Below, piece after piece: positions 1 through 64,000 of a stretch of DNA of 64,000 bases. A program made the translations under genes and the position numbers. Every line of letters begins with the position of its first letter. The first letter of the stretch is position 1. This stretch comes from a virus. The stretch lies in the IMG/VR virus record IMGVR_UViG_3300037485_001992, positions 2,885 to 66,884 of that record; one strand, written 5' to 3'. The notes below the pieces were generated by a model. That model was given only the letters and a program-made list of their open reading frames with translations. It did no database searches and was not told the origin of the DNA.

Positions 1-277
1 CAGGCTTAACGTCAACAAGTGCATGAGTTGGTCTATCGTCTTCACTGATAAATCCTCTCGACGCAGTGACCAGCTTCGTCCAAAGTTGTTCTTTGATCTC
101 CCCCACATGACCGTTCACCCAGCGACTGAGGGTGACACGTGTGACACCAATGGTGTCAGCGAGGTCTTCTCCCAAACGCTTGTAACGCTCCCTCAGAAGC
201 AGGATTTTTTCCTCGATTGTCATATCCTTAGCTCCAACTTTCACTAACTTCTCCGAACGGGACGGGGTTTTAGCCAT
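1..277 (-). CDS. XRE/Cro-CI family HTH transcriptional regulator, running off the window edge
   Basis: Not in the ORF track. Hand translation from ATG 277 (SD AAAGGAG) gives MAKTPSRSEK...EDLADTIGVTRVTLSRWVNG..., a typical HTH_3 motif, open to position 1. Confidence 0.8.
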   Translation of the reverse strand, partial: MAKTPSRSEKLVKVGAKDMTIEEKILLLRERYKRLGEDLADTIGVTRVTLSRWVNGHVGEIKEQLWTKLVTASRGFISEDDRPTHALVDVKP

Positions 278-305
278 CGTTAACTCCTTTCACTAGAGAA
301 CATCG

Positions 306-328
306 CTTGACATGCGGTGTTTGTCAAG
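306..328. promoter_or_regulatory. Inverted repeat CTTGACA-N9-TGTCAAG: candidate operator overlapping a -35 box on each strand
   Basis: Perfect 7-bp inverted repeat containing TTGACA, just upstream of the XRE gene; the -10 matches are weak. Confidence 0.5.
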
Positions 329-371
329 GCAATCTTTCACAGTGCTTCTGAGTTACCCTTGAAACTGCTGT

Positions 372-722
372 CTATTTCTTAGACACCTTGGGTTTCACTG
401 ACTTAGCAGGCACAAGGCGCTTCGGGGCTGGAATCTTCGCCACAGTGCTCATCAATTTACGACTGAGCATGACACGAATCCCATAGTGTTCTGGCAAGTC
501 TCTAAGCTTCCTGGCGTTGACGTCATAGAAGTGTTTCTTAGGTTTCAAGCGAGGTTGTAACGTCATGAGTCTCACGATGGATACAGTATTTCCGAGAGTG
601 ATTTGCTCAACTATTGTATCTACCATCGTGTCAACGACGTGGTTAATTGAGTACGTGGAAAGGCCCTTGATGCTGGGGTTGTTTCGTAACAGTTCCTTCA
701 ATGATGCTAATGTAACTTTCAA
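372..722 (-). CDS. HU/IHF-family DNA-binding protein with basic tail
   Basis: INHVVDTMVDTIVEQITLGNTVSIVRLMTLQPR...LPEHYGIRVMLSRKL fits the HU/IHF pattern; probable TTG start at 722 with AGGAG 7 nt upstream. Confidence 0.75.
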   Translation of the reverse strand: MKVTLASLKELLRNNPSIKGLSTYSINHVVDTMVDTIVEQITLGNTVSIVRLMTLQPRLKPKKHFYDVNARKLRDLPEHYGIRVMLSRKLMSTVAKIPAPKRLVPAKSVKPKVSKK

Positions 723-734
723 AAGGAGTCTCCT

Positions 735-1055
735 GTGAAACGTGGGTTTGGGTGGAAGAAGTCTGACAAGTACAGCCACGCCAAGTGGATCTCTGATACT
801 CTCTTCCTCCTCAGAAATTGTGATGGGTCGGAGATAAGGGGACGCGACGTGGTGGAGGTCGTTGAGACGTCCCTCGCCGCGTTGCGTATCGCTTTGATTG
901 AGCGCGGCCAGGTGTGCGTCAAGGGGCTCGGAACCATCGTCGTGATATTGGAGAATGGGAAGACAGAGTTCCGCTTCATACCTAGCCCTGATATGGCGAA
1001 ATCAGTCATGGCGTCCCTTCTATCTTCCCCACCCGCTTCGTCCTCTCAGCCCTAG
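735..1055 (+). CDS. Second HU/IHF-like protein with shortened arm
   Basis: DVVEVVETSLAALRIALIERGQVCVKGLGTI...FRFIPSPDMAKSV resembles the HU body; SD AGGAG 6 nt before GTG. Confidence 0.6.
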   Translation: MKRGFGWKKSDKYSHAKWISDTLFLLRNCDGSEIRGRDVVEVVETSLAALRIALIERGQVCVKGLGTIVVILENGKTEFRFIPSPDMAKSVMASLLSSPPASSSQP

Positions 1056-1443
1056 CGGATTGGATGTTCGCCTTGCGCGTAGCCAAGATGTCTTTGCGAA
1101 TCTGCGGGCTGTCCCCATCCACCATGATGCGTCTCCGAAAAGAAGATTGCTGCTCCGGTGTGAAGGTGCGAATGCTCCTATCCTTCAGGTTGGTGCTCAA
1201 TACTTCCAGTCGCGTGAGAGGATCATCTGTGGCAGACCAGTTCTTTATGAAATTATTATGGTCGAGTTTCTCATTGCGTGAGCGGCCATGGTCGACCAAG
1301 CTGAAGCTCGATTCGTCCCAAAGCTCATATGTGATATTCATTGGAGAACTACACACATCACATTGGAAAGGTTCTCCGTAAGGGACAACCACATCAGCTT
1401 CTATGTTGTCGCAGACTGGACATCTGTAGTCGTGCTTGGGCAT
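1006..1443 (-). CDS. FmdB-like zinc-ribbon protein
   Basis: MPKHDYRCPVC...FQCDVC, the MPxYxYxCxxC signature. Confidence 0.75.
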   Translation of the reverse strand: MPKHDYRCPVCDNIEADVVVPYGEPFQCDVCSSPMNITYELWDESSFSLVDHGRSRNEKLDHNNFIKNWSATDDPLTRLEVLSTNLKDRSIRTFTPEQQSSFRRRIMVDGDSPQIRKDILATRKANIQSARAERTKRVGKIEGTP

Positions 1444-1745
1444 CCTAATTCCTCCATCTTCTCTGCGAGCAGCTTCTCCAGAACCTTCCTATTCTTCTCG
1501 TTAGGGAACGCATAAGGACCACGATAGGCATAGGCGGCACTTCGCGATATGCCCGCCGCCACAAGCTCCTTGACTGTGAAATACTTCTTGAGCTTCTTTG
1601 CAAACTCCATATCGTCAAAGAACTTAGCTTGCCCGTTGGCTATCAGTCCTCCCCGATGCTCGGGTCTGAGCTGTTGTCTTGCAGCAGTCGTCTTTCCAGA
1701 CCGATTGCCAGCAGGAACAAAACGATAGTTATGATCAGTCATCAT
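1401..1745 (-). CDS. Hypothetical protein with a P-loop-like peptide and an HTH-like C-terminal half
   Basis: AGNRSGKT near the N-terminus; VKELVAAGISRSAAYAY; GGAGG SD. Confidence 0.6.
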   Translation of the reverse strand: MMTDHNYRFVPAGNRSGKTTAARQQLRPEHRGGLIANGQAKFFDDMEFAKKLKKYFTVKELVAAGISRSAAYAYRGPYAFPNEKNRKVLEKLLAEKMEELGCPSTTTDVQSATT

Positions 1746-1751
1746 GACACT

Positions 1752-1856
1752 TCAATCCTCCCCTGATGGTTTGTCCTGGTCGTCTTTCGGCAAGAGAGTT
1801 CCCAGAACCAGGGTGATAAGGCATACGAATATCAGTAACAATTCTCCCCATGACAC
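1752..1856 (-). CDS. 34-aa single-TM microprotein with TatA-like N-terminus
   Basis: Hand translation MSWGELLLIFVCLITLVLGTLLPKDDQDKPSGED; GGAGG SD before GTG; fills the gap between neighbouring genes. Confidence 0.6.
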   Translation of the reverse strand: MSWGELLLIFVCLITLVLGTLLPKDDQDKPSGED

Positions 1857-1857
1857 A

Positions 1858-2322
1858 TCAATCCTCCACAACGACGCGGGACTTCAGAAGCTCCACGGTG
1901 TTGATAAACGCTTTCTGCAGCAACTCGCTTGGAAGCTCCAGGGTGTAGACAGTCCCGCTTCTTCCCATGCCGGCCATGACGCAATCGGCAATGTGCTCCA
2001 GCACGTCAATCAGGTTCACGTCATCACGCACACCTTCAGGATAGTTGATGTGGTGACGCTCCTCGCGCTTGTGCATCTCGAACCAATCTTGAACCTTGAA
2101 GCCAGTCTTGAAGTCATTGTGGAAGTCATCAAGTTTGCAGAGTTTCGTGTAGTCGTGGTGAGCCCCTGCGTAGAACAGTCTCTCCATGAAGAAGTCCAGA
2201 GCCTTGCCCACGTCCCCAATGTGCTGGCAAGACGAATGGTACAGCGTTTCTCTTGTTACAGTCGAAAAGTCACACGTCCTGGTGTCTGCTGTGCTTGACT
2301 TATAAATTCGTATCTTGTCCAT
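1858..2322 (-). CDS. HD-superfamily metal-dependent phosphohydrolase-like protein (DUF5662-like)
   Basis: QHIGDV...HHDYTK...HKREERHH...EHIADC His/Asp pattern. Confidence 0.65.
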   Translation of the reverse strand: MDKIRIYKSSTADTRTCDFSTVTRETLYHSSCQHIGDVGKALDFFMERLFYAGAHHDYTKLCKLDDFHNDFKTGFKVQDWFEMHKREERHHINYPEGVRDDVNLIDVLEHIADCVMAGMGRSGTVYTLELPSELLQKAFINTVELLKSRVVVED

Positions 2323-2556
2323 CTAACGACCCCTTTCCTGCACATAGTTCTTGATTGCTTCGAGGCCCGAAATTTTCTGTTCGTCTGTGAGTGCAGCGAA
2401 CTTCTTCGTCATCGTTCCCACACGCAGACCCACTTCGTCTATCGCGCGACGGCTCGTCATCCATGCTTCTGGTGTTACGCCTGCTTGCAAACAGGCACAC
2501 CTAAATACGACGTCGATGAAGTCAGCGTCATCAACCGTTGGGACTCTCGTCTCCAT
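2323..2556 (-). CDS. Hypothetical protein
   Basis: ATG 2556 with AAGGAGG SD; abuts the next gene. Confidence 0.6.
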   Translation of the reverse strand: METRVPTVDDADFIDVVFRCACLQAGVTPEAWMTSRRAIDEVGLRVGTMTKKFAALTDEQKISGLEAIKNYVQERGR

Positions 2557-3094
2557 CTTGCACCTCCTTCTTCCCAACGCGCAGGCCGAAGGGCACACGC
2601 CCATCCCGCACATCAATCATGTGGGAGCGATGGGAAGCGAGCATCGAATCGCCATGCTGTTCAAGCTGCTGCGAAGCAAAAGCCCTTACCGTCTGCCACA
2701 GTTCGAACGGAATCGTTGTGAACTGTGCTTCGCCCTCAGGGAAGCAGAGGTCAGAGAAGCCGAGGATGCGGATGCCCACAGGGTCTGTGATACCAAAGAA
2801 CTGCATCATCTCTCCACCAAGCATCATCGCCTCTTTCACCGTGACCTTATCGTCCTTCGTCGCTTCACGAAACGCGTCTACCATAGCTTTCTTGATGGGG
2901 TAGAGGCGCTGCTCCTCAGGTGGAATCTCCACCCCATCCTCTGCGAGCATCTTCTCTTCAGGAAGGTCTGCTGTCTCATTCATGATCAACTCCGCTGCTT
3001 GTTCTGCCGTAATCAATCCTTCCACGATCTCTCCTTCTTCGTTTCTTGGAAAAACCATATCCATCAACATCTGCTGCTTCACTGCTAAGCTCAT
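2531..3094 (-). CDS. Hypothetical protein
   Basis: ATGA overlap with the resolvase stop. Confidence 0.65.
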   Translation of the reverse strand: MSLAVKQQMLMDMVFPRNEEGEIVEGLITAEQAAELIMNETADLPEEKMLAEDGVEIPPEEQRLYPIKKAMVDAFREATKDDKVTVKEAMMLGGEMMQFFGITDPVGIRILGFSDLCFPEGEAQFTTIPFELWQTVRAFASQQLEQHGDSMLASHRSHMIDVRDGRVPFGLRVGKKEVQDGDESPNG

Positions 3095-3567
3095 TGCTTC
3101 TTTATCCATGCGTGGCCGATACCCAAAGCATCGCACATTCCATCTTGCATCACTCTGCATCCCTTAGGCTTCAGCTGCGAAACCATCGATGGGTACAACC
3201 TTTGTGCTGCCATGCGTGACCTGTCCTTTGGTGCTGTCTTCACCGGGATGCCAGCGTGGAAGATTTTCGTCCAAACGTTTGGCGCCACGAATTCGAGTCT
3301 GCACTTCTCTGCGATGGTCGCACCAATGATGCAACCAACGTCTCGCCCGAACTTAAATGCAGCTGGTGCGCTCTGACCGGGCATCCCTCCCACCTTCTCC
3401 AGCACCACCGTTGTCATATGCTCCAGCATCTCGCAGATTGTCACGATGTCCACGTCGCTCCCAATCATTGGCATCGCCATGGCGCCAAGAGGTACGCCTT
3501 CCTCCCAGATGACGATGCCTCCTTTCTGTCCGGGGTCGATACTCATCCATCTCTGCGGCAGCTTCAT
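3091..3567 (-). CDS. RuvC-like Holliday junction resolvase
   Basis: SIDPG, VLEKV, FKFG, VAPNVW and DGMCDALGI motifs. Confidence 0.85.
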   Translation of the reverse strand: MKLPQRWMSIDPGQKGGIVIWEEGVPLGAMAMPMIGSDVDIVTICEMLEHMTTVVLEKVGGMPGQSAPAAFKFGRDVGCIIGATIAEKCRLEFVAPNVWTKIFHAGIPVKTAPKDRSRMAAQRLYPSMVSQLKPKGCRVMQDGMCDALGIGHAWIKKQ

Positions 3568-4877
3568 TCTCCCAATCCCCCTAGTGCTCGTTGTTCAATT
3601 GCATCTTTTCTTTGTAGCGCAGCTTCAATCTGCTCATCAATCCCCTCGCGCACAATCGAATACACGATGCAAGGTTTCGTCTGGCCAATGCGATGGATGC
3701 GTTTCATCGCTTGACGGTTCGCAGAGGGGAGCCAATTCTTGTCATTCACGATGCAAATACTTGCTGCTGTCAGCGTCTGTCCCACACCCATCGTCTTCGT
3801 CGTTGCTACCAGAACATCCGTGAGACCAGCTTGAAAGTTCTCGACAAACTCATCCCTCTTCCGCATTGATATAGATCCGTGTACGAGGCTGCAAGAGTAT
3901 TCCGCTCCTTCAAAAATCTCAGCCAAGCGGCACGCGGCCCGCACATGATCGGTGAACACGACGAGTGGGCCGAGTCCTTGTTCAAGCAAGTCAAGTGCGA
4001 AACGGCCAGTCTTTTCCGCTTTTTCAAATGCGTTTCTAGCCTTTGCTGTTGAGAAGTGCTCACCTCCCACGGTCTCCTCATCCTCATCCCACATCTCTTG
4101 CTTGCGCCCAGCTTGAAACGCTCCCCATTCAGTCCGCAGTTGTGACTCAAGTGCTTTGCTTCCTCCCTCAATCCCAATCTCAATAAGTCTAAGCGGAGGG
4201 AGGTCTGTCTCTTGCATCGTGTATCGGATGTAAATAGGCTTGATCCACTCACGCAGCTCCTCCTCGTTTCGCAGTCCTTCATACTCCGTCACCATGAACC
4301 CACCACGCTTCACCAGGCGCGTATGGGTGAACTCTCGCGCGAAGCTCCCCCACGAAGGGAACGCTTCACGGAATCCACAGTTGTTGACAAAATCAAGAAG
4401 CTTCAGTGGGTGGTAGAGGTCTGGTATCTTGTTGTTGAGGATGGTACCACTCATGAGAAGAAGGCGCCGGGGCTTGTACTTCTTGATATAATCGTGGAGC
4501 GTCTTACTTCGCTTCGCTTTGGGATTGCAGCAATATTGCGCTTCGTCGATCAAGTAAACACGCGCAACTTTGAATAGCTCCGGGCAACGTCCAATCATCT
4601 CGTATGACATCACGATGATGTTCGTGTCTTTCTTCAATCGAAACTTGGCATCATACCTTTGCATCTTCAGTTCAGGGAAAAGGCGCGCGGCCTCCCTCAT
4701 CCAATTGTGGCAGAGGGAAGCGGGGACAATGGCAAGGCATGGCTCTCCTAGTATTCTCGCCAATTCAAGCGCCGTGACGCCCTTTCCCGTTCCCATTTCC
4801 GATGCGTCGAGCACCCCGCGTCGCTTCATGATGCGGGCGAGAGTTTTGACCTGGTGCTTTCGTAGGGTGACAGGCAA
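3564..4877 (-). CDS. SNF2-family SF2 helicase/translocase
   Basis: EMGTGKG, IVPASL, IDEAQ, LMSGT, QAMKRIHRIGQ. Confidence 0.9.
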   Translation of the reverse strand: MPVTLRKHQVKTLARIMKRRGVLDASEMGTGKGVTALELARILGEPCLAIVPASLCHNWMREAARLFPELKMQRYDAKFRLKKDTNIIVMSYEMIGRCPELFKVARVYLIDEAQYCCNPKAKRSKTLHDYIKKYKPRRLLLMSGTILNNKIPDLYHPLKLLDFVNNCGFREAFPSWGSFAREFTHTRLVKRGGFMVTEYEGLRNEEELREWIKPIYIRYTMQETDLPPLRLIEIGIEGGSKALESQLRTEWGAFQAGRKQEMWDEDEETVGGEHFSTAKARNAFEKAEKTGRFALDLLEQGLGPLVVFTDHVRAACRLAEIFEGAEYSCSLVHGSISMRKRDEFVENFQAGLTDVLVATTKTMGVGQTLTAASICIVNDKNWLPSANRQAMKRIHRIGQTKPCIVYSIVREGIDEQIEAALQRKDAIEQRALGGLGE

Positions 4878-4883
4878 GAGAAA

Positions 4884-4909
4884 ACCTCCTCAACAGTTTG
4901 TCGGGAGGC
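4884..4909 (-). promoter_or_regulatory. Hairpin occluding the Shine-Dalgarno of the SNF2 gene
   Basis: Minus strand GCCTCC-CGACA-AAC-TGTTG-A-GGAGGT, 6 nt before a TTG start. Confidence 0.5.
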
Positions 4910-4954
4910 TATCAGGTTTGTCATGGAGTGTACAGTAGGGCCGGTAAATTCGGA

Positions 4955-6715
4955 CTATTCGTCAGCAAGCTTCTCGACCATCTTCTGGAACTCGTCTGTC
5001 ACTTCGCCATCACGGAGGACGACGACTTTTTTCTTCGCAAGAGCCGTGGAAATCTCCACCGCGCGGGCCTTCTTTGCAGCCTTCTCACGCCACTTCTTGC
5101 CCCAGTGACCGTCAAGCTCAGTCATCAGCAGCGGGCTTGTTTCTTTGTTGCCAGCGACCCACACCACTTCGTCAGCAGCCTTCACCTTAGCCTTGCCCTT
5201 GGCGACTGGCTTCTCTTCTTCCTCCTCGTCTTCCTCAGGCTCTTCCTTCGGAGCGGGCTTAGCGGCCTTCGCAGGCTTCGCTACGGGCTTCTCCTCTTCC
5301 TCGTCCTCAGGCTCTTCCTTTGTGACAGGAGCGGCCTTCGCTGCAGGCTTAGCCTCTTCCTTCGTGCTCTGGACAGTCGTGGGGAATCCGCCCTTCGGTG
5401 GCGGCAAGCCCTTCACACCAAGCATCTCGCACCAAGCGTGGAAAATCTGGTCTTGGCGCAAGTTAGACAAGTGAATCCAAAACTGGACTTTGATGTCGTT
5501 CATCGCCCTCTCAATGCACTCATTCATCCATGCTGCATCGACGGTCTTCGCTGTCTCGAAATAGAAGGGACGGCTGTATTCCTGCCCACCCAAGGAGCAA
5601 GACACGATGACGCGGCATGACTTCTCAGAAGGAAACCAATTCGTTTCTTTGACTACAACATTCAGCATATCTAGCTCCTCTTTGTTTATGTTCGGTGGAG
5701 TCCAGACAAGGTCCCCCACATCAATGATGTTCTCTGGCTCGATCACTTTCCCAGTCTTATTATTGCGAACTGCAGTGCGGGAGATGTGAACCTTCTTCTT
5801 GCTCTCTGTCGCCGTGCATCCGTAACATTGTGACCAATACTCGCAGGTGTGGTTAAACTCAAGACAGGCGGCGTAATTTCTCCTGGGTGGGAGAATCTCG
5901 TGGCCCATCTCTTCTGCTTGGAACTGCGTTGCCCCGTCCGCTCCCAGGTCCATCGCCCGAAGCCACATCGCCTTGTGCTCTGCGACCACCCGCTCCACGT
6001 CCATGTCTTCCTTCAAGACGTGCATGAAGTAACAACGGATGTTGGCCCTTTCGCGGAAACTCTCAAGGGATTCTTGATAGCCAGGGACAAGCTTGGTCTT
6101 GCACACTGCGCGGTAGATGACTCCTGCAAAGTCTGCGAGGTCCACGTCGTACCCGAGGTCACGCAACGCTTCCACAACCTGCGGAAGATGCTCTGTGTAC
6201 AAATTCAATTGTGGGTCATGCGTGAGACGGTTGGGCAGAAGGTCTTTCCACCAACCTGTCGACTTCAAATCCACAATCCAAAACCTGCCACGCTTGTCGA
6301 TTCCGATGGCATCAATCTTTCCGTAGGAGTGGTTAGACCTGATCTCCATTTCGCAGAGAACAATCGTCAGACCCGACCTGTCTGATACTTCGTAATACGC
6401 CATTATGCAGGCGTAGAGATGGTAAAAATCCATCTCATCAGACAGGTCTTCCGCCTCCATCGCCTCAATCAAGATGCGACGTTTGAACTCTTTGCGCGTG
6501 TGGTGCGTATGCTCTGCAATATGGTGAAGAGCACTTCCAAACTTGAACGGGTGCCAGTCAGGTTTAGAGTCTGGGTCATGCGGGACCTTCGCCACCTTGT
6601 AGAAATAATACTTCGCCTCACACATCCGTAGCGTCTGGTCAGAGGAGTGAGAGAGCGTGGTGGGAAGGTCCGTCTTGTCGATGGGATCAATGACCCCCTC
6701 TTCGTGGAAACTCAA
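4955..6715 (-). CDS. Cas4/RecB-like PD-(D/E)XK exonuclease with long acidic low-complexity C-terminal domain
   Basis: LSHSS...C, FGSALH, GKIDAIG, WIVDLKS, QLNLY, C-x5-CEYWSQC (Fe-S-type cysteines). Confidence 0.85.
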   Translation of the reverse strand: MSFHEEGVIDPIDKTDLPTTLSHSSDQTLRMCEAKYYFYKVAKVPHDPDSKPDWHPFKFGSALHHIAEHTHHTRKEFKRRILIEAMEAEDLSDEMDFYHLYACIMAYYEVSDRSGLTIVLCEMEIRSNHSYGKIDAIGIDKRGRFWIVDLKSTGWWKDLLPNRLTHDPQLNLYTEHLPQVVEALRDLGYDVDLADFAGVIYRAVCKTKLVPGYQESLESFRERANIRCYFMHVLKEDMDVERVVAEHKAMWLRAMDLGADGATQFQAEEMGHEILPPRRNYAACLEFNHTCEYWSQCYGCTATESKKKVHISRTAVRNNKTGKVIEPENIIDVGDLVWTPPNINKEELDMLNVVVKETNWFPSEKSCRVIVSCSLGGQEYSRPFYFETAKTVDAAWMNECIERAMNDIKVQFWIHLSNLRQDQIFHAWCEMLGVKGLPPPKGGFPTTVQSTKEEAKPAAKAAPVTKEEPEDEEEEKPVAKPAKAAKPAPKEEPEEDEEEEEKPVAKGKAKVKAADEVVWVAGNKETSPLLMTELDGHWGKKWREKAAKKARAVEISTALAKKKVVVLRDGEVTDEFQKMVEKLADE

Positions 6716-7227
6716 AGCACGAACTCCCCATCCTCTTCGTCATCATCTGCAGGGAGACTATCAGCGAACCGCTTCCGCTTCGCAGCTGGCTCTTCCTCAA
6801 CCTGTTCCTCGAAACGAGGTTTGCGTGAGGGTGGCTTGTGAGCAGGAGCTGCTTCCTCCTCTTCGCGCTTCGCAACGTCTGCCGAACTTCCCATGGAAGA
6901 ATCGAACAAAGTCTTGTCACGGAAGAGTTTGAGATTGTGGGCATAGGTCCCTGCATACGGACCCTTCTTCATCTTGTCCATTCCGGCATACTCAATTTTG
7001 ATGTAGTCGCCAGGAACGATGTTCGCTTCTTTGAATTTTTTCTCAAGGAGTGTGCAGCCATTCGCAATGAAAAGTGAACCAGTATCTTTGTCTTTGATTT
7101 CAAAATTCGGAATTGCGAATCGCCCTTTGCGTCGGCCTCGGTACCAGCCTTCGCAGACCGTTTCCCCGATTTCCATATCTTTATACGACTTGAAATTTCC
7201 TTGTCCGCCTTCTTCCTCAAAAGCCAT
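6712..7227 (-). CDS. Putative single-stranded DNA-binding protein
   Basis: Beta-rich OB-like N-terminal domain, acidic tail ending in hydrophobic residues, located next to the exonuclease. Confidence 0.65.
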   Translation of the reverse strand: MAFEEEGGQGNFKSYKDMEIGETVCEGWYRGRRKGRFAIPNFEIKDKDTGSLFIANGCTLLEKKFKEANIVPGDYIKIEYAGMDKMKKGPYAGTYAHNLKLFRDKTLFDSSMGSSADVAKREEEEAAPAHKPPSRKPRFEEQVEEEPAAKRKRFADSLPADDDEEDGEFVL

Positions 7228-7396
7228 ATTACTGTTTCCTTCCTTACTGCTTACTGCTTCGTGTTTCCTGGCGTTTCCCCTTTGTGTGCGGCTTTGCCAT
7301 GAGGCACAGGGCTATCTCTTGCAGTGGAGAGTTTGTGTGATTTTCCTCAGCCAGTAGTGTTTAAGGGAAACTGGAAAAGGTACCACCACAAGAGAC
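7228..7396 (-). promoter_or_regulatory. Structured 5' leader of the SSB gene with possible pseudoknot
   Basis: 14-bp stem 7383-7396/7314-7327 with G-U pairs valid on the minus strand; enclosed segment 7363-7371 complementary to 7273-7281. Confidence 0.55.
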
Positions 7397-7412
7397 AGTG
7401 TGGGTGAGACTA

Positions 7413-7832
7413 TCAGCGAAGGGCGGGATTTGCAAGCGTTACGTTTGAATCGTCACCATCCTCAAGAGATGGTAGGGAATCCGCCAGATTGACCCTTGCC
7501 AACGCCCGTTTTATGTGCCGCTCGATGGGGTAGAAAGTGCTCGATGGGTCAGTGATGGGACCAGCCAACTCCACCGCTGCAGCCACTTTCAGGAGCGTCA
7601 CCTCGCCTGGTGCATGGCAGAGCACATAGCCGCCGTTCGTGCCGCGTTGGCTGCTGAGGATTCCCCCAGCGCAGAGGAGCTTCAGGAGGTCATCAGAAAG
7701 CGTGGACGAGCAATTCCTCTTGCCCAGTAGCATCTCGCGCGTGTAGCGACCCGCAGAGCCAAGATTGCGGTCCTCTTCCGCCATCCGCGTCAGAAGCTCC
7801 CAAGCAATTCTCGTGTAGTGTGTCAGGCGCAT
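7413..7832 (-). CDS. Rrf2-family transcriptional regulator
   Basis: MRLTHYTRIA...LLKLLCAGGILSSQRGTNGGYVL...EVTLLKV...VNLAD; ATG 7832 with GGAGG SD. Confidence 0.85.
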   Translation of the reverse strand: MRLTHYTRIAWELLTRMAEEDRNLGSAGRYTREMLLGKRNCSSTLSDDLLKLLCAGGILSSQRGTNGGYVLCHAPGEVTLLKVAAAVELAGPITDPSSTFYPIERHIKRALARVNLADSLPSLEDGDDSNVTLANPALR

Positions 7833-8017
7833 CGGTCCCTCCCCTGTGATTTTTCTTCCTGCGTCCAGCCGCGGGCCTTTGTATGGTCCGCGCGACCCTC
7901 TCGGATGTCCTTTAACTCCCAGTCCCACAGTCGTCTCCCAGCGCAGTCCGTCGTCAGCGTGTTGTCATCCATCATCCCGCCACACACATCACACCAGACG
8001 CAATCCTTGTGTTCCAT
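7823..8017 (-). CDS. Small Cys-containing hypothetical protein
   Basis: MEHKDCVWCDVC...TTDCAG; GGGAGG SD. Confidence 0.55.
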   Translation of the reverse strand: MEHKDCVWCDVCGGMMDDNTLTTDCAGRRLWDWELKDIREGRADHTKARGWTQEEKSQGRDRCA

Positions 8018-8116
8018 GGCTTCCCTCCCTGCGAATACCAACCGACCCTAAGTGTTTGGTCATACGCTGCGGGTCGGCGGGACTACATGTCCATTGAGAG
8101 TGGGAAGGGTAGCACG

Positions 8117-8557
8117 TCATTCCGCCTTCTTCAACCACTGTGCCTTGTTGCGGATGGCGTTTTCAGAAACACGGTTGATGTTCTCTGGCGCCATCCCGTT
8201 ACACTTGCATTGGCTGCTGAAGAAGAAGAGCTTCCCCTTCATGTAAAAGTCATACGATTTTCCGCAGCGTGGGCAAGTGCGATAACGGTAGCGTTGGCCC
8301 TTCTTCATCCACCAAATGATGGCATCAACCGCGTCTTCTGGTGGGACCTCGACAGGAGGCGTTGGTTCTGGGAGTCCAGCCTCGAGATTCTTGAGAGGCT
8401 TCCGCCCGTACCACGTCTCGCGTCCATTCACGGCCTGGTCAAACATCTCAAGACACCCAGAGAGGAAATTCGAAAGGATGAAGTCTGGGGTGTTGGAACC
8501 GTTCTCTTTTGAGTGTCGGTTGAGGAGTGTCTCGACGTCTTTCCTGAATTCATCCAT
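8117..8557 (-). CDS. Hypothetical phage protein with C-terminal zinc ribbon
   Basis: LLNRHSKENGSNTPDFIL motif (recalled as common in phages) plus CPRC...CKC. Confidence 0.7.
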   Translation of the reverse strand: MDEFRKDVETLLNRHSKENGSNTPDFILSNFLSGCLEMFDQAVNGRETWYGRKPLKNLEAGLPEPTPPVEVPPEDAVDAIIWWMKKGQRYRYRTCPRCGKSYDFYMKGKLFFFSSQCKCNGMAPENINRVSENAIRNKAQWLKKAE

Positions 8558-8558
8558 G

Positions 8559-8981
8559 TTACCTGCCAGCCCTTCTGAGATCCATCTCCAAATTGAAATG
8601 GGTCTTGTACTGCTGCAAGTCTGCAATCATCTCTTGCAGTGTCTCGATTGTCTTCTCTGCAGTTGCAAGCTTCTCAGCCATGCGGTTTGAGACCTCGTTG
8701 AAGAGAGGCATCTTCTCAAACGCCGTGGCGAGAGACTCCTTCACCACCCCGACAATCTCCAAGGGATTGCTCTTTCCCAGCAACGCAGCATCGAGGGAAG
8801 ACCGACTGATTTCGAGGGTGACTGGGAACGTGATTTCGAGAGTGACTCGCTTCGTGTAGCGGTCAGGAAGAGTGTCAACCGTCATCTGCGAGTTGGCAAA
8901 TGGGACGCCAAGCATCTGGCTAATGATAACAACAACTGCGTCGTCAATCTTGTTTGGTGTTGTGAATTTCAAGCTACTCAT
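8559..8981 (-). CDS. Hypothetical protein
   Basis: Tightly packed ORF with coiled-coil C-terminus. Confidence 0.6.
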   Translation of the reverse strand: MSSLKFTTPNKIDDAVVVIISQMLGVPFANSQMTVDTLPDRYTKRVTLEITFPVTLEISRSSLDAALLGKSNPLEIVGVVKESLATAFEKMPLFNEVSNRMAEKLATAEKTIETLQEMIADLQQYKTHFNLEMDLRRAGR

Positions 8982-9564
8982 ACGGCACCACCACGATAGG
9001 TGCAGTAGTGGTTCTGAATGCAAGTTCCGCCGCCCCTTCAATATTCCCACTCTTCAACCAAGCTACAATATGGTGAAGCTCATTGTGGCGATTCGCTGCG
9101 TCAGTATACCTCTTGTAAAAGTCCATCTTCTCTTGGAGGAGTCTCTCAATAACCTTCTTTTGCTCCTTCATGCAGGTCAAGTAGTTCTCAATCTTCCCCG
9201 ATGCAATCTCACACGTCTTCCGTGCCTCTTCGCAATTCTCTCCCATCCCCTTCAGAGTCTTTTCCTGGACAGACATCTTGAACTCTGCTGCGTTCAACTT
9301 CTTCTCAGCCGCCTCACGCTTCTTCTTCTCAGCCGCCTCACGCTTCTTCTTCTTCTCTTCGTCATACAGAGACTGCAGCGCAGTGAGGGATTCTGATGGG
9401 GAGAGTTGAAACACGGGTGGCTCATACTTCTTGATTGAGAGGTCCAAATACTCCTTTGCCATGTTGTCTATCTGTCCCTGGAACCCACGTATCCTGGCCC
9501 AAAGACTCTTCACTTCTCGTTCATGTTCGATTTGCAACTGAAGGTTTATGTCGTCAAAGTTCAT
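8974..9564 (-). CDS. Coiled-coil hypothetical protein
   Basis: ATGA-coupled ORF with KKKREAAE repeat. Confidence 0.65.
   Translation of the reverse strand: MNFDDINLQLQIEHEREVKSLWARIRGFQGQIDNMAKEYLDLSIKKYEPPVFQLSPSESLTALQSLYDEEKKKKREAAEKKKREAAEKKLNAAEFKMSVQEKTLKGMGENCEEARKTCEIASGKIENYLTCMKEQKKVIERLLQEKMDFYKRYTDAANRHNELHHIVAWLKSGNIEGAAELAFRTTTAPIVVVPYE
9301..9348. repeat. 24-bp tandem repeat x2, coding
   Basis: cttctcagccgcctcacgcttctt twice. Confidence 0.9.
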
Positions 9565-9800
9565 GGCATCGCCTCCCTAACTTCCATCTCAAACTCCACG
9601 AAGGGGTTGGCCCCTTCTCCCCAAACGTTGTTCACAGGAGCCCACTTCGCGCACCACTCACCCTCTGCAATCTTTGGGAAGTGGCTGACAGATTCGTAAG
9701 GGTCGTGAGGGATAGGAAACACCCTCGGGGACTCAGCCCTGCATTCTGTGTATTGCTTGTGCCACCACTGGCAGTTTCCGCACTTTAGCTTTTCGTTCAT
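9561..9800 (-). CDS. Small Cys-rich hypothetical protein
   Basis: CGNCQWW...ECR...WCAKW; SD present. Confidence 0.65.
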   Translation of the reverse strand: MNEKLKCGNCQWWHKQYTECRAESPRVFPIPHDPYESVSHFPKIAEGEWCAKWAPVNNVWGEGANPFVEFEMEVREAMP

Positions 9801-9812
9801 AGTCTGTCCTTC

Positions 9813-10037
9813 CTATGGTTCTTCGTCAAAATAGTAAACTGCATTCCCCTTCGCGCCTCTGCGAAGAAGAGCAACGCGAATCCCTCGTCTCTTCAGTCGC
9901 CGTGCTCTCCTTCTGTCTGATGTGATGGCCTGGAAGCGCCCTTCCGCCACGAGAGAAAGATTGCCGTTGCACCTGAAGTAGTAGCCAAGGATTCCCACGT
10001 TTGTTCGTCGCGCGACACGCGCCTTCCTCCCCGTCAT
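9813..10037 (-). CDS. Basic hypothetical protein
   Basis: ATGA-coupled ORF. Confidence 0.55.
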   Translation of the reverse strand: MTGRKARVARRTNVGILGYYFRCNGNLSLVAEGRFQAITSDRRRARRLKRRGIRVALLRRGAKGNAVYYFDEEP

Positions 10038-10285
10038 ATCTGGCCCCAGTCTTCGCCCATGAACTTGCGAAACTCAACGCTGCACTCGTCGCAAAGTCTG
10101 ACACGCGGGTAGATTCTCTTGTTCTCTCCCGCTACCACAAACTCTTCAACGTTCCGCAGCGAGAAGCCCATCGTCGTTGTCTGGCGCACTGGGCTTCCTG
10201 GTATCTCTTCAATTCGCAGCGCCCCAAAGCAGCGGGTGCAGTTCGTTGTACGTCCATTGACGCGGTGCATTGGTGTGTTGCTCAT
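10034..10285 (-). CDS. Zn-finger-like hypothetical protein
   Basis: CTRC...LCDEC; ATGA-coupled. Confidence 0.6.
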   Translation of the reverse strand: MSNTPMHRVNGRTTNCTRCFGALRIEEIPGSPVRQTTTMGFSLRNVEEFVVAGENKRIYPRVRLCDECSVEFRKFMGEDWGQI

Positions 10286-10476
10286 TTGCAATCCTTTACA
10301 CTTTCACAAGGTACCGTCGTCACTTCTCTGACTCTTACCACCCAGCAAATGTTTCGTTTCACATCTTTCTCAACCTTGAAACTCTCACAGAAGCCGGTGC
10401 TCCCGCCTTCCTCCCTCATACAAGATACCAGCAGAAGTCCTGCTATAAGTGCTCCATATCTCACCCTAGTTCTCAT
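10282..10476 (-). CDS. Small predicted lipoprotein
   Basis: MRTRVRYGALIAGLLLVS|C: basic N-region, hydrophobic core and lipobox; ATGA-coupled. Confidence 0.6.
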   Translation of the reverse strand: MRTRVRYGALIAGLLLVSCMREEGGSTGFCESFKVEKDVKRNICWVVRVREVTTVPCESVKDCK

Positions 10477-10727
10477 CTTTCCCTCCACTCTACTCTCTTT
10501 GGTCCTTGGCAAGCATCTAGCACATCAAGAATCATCTGTGCAATCACCCTCGCTGCATCATCATTCACGCACAAGACTTGTTGGAAGGGTCCATCCTCAT
10601 AAGCAAGGTACGCAGTGATGACGTCTGCCGTCGTTTGCAGCTCGACTCTCACCCGCTGCGTCTCGTCGCCACGGACTGCATTCGGGTCATAGAATGGTTT
10701 CGATTCTCTCACCCACGTTGCCATCAA
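10473..10727 (-). CDS. Hypothetical protein
   Basis: Coupled ORF with GAGGAGG SD. Confidence 0.6.
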   Translation of the reverse strand: MMATWVRESKPFYDPNAVRGDETQRVRVELQTTADVITAYLAYEDGPFQQVLCVNDDAARVIAQMILDVLDACQGPKRVEWRER

Positions 10728-11080
10728 TCCTCCTCATCGAAAGAGCAACTCATCGCGTATTCGTAACCTTCCCAGTTGTCCACCCCACACGCGTGGAGCA
10801 CGTCAAGCTTGTCAGCTTTCTTCGTCGCCCGCATGAGCGCCACTTCGAGTTCGTCTCGTTCCTTGCGAAGTGCGCTCAACGCTCGGTACAAGTCCAAAGC
10901 GTCATACGTCATCGCGTTGTGTGTCTGTTCTTCTCTGTACATGAGTGGTCTGCCAAGGCAGATTGGGCACCAGTGGTCATAGACGTTCGCCTGACCCACC
11001 GTGCCGGAGTACACCCAATCGCAAATCGTGTTGCACTCCCCGCAGTACCTGTCAGGCAAAACGTAGTTTCCTCGTTTCAC
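10724..11080 (-). CDS. Hypothetical phage protein
   Basis: CGEC/CPIC plus C-terminal LHACGVDNWEGYEYA motif, recalled as common in phages. Confidence 0.7.
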   Translation of the reverse strand: MKRGNYVLPDRYCGECNTICDWVYSGTVGQANVYDHWCPICLGRPLMYREEQTHNAMTYDALDLYRALSALRKERDELEVALMRATKKADKLDVLHACGVDNWEGYEYAMSCSFDEED

Positions 11081-11403
11081 TAGCCCTCCTTCTCAATGTT
11101 TCGGTACGGGCAATCGAGACGGCGTCCCATCTCAGGGATTTTTGCATCTTCCATGCAGCCATCCTCCCAACGAAACATGCACTCGTCGCGCTCAACGTCT
11201 CGACAAAGGCACGCTTCTTCATTGCTGCGAGTGAAGCTGCACTGCTTGCCAAACACTCTCTTGAGGAGTGCTCTTGCCTCGTCACGTTCTTCCTGCAACT
11301 TATTTACGTCTTCAAACGGTACCCAGGCTCCTTCAACGTGCTCGTCCATCTGCTGCCAACCGAATCCTCTTCCGCCGTGACTGGTCAGATTGTATCTATT
11401 CAT
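11080..11403 (-). CDS. Hypothetical protein
   Basis: ATG 11403 with GGAGG SD; Cys-rich C-terminus. Confidence 0.6.
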   Translation of the reverse strand: MNRYNLTSHGGRGFGWQQMDEHVEGAWVPFEDVNKLQEERDEARALLKRVFGKQCSFTRSNEEACLCRDVERDECMFRWEDGCMEDAKIPEMGRRLDCPYRNIEKEG

Positions 11404-11514
11404 TCCTCCATCCTCCTCTTGCACTCTTTGAGCCATCTCTTCCTCTGCAGCTTCTTGAGCCACCCCTTGCGCCGTGGCCTCTTAAACGCCCCGTCGTAAC
11501 AGGATTCCATCCAC

Positions 11515-11832
11515 TCACTCTTCCACCTGCGTGGGACGTGTGAGAACCTCATCGCTCCCCTCAAATATTGTGAATGGGCAGTCATCCCTTCGCTTCTCGT
11601 TCATGCTTTCCTCTCCGAGAAGGTTGCAAATAAAGTCTGTCGCTTCGAACCCACACTCTGCACACCCACGAGGGTAGGCCAATGTTCGTTTCGGGTATTG
11701 AATGATAAGTTTCGCAGCTTCCAGACGACGCTTCAAAATAGCGTTCTCTGCTTCTGCGTTCTCTGCGCGCTTCATCCACTCACCTAGAATCACGGCTCGG
11801 CTCTCGCCGTCATATGCCATCGGGTTAGTCAT
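11515..11832 (-). CDS. Hypothetical protein
   Basis: ATGA-coupled; PRGCAEC...DDCPF motif. Confidence 0.65.
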   Translation of the reverse strand: MTNPMAYDGESRAVILGEWMKRAENAEAENAILKRRLEAAKLIIQYPKRTLAYPRGCAECGFEATDFICNLLGEESMNEKRRDDCPFTIFEGSDEVLTRPTQVEE

Positions 11833-12089
11833 TCCTTCACCTCTTCCAACACACCAAACCCACGAAGCGACGGCCCCTTCTCGTCCTCAGTGTCAATCAC
11901 CAGCGACTCCAACTCAAACTTGACGTTGTTTTTCGGAAGGCCCAAATCTTCAGCGAAGATGGATTGCTGCTTCAATGATTCCTCTGCTGACGATTGGTGC
12001 TTGAAGTAGCGAACAACTTCGCTCAAAAGTCCGCTGCGCCCATCCTTGTTTATCACCTTAACTTTTGTAACCCAGAACGTATATTTCAT
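11829..12089 (-). CDS. Hypothetical protein
   Basis: ATGA-coupled to the polymerase stop. Confidence 0.6.
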   Translation of the reverse strand: MKYTFWVTKVKVINKDGRSGLLSEVVRYFKHQSSAEESLKQQSIFAEDLGLPKNNVKFELESLVIDTEDEKGPSLRGFGVLEEVKE

Positions 12090-14155
12090 AGAACGAACTC
12101 CTCTTCCCTCAGGTACGGTCGTAACATCTCATACTCTTTCACTGCTCTCTCATCAATGTAGATTTCCTGTGTCGCTACATGATTCCCTCCGGGTGTGATT
12201 ACTTTTCCATCTTGCACGAGTCCCGTTCCCCAGCAGTAGACGTCTTGGCGAATATCGACCATCACCCCCATGTTCCGCATATACGGGTCCATGTAGAAGT
12301 GGAATGCTTCGTTCATCACGCGAGCAAGCAAGTCGACTGACACCCAATCATTCAACTCCTCCTCAACGTAGATGGCATCGTGCAGCGTCATGATGGGTGT
12401 GAGCCCTTCGTCCTGGGCCAATGCGATGCTCTTTCGCATGATGCTCCCACCCACGCCTTGCACTGGCATGTTCCCCACGGAGCGGAAATTCTGGTTATCA
12501 GCAAGCATCCTCCACCCACACGGGAGACGAATCGTTCCCGACTGACGATACTCGCGTTGCACCGTTTCTTTCCACTCTGCGAAGTCACAGTAGGTCTCAT
12601 AAAAGAGGTCGATAAGTACCTGCGCTTCTTCCTCAGTACAAGCTTGCTTCGTGTCGTTCACAATCTTTTGTGACAGACCACGCGCCGTCATATCGTAAGA
12701 GATAGCGAGGACTGTCGCCTTGTACCTTTCACGTATGTCTTTGTGCGTGTGCTTCGTCGCTCCCTTCGGTGCTGCGCGAGATTGGATTGCGAACGCCATA
12801 TAGACGTCGCCTGACATGTAAGCTTCGAGCATCTTCTTGTCGCCAGAGAGAAGCGCAGAAAGAAGGAACTCTTCGCTTCCATAGTCGCTACCCACAATCA
12901 TCTTGCCGACTGGTGGGTGCACGAGACCCCTGAGCGCGGCGGATTTGAGGAAGACATAGCCCGTGGCAGATGGTTGGGAGCGGCTGCTCTGGGCGCCGTA
13001 GATTCCAAAGTATGGGCGCGCCCTTCCATCTTTTCCGAGGTAATCATAGAAGCTCTTCTTCGAAGTTTCCTTGAGCGGGCGGAAGCCATTGATGGACTGA
13101 TTGAAGCGCGAGAACCTCAATAGCTGATCCACCGGGTCGTCTCTAAATTCGTGTCGCGAACCACTCACCTTTGAGAGCGTCTCTTCGTCGAGGCATGGGG
13201 CTTTCGTGGGTGTGCGCTTCGGCCATCGCTTCCCGTATTTCTGGTCGACCCAATCCCCGATGAGCTTGACGTTTCGCGTGAAGGACTTTGTCTTTCTGTC
13301 CCAGGAGAACATCTTGAATCCAAGTTCTCGCTCAGTTCGTTTAATAATATCCCTCTGCAACGCTTGCAGTAGAGAAGGAATGTTAGCTGTAAGCGCCCGC
13401 AGCGCAGGCACGTCAACCGGGTAGCCGACTCCGACCATGCGAGCCGTGCGAGCAGCGTACTCTGCGCGACGATACTGCTCCCTGACCAACTCTTGTTCGT
13501 CCACCTCGTCTTCATGACTCGACAAATAATCCACCCAGTACGACCACATCTCAGAGTGAAGCGGTGCAAGGTGCTCAACGTCTGACGCGCAGTATTCCAT
13601 GATGCGCTTCTTCTCATCCTCATTGAATGGTCCTCCCCTGATGATGCGCCCGCGCACCTCATGTTTTTCCTGCGTGTCGACAATCTTCCCAAGCATCTTG
13701 AATGCCGCCGCCGCGTAGTTCATCTCCGCTTGCGAATAGTCTTCCGATGAATCCTTCTCTTCTCGCCACCTGGGAGGTACATCTGTAACGCGTACCTTTC
13801 CCTTGATGAGCTGCTTCCCGTATTCCAGTTCGTGGTTGTGGTTGAGCAGCTGCCGGTATTCAAGATAGAGGTCGACGGCCTTCCACGGCACACTATCGAA
13901 ACCAAGCGCCAGGAGCGCCCTAGACTCTGCTTCCCACGAGTAGGAGCTGAACACATAGCCTGACCTCGCCCAGACGTCTACGAACGCCTTAAACTGCCGC
14001 AGCGATGGTCCTCCGTCATAGAGCCATTGTGACATGACGGCGTGACGCTTTCCCCCATCCACCACCTGCCATGATACGCATACAGGTGTAACGTTCTCTT
14101 CTTCTGTGTTGCAGTATTCGAAGTCAAGATACACGAGTTTCTTCTGTGGTACCAT
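12086..14155 (-). CDS. polA: Family-A DNA polymerase with 3'-5' exonuclease domain
   Basis: ExoI LDFEY, ExoIII YCASDV, motif A SDYGSEE, motif B RERYKATVLAISY, NMPVQG, motif C LHDAI. Confidence 0.95.
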   Translation of the reverse strand: MVPQKKLVYLDFEYCNTEEENVTPVCVSWQVVDGGKRHAVMSQWLYDGGPSLRQFKAFVDVWARSGYVFSSYSWEAESRALLALGFDSVPWKAVDLYLEYRQLLNHNHELEYGKQLIKGKVRVTDVPPRWREEKDSSEDYSQAEMNYAAAAFKMLGKIVDTQEKHEVRGRIIRGGPFNEDEKKRIMEYCASDVEHLAPLHSEMWSYWVDYLSSHEDEVDEQELVREQYRRAEYAARTARMVGVGYPVDVPALRALTANIPSLLQALQRDIIKRTERELGFKMFSWDRKTKSFTRNVKLIGDWVDQKYGKRWPKRTPTKAPCLDEETLSKVSGSRHEFRDDPVDQLLRFSRFNQSINGFRPLKETSKKSFYDYLGKDGRARPYFGIYGAQSSRSQPSATGYVFLKSAALRGLVHPPVGKMIVGSDYGSEEFLLSALLSGDKKMLEAYMSGDVYMAFAIQSRAAPKGATKHTHKDIRERYKATVLAISYDMTARGLSQKIVNDTKQACTEEEAQVLIDLFYETYCDFAEWKETVQREYRQSGTIRLPCGWRMLADNQNFRSVGNMPVQGVGGSIMRKSIALAQDEGLTPIMTLHDAIYVEEELNDWVSVDLLARVMNEAFHFYMDPYMRNMGVMVDIRQDVYCWGTGLVQDGKVITPGGNHVATQEIYIDERAVKEYEMLRPYLREEEFVL

Positions 14156-14164
14156 GGTTTCCTC

Positions 14165-14380
14165 TTACAGTATTGGGAGATAGACTTTTTCGAAATACCA
14201 ACGGGCGACAGCCACCATCCACCCGGCGTTGGGTGGAGATGGCGGGGCGAGATAAACAGAATGTTCATTGAGCATGGCGATGCGCCACTCGCGTTTCTCG
14301 TAGATGATGTGATCGCCAAGAGCGAGGGTCACAAGCTCTTCCCCATCCTCTCCATGCCAGGCCCACCAGCTTCTATCCAA
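14165..14380 (-). CDS. Hypothetical protein
   Basis: Fills the gap in the operon; start uncertain. Confidence 0.5.
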   Translation of the reverse strand: MDRSWWAWHGEDGEELVTLALGDHIIYEKREWRIAMLNEHSVYLAPPSPPNAGWMVAVARWYFEKVYLPIL

Positions 14381-14589
14381 GAGTTGTACATGTCAGTGAA
14401 AGAGACTCCCCGGTGCTCTGGCTTGGAGAACCAACCGATTAGCGCAGGGACCTTTGAAAACTGGTTATTGCGCTCTCCCTCTCTGAAGATGGCTCGAAGC
14501 TCCTCAATAGTACCCTCGTTCTCTCTTCCCTTGTCAGCGAAAGTATAAAACAACCGAAAAAATGTTTCCCAGAACTCTTCGCGCGTCAT
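14329..14589 (-). CDS. Hypothetical protein, weakly similar to its upstream neighbour
   Basis: ATGA-coupled; LIGWFSKPEHRGVSFTDMY resembles LLTWLNKPDNWGVAVSEMY in 14586..15050. Confidence 0.65.
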   Translation of the reverse strand: MTREEFWETFFRLFYTFADKGRENEGTIEELRAIFREGERNNQFSKVPALIGWFSKPEHRGVSFTDMYNSWIEAGGPGMERMGKSL

Positions 14590-15050
14590 AAAATGAACTC
14601 CTCTTCATCATCGTCTGCAGGAAGGCTATCTGCAAATCGCTTCCGTTTCAGGATTGGGTCTTCCTCAGGCTGTTCCTTCGGAGTGTCTGGCTCCCCACCT
14701 GTCCGAAGATCAGCCCCAGCTTCAGCCAGACTTTTACCTCTGCTTGCCTTTGCAGCTCTCTCCTCTTCCTCAATAAATCGTCGATACATCTCAGAGACTG
14801 CGACTCCCCAATTATCCGGCTTATTAAGCCATGTCAGTAACTCCTGCTCCCTGACAGGGTTGTGGTATCCGAGATTCAGATCCGTAGCCAGTCTATGGAC
14901 CCAACCCAGATGGGAAATCCCTCGCTCCGAGAAAATCTCGAAATGACTCAAGAATACTAGCCACTCTCTCACGCTTGGGTGGTAGGCATTCTTGACGTAC
15001 TTCTTATCGTAAAAATCCTTCTCACCAACGCCCCTGTCATCAACTTTCAC
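14586..15050 (-). CDS. Hypothetical protein carrying a copy of the SSB C-terminal tail
   Basis: Ends KRKRFADSLPADDDEEEFIL. Confidence 0.75.
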   Translation of the reverse strand: MKVDDRGVGEKDFYDKKYVKNAYHPSVREWLVFLSHFEIFSERGISHLGWVHRLATDLNLGYHNPVREQELLTWLNKPDNWGVAVSEMYRRFIEEEERAAKASRGKSLAEAGADLRTGGEPDTPKEQPEEDPILKRKRFADSLPADDDEEEFIL

Positions 15051-16714
15051 AACACAAACCCCTCTTCTTCCTCTTCAATTGACGCTTCAGTCAACTCATT
15101 ATCTCGACCCTTCCAGCGAACCCCGTGAAATACTCTGGCCCCGAAATCCCCAGACTTCATACACCCCGTCTTGTTTTTCGTGTCAGTTCCCACCATACCC
15201 TTTATCAAGTTGTCAAAAGTTTGAAGAACTGTTTCTTTCTCCCGTACCAACGTTGTGCGACTGTCGGGAGAGTTCCTCATCGCGCGCTGGTAGTGCGGGC
15301 GAAACCACTTCCACAAATCTTCTTCGTACACCTTTGCGGTATTGTCCACGACTAAATTATTCTCTATGTAGGACCTAACTACGTTCCTGATTGGCTTGTC
15401 GCAACGGAGTTTGATATTGTCCCACATGGTTTCTGGCACTTTGATGTCTCGATACTTCCCGTCTTGCTTCTTGCACAGCTTCTCATGAACGACTCCACAA
15501 GCATGAAGAAAATGCCAGAACTCTTCCCGGTACCTGCTGATGACTTCAGAGTCTGCTTCCTCCTCATTGAAAGGCTGCACGACAAAATAGAGAAGACGAG
15601 TTCGCATTGCATTGTTTGTTGTGTCCACCTCAGGTGCAACATTCGAATGGGCCACGACACGAGCGAAGAGCTTCGCGGCGAAGCTACTGATAAACTTTAT
15701 TTCCATCTCCCCCATGTCACCGCCAGTCAATTGCTTGACCAGTTCCGAGCCGAGATAGTATTTGTTTGAGCAGTCGGGGGCCATGGCAAATCGTTTCAAG
15801 TAGCACTTGGCGGCGGTGAACTGATTGGCATACGACGTCTTCTGAAGGACGACGGCAATCTTTTGAAGGTGCTCATACACCACGTTCCAAAACGTCGATT
15901 GACCCGAGTGACCCAGTGACTGAGACCACACCATCTGTCTTCCGAAATCCTCTGGGTCGAAACATTTCCAGATGAAAGCCATCAACTGGTCTGGATGGTC
16001 GACCCTTGCGATAAACCTTTTCAGATGGGGCCAAGGACCGGGAACACACTTCGTCGAGTCGAACCTGACGAACGCATTCTCGTCCCATGCCATGAGAGGG
16101 AGAGAGCCAGACAGAATGCACTCCTCAACATCCTGGTCGATGAGAATCTTCTTGAAAGCCCAAAGCATGACGTCCCCAATCTCTGGGATAGCCACTCGCT
16201 TAGCTGCCATGTAAAGGGTGACGTTGTCCTCAATTATTTGCTGAACGTCTTTCCTCCACGCAGAATACTCGGCTGCATTCTGCTGCCGGATTATGCTGAT
16301 TATCTCTGCAAGTTGGATAGAGCTGGTGGGGAGGAATCCTACTTTGTACAGGTCGAGGGAGGTCTCGGTAAGGATGTAGGTTGAAAGCCTTCCGTCCCTT
16401 GTCAGGAGTCTCACATACTTTTTCAAGTATTGTATTGTTCGATTCGTTAGGCTCTGGTCCACGTTCCTGACGTTGGTCTTCACCTGGTTGTCCCCCGCCT
16501 TCGCCTCTTTCTTCTTCTTGTTCTTGACCGTATCTAACATTTCCTGAGACTCCGATTCTTTCTTAATCCCATAAACCTGACCTACTGCATATGCCGTCAC
16601 TTCCTCTTCCTTACTAGCAAACTCGTTGTCCGCTTTCCAGACAAGTTTGGTTCCAACCATTTCAGACAACTTATCCAATGGTTCGACTGGCTTCACAACC
16701 TCTGTTTTACCCAT
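15047..16714 (-). CDS. D5/P4-like SF3 helicase-domain replication protein
   Basis: SLGHSGQSTF, KRFAMAPD, LVKQLTGGD, HSNVAP, AMRTRL. Confidence 0.8.
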   Translation of the reverse strand: MGKTEVVKPVEPLDKLSEMVGTKLVWKADNEFASKEEEVTAYAVGQVYGIKKESESQEMLDTVKNKKKKEAKAGDNQVKTNVRNVDQSLTNRTIQYLKKYVRLLTRDGRLSTYILTETSLDLYKVGFLPTSSIQLAEIISIIRQQNAAEYSAWRKDVQQIIEDNVTLYMAAKRVAIPEIGDVMLWAFKKILIDQDVEECILSGSLPLMAWDENAFVRFDSTKCVPGPWPHLKRFIARVDHPDQLMAFIWKCFDPEDFGRQMVWSQSLGHSGQSTFWNVVYEHLQKIAVVLQKTSYANQFTAAKCYLKRFAMAPDCSNKYYLGSELVKQLTGGDMGEMEIKFISSFAAKLFARVVAHSNVAPEVDTTNNAMRTRLLYFVVQPFNEEEADSEVISRYREEFWHFLHACGVVHEKLCKKQDGKYRDIKVPETMWDNIKLRCDKPIRNVVRSYIENNLVVDNTAKVYEEDLWKWFRPHYQRAMRNSPDSRTTLVREKETVLQTFDNLIKGMVGTDTKNKTGCMKSGDFGARVFHGVRWKGRDNELTEASIEEEEEGFVL

Positions 16715-16749
16715 ATCTCCCTCAGATCCATAAGGAATGCACTGAAACG

Positions 16750-16792
16750 TCTTTACCGCACCTACCGACGACTTGTCAACTGCACGACAAGT
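16750..16792 (-). promoter_or_regulatory. Sigma70-like promoter of the replication operon, overlapped by an inverted repeat
   Basis: Minus strand TTGACA (16779-16774)-N18-TAAAGA; inverted repeat ACTTGTC-N8-GACAAGT at 16771-16792. Confidence 0.5.
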
Positions 16793-16920
16793 AGAAAAAG
16801 TTTTTATTTTTGTGGAGCGTATATAAGTTACTGAGTTTCTGGGGAGGGGTGAAATGTAAAAACCACACTTACTACTTTGAAAAGGGGCTTATATATTCCT
16901 TGTTTTTTTTTCCCTAAAAT
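16793..16920. other. AT-rich tract: candidate replication origin or divergent promoter region
   Basis: A/T runs and inverted TATATAAG (16820)/CTTATATA (16888) next to the helicase gene. Confidence 0.35.
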
Positions 16921-16974
16921 CGCGGGAGCCTAATAGAATGGGGGGGTCGAAAATCGTAAGAGTCAAAATGACAA

Positions 16975-17696
16975 GAGTTGGCGTGTTACCAATGAATCAT
17001 TGCGATACGGGTACTCGCAATTCTTCATCTCTGTCGTTTCGATAATTCTCACGATAGTTTCCTCGACACCGAGCCGCGACTGTTACCAATCGAAGCCACC
17101 ATAATGGGGGCTATTTGCCCCGGGGAGCTAATGGTTTCCCATGCCTGGCGTACATTACTCAGTGAGTTCTTGATGTAGACCGGGTCAAATTCCAAAGCTC
17201 CGCTCCTCGCACGATCTGGGAAAAGGGTGCCATGGCTCTGTGAAGCCTGTCAAGCGTGTGACCACCCAAAAGTATTCATCTTCAGATTATGTTCCGAGTT
17301 TCTTATTGACACGCAGGTGCATCCTATGCGAGGGTCCAATTCGTAAGCCGAGGCGCTGTCGATCGATTTGTTGGGAATGGCTTCCTGCAGCAGAACGATC
17401 CCTCGACTGATTGAAGTACCCGTTGACCCAATGTTTCACCAAGGCACTCACCATGGAATCCCAATCCCGCCTTGTGAGATGTTCAGTCCTATCGGGTGTT
17501 GCGAAGGGTAGCTCCCTTCCGCAACAGAGCCGCTTCTCTCGATGCTCCGGCAGGGACAGCAGTAACCCATGAAGCAAGAATCGCCCTTATCTGCCGTGTG
17601 TCGACCGGAGATAAGGGCTTCTTGGTTGAAGGGCGGAAACGCTAAACTTCATCGCTATGTGGCCCTGATTCATCCTTGAGTCAGGGCTCTTTTGTT
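16975..17696 (+). ncRNA. Candidate large structured ncRNA (~720 nt), family unknown; 5' end approximate
   Basis: About 15 consecutive stems with G-U pairs that work only on +, a GAAA tetraloop, a terminal terminator and no + strand ORF of 60 aa or more. Confidence 0.65.
17662..17696 (+). terminator. Rho-independent terminator
   Basis: GCCCTGATTC-ATCCTT-GAGTCAGGGC followed by TCTTTTGTT; it could also act on the converging late transcript. Confidence 0.7.
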
Positions 17697-17709
17697 ATAG
17701 GGGGATCAC

Positions 17710-20700
17710 CTACTCTGGCGTAGGTTCCTCTGGTGTCTCCTCTTCCGAAGAGTCTGGGGTATAAGCGGGGTCAGGCTTGTACTGACCCACACCCTCCCCA
17801 CCCATGATTGTTGTTTCCAGGTCTTGTTTATGTTGAGCTTCCTTCCGCCTTGCTTCTCTCATTTGGTAGAGGAAGGAGAGAGGGATAGCTTTCTCTTTGG
17901 CGAGATACTCAAGCATATTATCAGGGGTGAAGTCATAGAGGGTTTCGTGAAGTTCCTTCCTTGGAGTGAGGACGGTGAGGAGCTTGAACATGCTGGCCAT
18001 GAAGGAGTTTTCCTCTCCCGCGAGAGGCATTCCTTCTGGCGCCGTCTTGAGATTGAGTTGGTCTTTCTCAGCCATGCCTTGGAGTTCTTGGAGGATGTGT
18101 GGATTGCCTCCATCCAAATAGGCATAGCCAAGCTTCCCAGGAGAGTAGACAAAGTCGCGAAGAAGTGGACCAAGGATGTTTGGTGTCGTTTGCACCGCGA
18201 GGTCAATGATTCTCATCCAATCGTCGTGGAGCTTCGCGTTGAGCGCGGCTGTGTCCGCCGTTCCGTCACCCGTCGCTGTTGCTAGGGATTTCACGAGACT
18301 CGCAGTCCGCCAGAACAAATCGAGAAGAATCGCATTCTGCATTGACCCGACCTTGAGGGAGGGTTCCATCTGGTTTTTCGCTTCTTGCTTCGGGTCCTGT
18401 CCAACGATGGACTGGAAGCCAGCCAGAGGAATCATCTTTGTTAGGCTAGTCATACCAGTGGTCTTGCTTGCAGCCAGCCAGAACGAGGATAGTCCATACA
18501 GACCTGCTATCGTGGCCACAGCCACGCCAACGTGGCCCGCGTCCCGTCCCCGTTCCGTCACCAGCGTATGGCCTGCTGCCAGCAGGCGATAGAGCCCTCC
18601 TGTGAGCGGGTTGAAGAACTGGGCGGTACTTGGCAGCATCCGGTCGATGATTCGCACCATGGCGGGCACGTTGCCTGGGTCGTAGCGGGTCAGGGACTGG
18701 TGGCAGAAGGCCGTCGCGAACCGTTCGTATGCCGCTGTGCCCTCCGTTCCCAATTCCTTTACCAATGACATGGCTATCTGGGCAGTGTCTACCCTAGACC
18801 CCGTCACTCCTGCAAGCGGTTTCTCCAAGGCCGCAGCGGCAGCGCGGAACATTGCCCCCTCGCCTTGATCCGAAACAGACCTGGCCGCAGCCCCTGCCGT
18901 CTCCCAAATGTTCGCTGCCTGGCCCAGTACGATGCGATACGTGGTTGAGTCAGCGTTTTCCTTTATTGACCCTTGGATGTGCTCGAAAATAGGGTCAGCG
19001 AGTCCCGCAAATCCTGCGTGAGTTTTCTTCCAAAGAGGTGAGACGTCCCAATTGATTCTCCCCAGTTTCGACTGCATCTTTGCTGATAGTGTGGGGTTGA
19101 GCCCAGCAATGAGTTGTGCGTTTATTTCCGCATACTTTGGCGATGGGACGTTGCCTGCGACTGCTGCCGCTTCTACCATGTCTTCGTTGTTCAAAGCTCG
19201 TGCTACCATGCCTTTCATGAATCCTGGCACACTGCGGACAAGCGTCTTGAAAGCGTTAGTGGCTTGGAAGGGATTCAACGCCTGCATCTGCGCGTTCTGT
19301 CCAAAGTTCTGTGCAGCTTGCCCAAGACTCACAAGCAAATAGTTTGCTTGGATGAGAGGTGACAAGACCTTCGCGTGCTTAAATCCTGGTAGCTTATTAA
19401 AGACGTACTCAAGTGCACGTCTGGTATCGGGTCCACTGGTAGAAAGTCCCCCGAGAAAGGAGCGCGTTAAAACTGTAGCGAAGGCTCCGCAACCCGCGTT
19501 TTCCATGAGTAACCCCTTCTCCCAGAGCCGTCTGCGGGGTTCGCGCGAGTGCAAATCTTGGAAGAGCTTGTGGGTCGCAGAGTGGAACAAATCATCGGGG
19601 TGCATGAGGTCTGCGAGCGAATCATTCACCTGGGCCTTCATGTTCTGGCCCGTTTCATTCGTCCTGACTTGGCGACCAAACATAGTGTCCATCGAGCTAA
19701 GTGATTCCATATTTGACGTGTCGTATGTCACTCTGCTCGTTATTGAGGCATTCGTCTCCAGTCGGGCGGGCTGGTACTCAAGCACCGCCACCCGCGTCCC
19801 GTCCCGCGCGTTGAGTCTGCTGTTGTCGAGGTTCCACTCATTGACTTTCAATTCATCGTGCTTCTGCCAGAGTTGGATATATTTTATTCCCATCTCGTGT
19901 GACTCTGAGTCCAAACCTTGAACTCTCCAGTAACGTTTCAATGAGTCCGCCATGTCGATTGCTTGGTTGTCAATCTCCCGAGATTTAACACCACCCTTCC
20001 ACTCTTCCATGATGCGTGTGAGCGACTCATCGGTCTGACCTTGCGCCACCCACTTGCGAAACACCATTCCAAGTTCTGTCTCGACACCCTTCTGGACGAG
20101 GCGACCCTTAATCCCACGAAGTCCAATGATGCTCTTCTGAGCCATCTCTATAAATGGTTTGTGACCTTGGAAGTCGATGTAAGACTTGCTTCCCACTTTC
20201 AGTGCATCTCGTTCATCAAAGAAGCCCATCACAAGCTTATCAGCCCGCGCTTTTCCAATCATCTTCCCCTGCGCCATACGAGACACATCTGCAGCCACCG
20301 CATAGCCAGTCTCTTTCGAAATGACTGTTGCCATGACCTCTTGGTTTGCGATATTAGAGAAGAACTCCAAGTACCTTGGGCTAGCTGAACCTTTCCTGTA
20401 GTATTTCGCAAGCTGCATGGCTGCGCCTAAATACCCAGACTTATCGAAGTCATTCGAAGGGGTGAGAAACCAAGACGCTACAACTGAAACGTTCAAGTCA
20501 TTTTTGTCTTTACCCAGCACGTCAGAGAAGACGTTCTTCAGTTCGTCCATCACGAGTGGTGTCGTGTTCTTAATGAGACCAAAGACGTTTTCTGCCTCCT
20601 CAGCCCGTGTCACGATCCAAGTTGGGTCCTTCGCCAGACGGTATCTTTGCACCATGCTACCAGTCATAAACTCAACAAGGTTCTTCGTGTCCTTCTTCGA

Positions 20701-23700
20701 TATTACTCCCGTATCTGCGTAGCGTTCAGCAAGGTCATAGAGGGCGTATGCCCGTTTGTCGAGTTCACGCTGCATCCGAGACACCTTGAAAGCTTGCCTC
20801 ATCATCTTCAGGTTTCGGGCAATGCCTGGGACAGACGCCTTGTCAGACTTGATTTGTGAGTCAAGCAAAGCAATGCTCTTCTTCCACATAGCTCCCTCTG
20901 CTGAGAGACCGTAGAGCGTGTCTGCTGCATTCCCCACCCGTGTCACGAAGCGTTTGTAGTCAGCATTGTTAAACCCATTAAACCCGATCACTTCCTTAAC
21001 GAACTTCCTATTTTGCAATAGACGCAAATAGCCAATGGACTCTGGTGAGATTGAGACTGAACCTGTCCGTTCGAGAGAATCTCCAATCTCTTCCGCAATC
21101 ATCCCAACAACGTTTTGGTAGTATTTGCTGTCCGTGAGACCTGGCACCTGGTGCTTACCAACTAGCTCTGCGTTCAAGTCTCCTAGCGCCACGCTTGCAG
21201 CTTTCGATGGTTTATCGTAGAGAGCTTCTTTCTGCAGATTTATGCTTCGACTTTTGACGATACGTTCGTCTATCGCTCCACGCTGGATCAAGGCTTCTTG
21301 CATAGATGCCTTAATCTCCTGACCCTTCCTGGCCGTGTAGCCAACGTCCTCAAGTTGCTTTTGTATCTTTGCTGGAAAAAGTAGCATCTCTGACTTGGCG
21401 ATTGTCCCACCTTTGTTCACTCTGTCAATGATGTCTTGAAGCTGTTGCTTCCTATTTTCTGGGAAGCTAGGGTCTTGGAGATACATTGATAACTTGTCGA
21501 GCTTCGAGGGACGGGGGCGAGCCGCCCCTTCCGGAGTGGGAGAGGTGAGCTTGAGAGATTGATCCAAATCATTACTTGCCCCAGCCATTGACTTGAGTTG
21601 CCTGTCGATGAATTCTGCGTCAAGAGAAGTCTTGAAACGGTATTGGCGCAGCTTTTCCTCCTGCAGCATCTTCGTCATGCGAAGCTCAGCAGAATTCATC
21701 CCAATCACTTTTCTCTTACCCTGCATTGAGGTATAGAGACCAATATCCTCCATAGCCAAGTTTACAATGTTTTTTATCTCTTGTGGTCCACCGACTTTGA
21801 GTAACTTTTCTGCAGATTTGGTCGGGGATATTCCTGCTAGTTCTGTGTCGAACACAGATGTAACGTTAGTCCTACCAAGCTTCTCGACGGCTTGGAAGTG
21901 CTTAGCGAACTCTGGTTTATTCCCTACGAGGTCCATGAGTTCTGCGAGTATCCGTGGGTTTGAAGCGTCTGCAGCTGCAGCAGCGACCTTCAGATAGTCT
22001 TGCATGAAAACACGGTAGGGGAGATTGTCAGAGCCTGAAGTGAAGAGGCCCTCCATGGTATCAGCGAGGAACTCTCCACCCGCAAGTTTGAAGCCTTTGA
22101 CCTCTTCGCCACGAAGCACGCGAATGAGGGATTCCGTGTCATTCAAAACGTGGTTTGGGATTTGCGGAAGTTGCTGAGATAAGTTAGACGATGCCTCAAT
22201 CTTATTCTTCAACATTGTGTACTGGGAGCTATCACCTTGGTTCTTGAGTTTCTTTTGGTCCGCCGAGGAGCGAGAGACCTGGTCGTCAAGAAGCTTCTGC
22301 ATCATCTGCTTGTTTGTGCGACCCACAGGAGTGATGCCATCTGGGTCTCCACCCGTGGATAACATATCGAGATACCCACGCAGCTTCGGGCTCTTTGAGC
22401 CTTCCTCCAGCAGCATCTCCATGGCCTCAGGAGGGAGTTGACCAGCCTTGATTTTTGTCTGAGTTTCAGAAACCATCTTACGAAGTTCCAAACCATTGAT
22501 GGTATTCTGTCTGAACTCTTCGTAAGGAACACCTTCTGGCAGATGGGTATCGACGTACTTCTTCACGAAGGAAGGAAGCTTGTCATACTCAGGTGTGCGG
22601 AGGATGGCCTTCATTGGGTCACGCGCGCGGTAGATTGCTGCCATGGCAGGTTCAACGAGAGCGAAGGTACCACCAAGCGCCACTCCGCCCACGAATGCCT
22701 CTCGCTCCGTCCCCTCGGGGGCGCCCACCGCTCCAAGGACCGCAGGGGTCAGAACCTTCGTCGCTGCCTTCCCCGAGATGGCGAGTCCCTTCGCAAGAGC
22801 CGGGGAGGTCTTCTCCAGTTCCGCAAGCTTCAAAGTTAACTTAGGTGATACTCTTGTAACACCTTGGACCGCTCCCTCAATGACTTGTCCAGGTTTGCCA
22901 AGGGCCTCAAGAACCTTGCCCGTTTTAGACGCAAGGCTCGTCGCTTTGGCCCCGGCGCTTAGGCCCTTACCCAGCATCTTCAACGAGCCGCCTGCCGGGA
23001 CGAACATGGAGGCGATGCTCTGCCAGTTTTCCATCGCCTGGGATTCGACCTGGCCCTTTTGGGAGTCGAGGATTGCCCTCCACCCCTCGCGTTCAAGCTC
23101 TTGCGCCGAGTCGCCGCGGTGAGCGTCTTTCACCTCAACACCATTGGCGTAGGCCGTGTCGCCGTCCCACACGATGTCGATGGGGATAGGGATGTTCTGG
23201 GTATTCTTGAGGAGATCAAGCTTCTCGTCCGTCGTCATCTTTGTGAGCTTCCACGACGGGAGGTTGAAGGCAGCTTCATCCACCACCCGTGCCACGCGCT
23301 TCGCCATCGCACCAGCGTCTGTGTCATCAGCCATGACTCCACCACGCGCGCCAAGGATATTGCGCCAGACTTCTTTCGAAACGTGTGTGCGCTGTTCTGC
23401 GTAGTTGAGCATGAGTTCGTTTTGCTGATAGCGGGGAAGGTCTGACACGGCCACCGCTTCGGGGTCGATGAGGCCGTACTTGTCTATGATGGGCTTAGAA
23501 AGGATGCGCTTCACGTTTTCCGTGACGTCTTTGTCTGTCCCCGAGATGCCCGATTGCTTCTTTCCCTCTGCAAACTGCGTCACGTTTTGGATGATGGAAC
23601 CGAGGAACGTGAGAGGAGAGAAGGCTTCGCTCCTTCCCTCCATCGCCACGTTCACGTCGAGAGGGAAGGAGGATTCAGTCTTCCCCAGACGTGCGAAGGT

Positions 23701-24147
23701 CTTGCCCACTGCGCCAAGGAACGAAGGCTCTGTCCACCCTTCTTTTTGTTTGAAAGCTTCAATCTCTCCGCTCCCCGCGCCACGACTTTCCATCTCTTTG
23801 ACGGCTGCTGCGATGCGCTCGTTTGTGGTGATGCGATTGAGGAGTTCCTTTCGTTTGGCGTCTGCTGCAAGCACATCTTTTTGTAAGTCACCAGCGTGCT
23901 TCTCGTTAATGGCCTTATCTGAAAGCTTCGTTGTGTCGAGTGGCTCTGCAGAATTAGGTTCATAATTGAGAAGTTTCTGAACTTCAGGGCTCGCCGCCGG
24001 CACGGGCTTTTTAGCCGGTGCTGACGGTTCATAATCGAGAAGAGACTGAAGTTCAGGGTCCACAGGTGCAGGAGTTTCTGTTGCGGGTGGCTCATATTTG
24101 AGCAAGTCATTAAGCTCCCCCGGTGAGAGGGACATCTCGTTTGCCAC
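17710..24147 (-). CDS. Very large internal virion/DNA-ejection protein (2145 aa)
   Basis: Size, helical composition and last position in a podovirus-type virion operon; no domain recognised. Confidence 0.65.
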   Translation of the reverse strand: MANEMSLSPGELNDLLKYEPPATETPAPVDPELQSLLDYEPSAPAKKPVPAASPEVQKLLNYEPNSAEPLDTTKLSDKAINEKHAGDLQKDVLAADAKRKELLNRITTNERIAAAVKEMESRGAGSGEIEAFKQKEGWTEPSFLGAVGKTFARLGKTESSFPLDVNVAMEGRSEAFSPLTFLGSIIQNVTQFAEGKKQSGISGTDKDVTENVKRILSKPIIDKYGLIDPEAVAVSDLPRYQQNELMLNYAEQRTHVSKEVWRNILGARGGVMADDTDAGAMAKRVARVVDEAAFNLPSWKLTKMTTDEKLDLLKNTQNIPIPIDIVWDGDTAYANGVEVKDAHRGDSAQELEREGWRAILDSQKGQVESQAMENWQSIASMFVPAGGSLKMLGKGLSAGAKATSLASKTGKVLEALGKPGQVIEGAVQGVTRVSPKLTLKLAELEKTSPALAKGLAISGKAATKVLTPAVLGAVGAPEGTEREAFVGGVALGGTFALVEPAMAAIYRARDPMKAILRTPEYDKLPSFVKKYVDTHLPEGVPYEEFRQNTINGLELRKMVSETQTKIKAGQLPPEAMEMLLEEGSKSPKLRGYLDMLSTGGDPDGITPVGRTNKQMMQKLLDDQVSRSSADQKKLKNQGDSSQYTMLKNKIEASSNLSQQLPQIPNHVLNDTESLIRVLRGEEVKGFKLAGGEFLADTMEGLFTSGSDNLPYRVFMQDYLKVAAAAADASNPRILAELMDLVGNKPEFAKHFQAVEKLGRTNVTSVFDTELAGISPTKSAEKLLKVGGPQEIKNIVNLAMEDIGLYTSMQGKRKVIGMNSAELRMTKMLQEEKLRQYRFKTSLDAEFIDRQLKSMAGASNDLDQSLKLTSPTPEGAARPRPSKLDKLSMYLQDPSFPENRKQQLQDIIDRVNKGGTIAKSEMLLFPAKIQKQLEDVGYTARKGQEIKASMQEALIQRGAIDERIVKSRSINLQKEALYDKPSKAASVALGDLNAELVGKHQVPGLTDSKYYQNVVGMIAEEIGDSLERTGSVSISPESIGYLRLLQNRKFVKEVIGFNGFNNADYKRFVTRVGNAADTLYGLSAEGAMWKKSIALLDSQIKSDKASVPGIARNLKMMRQAFKVSRMQRELDKRAYALYDLAERYADTGVISKKDTKNLVEFMTGSMVQRYRLAKDPTWIVTRAEEAENVFGLIKNTTPLVMDELKNVFSDVLGKDKNDLNVSVVASWFLTPSNDFDKSGYLGAAMQLAKYYRKGSASPRYLEFFSNIANQEVMATVISKETGYAVAADVSRMAQGKMIGKARADKLVMGFFDERDALKVGSKSYIDFQGHKPFIEMAQKSIIGLRGIKGRLVQKGVETELGMVFRKWVAQGQTDESLTRIMEEWKGGVKSREIDNQAIDMADSLKRYWRVQGLDSESHEMGIKYIQLWQKHDELKVNEWNLDNSRLNARDGTRVAVLEYQPARLETNASITSRVTYDTSNMESLSSMDTMFGRQVRTNETGQNMKAQVNDSLADLMHPDDLFHSATHKLFQDLHSREPRRRLWEKGLLMENAGCGAFATVLTRSFLGGLSTSGPDTRRALEYVFNKLPGFKHAKVLSPLIQANYLLVSLGQAAQNFGQNAQMQALNPFQATNAFKTLVRSVPGFMKGMVARALNNEDMVEAAAVAGNVPSPKYAEINAQLIAGLNPTLSAKMQSKLGRINWDVSPLWKKTHAGFAGLADPIFEHIQGSIKENADSTTYRIVLGQAANIWETAGAAARSVSDQGEGAMFRAAAAALEKPLAGVTGSRVDTAQIAMSLVKELGTEGTAAYERFATAFCHQSLTRYDPGNVPAMVRIIDRMLPSTAQFFNPLTGGLYRLLAAGHTLVTERGRDAGHVGVAVATIAGLYGLSSFWLAASKTTGMTSLTKMIPLAGFQSIVGQDPKQEAKNQMEPSLKVGSMQNAILLDLFWRTASLVKSLATATGDGTADTAALNAKLHDDWMRIIDLAVQTTPNILGPLLRDFVYSPGKLGYAYLDGGNPHILQELQGMAEKDQLNLKTAPEGMPLAGEENSFMASMFKLLTVLTPRKELHETLYDFTPDNMLEYLAKEKAIPLSFLYQMREARRKEAQHKQDLETTIMGGEGVGQYKPDPAYTPDSSEEETPEEPTPE

Positions 24148-24148
24148 G

Positions 24149-26287
24149 TTACTTTCCTCCGATTTTCTTCTTCAGGTCTGCAATCTTCTCTCTGATTTGC
24201 GCTTTCACATACGGATGCTTTTCCGTTGCGAGGGCTGCTTCGAGCTTCGCAATCACGTCTTGCGGAGTCTGGGTCGGTGCAGACGTTGGTGCGGGAGCAG
24301 GCGCAGCAGGTGCTGCATCTTGCCTGTTTTGCATTGGCACATCACCACGCGGCCCCTTCTCGACACGCTTCTCCTTGTGGTAGACGGGCCACAGTGCAGA
24401 CCCTGGTGTTCTCGCCATTGTGTCAAGCGTTGCTGAGATGTTCTCAAGCTCTTCGAAAGAGTTGATGTGGGGAAGAGCAGTTTGGAGGTGAGCTGCGAAG
24501 GCAGCATTTGTTCCCTTCATGTCTTTCGGTGCTCCCGATCGCAAGACACCCACTTCGCGAAGGACAGCCTCTTTTGCTTTAGCCAAGTCCCCTCGCTTCT
24601 TCGCTTCTGCGTAGATTGAATTCCCCGTGAGCTTTCCTTGGTACGCTGCCCCGTAGCTTCTTGCAGCTTCGAAACCCTTGCGAAGTCCCGTATCCTCCTC
24701 AGAAGTCGTCGTTCCACCCTCTGGCCCAGCTGCGAGCTTCTTGTCTGCGATTCTCTCTGCGCTTTCCCGACCAAGCCTATTTTGGTCGTTCTGGTTGAGT
24801 CTGGCGAGATTCTTCTCAAGGGCCTCAGCTTGGAGGTCCATCTTCTTGATGCGTTCTGCGTTATCAAGCTTATCAAGCTCGAAACCAATCTTCTCAGGAG
24901 AGATGAAGTCGACACCTTCGGTTCCACCACTTGTTTGAATCTTCTTCGTGAGGTCAAGGATGCGGAAGAGTCTATCCTGACCATCCTTGTTGAGACTCAT
25001 GGCCATGTTGATGGTTTTCTCGCGTCCTGCGAGTTTCAGAGCCTGCTGCTCTTTGATGTCCTTCTCACGCGACGAGATGTCACCCGACTCGGCAGCAAAC
25101 TTCTTTTCGGCATTCTGGGCCTGCATATCTCCAATCCCAGATGGAGCGTACTCATAGTATTTGCCTACGGGAGTTCCCGTCGCGAATCCTGCCACGCCAC
25201 CCGCAATCTTTCCAAGGTTGTTGGCGATGGCGTCGATAAACTTGCTTCGTTCTCCCCTATCAAGTCCTTGTGTGTAGCGAGAAAGAGCGTCACGTTTCTC
25301 TTGCTTCAATGCGTCTTGCTCTGGGGTGTTCTTGCCAATATTCCCGATCTCAGCAAGGTACTCTTGATACCTTCTTTGTGTTTCCTCTTCGCCCGTCTTC
25401 CCTGCAGCTTCTGCCTCTGCGAGCTTTTCTTTGTCGACAATGGGCTCTTGGAGAGAACTGGTCTTCGAGTAACGGCTCTCCCAAGGAATGCCTCGACCCG
25501 TTGGGTCTTTCGCTCCGTCAAGCGCCGGGGGAGGCGCTTCGCCTCTCACCCGGGCAAGAGGGTCCGTCACTTCGACTGTCTTGCTCTGGGCGGATTGAAC
25601 AAGCGATGGGTCTTCTTGCGCTCCATAGTCCGTCTTCTTGAATTTCCCGAGCGGGTCGACAGGCTGCACAGGCGCCTGAGTCTCGATCTGCATGGTAGGC
25701 GTTTCGGGAATCTTGTCCTCAGGCTTCACGCCTTTCATTTCGTCGAAGGTGTTGCCCATTCCGCTCATGTCAAACGCACCAAGGCCAGAAGCTTTGGCTT
25801 CAGGAGGAGCGACAGGTGGCATGGGTTTCTTCTGAGCCATCTTCTTCTTGAGGCGGTTCTGAAGCGGAGCATTCTGCTGCGCCAGCTGCTTGCCTGAGGG
25901 AGCACTTGCTGCGCCCATCCGTGGAGCTTCCATGTCTGGCATAGCCGTGTCACTGCGGAGCGGAACCTTGTGCTCGCCACCAGGCTTGAAGAAGTTTGGC
26001 TCAGTCTTCTCAAACAGGTTTGGAAGCTGGTTCTGCCCTTGCGCGGGAGGGGTGAAAGGCTTTGCTCCATTGCGCGCAAGGATGCTTGCTGTGTCTCGCG
26101 GCCCGGGCTTCCCAGCCCCGTTGGCGCGCAGCACGTCAGCAGTGCTCGTTGCCTCGTAGCGATAGACTGGTGCGCCTTGGAACGTGCCCACAGGCACTGC
26201 TTTGAAGCCTGGCTTGTCCGTTGAAGGAGCCGTCCGCAGCACTCGTTTTCCACTCTCGTCAATCACGTAAAATCTCATGTGTGTCAC
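24149..26287 (-). CDS. Putative internal virion/ejection protein
   Basis: Position; Pro/Ala-rich and coiled-coil with a short Gly-rich hydrophobic segment. Confidence 0.6.
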   Translation of the reverse strand: MTHMRFYVIDESGKRVLRTAPSTDKPGFKAVPVGTFQGAPVYRYEATSTADVLRANGAGKPGPRDTASILARNGAKPFTPPAQGQNQLPNLFEKTEPNFFKPGGEHKVPLRSDTAMPDMEAPRMGAASAPSGKQLAQQNAPLQNRLKKKMAQKKPMPPVAPPEAKASGLGAFDMSGMGNTFDEMKGVKPEDKIPETPTMQIETQAPVQPVDPLGKFKKTDYGAQEDPSLVQSAQSKTVEVTDPLARVRGEAPPPALDGAKDPTGRGIPWESRYSKTSSLQEPIVDKEKLAEAEAAGKTGEEETQRRYQEYLAEIGNIGKNTPEQDALKQEKRDALSRYTQGLDRGERSKFIDAIANNLGKIAGGVAGFATGTPVGKYYEYAPSGIGDMQAQNAEKKFAAESGDISSREKDIKEQQALKLAGREKTINMAMSLNKDGQDRLFRILDLTKKIQTSGGTEGVDFISPEKIGFELDKLDNAERIKKMDLQAEALEKNLARLNQNDQNRLGRESAERIADKKLAAGPEGGTTTSEEDTGLRKGFEAARSYGAAYQGKLTGNSIYAEAKKRGDLAKAKEAVLREVGVLRSGAPKDMKGTNAAFAAHLQTALPHINSFEELENISATLDTMARTPGSALWPVYHKEKRVEKGPRGDVPMQNRQDAAPAAPAPAPTSAPTQTPQDVIAKLEAALATEKHPYVKAQIREKIADLKKKIGGK

Positions 26288-26288
26288 C

Positions 26289-27065
26289 TCAATTCATGAA
26301 CGAGGAAATGGCAGAAGATGCGGTCCCCGCCACACCTGCCGTGATGTCTGCGATAGCCTTTGCGCGAATCTGATCTTTGAGTGCTGCCTTCTGCTCCTCG
26401 AGGAGAGCCTCCATCCGGGCCTTCGCTCCGGCAATGTTTCCCTTCTTGAGCATAACTTCGAACTCCCCCATCGACCTTTGAAGAGCTTCGTCAGCTGCGT
26501 ATTTTCGTTTGATGGCGCGCTGCTCAAGGTCGATTTGAAGGCGCTGCAAGTCCGCAGCTGATTCTCGTCCCGCCGCAAAATCCTCTTTGAGCTTTGCGAG
26601 AGAGTAGTCAGCAAGCGCAGAGTTCTCGTGAAAGATGAGTTCGCGCGCCGTCATGCCTTCGCTAAATGCCTTGTCAGCCACCGCCCGCGCCAGGCGCTGG
26701 GTGTTGGATTCAAGGCCCCGCTGCGTGTTGCCCACGGCTTGCTCACTCCTGGCACTCGCAATGGCTTGCTCCATCCCTGCGCCCGTGACGTCTTGCTGGT
26801 CGCGCGCCTGGGCTTGCTCTCCAAGCTGTGTCATGGCTGCAGGTGCAGCTTGCTGAATGATACCAAGACTCCCGAGCCCCTGCAGCTGCGGAGAGCCACG
26901 CACGGTCTGAGCTTGCTGCCCCGTTGCTGCCATCGTCTGCCGCTTCGACTCGTCACGGTCTGCTTTCTGTTGCTCAGTGAGCATAGGGTCTTGGTTGAGG
27001 AAATCTCCAAGCACCCTCTTTCGACTCGCCACCCTTTCCTCTGGGGTGATGTAAGAATCAACCAT
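26289..27065 (-). CDS. Putative ejection protein
   Basis: Ala/Gln-rich helical protein with Gly/Ala C-terminal segment. Confidence 0.6.
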   Translation of the reverse strand: MVDSYITPEERVASRKRVLGDFLNQDPMLTEQQKADRDESKRQTMAATGQQAQTVRGSPQLQGLGSLGIIQQAAPAAMTQLGEQAQARDQQDVTGAGMEQAIASARSEQAVGNTQRGLESNTQRLARAVADKAFSEGMTARELIFHENSALADYSLAKLKEDFAAGRESAADLQRLQIDLEQRAIKRKYAADEALQRSMGEFEVMLKKGNIAGAKARMEALLEEQKAALKDQIRAKAIADITAGVAGTASSAISSFMN

Positions 27066-27402
27066 AAATCAGTTCACCCCTCTGCTTCGCTTGTGCGTTG
27101 TCGAAGCGCCTGGTTCTCCCGCGCAGGCTTTGCTGAAAGCGTTTTTGCGGGATCATCTCGGGGGAGATTTCTTGCACAGGAGCATTCACGCTTCGTGGCA
27201 GAGCTTCATCGAGAGGTGGATTTTCGTAAGCTTGCTGGTCGAAACCAGGAAGCATATTCGCGTTCACCTGTGGCTCATTTGCTTGTGGCTGAGGAGAAAA
27301 TTGTTGGTCGAGAGGCGACACAATCTGCTCCTGGCTCCAAGCCTTGTCATACGCTTCTGGGTTCTTCATCTTCTTCATAATTGCCATCAATCTTGCTCTC
27401 AT
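27058..27402 (-). CDS. Hypothetical Gln/Pro-rich protein
   Basis: ATGA-coupled start MRARLM at 27402. Confidence 0.6.
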   Translation of the reverse strand: MRARLMAIMKKMKNPEAYDKAWSQEQIVSPLDQQFSPQPQANEPQVNANMLPGFDQQAYENPPLDEALPRSVNAPVQEISPEMIPQKRFQQSLRGRTRRFDNAQAKQRGELIYG

Positions 27403-28190
27403 TGTGCCTCCGAAGCTTTGCCAATGCCTGTTCCAATCGCCGCTCCTGCGCCTACGCCGTAAGCTGCGCCTGTCGGGCCTCCTGCGTACCAACCGATGAC
27501 TGCGCCTGCCACACCACCAAGGCCACCCATCAGAAGCCCAGTATTTGCTGCAGCCGACTCCATCCCACGCTGAGTCTTGGACCAACCAATTTGCGAGTCA
27601 ATCTTGTAGTCTTCCAAGTCCTCGTTGAGTTGGTTGATGAGGAGTTTGAAGTATTGGTCGACGTCTTGCATCTTGAGTTGATGGTTGAAAGCCATGTTTT
27701 GGAGGGCTTCTTCTGCCACACCCTTGCGCCACAAACTTGCCATCGCGTCGTCGCGTTCCGCTTGGTTCTTGAAGAGGCCAAAGTCAAATTCGTTTTTCTT
27801 TTGCTCAAGCCCAGCCATCGACTCCTTAACGTTCTGGCCCAAGGTGAGTGACGTTTGGGCTTGCTGCTGAGCGGCATCTGCATTCACGTTTCGGTATTTG
27901 GAATAAGCGTCTGTGAGCGTGTTCTGCACGTTGGCGTTGCGCTCGTCGATTTGATTCGAGAGACCAAACGCATTCCCCGCCGCCTGTTGCCGTCGCTGAT
28001 TCTCTGCGCCGACCCACTGGTTCCTCACACCTTGGCGCTGGAAGCGGTTGAGGCCCGTGACTGGGCCTCCCGTCACCTGGCGCTGCACTGCCTGTTGCCC
28101 CGCTTCCAAATCGCGCAGCTCGTCATCTGCCTCTTTCGGGTTTCTCATTTGCGTGCTTTTCAGTACGTCTGAAGTGTACGTTGCCATCAC
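27399..28190 (-). CDS. Putative DNA-transfer/pilot protein with glycine-zipper hairpin
   Basis: Gln-rich coil; C-terminal GGLGGVAGAVIG...GVGAGAAIGTGIG. Confidence 0.65.
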   Translation of the reverse strand: MMATYTSDVLKSTQMRNPKEADDELRDLEAGQQAVQRQVTGGPVTGLNRFQRQGVRNQWVGAENQRRQQAAGNAFGLSNQIDERNANVQNTLTDAYSKYRNVNADAAQQQAQTSLTLGQNVKESMAGLEQKKNEFDFGLFKNQAERDDAMASLWRKGVAEEALQNMAFNHQLKMQDVDQYFKLLINQLNEDLEDYKIDSQIGWSKTQRGMESAAANTGLLMGGLGGVAGAVIGWYAGGPTGAAYGVGAGAAIGTGIGKASEAQ

Positions 28191-28196
28191 GTCTCC

Positions 28197-31100
28197 TTAA
28201 TCGTTTCTATGCGCTCGTTGTCCGCGACCACCGCCTTCGCCTGTCATGTCTCCAATGCTGCCCCGTCCCCCGCCAGACCCTTCGCCATCACTTCCTCGAC
28301 CTGTGTTCTGCTGGGTGGATGGAGGAACAACTGCACCGGCTGGCCTAAATGCGGGATCAATCGCCGCTTTCTCTTCGGGTGTAAGCTGCTCCCACGTTTT
28401 GTTCGTTGGGACGTAGTTCAACTCTGTGGCGGATTTGCTGGAGTCGAACCCAATCGTGCTGAAGAAAGACTTGAGCCATGAGGGAGACAGGTCTTGCACG
28501 GCTTCTTTGATGCGCGTTCCGATTGGGACTTCTGAGATGCGCTTCGTGTCAACAAATTCTGTCGCGCCAATCCTTGCGAGGTACGTGTTGATGTTCTCGT
28601 TTGCAGGGATGGTGACGCGAATGACGTTGGCTGAGTAGACACCAGGAACCTCATACGTCTTGAGTTTCGTTCCTGCAGCAGCGGGTGGCTGCTTGTCGAG
28701 CTTATCCTTGATTGCTTGCGGAATCGCTGCAGGTGGCGCTTGCTGCACACCAGTGTTCTTCAGAATCTCAATATCCTTTTGATCACTCACACTCACAGGT
28801 GTGTACTCAAGGTTAGAGTCGAGGCGTTGCGTGTCGTCTTCTGTGTAAGAAACATCGTAGCCCATCTTTGCGAAGTCTTCTGGCTTGAAGTTTGCGAACT
28901 TCGGTCCAAGGAGTTTCGTGTCGCCCGTCTTCGCCGCCATGAACATCTGCAGAGGTGTGGCAGAGGTGATTTGACTGATGCTCATTCGTGCTTGCATGAG
29001 CGCAGTCTTGATGCCCACAACCGCAGAGCCAGCAAGCGCAGTGGCACTCTTCGCTTCTGCCATCTTGGCGTTGAGGTACATTTCCTTCTCGCGCAACTGT
29101 CTGCTGGCCTCAGTGCTCTTGAACATCATCTCGTAAGGGATGTTGCCCATGAGTTGCTTCGCCACGCTGAATTGGTTCTGGTCAGCGGGTGTCTGCTTGA
29201 ACACGATGCGTGGGTTCGTCACCATCTGGTCAAGAACCGGCCCATACTGAGCAAGCATTGTCGCGTAAAGAGGTGTCCCGCGCGCAGCTTTCATGTACGA
29301 AAGGAATGAGTAGACTCGTGCTCTTTCGTTAAGGTCTTCAGGAGCGAGTTGGCCCCAACCCGCTTTGAGCAGAACGTCTTGGATGATGGTCGCATATTGA
29401 GGTGTCCGAGAATCAATTGCCCCTTCCACCGCAGCACGAACATTGTCAGCACCAGTCTTACGCAGGAGAGCGAACTGGTCGAGAAACACCTGAATCTCTT
29501 TCTGGTCTCGCACTGCCCTGTCTTGCACTTGTTGTGCTTGCTTTGCTGCCGTCTCTGCTGCGATGTTGACAGCGTTGAGTTCATCCGCCGCGCGCTGCGA
29601 GATGGTGTCTTGCATCCCCTGTCCACCAAGAGTGGCTGGGTCAACACCAGCTTCAATGATTTTGTTGTAGACGTCCTTCACTGCGCTGTTCTTGAAAGAG
29701 TTGAGGTTATTGACCATTGCTTCACGGAAGCTGGAAACTGCCGTCTTGAAGCTTCCATCTTTCATGAGGTCAGACACATACTCCGTGTCTTTCTTCAGGT
29801 CTTTCCCAAGCGTCCCACTGCGGTCTTGGATGATGCTTTCAATCGCATCCTGCTTCTCTTGCGTGCTGCGTGATTCATCACCAAGAATCTCCGCAATCTG
29901 TTGCTTATCACTTGACGTGAACATCACGCGCTTCGTGTTCCCAAACTCATCCTTCGTGAGCGCGTAGCCCTTCTCAGAAACTTGCTGCAGAAGGTTGGCG
30001 ATTTCCCCCTTGCCCGAAGCGTCTTCCCCAATCGTCTGCCCAAGCCACTTCTTCAGCGTTGCCCGTGCCTCAGGAGCCATTCCCACGTCGCTTGAGAGGA
30101 GTTGCTGAATCACCTGGGCGAAGTTCCTCGACCCGTTCTGAACGCCGGTTTGAAGGTCTGTGAACCACTGCTTCGCCTGGTCGACCCACTTCGTATCTTC
30201 ACCCCGCGCAGCCGCTTCGGCTTTCTTTGCTTCGAGGTCTTGGATGATGCCTTGCGCTGCACCAAGGAACTCTTCGTTGATTTGTCCACGCGACTCTTCC
30301 AAAGAGTCTTCGTACTCCTTGAGCCATGTGTCTGTCGTGTCGCGAATCGCTTGCATCACCGTGGCATCTTCCGTCGCTGCGCCCGCATATTGGCGCGCAG
30401 CCTCGTCGTATTGGCTTCGAAGGGAAGTCGTCACGTCTCCCGAGAAAAGCCCTTGTCCGCCTTCTGTTGCCTTCTCAAGTTCTTTGAGCACATCTGCAGA
30501 AGACATCTCCACCAAGTTTTCAAGGCTTTTGTCTTCACCCTCTGCACCAGCAACCTTCATCCCTGAGACTGATTCGTATTTCTCCCGCGCGGCTTGAAGG
30601 CCAGACACCAACCCCTCCCGGTCTTGAAATTGAAGCTGCATCCTGAGTGCTTCTGCTTCAGGGGAATACGGGTCGAGTTGTTCAAGTCTCCTCAGTTCGT
30701 TGACAATACCAAACGATTGGTTGAGGAACGCTTTTTCGTTGGCATCGATGACCCCGTTTCCATCCGTGTCGGCAAACCGTTCGAGAACCTTTTCAAAGTT
30801 TCCATCGCGAAAAACGGAAGAGGCTTCTTCCACCGACCGCAGCTGCTGGAGCTTCTCGTCGAGCACTCCACCAAGCCCTGCCGTCACGTTTATTTCTGGA
30901 GCGGACCAGGTGCCTGTCGTTTCGTCATAGACAGGAGAAGAGCCGGCAGCGTTTTGTGCGTTGATACTCGCTGTTGGTCCACCCTTCAGGTACTGGTTGA
31001 TGGCGCCTTGGAGCTTCGTCGCGAAGCTGCCGAGGTTCGCCCGCATCGCGGCAATCTGGGGTGAGGCTTGCCCCGCCACGGTGCGAGTCTGGCTCGCCTG

Positions 31101-31310
31101 CGCGCCCACCCCTTGCGTCTCTTGCTGTTTGTCCGTTGCCTGCTTCCCTGAAAGGATTCCTTTGGGAGAGTTCTTCGCCTCCATCGACCCCAGGTTCACG
31201 GCCTGATTGTTCATGGGACTGCGGGCGTAAGCCATTTCCTTCTGCTTCTTCGTCAGGTCCGTCAGCCCGCCCGAAGCTTCTGTTCCTGATGAAAAGTTTA
31301 TCTCTGCCAT
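28197..31310 (-). CDS. Putative internal virion protein (1037 aa)
   Basis: Long helical ORF directly after the tail genes. Confidence 0.6.
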   Translation of the reverse strand: MAEINFSSGTEASGGLTDLTKKQKEMAYARSPMNNQAVNLGSMEAKNSPKGILSGKQATDKQQETQGVGAQASQTRTVAGQASPQIAAMRANLGSFATKLQGAINQYLKGGPTASINAQNAAGSSPVYDETTGTWSAPEINVTAGLGGVLDEKLQQLRSVEEASSVFRDGNFEKVLERFADTDGNGVIDANEKAFLNQSFGIVNELRRLEQLDPYSPEAEALRMQLQFQDREGLVSGLQAAREKYESVSGMKVAGAEGEDKSLENLVEMSSADVLKELEKATEGGQGLFSGDVTTSLRSQYDEAARQYAGAATEDATVMQAIRDTTDTWLKEYEDSLEESRGQINEEFLGAAQGIIQDLEAKKAEAAARGEDTKWVDQAKQWFTDLQTGVQNGSRNFAQVIQQLLSSDVGMAPEARATLKKWLGQTIGEDASGKGEIANLLQQVSEKGYALTKDEFGNTKRVMFTSSDKQQIAEILGDESRSTQEKQDAIESIIQDRSGTLGKDLKKDTEYVSDLMKDGSFKTAVSSFREAMVNNLNSFKNSAVKDVYNKIIEAGVDPATLGGQGMQDTISQRAADELNAVNIAAETAAKQAQQVQDRAVRDQKEIQVFLDQFALLRKTGADNVRAAVEGAIDSRTPQYATIIQDVLLKAGWGQLAPEDLNERARVYSFLSYMKAARGTPLYATMLAQYGPVLDQMVTNPRIVFKQTPADQNQFSVAKQLMGNIPYEMMFKSTEASRQLREKEMYLNAKMAEAKSATALAGSAVVGIKTALMQARMSISQITSATPLQMFMAAKTGDTKLLGPKFANFKPEDFAKMGYDVSYTEDDTQRLDSNLEYTPVSVSDQKDIEILKNTGVQQAPPAAIPQAIKDKLDKQPPAAAGTKLKTYEVPGVYSANVIRVTIPANENINTYLARIGATEFVDTKRISEVPIGTRIKEAVQDLSPSWLKSFFSTIGFDSSKSATELNYVPTNKTWEQLTPEEKAAIDPAFRPAGAVVPPSTQQNTGRGSDGEGSGGGRGSIGDMTGEGGGRGQRAHRND

Positions 31311-31319
31311 TACCTTACC

Positions 31320-31850
31320 TCACAAAAAAAGAAGCTTCACTTGCTCCGTTGCCAATGAAATTGAGTGCTGCGTGATGCTTGTGACGAGACTTGAGAGATA
31401 GATGCTTGTGCCAGACACCTTCGTTATGCGGTTTGGGAGCCCGTCAACCACCACCGCGTCCCCTTCGCGAAAGAAGGGAGCGTCAACCGTGATGAGCCTG
31501 TCTGTGAGCGTCCTTCCCGTCCCGTAAGACGAGGCGGTCGCCGTAAGAAGTCGGAACAGAAGGATGGCTTGGGTCGAGTTGACAGACACCTGCGTCACAA
31601 ATTCGACCCTTCCGCTCGTCAGAATCACCTGTGCCGGAGAGCGACCCAAGCCGTGCTCAATCACCACATTCTGAGCGTGCTCCACGCCACCACCATACGA
31701 AACGTGTTCAAGATTCTCCGACAGGACAATCCCGTTTTGGAATGCCTTGCGGAGAGTTGCGAGCGTCTGACCAAACGTCATCCACAATTCCTTCGCCCCC
31801 GGTGGAATGGGGGTGAGTGCTTGGAAGGATGGGAACGAAAACCTTGCCAT
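31320..31850 (-). CDS. Tail-associated structural protein
   Basis: IEHGLGRSP motif; follows the nozzle gene. Confidence 0.6.
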   Translation of the reverse strand: MARFSFPSFQALTPIPPGAKELWMTFGQTLATLRKAFQNGIVLSENLEHVSYGGGVEHAQNVVIEHGLGRSPAQVILTSGRVEFVTQVSVNSTQAILLFRLLTATASSYGTGRTLTDRLITVDAPFFREGDAVVVDGLPNRITKVSGTSIYLSSLVTSITQHSISLATEQVKLLFL

Positions 31851-31859
31851 CGCTTTCTC

Positions 31860-34800
31860 CTAAGTCCCAGGTTGAGAGGTGAGTTTTGTCGTTCCATCAC
31901 TCGACTCAAAGAAGATTCCATGCACTTCTGCTGCCGTATCCACCTCGTCGTTGGTGATTTCGATGGAGAGGTTCTGAGCGCGCGGGGTCGGTGGTGTCCG
32001 TCGCATCGTGTCGACATAAGCATCAGAGAGCGCAACTGTCGCCACCGCATTGAGTGGGTCACTCGTCTGCACCGTGAACGAGGAGATGTGGGTGTAGGTC
32101 GTGCCAAAATCCTTCGTGAGCGCCACTTCCATCGTGTTGTTCGTTTCCGTCCCGAACTGGAAGAAGATGCTGCGGTAGAAGCGCACACCGACAGGATCTG
32201 TCGCGTCCACGTAGCGTGTTCTGATGAGGAAAGGAATGGAGCGGCGTTCGTCCGAGTAGACTGTCTTCGTGTGCTCTCTGCGGATGCGGAACACCTTTCC
32301 ACCCGTCGATGCGAAGTAGGATTCAGACCCCACCCGCGTCCAGAATGTGGCGGGAATTTGCGTGTTCACACTCCACCCAACGTCAATCGAGTAAAGAGTG
32401 ATGTTGCGGTTTGAGTAGTCGAACACGAGCTGCCCGTCGAACGTGCTCACGGCTGGACCACGGACTTCGGAAAGCGGGACGCCAATATAGACAGCCTTCG
32501 TAAAGGGGTTGTGGAAGCCTGCCGTGAACGGGAAAAGGTCAACGTTCTGCGCCACTCGGTCACGGAACACACGCGACGGCTGCAACACATCCTCCATCGA
32601 CGCGCCATCTGTGAAGTACACCCCAGAGTCATGAAGCACGAAAGCGCCCTTCGGGGTTGGAATGACGTTCTTTGCTGATGATGCACCAACAATGGCAGGG
32701 ATACGGTCTTTGGTGAGATAGGTTCCATTGTCAAACTGTATGCGCCAGGAGCTACTCTTCTTGAAGAGAAGTCCAAACGTTTGTTGCTGACACATGGCCC
32801 GGATGCTCTCCCCATCTTGCGAATCCACCTCGTCGAACGAGAGTTCTCTGAACGCTTGCCCAATGAGCGTTCCCGTTGGGTTCGTGTACCAAAGGCGTGC
32901 AGGCCGCGTCTCCTTTGCCGTGACGGTTGTCACTGCTGTGCGTGGATAGGTTGTCGCAACACCGTCGCTCCGTGTCTCGCCATCGATGTGCCAATACGCC
33001 GCCTGTCCATAAAGAGACCACGACGCTTCTCTTGTTTCTGTCGGGTGCGTCGTTGTCACGTAACGATAGAACTGTTCATCCACGGGATAGAGATGGGTGA
33101 GAAGCTTCAGGCCGTTCGTCGGAAGGACGTTGCCTGGGTGGGACGATTCATCATTGGCAATTCTCCGTCCACCCCAGTAGGCGAACATCTTGTCGTGGAG
33201 AACAGTGTTGATGGCATGGGCGAAACGCTTGATGACTTTCTCAAGCGGGGTGTAGCCATCCGTTGGTCCGTACATCGTTCCCGTAAGGTCTGACAAATAA
33301 GGGTCGTTGCGCTGCACGAGAGGGACAGGGACAGGGATGTATTTTGTCAGAGCGACGGATGGTGTGGATTGGTCAATGAACACAACTTTCGTCTCACTCA
33401 CACCCGTCATGGCTGCGAAGTCAAGCGCAGGAAGAGACGCCGTGGGGCAATCTATCTCCACCTCGACACCTGTGAGTGCTGCACCAATGGCGAGACTCGT
33501 GACCCATGCAGCGACGTTGTTTCTCACCCGCACCACTTTGAACCACCCAGAGAGCGGAGGATAGAAAGTGTCGTTCTCCTTCCCTCTCACAATCATGTAA
33601 ATCCAATCGCCAGCGACGACTGGGACCGTGAGGACTTGAGAGGTGAGAAGCACCTGCAGATAGTTCACATCCCCAATCGCCACACCGTAGGCGAAGATGT
33701 CTTTTGGGATGCTCAGCTTTCCGTAGTCTGATGCAAGGGTCTGACCAATGCTGCCTCGCACTTCTTCGGGAAGCGTTGGACACGTCACAGTAAAGGCACC
33801 CGCCGCATAGTTTGGCGCCACGGCTTTGTAGTGGCGATTCCAGTTGCAGTTGCTCCCGCGTGGAATATCAAACGGCAGTGCATCAACAATGATGTCCGTT
33901 CCTGCAGGAATGGTGAGAACAGGTGCGGCGGTGATTGTCAGGGTCGCCGTGGGTGAAGGGAGAGACGTGTTGGTGATGGGGAAAGAAGTCGTCTTCACTC
34001 CCACATCAACTGCGTAAATGGTGAAAGGGCCATGGAACACACCCCCCGCAAGGTTCGAGACGGAAAGAGCACTCTTCACCACCACTCGTTTGTAGACTGT
34101 CGCTCCTGCTGCAGAGTTGCTGATAACGCAGATTGCGAGAGAGTAGATGTCTGGGTCAGCAGCAGTGACTGCTGTGAGGACTTCACAAATTATATCTGTG
34201 TCGAAGTTGAGAATCCTTCCATCTGCATCCTTGACTTGCCCCGTCGTGCCAAGACCTTTTAAGATGAGCATATCCCCAACATCGAAGACCACTGCTGCCG
34301 TGGTCTTTATCTTGAGAGTGAACTTTGCTATCTCACTCTCACTTGTTGAGTCTCCAGACGAGCCAGTGATGATGAGGCCATTCTCGTTCGAAACATTCTC
34401 GACGGATTGATACTCTTGAAAAATGATGAATCGCTCAGAAGGCGTGATAACCGTTCCACTCACATCCTTTGAGACCCATTTCTTTTGTGCTGAAACTTCA
34501 GTGTTCGTCGACCCGCCCGTCCCCGTGAACGTTTGTGACTCGAAACCGAAACTGTCATAAAACGGGTCTTTCCCGCCAGAGATAGAGGCTTCTTTCGAGC
34601 CCTTCTCAAAGCGCAGAAGGCACTTCACCCCAACAAGAACTGCTGCTCCCGTCAGACGGAAGAGATGGGAATTGTCCGTGTGAGCTATGGTCGATAAGTC
34701 GTAAATCCCGACAGGAGCAAATACCTGCGCGACACGGTTTGTTCCTGCATCATCGCTCACTGTCACCGTCGTCGTGACAGGCGTGAGGGGGACGGACACA

Positions 34801-37358
34801 AATTCGTAAGAGGTGTCTTGAGTGGCGTTAGGCGGCGAATATCGCAATTGGACGTCCGCCGCGAAGGAGCCATCAGACGTGTCGAACACGTCCTTGCAGA
34901 TGAGATTAACATAAGGAAGCTCCCCCCCGTTAGCGGCAATCACGCGATTTTCAAGCGCCGTGATCACAGAAGCGAGGGGTGGGTCGATAATCTCCCGCGC
35001 GAGTTCATCACTCGTCACATCTGATTGCACTGACGCATAAAGTATCTTGTAATTCGTTTCGTTGAAGTCGAGCGGTGGTTCCGTTCCCGCCAAAATTGCG
35101 ACGTAGGGCAAATAGGGGTTGTTCGCCACCTGCCTTTCGAGGAGATAGATTTCACTCGTCGCCTGCGTTGCGAGCTTTCCTGACTTTGTGCGGTAGACGT
35201 TGATAAACATCGACTCTACTGGAAGACCGATCCCCAGCGGGAGAGTTGGGACTTGGAGTTCGACGAGCTGCGACTGGCCACTCCCATCGAGTGCTGGTGC
35301 ACTTGTGATGGTGTAGCCACCCACGGGGCTGAGACCAGACTCATACGTCACGAGTTTACCGTTGATAAGTTCAACGTAGGAGTAGGTGACAATGAAGTCG
35401 TATTGTCTTCCACTCTGCAGCCCATCATCCGCCGTGTCAATCTTGAGTTGGCCGTTGGTGCCCCGGATGTTGCGGATGAAACCAGAGGGGGGTCGCGGGA
35501 TTCGCATGTTGACAAATTGTGACCCATTGTAGCGCCACATCCCATTCTCTCGCGCAGCGAATATGACGCTTCTCTCAAGTTCCACAGAGTTGACGTCAAC
35601 GACGGTTGATGGGGGGTACGCGGTGGTGATGGGTGCGTTCATGCCCTCAGGAAATATGGGGTAGAAGATGTTCAAAGGTGTGAAGACGCTGTCACTCTCC
35701 CACGTCACTTCCGTATCGAGTTCGAAAAGTGGCAAGCTTCCTGACACTTGCTTTACCACGTAAACAGGATTGAGTGGGTTCGCCTCTCCTTGTTGTATCG
35801 TCATTCCATTGAAGTTGAAGTATGGCTCCACAGACCAAACCACAGTGCTTGAAGTGCGCCGGAACTTTAGATACGTCAGAGTCGGAAGATAAAGTCTCGT
35901 CTCAGTCCCCGCCTGCAGATAGACGTGGGTGGCAGAAGCACTGTCAACAACATAAGTCTTCGTCACCAGCGTTCCAAGCCAGTCCGTCGCGTATTGAATT
36001 GTGATGATGTCATTTTCCTCGTAGTACGAGCTTGCAGAGCCAATCGGGATCGCAAAGAGCCCGTTCGATGCAGCAAAGGTCGTCGCCACGCCTGTGTACT
36101 GAGGAGAATCAGCGGTGATGAATATGCCCGTCATCGGCGTCTCGACAAAGAAGCTGCCCCGATAGCCGCACACAAGTCTTTCGGTTCCAAGGTCTGCATC
36201 GAAATACTTGTTGAGAGAATTGACGTATCCTACATCAATCTCCGTTCCAAAAAGGAAACCAATCTCGTCGACGTTCCCCGTCGCGACAGCCACTCCCGTT
36301 TCTGTGCTTGTGAGACTGTGGTTCGATACGATTCTCACACAGTCGAGGATGCGAATTTTCTGCACACCAGGTCCTGTGAGAATTGGTCCTGTCGTCTTGA
36401 ACTTTCGTCCTGAATCTGCTGCAGCATAAATGAACTGCTTTGCTTCTGTGTAGAGGATAGAGAGGTTGACAAGGGACGCGACGAGACCAGCAGGATTCGA
36501 TAGGGAATCATACATCTGAATCGAGAGTGTCGTTGCTGTCTTCGCCGTCACAATGCCAGACACACCTGTACGCCGGGCTGGGTCGGCTCCCCGCAGCACC
36601 GTCTCAAAGTTCACGATGGTGAGGAGAGACAAATCTGCCAGAGTCGAACCAGCAACGAACGTGGCTGTCACAACGGTAGGTGCAGCTGCGCCGACCGAGA
36701 GACTCACAATATCTTCAACCGGAAGGCGATTAAAGGTGAAAGCATCACAGATGTAGGCCGTATAGTCTTGTCCAACAAGATCCGTTGGGACAGGTACCGG
36801 GTTGAAGCCCTGCAGCATCTGAATGGGGAGAAGAAACTTTGCCACACCACTCACCGTTCCATCATCAAACACAATGGTTGGGCGATAGGAATAGGGGACA
36901 GGAACAGCCACGCTACCCTGCACAATTTGCAAGATTGTGTCGACGGTGATGGGTGGAACATCCGTGAACCCAGGAGAAAAAGCAGCCCACGTCACAGTCA
37001 CGAACACGGTGTTGAGGCTGTCGTCTGGGTGGTAGAAGAAAGAGTCACTAAGGTTCGTGAGGTTGGCTCCGGTGTTCTTGAAGATGGAGATGGTGATCTC
37101 TTGGTTCCTCACGGAGTCAAGCTCAAAGACTTTGTCTCCAAGCCCTGCTGCGATTTCTGCGCGACGAGTTCTGACGGGCAAGCGACAAGCGTGAGTTTGG
37201 TACCCCGCGCGACGCTTGACTTTCCCTGCTTCCGAGAGGTCAACGTTCTCTGCGTCAAGCACATATCCTTCGGGAATATCTGAGATGGACGACACCCCGT
37301 CGATGCCTTTTCCAATGTCTTCCGTTGAAAGCCGGGAGTTGGTCCCTTTGAAGCTCAT
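31860..37358 (-). CDS. Tail nozzle / DNA-stabilisation protein (P22 gp10 / tubular protein B-like) with large insertions
   Basis: N-terminal GIDG..IPEG..DAENVD..G.VKRRAGY and C-terminal beta-propeller-like RLWYT...DGESIRAM...LFKKSS. Confidence 0.7.
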   Translation of the reverse strand: MSFKGTNSRLSTEDIGKGIDGVSSISDIPEGYVLDAENVDLSEAGKVKRRAGYQTHACRLPVRTRRAEIAAGLGDKVFELDSVRNQEITISIFKNTGANLTNLSDSFFYHPDDSLNTVFVTVTWAAFSPGFTDVPPITVDTILQIVQGSVAVPVPYSYRPTIVFDDGTVSGVAKFLLPIQMLQGFNPVPVPTDLVGQDYTAYICDAFTFNRLPVEDIVSLSVGAAAPTVVTATFVAGSTLADLSLLTIVNFETVLRGADPARRTGVSGIVTAKTATTLSIQMYDSLSNPAGLVASLVNLSILYTEAKQFIYAAADSGRKFKTTGPILTGPGVQKIRILDCVRIVSNHSLTSTETGVAVATGNVDEIGFLFGTEIDVGYVNSLNKYFDADLGTERLVCGYRGSFFVETPMTGIFITADSPQYTGVATTFAASNGLFAIPIGSASSYYEENDIITIQYATDWLGTLVTKTYVVDSASATHVYLQAGTETRLYLPTLTYLKFRRTSSTVVWSVEPYFNFNGMTIQQGEANPLNPVYVVKQVSGSLPLFELDTEVTWESDSVFTPLNIFYPIFPEGMNAPITTAYPPSTVVDVNSVELERSVIFAARENGMWRYNGSQFVNMRIPRPPSGFIRNIRGTNGQLKIDTADDGLQSGRQYDFIVTYSYVELINGKLVTYESGLSPVGGYTITSAPALDGSGQSQLVELQVPTLPLGIGLPVESMFINVYRTKSGKLATQATSEIYLLERQVANNPYLPYVAILAGTEPPLDFNETNYKILYASVQSDVTSDELAREIIDPPLASVITALENRVIAANGGELPYVNLICKDVFDTSDGSFAADVQLRYSPPNATQDTSYEFVSVPLTPVTTTVTVSDDAGTNRVAQVFAPVGIYDLSTIAHTDNSHLFRLTGAAVLVGVKCLLRFEKGSKEASISGGKDPFYDSFGFESQTFTGTGGSTNTEVSAQKKWVSKDVSGTVITPSERFIIFQEYQSVENVSNENGLIITGSSGDSTSESEIAKFTLKIKTTAAVVFDVGDMLILKGLGTTGQVKDADGRILNFDTDIICEVLTAVTAADPDIYSLAICVISNSAAGATVYKRVVVKSALSVSNLAGGVFHGPFTIYAVDVGVKTTSFPITNTSLPSPTATLTITAAPVLTIPAGTDIIVDALPFDIPRGSNCNWNRHYKAVAPNYAAGAFTVTCPTLPEEVRGSIGQTLASDYGKLSIPKDIFAYGVAIGDVNYLQVLLTSQVLTVPVVAGDWIYMIVRGKENDTFYPPLSGWFKVVRVRNNVAAWVTSLAIGAALTGVEVEIDCPTASLPALDFAAMTGVSETKVVFIDQSTPSVALTKYIPVPVPLVQRNDPYLSDLTGTMYGPTDGYTPLEKVIKRFAHAINTVLHDKMFAYWGGRRIANDESSHPGNVLPTNGLKLLTHLYPVDEQFYRYVTTTHPTETREASWSLYGQAAYWHIDGETRSDGVATTYPRTAVTTVTAKETRPARLWYTNPTGTLIGQAFRELSFDEVDSQDGESIRAMCQQQTFGLLFKKSSSWRIQFDNGTYLTKDRIPAIVGASSAKNVIPTPKGAFVLHDSGVYFTDGASMEDVLQPSRVFRDRVAQNVDLFPFTAGFHNPFTKAVYIGVPLSEVRGPAVSTFDGQLVFDYSNRNITLYSIDVGWSVNTQIPATFWTRVGSESYFASTGGKVFRIRREHTKTVYSDERRSIPFLIRTRYVDATDPVGVRFYRSIFFQFGTETNNTMEVALTKDFGTTYTHISSFTVQTSDPLNAVATVALSDAYVDTMRRTPPTPRAQNLSIEITNDEVDTAAEVHGIFFESSDGTTKLTSQPGT

Positions 37359-39070
37359 CAGCGCCTCCCCGTTCGTCGAGATTGCGAGATGGCGTTACTC
37401 CTGCAGGAAAAATCTTTTTGTATCATCACACCCAGCTTCCGCCCCGCCGTGTCACCCTTCAGGTCGACCATCATCTCTTTCAAGATTGCTGTCACCTCTG
37501 CGTCTGTCTCATTGAGTGCAGACTTTGCTACGAGGGAAGCCCATTCAACAAGGATTTGGTGGTAGGGTGCGGGGAGAATCGGAATGCCTGTACCGAACCC
37601 GTACACCACCACATCTCCTACCGCCACATCGTAATCGTGATCATAAGCGTCAGGGTCATTCGTCGTGACGGCTGGCTTCTGCGCGATGGCAAAGGGTGAG
37701 CTGCCTGAGGCTCGCAAGGTGAGCTGGGCCGCGTTGGTCGAGGAGAGTTCGGTGATGGCTGGGAAGCCCGTTCCCACGTTCAAAGCAGGGTATTGGTAGA
37801 GCGTTGCGTTGCCCGCTCCACCCCACACTCCAGCAAGCGCAGAGATAAGCACCACGAGCGTGTTGGCGCCAGTCGGTATGCACTTGAGGGTTCCTGTGAG
37901 ATTGGCGTCTGCCGTGGCTGCAAACGTGATTTTCGTGACGCGCCCGACCGTGAGTCCATGGGGAGCGGCGAGAGTCACATTCACCACAGGCTGCGTGAGG
38001 TACGTTCCGTTCGCTGCAGCTGCGAGGTTGATAGTGAACGTCGCCCCAGGAGGGCTCGGGTAGCGGTCGACGAATGTGGGGACGAGAGTGTCATCCACCC
38101 ACGAGATGCTGTTTGCAGAGATGGCAGTCACGACCACCCGCCGAGTCGTCGTATCGACAGGAATCGTGTACTCGGGTGGGTCATAGAAGTTCGTATCATC
38201 AACAAGCGTATCGACAATATTGTACGTGTCGCCTTCCGTCACATCGAGAGACGCTTCAATCGTGTCGCCCAGCGCGATACCTTCCACCGTATCAGTTGTC
38301 GTGATGGTGACGGTTTTCGTAGCCACCACATAGTCAACTTTCGACACGGCATACGAATAGCACTTCGTTATGGCCTGACCAAAGTATTCAGAAATCCCAA
38401 TCGCTTTCCCAAGCGTGATAACTCTTTCGCCTAACGTATCGTCATACGTTCCTACGGCTTCATAAGGATAGACAGCTTTCACTTCGCCTGTCATGTAGTC
38501 GCAGATGCTCAGGAAGTTGAAATTTCGTTTCGCAAGGTTCGCTGCGAGGTACGTGTCATCCCTGTCCAAAGTGAGTTTGTCACCTTCAAAATCGAGGATG
38601 ATTCCCTCAACCGCAGCCAGTGGTGGGATGGCTTCTGTCACCAGGTAACGCAGTTTGCTGGGGACGATGGGAGGTGGCGCGATGACAAGCTTGTTGCGAA
38701 TTTGTGTCCACACCGAAGGCAACAACGTGCGGGCGCGCGGCGAGTCGTAACGCGACATACTCTGCGGGTCACGCCTGTCAATGGGGGTGTAGTTGAAAGG
38801 TTCGAAGCCTGTTTGCGGAGGGTTTGGAGCTTCAAGCTGCTCCACGCGCTTCCCCCAGAGATTCTTTGGGAGAGTGTAGCTTGAGAGTCCCGGGCTCACG
38901 ATGAAATATTTCCACCGCGCGTAAAGACTGTCGTTGCTTTTGACGAGATGGTTGTAGCAATACTCGTAGCCAAAGTTGAGGCGCGAGAGGATCGCCCTGT
39001 CTGTCACTGGGTCAACGTCGAATTCGAGCATCTGGTCTCGAACCTGCGCGACCATTTCATCCGTTCTCAT
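37358..39070 (-). CDS. Head-tail adaptor (tubular protein A-like) with large central insertion
   Basis: N-terminal helices (VAQVRD...ILSRLNFGY), YTLP, LVIAPPP and C-terminal LPAPYHQILVEWA. Confidence 0.7.
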   Translation of the reverse strand: MRTDEMVAQVRDQMLEFDVDPVTDRAILSRLNFGYEYCYNHLVKSNDSLYARWKYFIVSPGLSSYTLPKNLWGKRVEQLEAPNPPQTGFEPFNYTPIDRRDPQSMSRYDSPRARTLLPSVWTQIRNKLVIAPPPIVPSKLRYLVTEAIPPLAAVEGIILDFEGDKLTLDRDDTYLAANLAKRNFNFLSICDYMTGEVKAVYPYEAVGTYDDTLGERVITLGKAIGISEYFGQAITKCYSYAVSKVDYVVATKTVTITTTDTVEGIALGDTIEASLDVTEGDTYNIVDTLVDDTNFYDPPEYTIPVDTTTRRVVVTAISANSISWVDDTLVPTFVDRYPSPPGATFTINLAAAANGTYLTQPVVNVTLAAPHGLTVGRVTKITFAATADANLTGTLKCIPTGANTLVVLISALAGVWGGAGNATLYQYPALNVGTGFPAITELSSTNAAQLTLRASGSSPFAIAQKPAVTTNDPDAYDHDYDVAVGDVVVYGFGTGIPILPAPYHQILVEWASLVAKSALNETDAEVTAILKEMMVDLKGDTAGRKLGVMIQKDFSCRSNAISQSRRTGRR

Positions 39071-39082
39071 AAGTGTCTCCTA

Positions 39083-39125
39083 GAAATGAAGAAGCCTCCC
39101 AGACTCATGCGAATCTGGGAGGCTT
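39083..39125 (-). terminator. Rho-independent terminator after the capsid genes
   Basis: 12-bp perfect stem AAGCCTCCCAGA/TCTGGGAGGCTT (39092-39125) followed on minus by CTTCATTTCT. Confidence 0.75.
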
Positions 39126-39148
39126 GCCTGCACGATGGAATGCTGGAA

Positions 39149-39481
39149 TCAATACTTCTTGCCAGCCATTTTGCTCATCGCTGCAGGGACTGCGCCGCCA
39201 CCGCCACCCGGTTCAAGACTCTCTTCTTCCGGGGTTTCAGCCCCGGCCAGAGGTTCGGCCTCCCCTTCGCTACCTGCGTCGAGGATAGCACGGACCTGGT
39301 CAAGTTTCGCCGGATCCACACTGTAACCTGCGGCTTGGAGAGCCTCAGCCAGAGGGTCTTGTTCCTCCATGCCTTCTTCCCCGAACATTGCATCAAAGTC
39401 CCCGGGACCGGGAGCAGGAGCCCCGGCTGGGTCAGCAGGCTTGTCGCCACCTGCAAGAAAACTGTCTAGGGCCTTCTTCAC
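39149..39481 (-). CDS. Small acidic hypothetical protein
   Basis: AAAGGAG SD; lies between the capsid-associated gene and the terminator. Confidence 0.65.
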   Translation of the reverse strand: MKKALDSFLAGGDKPADPAGAPAPGPGDFDAMFGEEGMEEQDPLAEALQAAGYSVDPAKLDQVRAILDAGSEGEAEPLAGAETPEEESLEPGGGGGAVPAAMSKMAGKKY

Positions 39482-39495
39482 GTTTCAGTCTCCTT

Positions 39496-40374
39496 TCAGA
39501 CGTTGGGCGAATACCAGATGATGTCATCAATGGCGAGTCCAACGGGGTCATGGGTTGCAACGACATACGCTGCCTGGTGCATGACGCGCCCAGCAATTTG
39601 CATGTCGGTGACGGCTGCAGGAACGACGTAAGAACCAAACGGTCTTCCGTCAAGCTCAAGGAGCATGTTGCGAGACGTGCTGTCGTACTCAAACGTCACG
39701 ACAAAGTCTCCCGTGGGGAGGATCTTTGTTGCAAGCAGAGTCGCTGTGGTCGATACGCTGTAAGAACGAATCGTACTCTCAGCAATCGTGAAGTGCACAC
39801 CGGCTGCGTTCATCACGGCAGTCGGGTCAACGCCGAGGGCTCCACCAATGACGCCAAACTCTGAAGAGCCGATGGTCTCAAGGGTAGAAGCGTTACGAGC
39901 GTAGGACACATGCACGCAGAGCTTCCACGAGCGGCTCATGGAGATGGGTGCGAGATTTCCTTGGTCAAGCAGGATTTGGGCTGCGTCGACCACGTCTGCC
40001 AGCTGCATCCTGAGGATGCCTCGGGCGGCTGTGTCGAGGGTGGTGATTTCCGCGATTCCCGTGGTGGAAGCAGCGATGGCTGCAGCCGTCACTGAGCCAA
40101 TCCGCAGACGGAAGGGGCTGTGCTTGAGCCAGTAGGCCACGGGAGTTGCGAGGTCGCCACCCGCAGAGGCAGCAACGAACTTCGCGATGCTGTGGGTCGT
40201 GGCGCCTGCGATGATGGCATCAGGAAACAGAAGCTCTTGCGAGAATCCTGTGCAGATGCCGTTGAAGGTTCCTGCGAGCATGTCACCCGCATAGGTCTGG
40301 CCACCCGTCGCATGGGTCATGTGCCTGTCCCATGCGTCGATGTCGCCTTGCTTGAAAAACAACTTTCTTGCCAT
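39496..40374 (-). CDS. Putative capsid decoration/accessory protein
   Basis: Start MARKL with AAAGGAG SD, directly after the capsid gene; beta-rich. Confidence 0.65.
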   Translation of the reverse strand: MARKLFFKQGDIDAWDRHMTHATGGQTYAGDMLAGTFNGICTGFSQELLFPDAIIAGATTHSIAKFVAASAGGDLATPVAYWLKHSPFRLRIGSVTAAAIAASTTGIAEITTLDTAARGILRMQLADVVDAAQILLDQGNLAPISMSRSWKLCVHVSYARNASTLETIGSSEFGVIGGALGVDPTAVMNAAGVHFTIAESTIRSYSVSTTATLLATKILPTGDFVVTFEYDSTSRNMLLELDGRPFGSYVVPAAVTDMQIAGRVMHQAAYVVATHDPVGLAIDDIIWYSPNV

Positions 40375-40406
40375 GTTGCGTTTTCTCCTTTCTGTGTTGA
40401 GTTTTG

Positions 40407-42056
40407 TTACAACACAGACGTTTTGAAGTTCGTGATAACACCGCAACGCCGCAGACCCTTGACGCTCATCTCTCCGCAAACGGTCGCGTAAGCTTCATTG
40501 ATGTTCACGCGCTGGCCGTTTTGGATGCTGAGAAATTCCTTCTGCCCACCGACTTCGACAGATTCAATCTTGCCGTCGTGGAGGGTGATTGCCTTGTTCG
40601 CAATCGTGAAGAGCCGGTCACGCCGCATGACGGAGTGAGCTTCCAGCTGGAATTTCTTTCCACCAAAAGAGATGTACTTCGCGCCATCTTCGCCCCGGAT
40701 GCCCTGGCCTTCGGTGATGCGCCGGTCATTTTCAGACAGGGCGACCATGTTGCTGTACGTGATGGGGTTCATGAGACACGTGGACCAGTCGGTCGCAATC
40801 TTGCGGTTACGGGAGTGGTGCTGAGCGAGAAATGCGTACAGGGTGTTGAACGTCATGTCCTTGCCGCCGTTGTCCTTGATGGTCGGGAGATACTGCATGA
40901 CGGAAGCGCGGTTGATGTTGTGAACCGTGTTGGAGCTGTTGAGCAGCAGAGTCTCAAGACCAGTCAAGATACCATCATTGATGGTGGAGATGTCCGTGGT
41001 GTTGGCCCATCCGATCCCGATCTGGAGTCGAGCAGCAGCCTGCGACTCAGCCACATACTGGGGATGGATGAGAGATGCGTAGTGAGCAGTCTCGCCACCA
41101 AGGATGAGGTTGAGGTCGTTGATCTGTGCGCCAAACACAGTATCCGTTGCGACGGCCAGATAGTCTGCGGAGCGGCCACGGAAGGGAGTCACAGTCACTG
41201 CGCCCGTACCAGAAGCAACCCACTCAGAGTCTTGCGAGAAGGCTCCATTGTCAGTTCCAACCGTGGTGGAGTAGCGGCCAGGCATACAGTGGATGGCGTC
41301 ATCTTCTTGGTCGACTTTCACAACGCGGAATGCGTCAAAGGCGCGAGCCGTACCAGCGCCAGCATCTTCGAACGAGAAGGAGACGAAACGCACACGGCTG
41401 TTGGCCGCAGTCACTTCATCAGCGCCGTCGTCGTTGAGGTCTCTATCACCATAAATCACAGAGACCATCGAACCTTCGAGGAACCATGCAGCGCAGCCTG
41501 CGGAAGTCGTGGTGCTTCCAAGCTTAATCTTCATGGGGGTTGTCACGTCAGCGATGGTGAACGTGGCGCCAGCAGCAGTTTCAGCAGCGCCGAAACCAAC
41601 GGGCACGCCTTGACGGCCCGTGCCGTCACCCATCATCTGTAACACCATGAAGGACTTCTGGAACATGTTCTTCATGAGAAATTCTTGCTTTGCATTCTCG
41701 ATGTACGCTTGTGCCTGCGTCTTCGAGAGCTTCTGGTGGAAGCGTTCGAACTGGTAGGTGAAGGTCTGGTATTTAGGATAGACCTTGCCCAGAATGTTAC
41801 GGGTCTTGTCCCCAGGCGAGAAGCGGCCAGACTGTTGGGCGATTCGTCCAAACGCGCCACCACCGGCATCCACATTGAGGGAATAGCGAACTTCCTGTCC
41901 CCAATCGGCGGAAGCGTGATCGATGACGGCTTCGAGAGAGTCCTCCACTTCAGCCCAAAGCGGATCAATTCCGTTCTCCTGAATAATCTTGAGCAACTCA
42001 GTCAAGGAAAAAGAAGTGCTATTGGGAAACACAACTGCTTGTGGTGAAACTACCAT
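40407..42056 (-). CDS. Major capsid protein (HK97-type fold inferred) with large insertion domain
   Basis: Follows portal and scaffold; MMGDGTG, LTGLETLL..NINRA, CLMNPITY and terminal RRCGVITN patterns typical of podoviral capsids. Confidence 0.85.
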   Translation of the reverse strand: MVVSPQAVVFPNSTSFSLTELLKIIQENGIDPLWAEVEDSLEAVIDHASADWGQEVRYSLNVDAGGGAFGRIAQQSGRFSPGDKTRNILGKVYPKYQTFTYQFERFHQKLSKTQAQAYIENAKQEFLMKNMFQKSFMVLQMMGDGTGRQGVPVGFGAAETAAGATFTIADVTTPMKIKLGSTTTSAGCAAWFLEGSMVSVIYGDRDLNDDGADEVTAANSRVRFVSFSFEDAGAGTARAFDAFRVVKVDQEDDAIHCMPGRYSTTVGTDNGAFSQDSEWVASGTGAVTVTPFRGRSADYLAVATDTVFGAQINDLNLILGGETAHYASLIHPQYVAESQAAARLQIGIGWANTTDISTINDGILTGLETLLLNSSNTVHNINRASVMQYLPTIKDNGGKDMTFNTLYAFLAQHHSRNRKIATDWSTCLMNPITYSNMVALSENDRRITEGQGIRGEDGAKYISFGGKKFQLEAHSVMRRDRLFTIANKAITLHDGKIESVEVGGQKEFLSIQNGQRVNINEAYATVCGEMSVKGLRRCGVITNFKTSVL

Positions 42057-42088
42057 TTCTTGTTACCTCTTGATTTTTGATTTGGTTT

Positions 42089-42311
42089 GCAACGCGACAG
42101 AGGACTATCACCGAAAGAAAATAACTCCCGACTCATCAGCCTCTTTCCGACCTGGGGAAAGAATTGCCGAGAAGTGTTCATCACCTCTTGCAGCCCTTGG
42201 TCAAAGCTCACCAAAGCAATGCTCCGACCGAAGTCGGATGATCGATTGATTGGGTGTTGCCTGTGCATGGTTTCTCCTTGTCTCACAGATCACTGTACCG
42301 AGTCGCGTTAC
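42089..42311 (-). ncRNA. Candidate structured RNA (~220 nt) in the capsid gene leader
   Basis: Closing helix GUAACGCGAC/GUCGCGUUGC, C(UUCG)G hairpin UCCGAC-UUCG-GUCGGA and about five more stems. Confidence 0.65.
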
Positions 42312-42337
42312 TTTTTTCAAGGTCCCGTTCTTTTCGG

Positions 42338-42366
42338 TTGACAAGGGAAACGTGTTGCGATAACGC
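42338..42366 (+). promoter_or_regulatory. Sigma70-like promoter of the homing endonuclease gene
   Basis: TTGACA-N17-TAACGC, 24 nt before the start codon. Confidence 0.5.
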
Positions 42367-42390
42367 TAAAATCGAGAAGGAAAGGTTGGT

Positions 42391-43887
42391 GTGCAAGTGT
42401 ACAAGATTCATGAATGTTGGGAAGTTATTAGTGACAACTGTATGGTGGGTACGAAGCCCAGACGTCATTTTCACTTGAAATGCAAAGAGTGTGGCGCAGA
42501 AGTCTACCGTACCACGACTCACATGAAGTCGAAACCCAATAGCCCATGCAAGTGTGTATCCCATAAGGGAATTACGGGGAGGAGGTTGGCAAAGTACACG
42601 TTTGAAACTAGGCAAGAAGTTAACGGGTGGCGCATCCTTCGTGAGACAAAAGATAAGTTTGGTCAAAGTGTTCTTGAGTGCGTCTGTACAACTTGTGATA
42701 AGTTGCAGCACAAACAGTACCACGAGATAGGGAAAATGGTGTGTCGTTGCCACTCACGAGAGAAGGCAGCTGCGACAACCCTTGCGAGGTACGGAGTAGA
42801 CAATGCTTTCAAGCTTGCATCTATAAGAGACAAGCAACGCTCTCCTACAACGCAGAAGAAAGCAGAAGCCTCCCGTGTGAAGACGAACCTGGAACGGTTT
42901 GGCGTCACCAACTGGGCAAAGACTGACGCAGCAAGACTGCAGCGCCACAAGCAACACCTCCTCTACACGATTGCTGGTCAGCCGCTGATTGAGTGGTGCA
43001 AGACGCAGGATATTTCCTACACAGCCTCGTGCCGAGTTTTCAAGCTTTATGGGGAAGAGAAGTTTCTTGACTGGGCGAAGAATGTGAAGAACGGAAATTC
43101 CTCGCTTGAGATGTTCTTCATAAAGCACGTGCTCCCTGAAGCAACTCAGCACAACAAGCGTCTTCCTGGTGCGAACATTCGTCCCGATTTTAAACTATCG
43201 GACAAGATTTTCGTTGAGTGTGATGGTCTCTACTTCCACTCAGAAGTGAAGTACCCCGAGAAGAACTGGCACGCTGACCGAAGGAGGATTTACGAGTCTC
43301 TCGGGTACCGAGTTTACATGTTTCGTGAGGACGAGATATTTTACAAACCAGAGATTGTGAGAAGCATCCTTGACGGAGCGTTAGGAAAGTCAAAGAAGAT
43401 TGATGCACGGAAGTGTGTCTTGCGACGAGCGAAGAAGCCAGAGTCAAATGAGTTCCTCTTGAAGAACCATTTGATGGGGAAAGATGCACCCACCACACGA
43501 GCGGCGGTGCTTGAGTACGAAGGAGAGGCCGTGGCAATAATGACAGTGAGGATGAAGGGTGGGGAGATGGAGATTGCCAGGTTCTGTCCGATGCTTGGCT
43601 GCAACATCCGTGGCGGATTCTCCCGCCTTCTCTCGTACTGGAAGAAGAAGCTTCTTCCCCAGTCCATCATTTCTTTTTGCGACCTGCGCTACGGGGATGG
43701 CCACTCTTACGAGAAGCTTGGGTTTCACATGGAGAGCGAAGCGGTCTCGTTCAAGTGGACAAACGGGAGAGAAACTTTCCACCGCCTCCGTTGTGTGTCG
43801 CCTGTGGAGGCTAAGGAGAAAGGGTGGTTTCGGATTTGGGATGCAGGGCAACGCAAGTACAGGCTAGATATTGCTTTCGTACTTTAA
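42391..43887 (+). mobile_element. Free-standing homing endonuclease gene (Hef-like; Vsr/DUF559-type nuclease)
   Basis: N-terminal CxxC domains, TLARYGVDN/TNLERFGVTN repeats, RPDF..IFVECDGLYFHSE..MFREDE, KIDARKC, GGFSRLL, ISFCDLRY, RIWDAG; antisense between scaffold and capsid. Confidence 0.85.
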
Positions 43888-44993
43888 TTGCGGAGTTTCA
43901 TTTTGCCTTGACCAACCATATCACTGAATCGGTCAAAGACGCTTGCTGCCGTCACAGGTCCAGTCTGAACTGGTCCCTGTCTTGCGTTCGCCGCTGCGCT
44001 TGAAATTCCTCCACGTAATGCGTTTGTCGACTCGTTCTTCTTGTTCTCTAAAGCTCGTCCAGCCTCCCTCTTCATTTGCGAGGGACTTTTTGCGTGGACG
44101 GCAGGAGCCAAGAGAGCTTCGAGCCACTGACTCATTTCGCGGAACGTAACTTTCACCCCAGCGTCAAGTTTTGCCTTGGCCCGAGCAACAACAGATTCCA
44201 TCGCAATCTTGACCGACTCCCGATACTCGACCGGGATCTTTTTCGTCCAAGAATCGACTTCCTTGTTGCGCCACTGGTCGAACTTTGCCTTCTCTGTCTT
44301 TTGGGTCTGCTCCTCTTTCTCTTGGAGGAGTTTCGCCCTGTCTGCTTCCAAATCTTTGTTGCCTTGGATGATGCGCTGCGCCTCACGGACACGCATCTCT
44401 TTCTCGCGTTCGTCCTTGCTCATTTCCGCGAGTTTCTTGTAGTCCTGATAAGCTTCATAAACCCAATTAGCCATGACCTCTTCAGGTATGAGTTCTTCGC
44501 GCAGCAAGTTGAGGAGACCCGCAGGGTCCTCCGTCTGCATCTTCAAAAAGTCCTGCGCGTACTGCAGGTCTTCCGTCACTGATGCTTTCCAGTCCTGAAT
44601 CTCTTTGTATGCCTGGTAAAGCGCAGGAGCCGCTTCACCTTGCGCGATGACACGGTTGAGGTCTTTCTCCGTTTCGTATTTCTTCGCGACTTCTTGCCCA
44701 AGTACCTTACCCTTGAACTCGTAAGGCTTGAACGCAGCCGGTGCTTCTGCAGGTTTCTCTCCACCCTCGGGTGCAAGCGCGTCAGGAGACAACTCGTCAG
44801 AAGCTTCATCTGTCTCTTCTGTTTCGTTTGTGCCTTCCGTCCCCTGTTCATCCGTCGTGCCAACATCCTCTTCATCGTCACCGAAGAATTGGTCACGGGC
44901 CGCGTCGAAGAAACCCTCTGCGGTCGTGGGCATCGTGGGTGCGCTCGTCCCTGCGTCTGCAGCTCCTGCCGGTGTCGTATCTGTCTCTGCCAT
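43884..44993 (-). CDS. Capsid scaffolding protein
   Basis: Acidic N-terminus and coiled coils; between portal and capsid. Confidence 0.75.
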   Translation of the reverse strand: MAETDTTPAGAADAGTSAPTMPTTAEGFFDAARDQFFGDDEEDVGTTDEQGTEGTNETEETDEASDELSPDALAPEGGEKPAEAPAAFKPYEFKGKVLGQEVAKKYETEKDLNRVIAQGEAAPALYQAYKEIQDWKASVTEDLQYAQDFLKMQTEDPAGLLNLLREELIPEEVMANWVYEAYQDYKKLAEMSKDEREKEMRVREAQRIIQGNKDLEADRAKLLQEKEEQTQKTEKAKFDQWRNKEVDSWTKKIPVEYRESVKIAMESVVARAKAKLDAGVKVTFREMSQWLEALLAPAVHAKSPSQMKREAGRALENKKNESTNALRGGISSAAANARQGPVQTGPVTAASVFDRFSDMVGQGKMKLRN

Positions 44994-45031
44994 TCGTCTA
45001 GCTCCTTGCTATGATTATTACGTTACAGTAT

Positions 45032-47059
45032 TCACCCAGCGTTTGGCAATGGCGCAATCGCCATCGGTTCGGGCTGAGCGGGGTTTCCAGGCTCTTGGGG
45101 CGCGTTTGTCGGTGCTCCTGCGCCCTCAGCATCCTTCGCTCCCGCAATCGGTGTGGGAGCGCCTTGCTGCTGCGCTTCGGCTTCAAGTTTCGCGATGGCT
45201 TGTTTATGTTCGTTGGAGTGGTCAAGGATAGCCTTCTTCGACTCAGGCGGCAGACTCTCGAAAAATTTCTTCTGCATGAATTCGGCACAAGCGGCGTAGT
45301 GGGTAAGATGTTCGTGCCACTCCTGCACAGGAACATTCTCTCCCTCGATCATCCGCATGAATTCTTCTTCTTGGACGCGTTTCGCTTGGTCGAACAAATC
45401 CTTTATGTCGAGCATATCGCCGTCCACAAGGATGGTGACGAGCTTTTGGTAGTTTCCTCCTGCCTTTTCAAAGATACCTTGTTTCACGATGTCGAGAATC
45501 TGTTGCTTGCGCGCGTAGGGGTCAATGGGCATGTAGGGTCCGAAGTCGACGAAGATTCCGTAGTCACCAGCAAGGTCACTTCCTTTGAAGAACTCAAAAT
45601 TGTGTGACTCTTCTTTGCCACACACACGAAACATTCTCTCTTCTGAAGCGTACTGAACGAGATTCGAGATGCTCTGTTCGTAACAACGCTTGAGCAGCCG
45701 TTTCTTCTTGTTGAAGAGGCGAATCTTGCGCTTGTCACCTTGCTCGATGGCAAGCTGCACGGCGAAGGAAGAAAGTTCCCGGTTAATTTCTCCCCTGTCA
45801 AATTCGTTGGAGCCATAGAGTTGGTCGATTTCTGACCCGAGCAAAGTGTGCAGCCGCCAAATATCTGTCGTCACATTGCTTGGCGAGAGATAGACCGGCT
45901 TCTCGCCCAGAGCCGCATTGTAGGGGATGCGGATTGCCGGATGATTCGATGACATGTCGTCTGAGGTGGCGCCTTCGGGCCAGAGGAGACGGATATTTCC
46001 ATGCAACTCTATGTTTGCTATGACCTGCATGAACATCTGGTTGATTGCCTCTTGCGCTGGGAGCGCAACCACAGCACGCGAAAGCCCATACGGGTCGTCC
46101 GGCACATCAATATCTGTGAGAACGCTGTAGGGAAGCTGCTTGTGGGCATAGGGATTTGGGTTTCGCGAAAGGATTTCGACCTGGTTCTCTTCTGACTCAA
46201 CGAAGATGATGTAGGCTCCTGCCATTCCGTTCCATGGTCTTGCTCGCTCATAATACTCCCAGAAGTTGAGAGACGACGCGCGACGACGGGGTTGGTCCGC
46301 TTCCTTTTGCGAGTATTGGGTGTCGCGGCTCCGCTTCGCTTTCTCTGCTTCGAGTTCGAGGAATGCGGCCTTCTCTGGGTAGCGGTAGATGGCCTCTTCC
46401 AAAGGAATGCGATGGCGCTCCATGCACCAATCCGCGTCAATATCAAACTCTGTGGCGTTGGGGTCAATGATGAAGTCGTCAGGAGAGACGCTGCGGAACC
46501 AGAGGTCTCCTTCAAGAGTCAACTCCAACTCCTCAAGCTTCTCTGCCTGAACCGCAGCTTTGATGACTTCTGCATCCGTCGTGACGCGCCCAGCCTCTTC
46601 ATCCCAACCGTGGAACAAGATGCCCGTGCCAGGCACGGCAGTGTTGAGATAGACACCCTTCTCAAGCACGCTTGGGAGGGTGGTGGATTGGCGGATGTGC
46701 TCAACAGCTATCTGCGCGTATTGGGAAGATTTGATGGATTCAAGGTCACGGTTGAAGGGCTTGCAGGAAACAGCAGGCTCAGAGATGCAGAGTTTCGAAT
46801 GAAGCCCATACATGTTGTTGAGGACTCGCATGGAGTCGAGGGAAATCTGGTCAGCGTTGTCTTGCTGCGCGGTGGCAAGGAACGTCGCCACCATATCAGC
46901 ATCGACGCCTCCGAAACCCTTCTGCGTCACGCCTTGGTAAGTCGCGCGCGCAGCGTTCCACTCGACTCGCATTCGCTCAAGGCGCTGTTTGCCGTCTTTG
47001 AGTTTATCCGCAAGGTCAGCGCGAAGTTCCTCATCACTCCGCAAACGTATCTTAGCCAT
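45032..47059 (-). CDS. Portal protein (P22-like)
   Basis: VPGTGIL.HGWD, VSPDDFIIDPNA, ILSRNPNPY..LPY, YGLSRA...QEAIN; position after TerL. Confidence 0.85.
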   Translation of the reverse strand: MAKIRLRSDEELRADLADKLKDGKQRLERMRVEWNAARATYQGVTQKGFGGVDADMVATFLATAQQDNADQISLDSMRVLNNMYGLHSKLCISEPAVSCKPFNRDLESIKSSQYAQIAVEHIRQSTTLPSVLEKGVYLNTAVPGTGILFHGWDEEAGRVTTDAEVIKAAVQAEKLEELELTLEGDLWFRSVSPDDFIIDPNATEFDIDADWCMERHRIPLEEAIYRYPEKAAFLELEAEKAKRSRDTQYSQKEADQPRRRASSLNFWEYYERARPWNGMAGAYIIFVESEENQVEILSRNPNPYAHKQLPYSVLTDIDVPDDPYGLSRAVVALPAQEAINQMFMQVIANIELHGNIRLLWPEGATSDDMSSNHPAIRIPYNAALGEKPVYLSPSNVTTDIWRLHTLLGSEIDQLYGSNEFDRGEINRELSSFAVQLAIEQGDKRKIRLFNKKKRLLKRCYEQSISNLVQYASEERMFRVCGKEESHNFEFFKGSDLAGDYGIFVDFGPYMPIDPYARKQQILDIVKQGIFEKAGGNYQKLVTILVDGDMLDIKDLFDQAKRVQEEEFMRMIEGENVPVQEWHEHLTHYAACAEFMQKKFFESLPPESKKAILDHSNEHKQAIAKLEAEAQQQGAPTPIAGAKDAEGAGAPTNAPQEPGNPAQPEPMAIAPLPNAG

Positions 47060-47063
47060 GGTG

Positions 47064-47381
47064 TCACCTCAAGTTTCGGTTTTGGAGCGCAGCAATCCGT
47101 GCAGCACTCGCGCGTGTCGCGTCCTTGGCAGTTTTCTTGACGTTCTCAACGAACATGTGGGTTTGTTCGACGATGGGTGCAGTGACGTCGAGGTCTTTAC
47201 GAAGCTTCTCACACTTTCTGTAAAGCTCATTTGCTTGCGTTTCGAGTTCTGCGATTCGGTGGGATAGGCTGACAGTGACTGACTCCCAATCATCCACCCG
47301 AGCCATCGCTTTGCTTAGCCAGAACGCCATCACAATGACGGCGACTATCAGGAATACTATGAACACCCAAGCGTAAATCAT
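47064..47381 (-). CDS. Membrane-anchored coiled-coil protein
   Basis: N-terminal TM segment followed by coiled coil. Confidence 0.65.
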   Translation of the reverse strand: MIYAWVFIVFLIVAVIVMAFWLSKAMARVDDWESVTVSLSHRIAELETQANELYRKCEKLRKDLDVTAPIVEQTHMFVENVKKTAKDATRASAARIAALQNRNLR

Positions 47382-48919
47382 TATCTAACTCCTCTTTGCC
47401 GTAGTGTATTGACTTGTTGGCGCCGTTGCTGCATCCGAGTGACAGTCCCTCCCCCAAACACACGATTCCCTTTCTGCGCCCATTTCTTTGCAAGCTTCCT
47501 GAAGTGGGCCTTCTTGATTTCTTCTGGCAAGTCACACGGAACACTTTGCTGTCCAGGAATGAAGGGTGGCATTTCTCGGCAGAAGTATTGCAGTGGGTCG
47601 ACAAGATGATCCTTCTTTTTGTAGACCGCTCCGTCAGGCTTACGGCGATACTGGTAGATTTGCCTGACAAGCGCAGCCGCACCCACTTTGAAAAACTTGA
47701 CTCTCCCCGCAACGACCTGGTCTCTTGCGTTGTTGATGAGGATTTCCTTGTTCTTCTTGTGGACACAAGGACGCCACTTGCCAAGCTTCCCTGTCGAGTG
47801 AGCACCAAACCACGCTTCCGCATTGTCATAGACGCTCATGTAGTAGCGGAAATCTTCGTAAGGGGCGAGGCTGTCAATCACCCCTTCGATGTCATCAGCT
47901 TTGGCAAGTTTCCCGGTCCACTCTATCTCCCGAGCAATGGTTGCGTACCACTGTCCATCATTCGGATCTTCAGCAAATATAACAACACCAGTCCGATGCG
48001 AAGCGGGGTCAGCGAATCGTACTTGCCGCCAATCGAGAGGTATCTCAAAATCATCAACGCAAATGGGAGTGACATTCTCGAAAATCCTTTGCCCTTCAGG
48101 AATCTCTTCGTACCATTCGCCCGTCATACGAGCGCGCCGGAGTGGCTCTGGGAGCCCCGCCCATTCGGCTATGGCTCGGGCGAGCTTCTCCGGGTTGTCA
48201 CGGTAGACGGGGTTCTCGTTGAGCGCCCACTGGTGGACAGACATTTGCGTGTGCTTGTCCACGTATTCGCGTATGTCTGGCACCTTCACGACGGGTGTGA
48301 AGCCAAGGATGAAGTCAGCGCCGTGGTCGAGGCAGCGCGTGACAAGTTCTGATAGGACAAGGAGTGATGGGGGCATCTCGTCAATGTAGACGCCACCCGA
48401 CACCGCGCGACCCATCTTCGAGAGAAGGTTTTGTGAGTAGGTCTTGAACTCTACCACGTCGCCGTTGCGGAAGGTGATGCTCTCCAAATACTCCTCGCCC
48501 TTGTCTTTCTTCCATGAAAGACCAGAGACAAAATCATCGTCTGTGTAGTACCACTTGGGAAAGAATCGTTCGAGGTACATCTTCCAAATGGTTTCACGCA
48601 GGAATTCGAACGTAGGTGCCACCACCCACCAGGTCTTCCCGCCGTCTTTGAAGTAGGACTTTTCATCCCACCTCTGCCACTTCTTGATGTACGGGTGGCG
48701 CCTCATCACCTTCCACGACAGGTCTCGCATCGTCGTGAAAGTCTTTGCGGCACGGTTTCCGCACCGCGCCAATTTCGTCAGCGCCTCGTCGGCGAGGAAA
48801 CGCTTTTGTGCGTCAAACACCACCGCGTCAGCTTGCCACGGAATCAGCATGTCTTGGCGGTTCTTTTTATCGAGAAGAAGCGCCTCGCGATACGCTTTTA
48901 CGTCGTCATGCGTTATCAC
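47381..48919 (-). CDS. terL: Terminase large subunit
   Basis: CGNRAAKT, WVVAPT, VYIDE, GFTP, RARMTGEW, FADPA, DHLVDPLQY. Confidence 0.92.
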   Translation of the reverse strand: MITHDDVKAYREALLLDKKNRQDMLIPWQADAVVFDAQKRFLADEALTKLARCGNRAAKTFTTMRDLSWKVMRRHPYIKKWQRWDEKSYFKDGGKTWWVVAPTFEFLRETIWKMYLERFFPKWYYTDDDFVSGLSWKKDKGEEYLESITFRNGDVVEFKTYSQNLLSKMGRAVSGGVYIDEMPPSLLVLSELVTRCLDHGADFILGFTPVVKVPDIREYVDKHTQMSVHQWALNENPVYRDNPEKLARAIAEWAGLPEPLRRARMTGEWYEEIPEGQRIFENVTPICVDDFEIPLDWRQVRFADPASHRTGVVIFAEDPNDGQWYATIAREIEWTGKLAKADDIEGVIDSLAPYEDFRYYMSVYDNAEAWFGAHSTGKLGKWRPCVHKKNKEILINNARDQVVAGRVKFFKVGAAALVRQIYQYRRKPDGAVYKKKDHLVDPLQYFCREMPPFIPGQQSVPCDLPEEIKKAHFRKLAKKWAQKGNRVFGGGTVTRMQQRRQQVNTLRQRGVR

Positions 48920-49236
48920 TTCTTACGCGCCCTCAGACGATTCGAACTTGCAGTGTTGGATGCGCGCGACCCAAACTTGCCCATCATATCTTTCCCCGTT
49001 GTACCTTTGTGAGCACCAGGAAACTTGTGCATTGCGACGACGTCTGGGCCTGGGTCTTTCCCACCATTCGCAGCAAGGAGTTTCTCACGCAATGAGGTCA
49101 CGATTTTTCCGTAGTTATCCTTACCCTTCACGAACTTCGAGCGGACCAGGTGGTACCCGCGGCCCTTCGCCGTTTCAGATTTGCGCGACTGTTCGCCATG
49201 GCCTCGGACTCGGGCTTTGAATGCTTCAGCTGACAT
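48916..49236 (-). CDS. Small basic protein with degenerate HNH-like motif, coupled to TerL
   Basis: GKDPGPDVVAMHK...SRASNTASSN; GGGGGAG SD. Confidence 0.55.
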   Translation of the reverse strand: MSAEAFKARVRGHGEQSRKSETAKGRGYHLVRSKFVKGKDNYGKIVTSLREKLLAANGGKDPGPDVVAMHKFPGAHKGTTGKDMMGKFGSRASNTASSNRLRARKK

Positions 49237-49297
49237 GTGTGCTCCCCCGTTTCCATGATAGGATAACACCGTACACCAACCAAGGGGAGAAGCGCCA

Positions 49298-49951
49298 ATG
49301 TTGCCCAACCTTCGCGACCCAGTCGACGCCTCAGTCAAAGCGGCAGATTTGAATCTTCATGTGTGTCACGCCTGGTGGAACAGTGCGCCACTTCTTGGTG
49401 ACGACTACCAGCGCGCGTGCATCGGGACGAACCTTAATTGGCAGGTGCTGACGCTTTACTGGCAGGTGCGGAACAACTTCGGAAGAAAGATGATTCGCGA
49501 TACGTTTGGTTTCGAGTGGGGAGGGAGCCCGGAAGAAGAGGCCATCAACGCGACCATCCACTGCCAAGGAATCCAAAACCTCAAAGATTTGCCGGGTGAC
49601 GAGACTTTCTGGGGGACGTTCGAGATTGTGTGGAAACAGTGGGTCAAGTGGATGGCGACACTGAACGAAGTGCGGGTGGGAAAGCCTCTTCCTGCGCCCG
49701 TTCCCCCGCCCGTTCCCCCGCCGCAGGCACCAACGCCACCCCCGGCGCCGAAACCTGCGCCTACGGTCCCAGAAACGCCAAAACCGACCACCCCTGCCCC
49801 GTCCTGGCGAAGCACTCTCCTGAAGGTGGGTCTTGCCCTGGCTGGGGTGGCTGCGCTCTTGTCCGTTGCCTCGTTCTTTGTTCCCGCGTTGGCACCAATT
49901 GCAGCTGCTTTGAAAGCTCTCGGTACCTTGCTACAATCAACTGGAAAGTGA
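49298..49951 (+). CDS. Hypothetical protein with Pro-rich linker and C-terminal TM anchor
   Basis: GGGGAG SD; PAPVPPP linker; hydrophobic tail. Confidence 0.7.
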   Translation: MLPNLRDPVDASVKAADLNLHVCHAWWNSAPLLGDDYQRACIGTNLNWQVLTLYWQVRNNFGRKMIRDTFGFEWGGSPEEEAINATIHCQGIQNLKDLPGDETFWGTFEIVWKQWVKWMATLNEVRVGKPLPAPVPPPVPPPQAPTPPPAPKPAPTVPETPKPTTPAPSWRSTLLKVGLALAGVAALLSVASFFVPALAPIAAALKALGTLLQSTGK

Positions 49952-49979
49952 CCCGAACAACTCTTGAAAGGAGTTTCCT

Positions 49980-50252
49980 ATGACCGGAGAAGACGTGAAA
50001 GAAGTGTCCGAAGTTGAAGTGGCCCTCATTGCCGTCATCAAAGTTGGCTTCAAGAAGGCTTGGAATTTCGGGGAAATCTGGAAGGAGTGCACCACCAACC
50101 CCATCCTCCAAGCAAAGTTTCTCGCTGCGGTGCAAGGGTGTGTAGACATCCCCGGTGAGCTGAAGAACATGACGATGGCGAAGTGGTTTGACCTGGCCAA
50201 AGCTGCCCTCAACGAAATCATGGCAGAGAATCTGGCTCTTCTGGGAAAGTGA
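49980..50252 (+). CDS. Hypothetical protein
   Basis: AAAGGAG SD; AAVQGCVDIPGELK. Confidence 0.7.
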   Translation: MTGEDVKEVSEVEVALIAVIKVGFKKAWNFGEIWKECTTNPILQAKFLAAVQGCVDIPGELKNMTMAKWFDLAKAALNEIMAENLALLGK

Positions 50253-50261
50253 GGTCCCGCG

Positions 50262-50456
50262 ATGATTCCAGTCGACTCCGATCCGAAAATCGCGGCGAAA
50301 GAACGTATGCGAAGGAAAATCGTCAAAGGGATGTCGAAAAAAGCCAAGACCGAAGCGAAAGAAGACCCTCGCGTCGGGAGTATTGACCAGCATCGCTTGA
50401 AGAATCTTGCCTACGATAAGTTGAACACGAAGAAGATGCGTGCCAAGATGTGCTGA
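50262..50456 (+). CDS. Small basic hypothetical protein
   Basis: GAGGT SD; follows the previous gene. Confidence 0.55.
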   Translation: MIPVDSDPKIAAKERMRRKIVKGMSKKAKTEAKEDPRVGSIDQHRLKNLAYDKLNTKKMRAKMC

Positions 50457-50600
50457 TTCCTATTCGTCCCCTTCTCTCACTTTGCTTCAATCGCATAGCA
50501 GGACAAACAAAAGGTGAGGCTGGAAGGGGAGTTTTTCGTTTGTTTTAAGGCGTATAGGGGTGTTGGTATGAGAAGCAGGGAAGGGGAAGAATTGTGTCGG

Positions 50601-50912
50601 CTACCCGCTACTTGCGCGCCGACTCGCATTGGTTCCATGCGGGCTTGAATTCCAGGCGTATCTGCTTTCAAGTCTATCCTGGACCGATTTGATTATCCCC
50701 AGTTTATTCTCTATCGGCACGCGCAGCGCGCTCTTAAAGACGTGACCAGAGCCTTGCAGAAAATCTACATCTGCAAAATACCCAAGGCACAAAGTTTCGT
50801 CAAGAGTCTCGTGAAAGAAAAATCGCCACCCGGTGTGAGGGGTGGCGCGGAGGTTAAATCGAGTGAGTTCGCTCTCAGGAAACAGTTTGCCTGATTCCTT
50901 CGTCGGCTGCAA
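50601..50912 (-). CDS. Hypothetical protein
   Basis: Continues the minus-strand operon; start uncertain. Confidence 0.45.
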   Translation of the reverse strand: MQPTKESGKLFPESELTRFNLRATPHTGWRFFFHETLDETLCLGYFADVDFLQGSGHVFKSALRVPIENKLGIIKSVQDRLESRYAWNSSPHGTNASRRASSG

Positions 50913-51738
50913 TGAGCCCCCGCGTCAGAATCGTGGCGAACTCTCCAGCCCAAGCTTCAATCTCTGCCTCTCCCGCGCGCGGAGTGATGGGGAAATTGAC
51001 GACAAGGCTCGGGATTTCCGTGTTGGGAAACTCTTCCCGAGGAACGGTCACAACGCTCTCGTCGAGAATTTGGAAACCCCCGTCGCGTAGGGTTTCAAGC
51101 AACGTGTCATTGAGGATGCACAGAGGCATGGGGATGGGCTGGTCTTCGTACCGAGGGGTGGTGAGTTCCGCGGTGCGGCCCATGGCCACGACGGTACGCA
51201 GACCAAGGTACACATGTGTCCCGGCAGGAATGGCAGGCTCTGCAATCTTCCCATCATTCTCCGCTTCGTAATGGAAGTGAACGTCGAAACCCTCTTCATC
51301 AAGGAGAGAGAGAAGCTCGTTGCCAAGCGCCAGGGCTGCTTTCATCTTGCGCTTCGAAGCTGCGCCACGAAGGCCCCAGGTGCTGGCGTCAAGGAATACA
51401 GAGATACGCTTTGGTACGTTGACTTCTGCAGCGACGGATTTGATGAGCGCGTCTGCTTCAGCGAAACGCTTGCGAACCGCGCGCCAGTCTCGCGACGGGC
51501 ATCCTTCAGGGAATCGCTTCGGACAAAGATACTCAAGCCACTCGCCACAACTTCCCCACGAGCCACGAGAACCGGGAACGGCGAGAGCCCAGCGCAGGAA
51601 ACCGGCGAGGTCTCCGTTCTTGAGGCACGGGTCATCTTGCATGAGCGCGAGAGATACATGCGCCAATGCGAGATGAGGGAATTCTGGAAGCAGGGTCAGA
51701 CTTTGCACGGCCACAGACCGCGCTGCTCCTTCTGTCAT
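50875..51738 (-). CDS. Degenerate endolysin paralog (probable pseudo-enzyme)
   Basis: Colinear by-eye similarity to both domains of 52125..53390, with catalytic residues absent. Confidence 0.6.
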   Translation of the reverse strand: MTEGAARSVAVQSLTLLPEFPHLALAHVSLALMQDDPCLKNGDLAGFLRWALAVPGSRGSWGSCGEWLEYLCPKRFPEGCPSRDWRAVRKRFAEADALIKSVAAEVNVPKRISVFLDASTWGLRGAASKRKMKAALALGNELLSLLDEEGFDVHFHYEAENDGKIAEPAIPAGTHVYLGLRTVVAMGRTAELTTPRYEDQPIPMPLCILNDTLLETLRDGGFQILDESVVTVPREEFPNTEIPSLVVNFPITPRAGEAEIEAWAGEFATILTRGLIAADEGIRQTVS

Positions 51739-52103
51739 GGTGCGTTCACTCCTTCCACTCCACGAGCTTCCCTGTCCTTCTTGCGCTTCTCAAGCCACAT
51801 AAGCGCCTCGTCGAGCTTCGTGATGGCTACAGAGTTCTCACGACAAGGGAAGTGGCTGTTGAGGCCCACAAGAATGAGTCTCGCCGCTTCAATCATCGTG
51901 TCGACCTGGCACCCGTTGAGGCCATAGGTTTTAATTGGGCCAAGCTGCAGCTTGAATGAGATGGTGTTCATTCGTTCCGTAATGTTGATAGGAAACTCGT
52001 CACGCAGCTTGTCAAAGTCGTCCCAAGACATCTCTGGTGGCTTGACTCTCACAATCTTGAATCCGCCAATCTTTTCTGTACCTGCCAAAGTCTCTAATGC
52101 CAT
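51735..52103 (-). CDS. tad1: Tad1-like (Acb2/Tad1 family) anti-defence nucleotide sponge
   Basis: LQLGPIK..GLNG...FPCRENSVAITKLDEALMWLEKRKKDREARGVEG matches the recalled Tad1 C-terminal pattern (REN..A.T...EALMW..R..DR..R.V.G). Confidence 0.75.
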   Translation of the reverse strand: MALETLAGTEKIGGFKIVRVKPPEMSWDDFDKLRDEFPINITERMNTISFKLQLGPIKTYGLNGCQVDTMIEAARLILVGLNSHFPCRENSVAITKLDEALMWLEKRKKDREARGVEGVNAP

Positions 52104-52124
52104 ACGTTCTCCTCAGTAGTCTTG

Positions 52125-53390
52125 TTACGCATTCTTGTTCGCTTTCAACCATGCCACAATGGCCTCTGCCTGTGCAACACCAGCCTTCGCGCTCCACTCT
52201 TGGTGGTTTCCATCTGCGCTCTTGTGGTCGATGAAATAGGACTCGATGAGAAGACAAGCCCTCACGTCTGTCGCTCTCGCTGCGTTGGGAACAGTGTACC
52301 CCTCCTCACGACTCCCGGCGTCAGGAACCTCAATAGCTGGTGTGACTTTGTCGTCCAGTGCTGCAGCAATCGCCTTTGTCATCATCTTTGCGAGAGAGAC
52401 GTCATTGGCGTTCGATTGAGTCCCAAGGAACGCAACGCAGTGTTGAGCCTTTTCGTAGTACCAGTTGTGGTGTTGCGAGATAAAAACGTCATACCCTGCT
52501 GCTCTGGCGCCCCTGTCGTGAAGGGAAAGTCCTGCAGGTTCCACATCGACTGGACACCCAAGCTCCCGAAGCCTTTTTACACAGGCGTTCACCGCAATCT
52601 CATTGAGGCTCCGCTCTGTGGTCTTTGAGTCTGCATCCACCGCGCCAACATCAAAAGTGCCGTCTACGAGTTTCCCGTGGCCAATATCAATGCAAACTCC
52701 CTTCCTCTGCCAGTATTTCTCTACGGGTTTCGGTTCAGAAGTAGGTTCAGCAGGTTTCGGGTCCGTGTGTGCAGGGGAAACTACGAAGTAGGTAAAGTCC
52801 ATCGGAGCGTAGTCTGCCAACGCTTCGAGGATTTTGTTCCCCTTCGTGCTGATAGAGTGGAGGACCTTGAAATCTTCCGTAGGAGGAGGGACAGTCGTCC
52901 CATCCGCCACGCGCAGGAGTTCAGACGCTTCAAAAAGCAGGTTTTGGTGGATGTAGTCTGCATAATCAAGCCCACCGTGCTTTGCTTTCCACGCTTCGGT
53001 GAAACCTGGGGGACAATAGTGAGGCCCAATGTGCTTGAGGAATGCGAGCCCACCTTGCCTGGCCGCGACTCGCCAGTCTCCATAGTGTTCCCAGTTATCA
53101 AACCAAGAGAAGTACCCGTGAACAGCAGCAGAGAAGGAAAAGAATTGAGCATAGAGTCCTGGCCCATCTGAGGCTTGATAATCGACTCCCTTGGCGTAGG
53201 GAGCGAGGAACGGATGATAATGAATTCCTAGTGGGTTGCTGTGCTGCTTGAACAACTCCGTTGTCCCGCGCCCGCATTCGAGTATCGCTTGTGCCACGAG
53301 GTACGGTTTGAGGGCGGGAAACTCTATCGTCGCCCGCTTCACAGCTTCCACAAAATCAAGAAATCCTGGGGTCGGTTTATCTGCCATCAT
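52125..53390 (-). CDS. Two-domain endolysin: GH73-like glucosaminidase plus Amidase_3
   Basis: VAQAILECGRG..NPLGI; IDIGHG, TERSLN, FISQHHN, LLIESYFID. Confidence 0.9.
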   Translation of the reverse strand: MMADKPTPGFLDFVEAVKRATIEFPALKPYLVAQAILECGRGTTELFKQHSNPLGIHYHPFLAPYAKGVDYQASDGPGLYAQFFSFSAAVHGYFSWFDNWEHYGDWRVAARQGGLAFLKHIGPHYCPPGFTEAWKAKHGGLDYADYIHQNLLFEASELLRVADGTTVPPPTEDFKVLHSISTKGNKILEALADYAPMDFTYFVVSPAHTDPKPAEPTSEPKPVEKYWQRKGVCIDIGHGKLVDGTFDVGAVDADSKTTERSLNEIAVNACVKRLRELGCPVDVEPAGLSLHDRGARAAGYDVFISQHHNWYYEKAQHCVAFLGTQSNANDVSLAKMMTKAIAAALDDKVTPAIEVPDAGSREEGYTVPNAARATDVRACLLIESYFIDHKSADGNHQEWSAKAGVAQAEAIVAWLKANKNA

Positions 53391-53398
53391 TTGCTCCT

Positions 53399-53644
53399 TT
53401 ATGCGTCTGCATCTTCTTTGTAATTGTGGATAACCACGATTCGTCTCGGGTAAATGTACGTTTTAGCACGGCACCAACAGTTTATACTCTCTTCGTGGCG
53501 CAACTCCAACTCTCCGTCATCCATCCTGATACCAAGCACCTCTTCACAAGGCGCCCAGTCAGCAGGCACCGGTTCGCTGTGAATCCCCAGCACGTCTTCC
53601 ACCGCTTCAGAGTATTCACAGTTGTTGATGTTGGGGCTTCTCAC
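53399..53644 (-). CDS. Small hypothetical protein
   Basis: GTGA-coupled; HEESINCWCRAK...VVIHN motif. Confidence 0.55.
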   Translation of the reverse strand: MRSPNINNCEYSEAVEDVLGIHSEPVPADWAPCEEVLGIRMDDGELELRHEESINCWCRAKTYIYPRRIVVIHNYKEDADA

Positions 53645-54252
53645 TTCGCCCAGGCTGTACCTCCCAAAATGGCTGTGGGTGTCCCTGTGAACGCTCCGCT
53701 CACAACGACAAACCGCGCCCTCACCCACGAATAGGGGTTGTCAACCTTCGCCACGGTTTGGGGAGACGAAGCAGTCACGAGGTTGATGGAGGAAATAGTC
53801 GTCCAAGACAACGCAGAAGTCGAGTTTGAGGGGTTTATGGCGCGTTCGACTTCACACGTTGCAACGTTCGCTTCTGGGGTGAAGGTGATGGTGGCAGCCG
53901 CGCTTCCCGTGTCCGTCAAATCAATCGGGACAGCCGTGGGTGCCACCGCGTCAGCGCGCGTCAAGGCGAGCTTGAAGGTGTCGTTATCGACCCAAATGAT
54001 GAAGTAAGCGGTGCCACTCACCAGGGGCGCAGGAACCGCAAGCCCATCCGTCGTGATGACAGCTGACATTCCTGTCTTGAAACCATGAGCTACTTTGGTG
54101 AAGGTGTTGTTGGGTTCAGAGACGTCGGTATCGGGGAGCGTGACAGGTGCCCCAGGCACGGCGGCAAGTACCCACGCGACGTCAATGACGAAAGATGGGC
54201 ATCCCCGAACATCTCCTTTGGTACCAATGCTCGTCTGGTAGTAATTCCTCAT
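53641..54252 (-). CDS. Putative virion structural protein
   Basis: NTFTKVAHGFKTG...YFII..DNDTFKLA beta module, frequent in phage structural proteins. Confidence 0.65.
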   Translation of the reverse strand: MRNYYQTSIGTKGDVRGCPSFVIDVAWVLAAVPGAPVTLPDTDVSEPNNTFTKVAHGFKTGMSAVITTDGLAVPAPLVSGTAYFIIWVDNDTFKLALTRADAVAPTAVPIDLTDTGSAAATITFTPEANVATCEVERAINPSNSTSALSWTTISSINLVTASSPQTVAKVDNPYSWVRARFVVVSGAFTGTPTAILGGTAWAK

Positions 54253-54512
54253 TTATTGTTCCTTCTTTCCTGGTGAAGTCTGATTTCTACTTGGAGTTTA
54301 GCAATATCGACGCGAAGATTCTGTAAGTCGTTTCTGATTCCTGTGAGTTCTTGCATGATTCCTGAGGTGGTGGTGCTGATTTGGTCCTCGACCTGGCGGG
54401 GGACGGCGGAAAGGGCAGTGATCGTCCAGCCACAGAATCCGGCAAGGGCCAAAACGATAGGGATGAGGAGATATTTTGAGGCATCCCCCCAGCTTACGTG
54501 CTCTTCATCCAT
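54249..54512 (-). CDS. Single-TM coiled-coil protein (holin/antiholin candidate)
   Basis: LLIPIVLALAGFCGW TM plus coil; upstream of the endolysin. Confidence 0.55.
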   Translation of the reverse strand: MDEEHVSWGDASKYLLIPIVLALAGFCGWTITALSAVPRQVEDQISTTTSGIMQELTGIRNDLQNLRVDIAKLQVEIRLHQERRNNK

Positions 54513-54575
54513 GAAAACTCCCGAATGTGGTAAGGTTAGAGGAGAACCAAGCCTAGAATACCACGGGAGGGAAGG

Positions 54576-54908
54576 ATGCGAAACGCCCCACGGAAACAGC
54601 GAAACCAGGACGGGTTTCTCCCCATTGGCCACCTTTGCGGTGGGATGGAAGTCATCTCTGAGCGGAAAAAGCGGACAGACGGGAAGAAAAACAATCTTTG
54701 GGGTTACGATTGCCTTTGTTGCTACTGTTTTCGGGTAAAATGGGTCTCATTTGCCTCATTATCAGGGGAGTGCGCGAAGAGTTGTGGGTGTATGACGGGG
54801 GAATGGCTCTCGAAGTCGAAAAAGAACTACCACGAGCCAAAGAAAGTGAAGGAAACGCGCGTCCTCCCATCAGACGAGTATGCGTTCGTTGATAGGTGGA
54901 CGCGGTGA
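54576..54908 (+). CDS. Zn-binding domain of HNH/AP2-type homing endonucleases without a nuclease domain (possible remnant)
   Basis: YDCLCCYC...V.FASL.G..KSCGC; GGGAGG SD; antisense to neighbours. Confidence 0.6.
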   Translation: MRNAPRKQRNQDGFLPIGHLCGGMEVISERKKRTDGKKNNLWGYDCLCCYCFRVKWVSFASLSGECAKSCGCMTGEWLSKSKKNYHEPKKVKETRVLPSDEYAFVDRWTR

Positions 54909-54911
54909 GAG

Positions 54912-55139
54912 TTACTTCTTGCCCTTTGCCTTGTACACGATGGAATCAGCGGTTATCTCTGCTTTAATCTTGGCCTTGCTTGCTGCGGCAAGGATTCCAG
55001 CATCGACCCATCGGTGCATGAGAGCTTCCATATCCGCCGCGTATCCAGGGAGAATCTGGCTCAGCTGTTCGTGGATATACATGATGCCGACGATGGAAAG
55101 CTCGGCCTTTTCTGCGTCTGTGAGTGCTGATTTGGCCAT
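54912..55139 (-). CDS. Hypothetical protein
   Basis: GAGGT SD; in operon. Confidence 0.6.
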   Translation of the reverse strand: MAKSALTDAEKAELSIVGIMYIHEQLSQILPGYAADMEALMHRWVDAGILAAASKAKIKAEITADSIVYKAKGKK

Positions 55140-55142
55140 GGT

Positions 55143-55505
55143 TCAAACCTCATCAAGCTGGGCCTGCGAAGGCTCACCATCAAGTGCAGCGTAAATCTGC
55201 ATCGCGATACCTGGGAAATAGTAGTCTCGCGCTTGGTCTTTGATCAATTGGACCGCCTTCGACTTCAAAGGAATTGCCGTTGGGTCTGCTGCTCTTTCAA
55301 GCTTCAGAACGATAAGGCGACGGAAATTTAGATCGCCTTCACTAAGTCCTTTAGTTTTCTCGGTTACCATTTTAAATGACGTGACAACCGCATCCAACAG
55401 TGTCATAGCCTTTCCGTCAAGCGTCATTGCCCTACCATCTGCAGGATTTGTTGCTGTTGCGGAGAGGTCATATGTAATAGTTTGAACTGTTTTTTCTTCG
55501 CTCAT
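55143..55505 (-). CDS. Hypothetical protein, possibly a tail-fibre chaperone
   Basis: AAGGAG SD; directly after the tail fibre gene. Confidence 0.6.
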   Translation of the reverse strand: MSEEKTVQTITYDLSATATNPADGRAMTLDGKAMTLLDAVVTSFKMVTEKTKGLSEGDLNFRRLIVLKLERAADPTAIPLKSKAVQLIKDQARDYYFPGIAMQIYAALDGEPSQAQLDEV

Positions 55506-55540
55506 TTCTTGTCTCCTTGTGACTTTTTGTTCATGCTATC

Positions 55541-58420
55541 TTACGCACACCTGTATGTTATTGTAAAGTAAATTGCAAAACTCGTATCGACTGAAAGTCC
55601 AGAGAGTGCGTTTGACCCTGTAGCAATGCTTGCTAAAGAAATCACACTCGCAGCAGATGCTACAAAGGCTACAGCAATTTGGTTTGCAGGGACGGTCAGA
55701 GAAGCTCCTTCCAGAATGCTATAAGTGTAGCTTCCCGCAGCAGTTGCAGCCGCAAAAGGAATCCCTCCGATTGTCATGTTTCCTGTTGGACTTCCAGACC
55801 AGCTTGACACGTTTATGTAACACGTAAGAAATACAAGGTTCCCGACCCTGGTGAAATACCCGTTTTGCGCCGCATAACTCGGCGTCCCTGCCGTTCCGCT
55901 CGCAATGATAGTTGGCGTCCATGTGCCTTCTTGATAGTGAGCCAATGCCGTCGGAGTATAGTTACCAGCCGCAGTCCCGAGTTTTACACTTGCTGGAATT
56001 GACCAAACCCCAACATCACTAATCGTTCCAACTTTTGCTATTGGACTGCCATTTGTTCGTGTCCAGAATTCAAGACCGAAGGAGTAGTTATTACTCGTTG
56101 CATTGGTTTTCCCTGCGCGGATGCAGCACATAGATGCGTTTCCATTGCCACCGTCCACATACTGGGACTCAAATACAAGCCCCGGTCCTTGGCCGATAAA
56201 TGTTGTTCCGGCCCACGTATCTTTGAGCGACAACGTGTAGTAGCAACCTGTTCCAGCGTCCGAAGGTGTTGCTTGAATCGCATGTCGAATGGCCGAAGGT
56301 GTGGCTTGACCGACTGTCGTGCAGTCAGGCCCGAGAATGCAGCCATTCGTTCCATTGTAGTAACGGAGTGCACTGACACTTACCGGAAACGTCGCCGCGC
56401 CTTGAGCTGTCCAAGACATCGCGTCGGCGCTAGTGCCATCCTTCAGATTCACACCGATAGCTCCGACCGTAGCAGTGTCAACGGTGCGGGGTATCATTTT
56501 CAAATAGGTGCCACTAAGAGAAGTCGTCCGCGCCGTAAGCGGACCTTGATAGCCAGATGCAGCATAATTTACGCCGATAATCATAGACCTATCAAGGTCT
56601 GCGGTGCCTGCTCCCTGTGACGAGATATTGCCATAGAAACCGTGTGTCCGGTTTGCATAGGTGCCTGCAGTGTCACCAATGCTAATCGCCCCTGTGGTCG
56701 AGATATTTATTCCAAGCGTGTAACCAGCACCAAGCTGCAGAGGATATGCACCGTCTGTCGCGATGATTCCACATTCAGTTGTCACGCCGCCAGTCAGACC
56801 AGAACCAGCCCCGATTCCGCCAGACGAGGAGTAGATAAGTCGCAGGTTCCGGTTGGAGTCGTTGCGGAGGATGATTTGTGCGTTGGCTCCAGCCGTCGCA
56901 TCTGTGTTCTTCGCTATCATCCCAGCTTGGCCTGCAGCGTTTGCATACGAAACCGTCATGAGTCCGGCAAAAGTCGCTGCGCCTGCATCCGTTATCGTCG
57001 CCGTCCCAGCAGCACCGAACGTCATCGTGTTCGAAGCGTAGGTGATGCGGCCTGCGGCTGCTGTGCCGGGGCCGATTGCTACACCCAATGCCATCGTAGC
57101 GAGTGCCAAGAACTCCTTCGCACCAGAGAACTGCTGCGTTGCGGTTGAGACGAGCCCAGCGACACCGTTGGCAGCAAACAGTTGGAGCTTGTCAAGCGCA
57201 GCAAACACGTTGGCTTCTGTCGTCAGAATTCCGCCTGCTGCCCACGTCACACCAGTGAGGCTGACTGCTGTGCCAGGATGCGAGTCTGTCGCGCTTCTAT
57301 TGCTCAGTGACTGGTGGTCTGTCGGGCTGAATCCTCCTTGACCAATCAGAGAACGTTGCGAGCCAAGGAATTTGACAGGCTCTGCAGCGAGAAAGCATCG
57401 ACCAGCCACGCCTGCAGGAGTCTCAGCAGGGACGACACTGTTCTTCTGGAAAGTCCACAACGCGTTGCTCACAAACTCAGGAATCACGCCAACAAGGTTG
57501 CCGAAATCATACTGATTCGGGAGTTCTGCCTGTGCTGCTGCGAGTGTCGTGAACGTCCTTTGTCCAACGATACGGACCACGCGGAACTTTTGAGAGTCTG
57601 CATCAGCCGTGACTGGCAAGGACAAGTTGAGCACATTGACGTAGGAGTCTTCTGGCACATCTGCAAGGGACCACGTTCCTGCTGTGTTAAGGTTGTACTG
57701 GATGAACGTGGACGCGCCAATCTTGAACATTGACGTGTCAGTCGTTGACCACACCCATGCGCCACCAACGCCATTGCGATAGGCTACGGTGTAGGTTCCT
57801 TGTGGCCATGCAGGAATGACTGTAGGAATGTCCTCGTCATAAATCGTGTGAGCATCGAGCCCCGGCGTGTTGGCTGCGTTGGTCGCAGTCGCTGCCGTGA
57901 GCACCGCGTATGTGCCAGCAGTCGGCACAACTGCAGAGCGCAACAGTGTTCCAAGACCATAATGGTCTTCGTTGTGGGACTGCCAGGGCATCGTGCCGTG
58001 GCACTCTCGGAGAGAGAACTGCGCCGTTGCATCCTTGTACGTGAACGCAATCATCACGTAGTCACGGAAGTCCCATGGAGTGGTGTCATACGTTACAGCC
58101 AAGGTGTCAGCATGAATCTTGAGATAGTACGAGCCATTCACGTTGGCGTGAGCGAGCGGAATTGCACCACCAAGCACCGTCGGTACAATCCATGGAGAAG
58201 CGTAGGAATACTCCACACCACGTGCCCAGAACTTCACGAATCCGCTTGCGTGAGAAAGCGTGATTGTCCTGTCAGCAAGAGTATATGTTACGGTCAAATT
58301 CTCAGGATCGTCAAACCCTGTCGGCTCTTTCGTCGCCGTGATGACGGTCTCTGCTGTGGTCGAAATCCGTTGCAGACCATCAGTCAGGAGCGGATTAAAT
58401 ATCAGTTTTGATGTGCTCAT
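55541..58420 (-). CDS. Tail fibre / receptor-binding protein
   Basis: Gly/Ala/Thr-rich mosaic; DHQSLSNR...HP, AGLVSTATQQFSGAK, YQEGTWTP..GYFTRVGNLV..IGGIPF modules. Confidence 0.8.
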   Translation of the reverse strand: MSTSKLIFNPLLTDGLQRISTTAETVITATKEPTGFDDPENLTVTYTLADRTITLSHASGFVKFWARGVEYSYASPWIVPTVLGGAIPLAHANVNGSYYLKIHADTLAVTYDTTPWDFRDYVMIAFTYKDATAQFSLRECHGTMPWQSHNEDHYGLGTLLRSAVVPTAGTYAVLTAATATNAANTPGLDAHTIYDEDIPTVIPAWPQGTYTVAYRNGVGGAWVWSTTDTSMFKIGASTFIQYNLNTAGTWSLADVPEDSYVNVLNLSLPVTADADSQKFRVVRIVGQRTFTTLAAAQAELPNQYDFGNLVGVIPEFVSNALWTFQKNSVVPAETPAGVAGRCFLAAEPVKFLGSQRSLIGQGGFSPTDHQSLSNRSATDSHPGTAVSLTGVTWAAGGILTTEANVFAALDKLQLFAANGVAGLVSTATQQFSGAKEFLALATMALGVAIGPGTAAAGRITYASNTMTFGAAGTATITDAGAATFAGLMTVSYANAAGQAGMIAKNTDATAGANAQIILRNDSNRNLRLIYSSSGGIGAGSGLTGGVTTECGIIATDGAYPLQLGAGYTLGINISTTGAISIGDTAGTYANRTHGFYGNISSQGAGTADLDRSMIIGVNYAASGYQGPLTARTTSLSGTYLKMIPRTVDTATVGAIGVNLKDGTSADAMSWTAQGAATFPVSVSALRYYNGTNGCILGPDCTTVGQATPSAIRHAIQATPSDAGTGCYYTLSLKDTWAGTTFIGQGPGLVFESQYVDGGNGNASMCCIRAGKTNATSNNYSFGLEFWTRTNGSPIAKVGTISDVGVWSIPASVKLGTAAGNYTPTALAHYQEGTWTPTIIASGTAGTPSYAAQNGYFTRVGNLVFLTCYINVSSWSGSPTGNMTIGGIPFAAATAAGSYTYSILEGASLTVPANQIAVAFVASAASVISLASIATGSNALSGLSVDTSFAIYFTITYRCA

Positions 58421-58429
58421 AGTCCCTCC

Positions 58430-59386
58430 TTAGACTGAAGCCGTGGACGTTACAGTCAGCTTATCAACCGCAGAGTACGTTACAGTGACAGTCTTGACAA
58501 CAGCACCTCCTGCCCCACCTAACTTATATGTGTGTACATCTGTTAGAGCCCCAGACGTATCTGTGCCGATATAGTCATAGGCACCTGGGACCAGACTTCC
58601 GCCGAGTCTTGCTTCGACACTCGTCTTGAGTGCATCCAGCGTGACCTGCGTAGCGAAGTCCTTCGCGTTGAGTGTTGCGAGAGCACCCTCAACCCCATCC
58701 ACATGCCCATCAATTGTCGTGAGTTGTCCTTGGATGACGGCCAGGTCTGCCGCATTCTGCACGAAACCCGCTGCAGCAGCTGTGTCGTAGACTCGAGGAG
58801 TCTGGGCGCCAGCAGCACCGACACCAAAGTCCATCACACCCGTATCATTCACGAGGCGCACAGGGAGAGGCCGCGTGTTGGCAGGCGTCGTGGTGTCATA
58901 CGCGACTTCCGTATCAACAAACACGCCACCAGGACCATACTGCATGACGAGATTTGCATCGACAGACGTTCCACCAAGGAATGAGGAACCAGCAAACGAA
59001 ATGAGCGTGCCAGGCAGGAAGCGATTCTTGCGCGCTTTGGTGACTGTGACCGATTGTCCAGCAGGAGCGGTGAGGGTGACGCGGATGATGGGTGCAACAA
59101 GCCCTGTCGAGAGAGAAACACTCGTGAGGAATGTTCCGGCAGCTGTGACCACGGCTCCGTTGAGATTCGTGAGTGCGATCCACGTCGCTCCATCATCAAA
59201 AGAGTGCTCAATTGCGACTGTCGCGGGGTTTCCCACGTTGACGCCAGCAGACACAGCACTCGCTACAATTGCAATCGTGAGGGCTGAGATTTCCGAAGCG
59301 TCAACCGCTTCTTCCCACACGAGTGGGACAGTGTCTGTCGCTATTCCCACCTTCCCACGCATATCTATCATCGTGTATGACGACAT
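58430..59386 (-). CDS. Putative structural protein
   Basis: Beta-rich Ala/Thr/Val ORF; DFATQVTL, YKLGGAGG. Confidence 0.65.
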   Translation of the reverse strand: MSSYTMIDMRGKVGIATDTVPLVWEEAVDASEISALTIAIVASAVSAGVNVGNPATVAIEHSFDDGATWIALTNLNGAVVTAAGTFLTSVSLSTGLVAPIIRVTLTAPAGQSVTVTKARKNRFLPGTLISFAGSSFLGGTSVDANLVMQYGPGGVFVDTEVAYDTTTPANTRPLPVRLVNDTGVMDFGVGAAGAQTPRVYDTAAAAGFVQNAADLAVIQGQLTTIDGHVDGVEGALATLNAKDFATQVTLDALKTSVEARLGGSLVPGAYDYIGTDTSGALTDVHTYKLGGAGGAVVKTVTVTYSAVDKLTVTSTASV

Positions 59387-59395
59387 AAACCCTCC

Positions 59396-59830
59396 TTAGT
59401 TTCCAAGTCGTTTGGTGATGCGAACATCCGTGAGACGAAGCGCAGCATTGCGAAACTGTATCCCCACGATGGGTGGGAGCGGGTCTGGGAACGTCACTCC
59501 ACCAAGCACCATCCCTGGTGTAATGGTGATAATGTTCGTCTTCTGCACGGAAAAGTCAAACACGATGTCTCCCAAGTACCTACTCGCTACCGCACCGGAG
59601 TTTACATCGTAAAAGGTGTTTCCCGCAATCTCTGTGTTCGGTTGCAAGTTTGTCGTATCGAATCCGGCCATGACCTGGCCATCAACGAGTGCTGCCAACA
59701 CATCTTGGCTCCGCAAAAGAATCGAGAAACCAAAGACAGAATCCTCGTGAGACAGGTGATGCTCAACATAGAGGTAGTCGTTTACCCCTGCCATCTTTGA
59801 ACACCTGACGTCTGCAATTTCGAATTTCAT
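59396..59830 (-). CDS. Hypothetical, probably structural protein
   Basis: GGAGG SD; in operon. Confidence 0.6.
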   Translation of the reverse strand: MKFEIADVRCSKMAGVNDYLYVEHHLSHEDSVFGFSILLRSQDVLAALVDGQVMAGFDTTNLQPNTEIAGNTFYDVNSGAVASRYLGDIVFDFSVQKTNIITITPGMVLGGVTFPDPLPPIVGIQFRNAALRLTDVRITKRLGN

Positions 59831-59842
59831 GTTTCCTCCAAA

Positions 59843-60394
59843 CTAGATGTCATCTTCAGCAGGAATCGCATCGACGAATCCACCGTCCGTCGCTGCTTCA
59901 AGTCTTGCGACTTCCCCTGAGAGCATCTTACCATCTTTGCCCCGTAACCCGCGAGGGACACTTCCTGGTGGGAGCGTTCCACCCGCATTCGCATTCAAGT
60001 TATTTACGGTGACTGCTGGTCCATGGCTTTTGGCGAGAAGGAACTCTGCCGCTTTCATCTTTGCGCGGAAGATTTCAGAATTGAGAGATTTGTCTTCGTT
60101 TTTCGTCTTCATCTCCAGCACTTCAACAAGGAACTCATACGCTAAGTCCTTTGCGTGATACACTTTCTCGTCACACTCAAGGGGAGTCAGAAGCCAAGGC
60201 CAAAACTCTTTCTGACCTTTTATCCACTCACGCAGGAGAATGATGGGAGTGGGAGAAACGTAGCGTTTCAACTCTTCGTCATCCGGCTTCAGAGTCCGAA
60301 CCGTTCTTTCATCCACAGATTTGTGGAGCAAAGCTTTGGCCCGTCGCTGAGCGGGAGTTGGTTTCCAAGGTTTCACTTCTTTCAAGACACTCAT
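59843..60394 (-). CDS. Probable terminase small subunit
   Basis: First gene of the late operon beside the repeat-rich gap; start MSVLK with AAGGAG SD; AKMKAAEFLL helix. Mostly a positional call. Confidence 0.45.
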   Translation of the reverse strand: MSVLKEVKPWKPTPAQRRAKALLHKSVDERTVRTLKPDDEELKRYVSPTPIILLREWIKGQKEFWPWLLTPLECDEKVYHAKDLAYEFLVEVLEMKTKNEDKSLNSEIFRAKMKAAEFLLAKSHGPAVTVNNLNANAGGTLPPGSVPRGLRGKDGKMLSGEVARLEAATDGGFVDAIPAEDDI

Positions 60395-60733
60395 CCGTTC
60401 TCCTTCAAAGCTTCCCTCAGCATACCTTGACAGTTTGCTTCCGACAATGTAGCTCGTTCCTCTCTGCCACTCTTTCGTCCCTGTGAAAATCCATGGTGGA
60501 TTGTCTTCGCTCTGAAGAGAGACGAAGGAATGGTGGACCTCTCTATATACTGACATGACAACTGGGGAACGCTCTCCCAAATTTCCGTACGAGACTGGCC
60601 ACTTGGCCAAAATAACCGATACTTTCAAAATTGGCGGGAGCGACGCACCACTCTTCGAGTCCTCGGTCCAACCCCGTCAGGGGTGACTCATGACTGGGAG
60701 GGAAAAGTCGTGACTTCGTGCCCTCGATACCTA

Positions 60734-60813
60734 CGTTACATTGTTTCCTAGAGTCATGCGTTACATTGTTTCCTAGAGTCATGCGTTACATTGTTTCATA
60801 GAGTCCTACGTTA
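60734..60813. repeat. 25-bp tandem repeat x3.2
   Basis: cgttacattgtttcctagagtcatg twice plus a variant third copy. Confidence 0.95.
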
Positions 60814-61288
60814 ATTTTGAAAAAATGAATAGCGGAAGATGGACACCGTATGTTACGTTTTTAATTTTAAAAATCGTTTCCTCGTTGGAAGGACACCCAC
60901 CACCCCCGCCACCGTTCCCCACTTCCCCATACCACGTAGCATCGTCCTGTCCACCACGCGCGAGACAGGGCTTCTCAAAGATACGTCTAGTCCTGTCCAT
61001 AATGGGTGAGGCAGGACACATCCATCACGTCACACGAAACAGGTCTAGCCAGGAAACTTCTTATCGTGCAGGGGGTATTACGCGCGAGATGTACCACGAA
61101 ACATGCCCTGCGCGTCACTCATGATAATCGTAGTTATCATGCGTGAGATGTTGCATGGCTAGCCAGACGAAACGTTTCCTCTGGTTGGATACGCGTGACG
61201 TGTGAAACGTGCGTGATGTAGCGTATCGTGGTACGAGTCGCGCGCCCGTATGCGTGAGATGTGGGTTAGCGTCCCCTCGTCTAACTGA

Positions 61289-61341
61289 GACAAGATACGT
61301 ATGACACACCGTGACAAGATACGTATGACACACCGTGACAA
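61289..61341. repeat. 24-bp tandem repeat x2.2
   Basis: gacaagatacgtatgacacaccgt twice plus gacaa. Confidence 0.95.
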
Positions 61342-61616
61342 AGTTACAAAACGTGTGCCTCACGCCGAACCACCCCACGCCGACACATATTCCGCGCGAC
61401 GTGTTTACACAATTAACACTGTCGAGTTTCTTGACACCCGCATTCTCCAACGATTCCAACACGAAACGTCCTAAACCCGCAAAACGCTATCCAAACTCTG
61501 AACAGTATACGTTTTTCACTTCTCCCGCAATTATCACATGTTGCGTTTGGCACACAAAATGCAAACAGGAAAATGTTGTTCGCATTTCTCTCTTTCTTTC
61601 GCAAGGAGTTTCACTC

Positions 61617-61721
61617 ATGCCCATGTTCAGCCTTGAGGTTTTCAACGCAATCGTCATCACATCTTGCTTCATCATGCTTGGTCTTACTGTCCTTGCTTGC
61701 TTCGTCCTTCGCTCACGCTAA
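61617..61721 (+). CDS. 34-aa membrane microprotein, first early gene
   Basis: AAGGAG SD; MPMFSLEVFNAIVITSCFIMLGLTVLACFVLRSR. Confidence 0.55.
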   Translation: MPMFSLEVFNAIVITSCFIMLGLTVLACFVLRSR

Positions 61722-61744
61722 GCCCTACACCAAGGAGTTATCCA

Positions 61745-61990
61745 ATGTCTTACTATCGTCGCTCTTACCATCCCCGTCTCCCGTCCAACCCTTACTGGAC
61801 TACGTGCAAGTATCCTGCTACTTGCTCGTGTGGCCAAGCGATCCAGGCAGGAGAGGAGATGTTCTACCAAGCTTCATCCAAGACCTGTTGTTGCAAGACG
61901 TGTGGTGTCCGTTGGCAAGGACAGATCCAGGACGAGAACCAGATGTGCGGAGAGACAAGCTCTTCCTGCTATGCCGAAGGGAGTTACTGA
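61745..61990 (+). CDS. Small Zn-binding early protein
   Basis: AAGGAG SD; KYPATCSCGQAIQAGE...CKTCG. Confidence 0.7.
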   Translation: MSYYRRSYHPRLPSNPYWTTCKYPATCSCGQAIQAGEEMFYQASSKTCCCKTCGVRWQGQIQDENQMCGETSSSCYAEGSY

Positions 61991-61992
61991 TC

Positions 61993-62202
61993 ATGAAGAC
62001 TTCTCTCCTCGTGCTCGACCCCGATGGCGCAATCATCGCAAGAGTTTCCTCCATGCAAGCAGCTGTTCACGCAATGGACAAGGAGATCGAAGAGTATGGT
62101 AGGGCTGAGTACGAAGACTTCTCTATCGTCACTCCCAAGCAATGCCAAGAGATCCTGAGCATGGGGCCTATCTGCCCATACGAAGAGGACTACGGATCAT
62201 GA
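61993..62202 (+). CDS. Hypothetical early protein
   Basis: AAGGGAG SD; start MKTSLL. Confidence 0.6.
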   Translation: MKTSLLVLDPDGAIIARVSSMQAAVHAMDKEIEEYGRAEYEDFSIVTPKQCQEILSMGPICPYEEDYGS

Positions 62203-62269
62203 CACCCCCAGCCGCAGTATACGTTTCGATACGACGGCTCGCAGAGTCAACATGAACAGGAGTTTCCCA

Positions 62270-63259
62270 ATGAGTTTCACGATTGACTATTCCGCATACG
62301 ACAAAGTGATTATCGCATTCTCTGGCGGGAAAGACTCTCTTGCTTGCCTTCTTTCGATCCTCGACACTGGCTGTCCGAAAGAGAGGATCGAACTCTGGCA
62401 CCATTGCATCGACGGAAGGGAAGGCGGATCGTTCTTTGACTGAAACGTGACAGAAAGCTACTGCCGGGAAGTGGCTAAAGCTTTTGGCATTCCGATCTTC
62501 TTCTCCTGGCGGGAAGGCGGTTTCGTCCGTGAGATGACCAAGCACAAGACGAAGGAAACTTCACGCGTCTGGTTCGAAACCCCTACTGGCATCCAGTCCA
62601 ACACACCACGTGGATCGAAGGAAGAACGTACCAGAATGCTCTTTCCCCAGCTGTCTGCAAACCTCAATGTGAGATGGTGTAGTGCTTATCTCAAGATCGA
62701 TGTGGGTGCGTCCGCCATAGCTAACCAGGATCGATTCTCCCATGCTAACCTCTTGTTCGTCACCGGGGAACGCGCGGAAGAATCCGCTGGGCGTGCAAAG
62801 TATGCCGTTTCCGAACCACACAAAACTACCACCAAGCACCGATCCGTCACTCAATGGCGACCCGTTCATGCCTGGACTACGCAAGATGTGTGGACTGTCA
62901 TTGAACAACACAAGGTCAATGCCCATCCCTGTTATCACGCTGGCTGGGGCAGATGCTCTTGTGCTACCTGCATCTTTGGCAACAAAGATCAATGGGCTTC
63001 GCTCGGTGCCGTCTCCCCAGGCAAGCTTTACTTGGTATCGAAGTACGAAAGAGAATTCTCTGCGTACCATGGACGTCCCGTCACCCTACGTAGGGATGGG
63101 AAAGAGATCCTTGACTTCGCATCTACTGGGACAGCCTATCCTGCTATCAATCCCTTGCGCGCCAAGGCTCTGAATGATACTGACTACCACGATCCCATCT
63201 TCCTTGACGATTGGGAAATGCCAGCTGGCGCAACAGCTGATCTAACCGGACCCTGCTAA
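62270..63259 (+). pseudogene. PAPS-reductase-family protein interrupted by in-frame TGA at 62441-62443 (pseudogene, readthrough or sequencing error)
   Basis: AFSGGKDS, then in the same frame after the stop RWCSAYLK, TGERAEES..RA, WRPV, HPCY..GWGRCSCATCIF. Confidence 0.75.
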
Positions 63260-63295
63260 TTTGTTTATGTTCATTCCACGAAAGGAAACGTTACC

Positions 63296-63670
63296 ATGAA
63301 ACTGTACCAATCCATCGCACAAACCATCCAAGCCTTTCAAACTTGCGAGAAAACCTGTAACTGGGAGTGGATGGAAACGCACAAAGAAACTATCGCGAAG
63401 CTCTCACGCGAATTGCCAAGCGGATCTGGCATTGACAACGGGTGTGAGATAGACGTGTATTCCTCCAAACCTAACAGGCTTGTCATCACCTTCTCTTTCC
63501 ACCACATGGACGAAAACGGATACTATGACGGTTGGACAGAACACAAGGCGATCGTGAGACCAAGCCTATGCTTCGGTATTGACTTGCACATCACGGGACC
63601 ACACCGAAACCAAATCAAGGACTACCTACACGAAACCCTTGAATATGCTCTGACACAGGAAACAACGTAA
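63296..63670 (+). CDS. Hypothetical early phage protein
   Basis: AAAGGA SD; LPSGSGIDNG...FHHMDENGYYDGW. Confidence 0.75.
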   Translation: MKLYQSIAQTIQAFQTCEKTCNWEWMETHKETIAKLSRELPSGSGIDNGCEIDVYSSKPNRLVITFSFHHMDENGYYDGWTEHKAIVRPSLCFGIDLHITGPHRNQIKDYLHETLEYALTQETT

Positions 63671-63737
63671 CTTGGCTAGTCCAGTCGAGCCATCACAACC
63701 TATGGATCTACTCGAATAGCCACGAAGGAATGAAAAC

Positions 63738-63992
63738 ATGTACACGATCGAAGACCTTGACAAGACTGAATACGTCACACTCATTTGGCTTAATTGCCAT
63801 GGTTATGACGCAGGCATACTAGACTTCTTCTCAGAGAATGATGATGGTACGGCAAGCTGTCGCCCTATCGAAGAGCACGAAGCTTGGACTATCAAGGAAG
63901 CCATCGAAGACGATCCCGATGCTTTCCTTGCTTGCAACGGATCTCGGTCTTTATCATCCAAACTATTCACGTTCCTTGATAGCATCGTCTAA
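63738..63992 (+). CDS. Hypothetical acidic early protein
   Basis: AAGGA SD; complete ORF. Confidence 0.65.
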   Translation: MYTIEDLDKTEYVTLIWLNCHGYDAGILDFFSENDDGTASCRPIEEHEAWTIKEAIEDDPDAFLACNGSRSLSSKLFTFLDSIV

Positions 63993-64000
63993 TGTTTATG

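What the first reader, a model, noticed from the sequence alone, without database searches (positions are those of the whole stretch)
16975..17696. Orphan ~720-nt highly structured RNA between the replication and virion modules
Seen: in an otherwise gene-dense region, ~720 nt lack a credible ORF but fold by eye almost end to end. Examples: ATTGCGA/TCGCAAT within 16992-17028; GGGGC/GCCCC 17107-17121; a long stem at 17143-17185; a multiway junction at 17213-17288; TTTGTTG/CAGCAGA within 17358-17407; AATGTTTCAC-C-AAGGC/GCCTT-GTGAGATGTT within 17409-17488; TGTTGCG-AAGGG/CCCTT-C-CGCAACA 17497-17526; GCCCTTATCT/AGATAAGGGC within 17575-17624; GGCG-GAAA-CGCT within 17627-17651; then a terminator. The wobble pairs are G-U only on +, opposite to the flanking genes. 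TGTTACCAAT occurs twice (16984, 17081). Established: phages encode large ornate ncRNAs of this size class (GOLLD, ROOL). Inference: this is an independently transcribed RNA. I see no tmRNA, RNase P or intron landmarks, so it may be a new class.
Basis: partly seen in the sequence, partly recalled or inferred. Interest (0 to 1): 0.82.

Follow-up and report, generated by a model that had tools for sequence, protein, structure and literature searches.

The report
Structured non-coding spacer between phage modules
A 1-kb gene-free stretch in a novel phage holds two strongly folding segments that prefer opposite strands, so it is probably a regulatory boundary with perhaps one small RNA gene, not a single large ornate RNA.

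Summary
The gap is real. 16715-17709 (995 nt) lies between a 2145-aa virion gene and a DUF5906 primase/helicase gene, both on the minus strand. It shows no coding signal in any frame, no protein-family remnant, no tRNA and no Rfam match.

It does not fold end to end as one plus-strand RNA:
- 17380-17700 (module B) has five stable hairpins and the strongest plus-strand intrinsic terminator in the window. It folds far better than shuffles, more so on plus (z -4.4 to -5.5) than on minus (z -2.8).
- 16930-17140 (module A) prefers the minus strand (z -4.9, against -2.0 on plus).
- 17140-17380 is no better than shuffles.

The claim that wobble pairs occur only on plus holds only for module B.

Covariation could not be tested. 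Helicase relatives exist as proteins, but their contigs could not be fetched. The one reachable relative, a fragmented phage in a MAG, breaks at both edges of the gap. It also carries a hairpin cluster just past its giant gene, with no sequence similarity.

My best reading (0.4) is a plus-strand non-coding transcript containing module B, convergent on the late operon. Cis-acting mRNA hairpins or a DNA-level element remain serious rivals. The scan holds no look-alike stretch on other DNA.

The parts
16715..17709 (.). 995-nt non-coding gap between the late (virion) operon and the replication operon
   Evidence: ORF list. Stops in all six frames, none opened by one reassigned stop. No codon-usage signal. 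No Pfam or PHROG match for 10 stop-to-stop frames. GC and AT skews are near zero here, unlike in the flanking genes.
16715..16930 (-). AT-rich zone upstream of the helicase gene: RBS GAGGGAG before the ATG, and a weak promoter-like TTGACA (16779-16774), 18 nt, TAAAGA (16755-16750), read by eye
   Evidence: Sequence. GC 0.36-0.45. No excess structure. The promoter-like site fails the scan's criteria (0 sites). In the relative, a 36-nt element about 90 nt upstream of the helicase recurs in its divergent control region.
16930..17140 (-). Module A: 210-nt segment folding best on the minus strand, with a 122-nt irregular hairpin at 16946-17067 plus small hairpins. It contains both TGTTACCAAT copies.
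   Evidence: z -4.9, 0 of 200 shuffles, MFE equal to centroid. Plus strand only z -2.0. Helices and G-U pairs listed. Only 2 of 1194 background 210-nt windows of the phage fold better for their composition.
17140..17380 (.). Spacer without excess structure, about 50% GC
   Evidence: z +1.4 (plus) and +0.4 (minus). Local z between 0 and +1.3. Highest positional entropy.
17380..17700 (+). Module B: five stable hairpins (17430-17483, 17498-17525, 17575-17624, 17627-17650 with a GAAA loop, 17661-17688) favoured on the plus strand
   Evidence: z -5.5 (0 of 100) and -4.35 (0 of 100) on plus; z -2.8 on minus. G-U pairs on plus: 3 in 17430-17483 and 2 in the terminator stem. Only 1 of 782 background 320-nt windows is better.
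17661..17698 (+). Intrinsic terminator on the plus strand: 12-bp stem, 4-nt loop, CTTTTGTTAT, ending about 12 nt before the stop codon of the giant gene
   Evidence: Top-listed terminator-like site of 1-20000, and the longest-stemmed plus-strand site in 1-60000 (12 pairs, the next plus-strand sites have 8). There is no T-run on the minus side (sequence).
17710..24147 (-).
   Evidence: ORF. No Pfam, PHROG or PDB-sequence match. No DxDGD motif. A homolog with 28-33% identity lies in G001:C124.
15047..16714 (-). 555-aa DUF5906 primase/helicase, first gene of the replication module
   Evidence: Pfam PF19263. PHROG primase and helicase families. Homologs P0002-P0014.

Best explanation
The gap is a composite, non-coding boundary between the late virion operon and the replication operon of a novel phage. 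It is not one RNA folded end to end.

My most likely reading concerns module B (17380-17700). I take it to be the structured 3' body of a non-coding plus-strand transcript. Its 5' end is unknown. It would be about 320 nt if it starts in the spacer and up to about 880 nt if it starts in the AT-rich zone. It runs towards the giant gene and is stopped by an intrinsic terminator just short of that gene's stop codon. Such an RNA would be a stable phage-encoded regulatory or insulating RNA.

Module A (16930-17140) is a separate minus-strand element upstream of the helicase promoter zone. It is probably a processing or stability hairpin of read-through late transcripts, or a DNA-level site.

Shown: the region is non-coding; two segments have excess structure; they prefer opposite strands; the terminator has plus polarity.

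Inferred: that the plus strand is transcribed at all, where the RNA starts, and what it does.
For: - The region is non-coding.
- Module B: z -5.5 and -4.35 on plus against -2.8 on minus. After correcting for composition, plus is favoured by about 12 kcal/mol (shuffle means).
- All 5 G-U pairs in hairpin 17430-17483 and in the terminator stem lie on plus.
- A GAAA tetraloop is closed by G-C on plus only (sequence).
- The terminator has a U-tract on plus only, and it has the longest stem of any plus-strand terminator-like site in 1-60000.
- No minus-strand terminator-like site lies in 16500-17900.
- Only 1 of 782 composition-matched windows of the same phage folds better than module B.
- In the one reachable relative, the 125 nt at and beyond the giant gene's end is also a hairpin cluster (z -5.7 and -5.2). 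It lies on the far side of a terminator and shows no sequence similarity to the window.
Against: - No sigma-70-like promoter on either strand in 16500-17900 (0 found, 1.7 expected).
- There are no homologous gap sequences, so there is no covariation test.
- There are no expression data.
- Module B is also significantly structured on minus (0 of 100 shuffles).
- Two of its hairpins are perfect palindromes that say nothing about strand.
- Module A prefers minus and the centre is unstructured, so a long plus RNA would carry 400-500 nt of poorly folding sequence.
- The relative's terminator is bidirectional and its hairpins show no strand preference once composition is allowed for.
- Other places in the phage reach similar local z-scores, for example 6361-6480 and 61081-61200.
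- I chose the module boundaries after seeing the scan, which favours them against grid windows.
Confidence: 0.4

Rival explanations
1. There is no separate RNA gene. The hairpins act in cis on minus-strand transcripts: 3' protection or termination of the late polycistronic mRNA just after the giant gene, RNase III/E-type processing sites in read-through RNA, and a structured region ahead of the replication operon. This is how T7-like phages punctuate long mRNAs (the T7 comparison is from my own knowledge).
For: All large genes in 1-61 kb are on minus. Module A prefers minus. Module B also beats all 100 shuffles on minus. The relative has a hairpin cluster with a terminator that works on the minus strand at the same position. 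The replication module has T7-like content: family A polymerase and a gp5.9-like domain.
Against: The window's terminator hairpin has no U-tract on minus. The G-U pairs of module B would be A-C mismatches on minus. Four hairpins lie beyond the first one after the stop codon, where a terminated late mRNA would not reach.
Confidence: 0.28
2. A DNA-level element: a replication origin or primosome-loading site next to the primase/helicase gene, or the packaging or terminal region of a T7-like linear genome whose map starts with the replication genes and ends with the giant internal virion proteins.
For: A 250-nt AT-rich zone (GC 0.36-0.41) lies beside long imperfect palindromes and directly upstream of the primase/helicase. 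The gene order fits a rotated T7-like map. Contigs of two relatives stop at or near the edges of the gap: G001:C124 ends 99 nt after the giant gene, G001:C754 starts 146 nt before the helicase, and a diverged contig in run X1 ends at 17870.
Against: The gap has no iterons, only a 2-copy 10-mer compatible with chance. Clear tandem repeats sit elsewhere, at 60709-60808 and 61284-61331. Two assemblies of the source sample read straight through the gap. Strand-specific G-U pairs are not expected for double-stranded DNA sites. The break at C754 is explained by a 36-nt repeat.
Confidence: 0.15
3. One reading: one independently transcribed, globally folded ~720-nt plus-strand RNA (16975-17696), a new class of the GOLLD/ROOL size.
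For: The whole stretch has z -3.8 on plus against -1.9 on minus. A 5'-3' closing helix has p>0.5 on plus. GC is at genome level with zero skew over 650 nt. There is a plus-strand terminator.
Against: The middle 240 nt is no better than shuffles, and 17040-17380 has z -0.4. The 5' third prefers minus. The multi-way junctions are not well defined, since the centroid differs from the MFE and entropy is high. There is no promoter, no Rfam match and no homologs.
Confidence: 0.1
4. Remnant of a decayed plus-strand moron gene whose terminator survives. The structure would be incidental.
For: The plus-strand terminator has no ORF in front of it. GC is close to the genome mean.
Against: No family match for any of the 10 stop-to-stop frames at E<=1 beyond noise. 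The only ORF over 60 aa has no homolog. No residual codon signal or skew. Two segments rank among the best-folding in the genome.
Confidence: 0.07

Closest known systems
GOLLD and ROOL large ornate RNAs
   Same: Phage context, a size class of several hundred nucleotides, non-coding, and many helices. Per the passages of PMC5737381 that I read, ROOL averages 581 nt, and GOLLD and ROOL often lie in prophages.
   Different: No match to any Rfam model, even at E<=10. No tRNA gene in the 64-kb window, whereas both classes are often near tRNAs (PMC5737381). No well-defined multistem junctions or pseudoknots. Structure is confined to two ~200-300-nt segments on opposite strands.
Intrinsic (rho-independent) terminators and terminator-proximal small RNAs
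   Same: A G+C-rich 12-bp hairpin followed by a U-tract on plus, facing the end of a convergent gene. A second hairpin, 17583-17618, is followed by TTCTTGGTT (sequence).
   Different: About 280 nt of further stable hairpins precede it, with no gene or recognisable promoter upstream on that strand.
RNase III processing hairpins between genes of T7-like phages (from my own knowledge, no call)
   Same: Long irregular hairpins in intergenic positions of long same-strand operons, in a phage with T7-like replication genes.
   Different: No sequence or family test exists here. The gap is far longer than a T7 intergenic site, and part of the structure favours the antisense strand.

Membership tests
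GOLLD RNA | Match to the curated covariance model in Rfam | tested here: not met
   No family reached gathering score in the window. At E<=10 on 16600-17800, only mir-4477 and PreQ1 noise appeared.
GOLLD RNA | Often located near tRNA genes and in prophages (PMC5737381 passage) | tested here: inconclusive
   The context is phage, but there are 0 tRNA genes in the window. This feature is frequent in the family but not obligatory.
ROOL RNA | Match to the curated covariance model in Rfam | tested here: not met
   as for GOLLD.
ROOL RNA | [quoted passage not shown] | not testable with these tools
   There are no homologous sequences and no pseudoknot prediction. Single-sequence folds show mostly local hairpins.
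Intrinsic terminator | Stable G+C-rich hairpin immediately followed by a U-tract on the transcribed strand | tested here: met
   Plus strand, 17661-17688: 12 pairs, 6 of them G-C, 4-nt loop, then CTTTTGTTAT. This is not met on minus.
Independent ncRNA gene | Own promoter and a discrete transcript | tested here: inconclusive
   0 sigma-70-like sites in 16500-17900, but the host and its promoter type are unknown. No RNA data could be laid.
Conserved structured RNA class | Compensatory base changes among homologs | not testable with these tools
Iteron-type replication origin | AT-rich unwinding region plus several repeated initiator-binding sites | tested here: not met
   The AT-rich zone is present. 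The only repeat is a 2-copy 10-mer. Multi-copy tandem repeats lie at 60.7 and 61.3 kb instead.

The most novel reading that the evidence does not exclude
Module B alone, or the whole 720-880 nt, is the founding member of a new class of phage-encoded structured RNA. It would be transcribed against the direction of every neighbouring gene and placed between the last virion gene and the replication operon. It would be conserved in position and hairpin-rich character, though not in sequence, in a relative with about 40% helicase protein identity.
Probability: 0.12. Interest if true: 0.7.

Novelty: new member of a known kind. Interest (0 to 1): 0.34.

Why it matters
Phage genomes are packed, so a kilobase without genes needs a reason. 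If module B is a real plus-strand RNA, it would add a structured phage RNA from an almost unsampled lineage. No DNA or protein match was found among 50,697 phage records, and only a handful of helicase relatives exist among billions of proteins. It would also give a concrete case of a non-coding transcript converging on a late operon. If instead the hairpins are cis-acting mRNA or DNA signals, the finding is ordinary phage punctuation. It would then be useful mainly for annotating the module boundary.

Tried and rejected
Rfam: nothing at gathering score over the whole window. Only noise at E<=10 on 16600-17800. ARAGORN: 0 genes.

Alternative genetic code: no frame opens when one stop is reassigned.

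Hidden or decayed gene:
- Codon-usage log-likelihood is flat.
- Pfam and PHROG searches on 10 of the 18 stop-to-stop frames of 40 aa or more gave only E 0.04-0.3 noise.
- The 96-aa ORF 17287-17577(-) has no homolog and is not itself in the protein collection.

Homolog hunt for covariation, all without a usable gap sequence:
- blastn and tblastn against phage records.
- The search for related loci in viral contigs with the helicase, alignments A1 and A2, the giant protein's C-terminus, and A5.
- Metagenome contigs with A1 and with P0003.
- Genome contigs gave one 1639-nt contig, L002, with 146 nt upstream of the helicase.
- Searching that MAG (G001) with the gap DNA gave only chance hits with E>1.
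- Contig-end overlaps were not found.
- 401 genomes of G001's order held only distant DUF5906 proteins.
- Pairwise alignment of the relative's flanks with the window showed no convincing similarity.

Sequencing runs:
- One run was listed. It is DNA and possibly the source of this contig. No RNA holder was listed.
- Laying its contigs showed one 27,869-nt contig identical across 15000-20000.
- A diverged 1859-nt contig covered only parts of 17870-19533, so there is no variation data for the gap.

Other ideas tested:
- Giant protein as a virion RNA polymerase with hairpin promoters: no DxDGD motif and no family or PDB match. Dropped.
- TGTTACCAAT as an iteron: only 2 exact copies. A 10-nt repeat in 1 kb is about as expected by chance.
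- CCATTCTATTAGG, which resembles the relative's 36-nt element: 9 matches at up to 3 mismatches against 8.6 expected.
- Complementarity of the 17583-17592 arm to the helicase start region (pair I6): by my own estimate this is within chance. It is a lead only.

I did not see the supplements of PMC5737381, which hold the full list of 224 motifs. A motif described there but absent from Rfam would have been missed.

Full report
Setting. The window is bases 2885-66884 of a 66,884-base virus record rated 92% complete and linear. Nearly all large ORFs lie on the minus strand. On that strand the order is:
- portal (PHROG portal), further virion genes, and a 2145-aa gene with no family match;
- the gap;
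- a 555-aa DUF5906 primase/helicase, a family A DNA polymerase, and a protein with a T7 gp5.9-like domain, an Rrf2-type regulator, a PD-(D/E)XK nuclease and an SNF2 helicase.

The phage is very isolated. No DNA or protein match was found in 50,697 phage records. No look-alike stretch appears in earlier notes of this scan.

Is the gap non-coding? Yes. Between 16714 and 17710 the longest ORF is 96 aa with a TTG start. Every frame carries 9-15 stops of mixed kinds, so no single stop reassignment opens one. A codon-usage log-likelihood trained on 15 long genes of this phage is positive in the correct frame of both flanking genes. It stays at or below about zero in all six frames from 16700 to 17650. 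Ten of the 18 stop-to-stop frames of 40 aa or more gave only noise against Pfam and PHROGs at E<=1. The 96-aa ORF has no homolog. GC skew and AT skew, strongly negative in the flanking genes, are near zero across the gap. 16800-17050 is AT-rich (GC 0.36-0.41), and 17050-17700 sits at about the genome's 0.53.

Is it a known RNA? No. No Rfam family reaches its gathering score anywhere in the window. At E<=10 only microRNA and PreQ1 noise appears. There is no tRNA or tmRNA.

Does it fold end to end on the plus strand? Only in part.
- A scan with 120-nt windows every 40 nt (43 windows, 60 shuffles each), followed by larger cuts (100 shuffles each), resolves this into three parts.
- Module B, 17380-17700: z -5.5 on plus and -2.8 on minus (0 of 100 each). 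It was repeated with the fold tool, giving z -4.35, 0 of 100.
- Module A, 16930-17140: z -2.0 on plus (6 of 100) but -5.6 on minus (0 of 100). It was repeated, giving z -4.9, 0 of 200, with the MFE equal to the centroid.
- Between them, 17140-17380 has z +1.4 and +0.4, and 17040-17380 has z -0.4. Positional entropy on plus is highest at 17215-17334 and lowest in the module B hairpins.

Against the phage's own sequence as background:
- A regression of MFE on GC and G+U content places module B(plus) below all but 1 of 782 windows of 320 nt.
- It places module A(minus) below all but 2 of 1194 windows of 210 nt. I set the module boundaries after the scan, which favours them somewhat.
- On a fixed grid of 533 windows of 120 nt, z<=-3 occurs in 9 of 533 on each strand. 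17521-17640 (z -4.3 on plus) is among the three lowest on plus. Comparable values occur elsewhere, for example 6361-6480 and 61081-61200.

Strand evidence.
- In module B, the 10-bp lower stem of hairpin 17430-17483 has three G-U pairs. The 12-bp terminator stem has two, which shortens it to 7 bp on minus.
- GGCG-GAAA-CGCT (17632-17643) gives a GNRA-type loop on plus only (sequence).
- Hairpins 17498-17525 and 17583-17618 are perfect palindromes and say nothing about strand.
- In module A, the 122-nt hairpin 16946-17067 is built from helices GUCGAGGA/UUUUCGAC, UCGUGAGA/UCUUACGA and UCGAAA/UUUUGA, whose four G-U pairs lie on minus.

Terminators. The hairpin 17661-17688 followed by CTTTTGTTAT heads the terminator-like list for 1-20000. 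With 12 pairs it has the longest stem of any plus-strand site in 1-60000. The longer or more G+C-rich sites are on minus, at 39125-39092 and 50847-50824. Its minus side has no T-run, and no minus-strand terminator-like site lies in 16500-17900. A unidirectional plus-strand terminator about 12 nt short of the stop codon of a convergent gene is most simply read as the end of a plus-strand transcript. No sigma-70-like promoter was found on either strand (0 against 1.7 expected). The host is unknown, and the only hint is that a relative's contig was binned with a Rhodoferax MAG.

Relatives.
- The helicase has few relatives: four besides itself by word search (39-59% identity), and 55 representatives at E<=1e-30 by full HMMER search.
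- Pattern scans of the viral, metagenome and genome collections returned a single locus: a 1639-nt contig of a MAG with 146 nt upstream of the helicase.
- The same MAG (G001) holds the giant-gene homolog on contig C124, which stops 99 nt past the gene.
- It also holds, on contig C262, the counterpart of window 59.1-60.4 kb with its repeat-bearing divergent region. Synteny is therefore conserved, but the relative's gap itself is not assembled.
- The 125 nt at the end of C124 fold into four hairpins, including a bidirectional terminator (z -5.7 and -5.2, 0 of 200 each). They show no convincing sequence similarity to the window.
- The 146 nt before the relative's helicase are unstructured (z -0.2). 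They carry a 36-nt element that recurs in the relative's divergent control region, which suggests the replication operon has its own promoter close to the gene.
- A hairpin cluster just beyond the giant gene is thus a conserved positional feature. This argues for function but does not settle the strand.

Interpretation. The data fit a composite boundary: an AT-rich promoter and RBS zone for the helicase operon, a minus-favoured long hairpin (A), an unstructured spacer, and a plus-favoured run of hairpins ending in a plus-strand terminator (B).

The comparison with GOLLD and ROOL is one of size and phage context only. [quoted passage not shown] I took this from passages of PMC5737381 found with 'find' (abstract, ROOL section, discussion). 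For the cryo-EM preprint 10.1101/2024.12.08.627333 I saw only the search listing. None of the testable features is met here.

Verdict. This is a real and unusual non-coding stretch with two genuinely structured segments, but not the single large RNA proposed. Its nature cannot be settled without relatives' sequences or strand-specific RNA data. Interest is moderate.

Noticed in passing
window 6340-6500 (inside the PD-(D/E)XK nuclease gene 4955-6715, minus strand): The most structured 120-nt grid window of the whole scan (z -6.1 on plus, -5.0 on minus). On minus, 161 nt fold into a three-way element with z -4.6, 0 of 200 shuffles, inside a coding region.
   Followed up: partly
window 60709-60808 and 61284-61331: Three to four tandem 25-nt repeats and two tandem 24-nt repeats lie in the divergent intergenic region. 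The syntenic region of the relative (G001:C262) has 17-nt tandem repeats. This is a likely origin or control region. 61081-61200 also has z -4.4 on plus.
   Followed up: partly
L002 23-58 and L016 1501-1536 (relative phage in MAG G001): A 36-nt element (94% identical) stands about 90 nt upstream of the relative's helicase gene and again in its divergent control region. Each time it points towards the downstream genes, so it is a candidate shared promoter or operator. The window has only a 13-nt partial look-alike at 16929-16941(-), which is no more than chance.
   Followed up: partly
window 39092-39125 (-) and 50824-50847 (-): Strong minus-strand intrinsic terminators (15-bp and 8-bp G+C-rich stems with T-runs) lie inside the virion and lysis modules. 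They mark transcription units in a genome otherwise read in one direction.
   Followed up: no
window 17583-17592 versus 16710-16720: The 5' arm of hairpin 17583-17618, read on plus, is complementary (one mismatch) to the RBS and start codon of the helicase mRNA (pair I6). By my estimate this is within chance, but it would be a target if a plus-strand RNA exists.
   Followed up: no
   Followed up: partly
window 10724-11080 (-): A 118-aa protein has a C-terminal match to the T7 gp5.9 RecBCD-inhibitor family (Pfam PF25708, E 8.5e-10).
   Followed up: no
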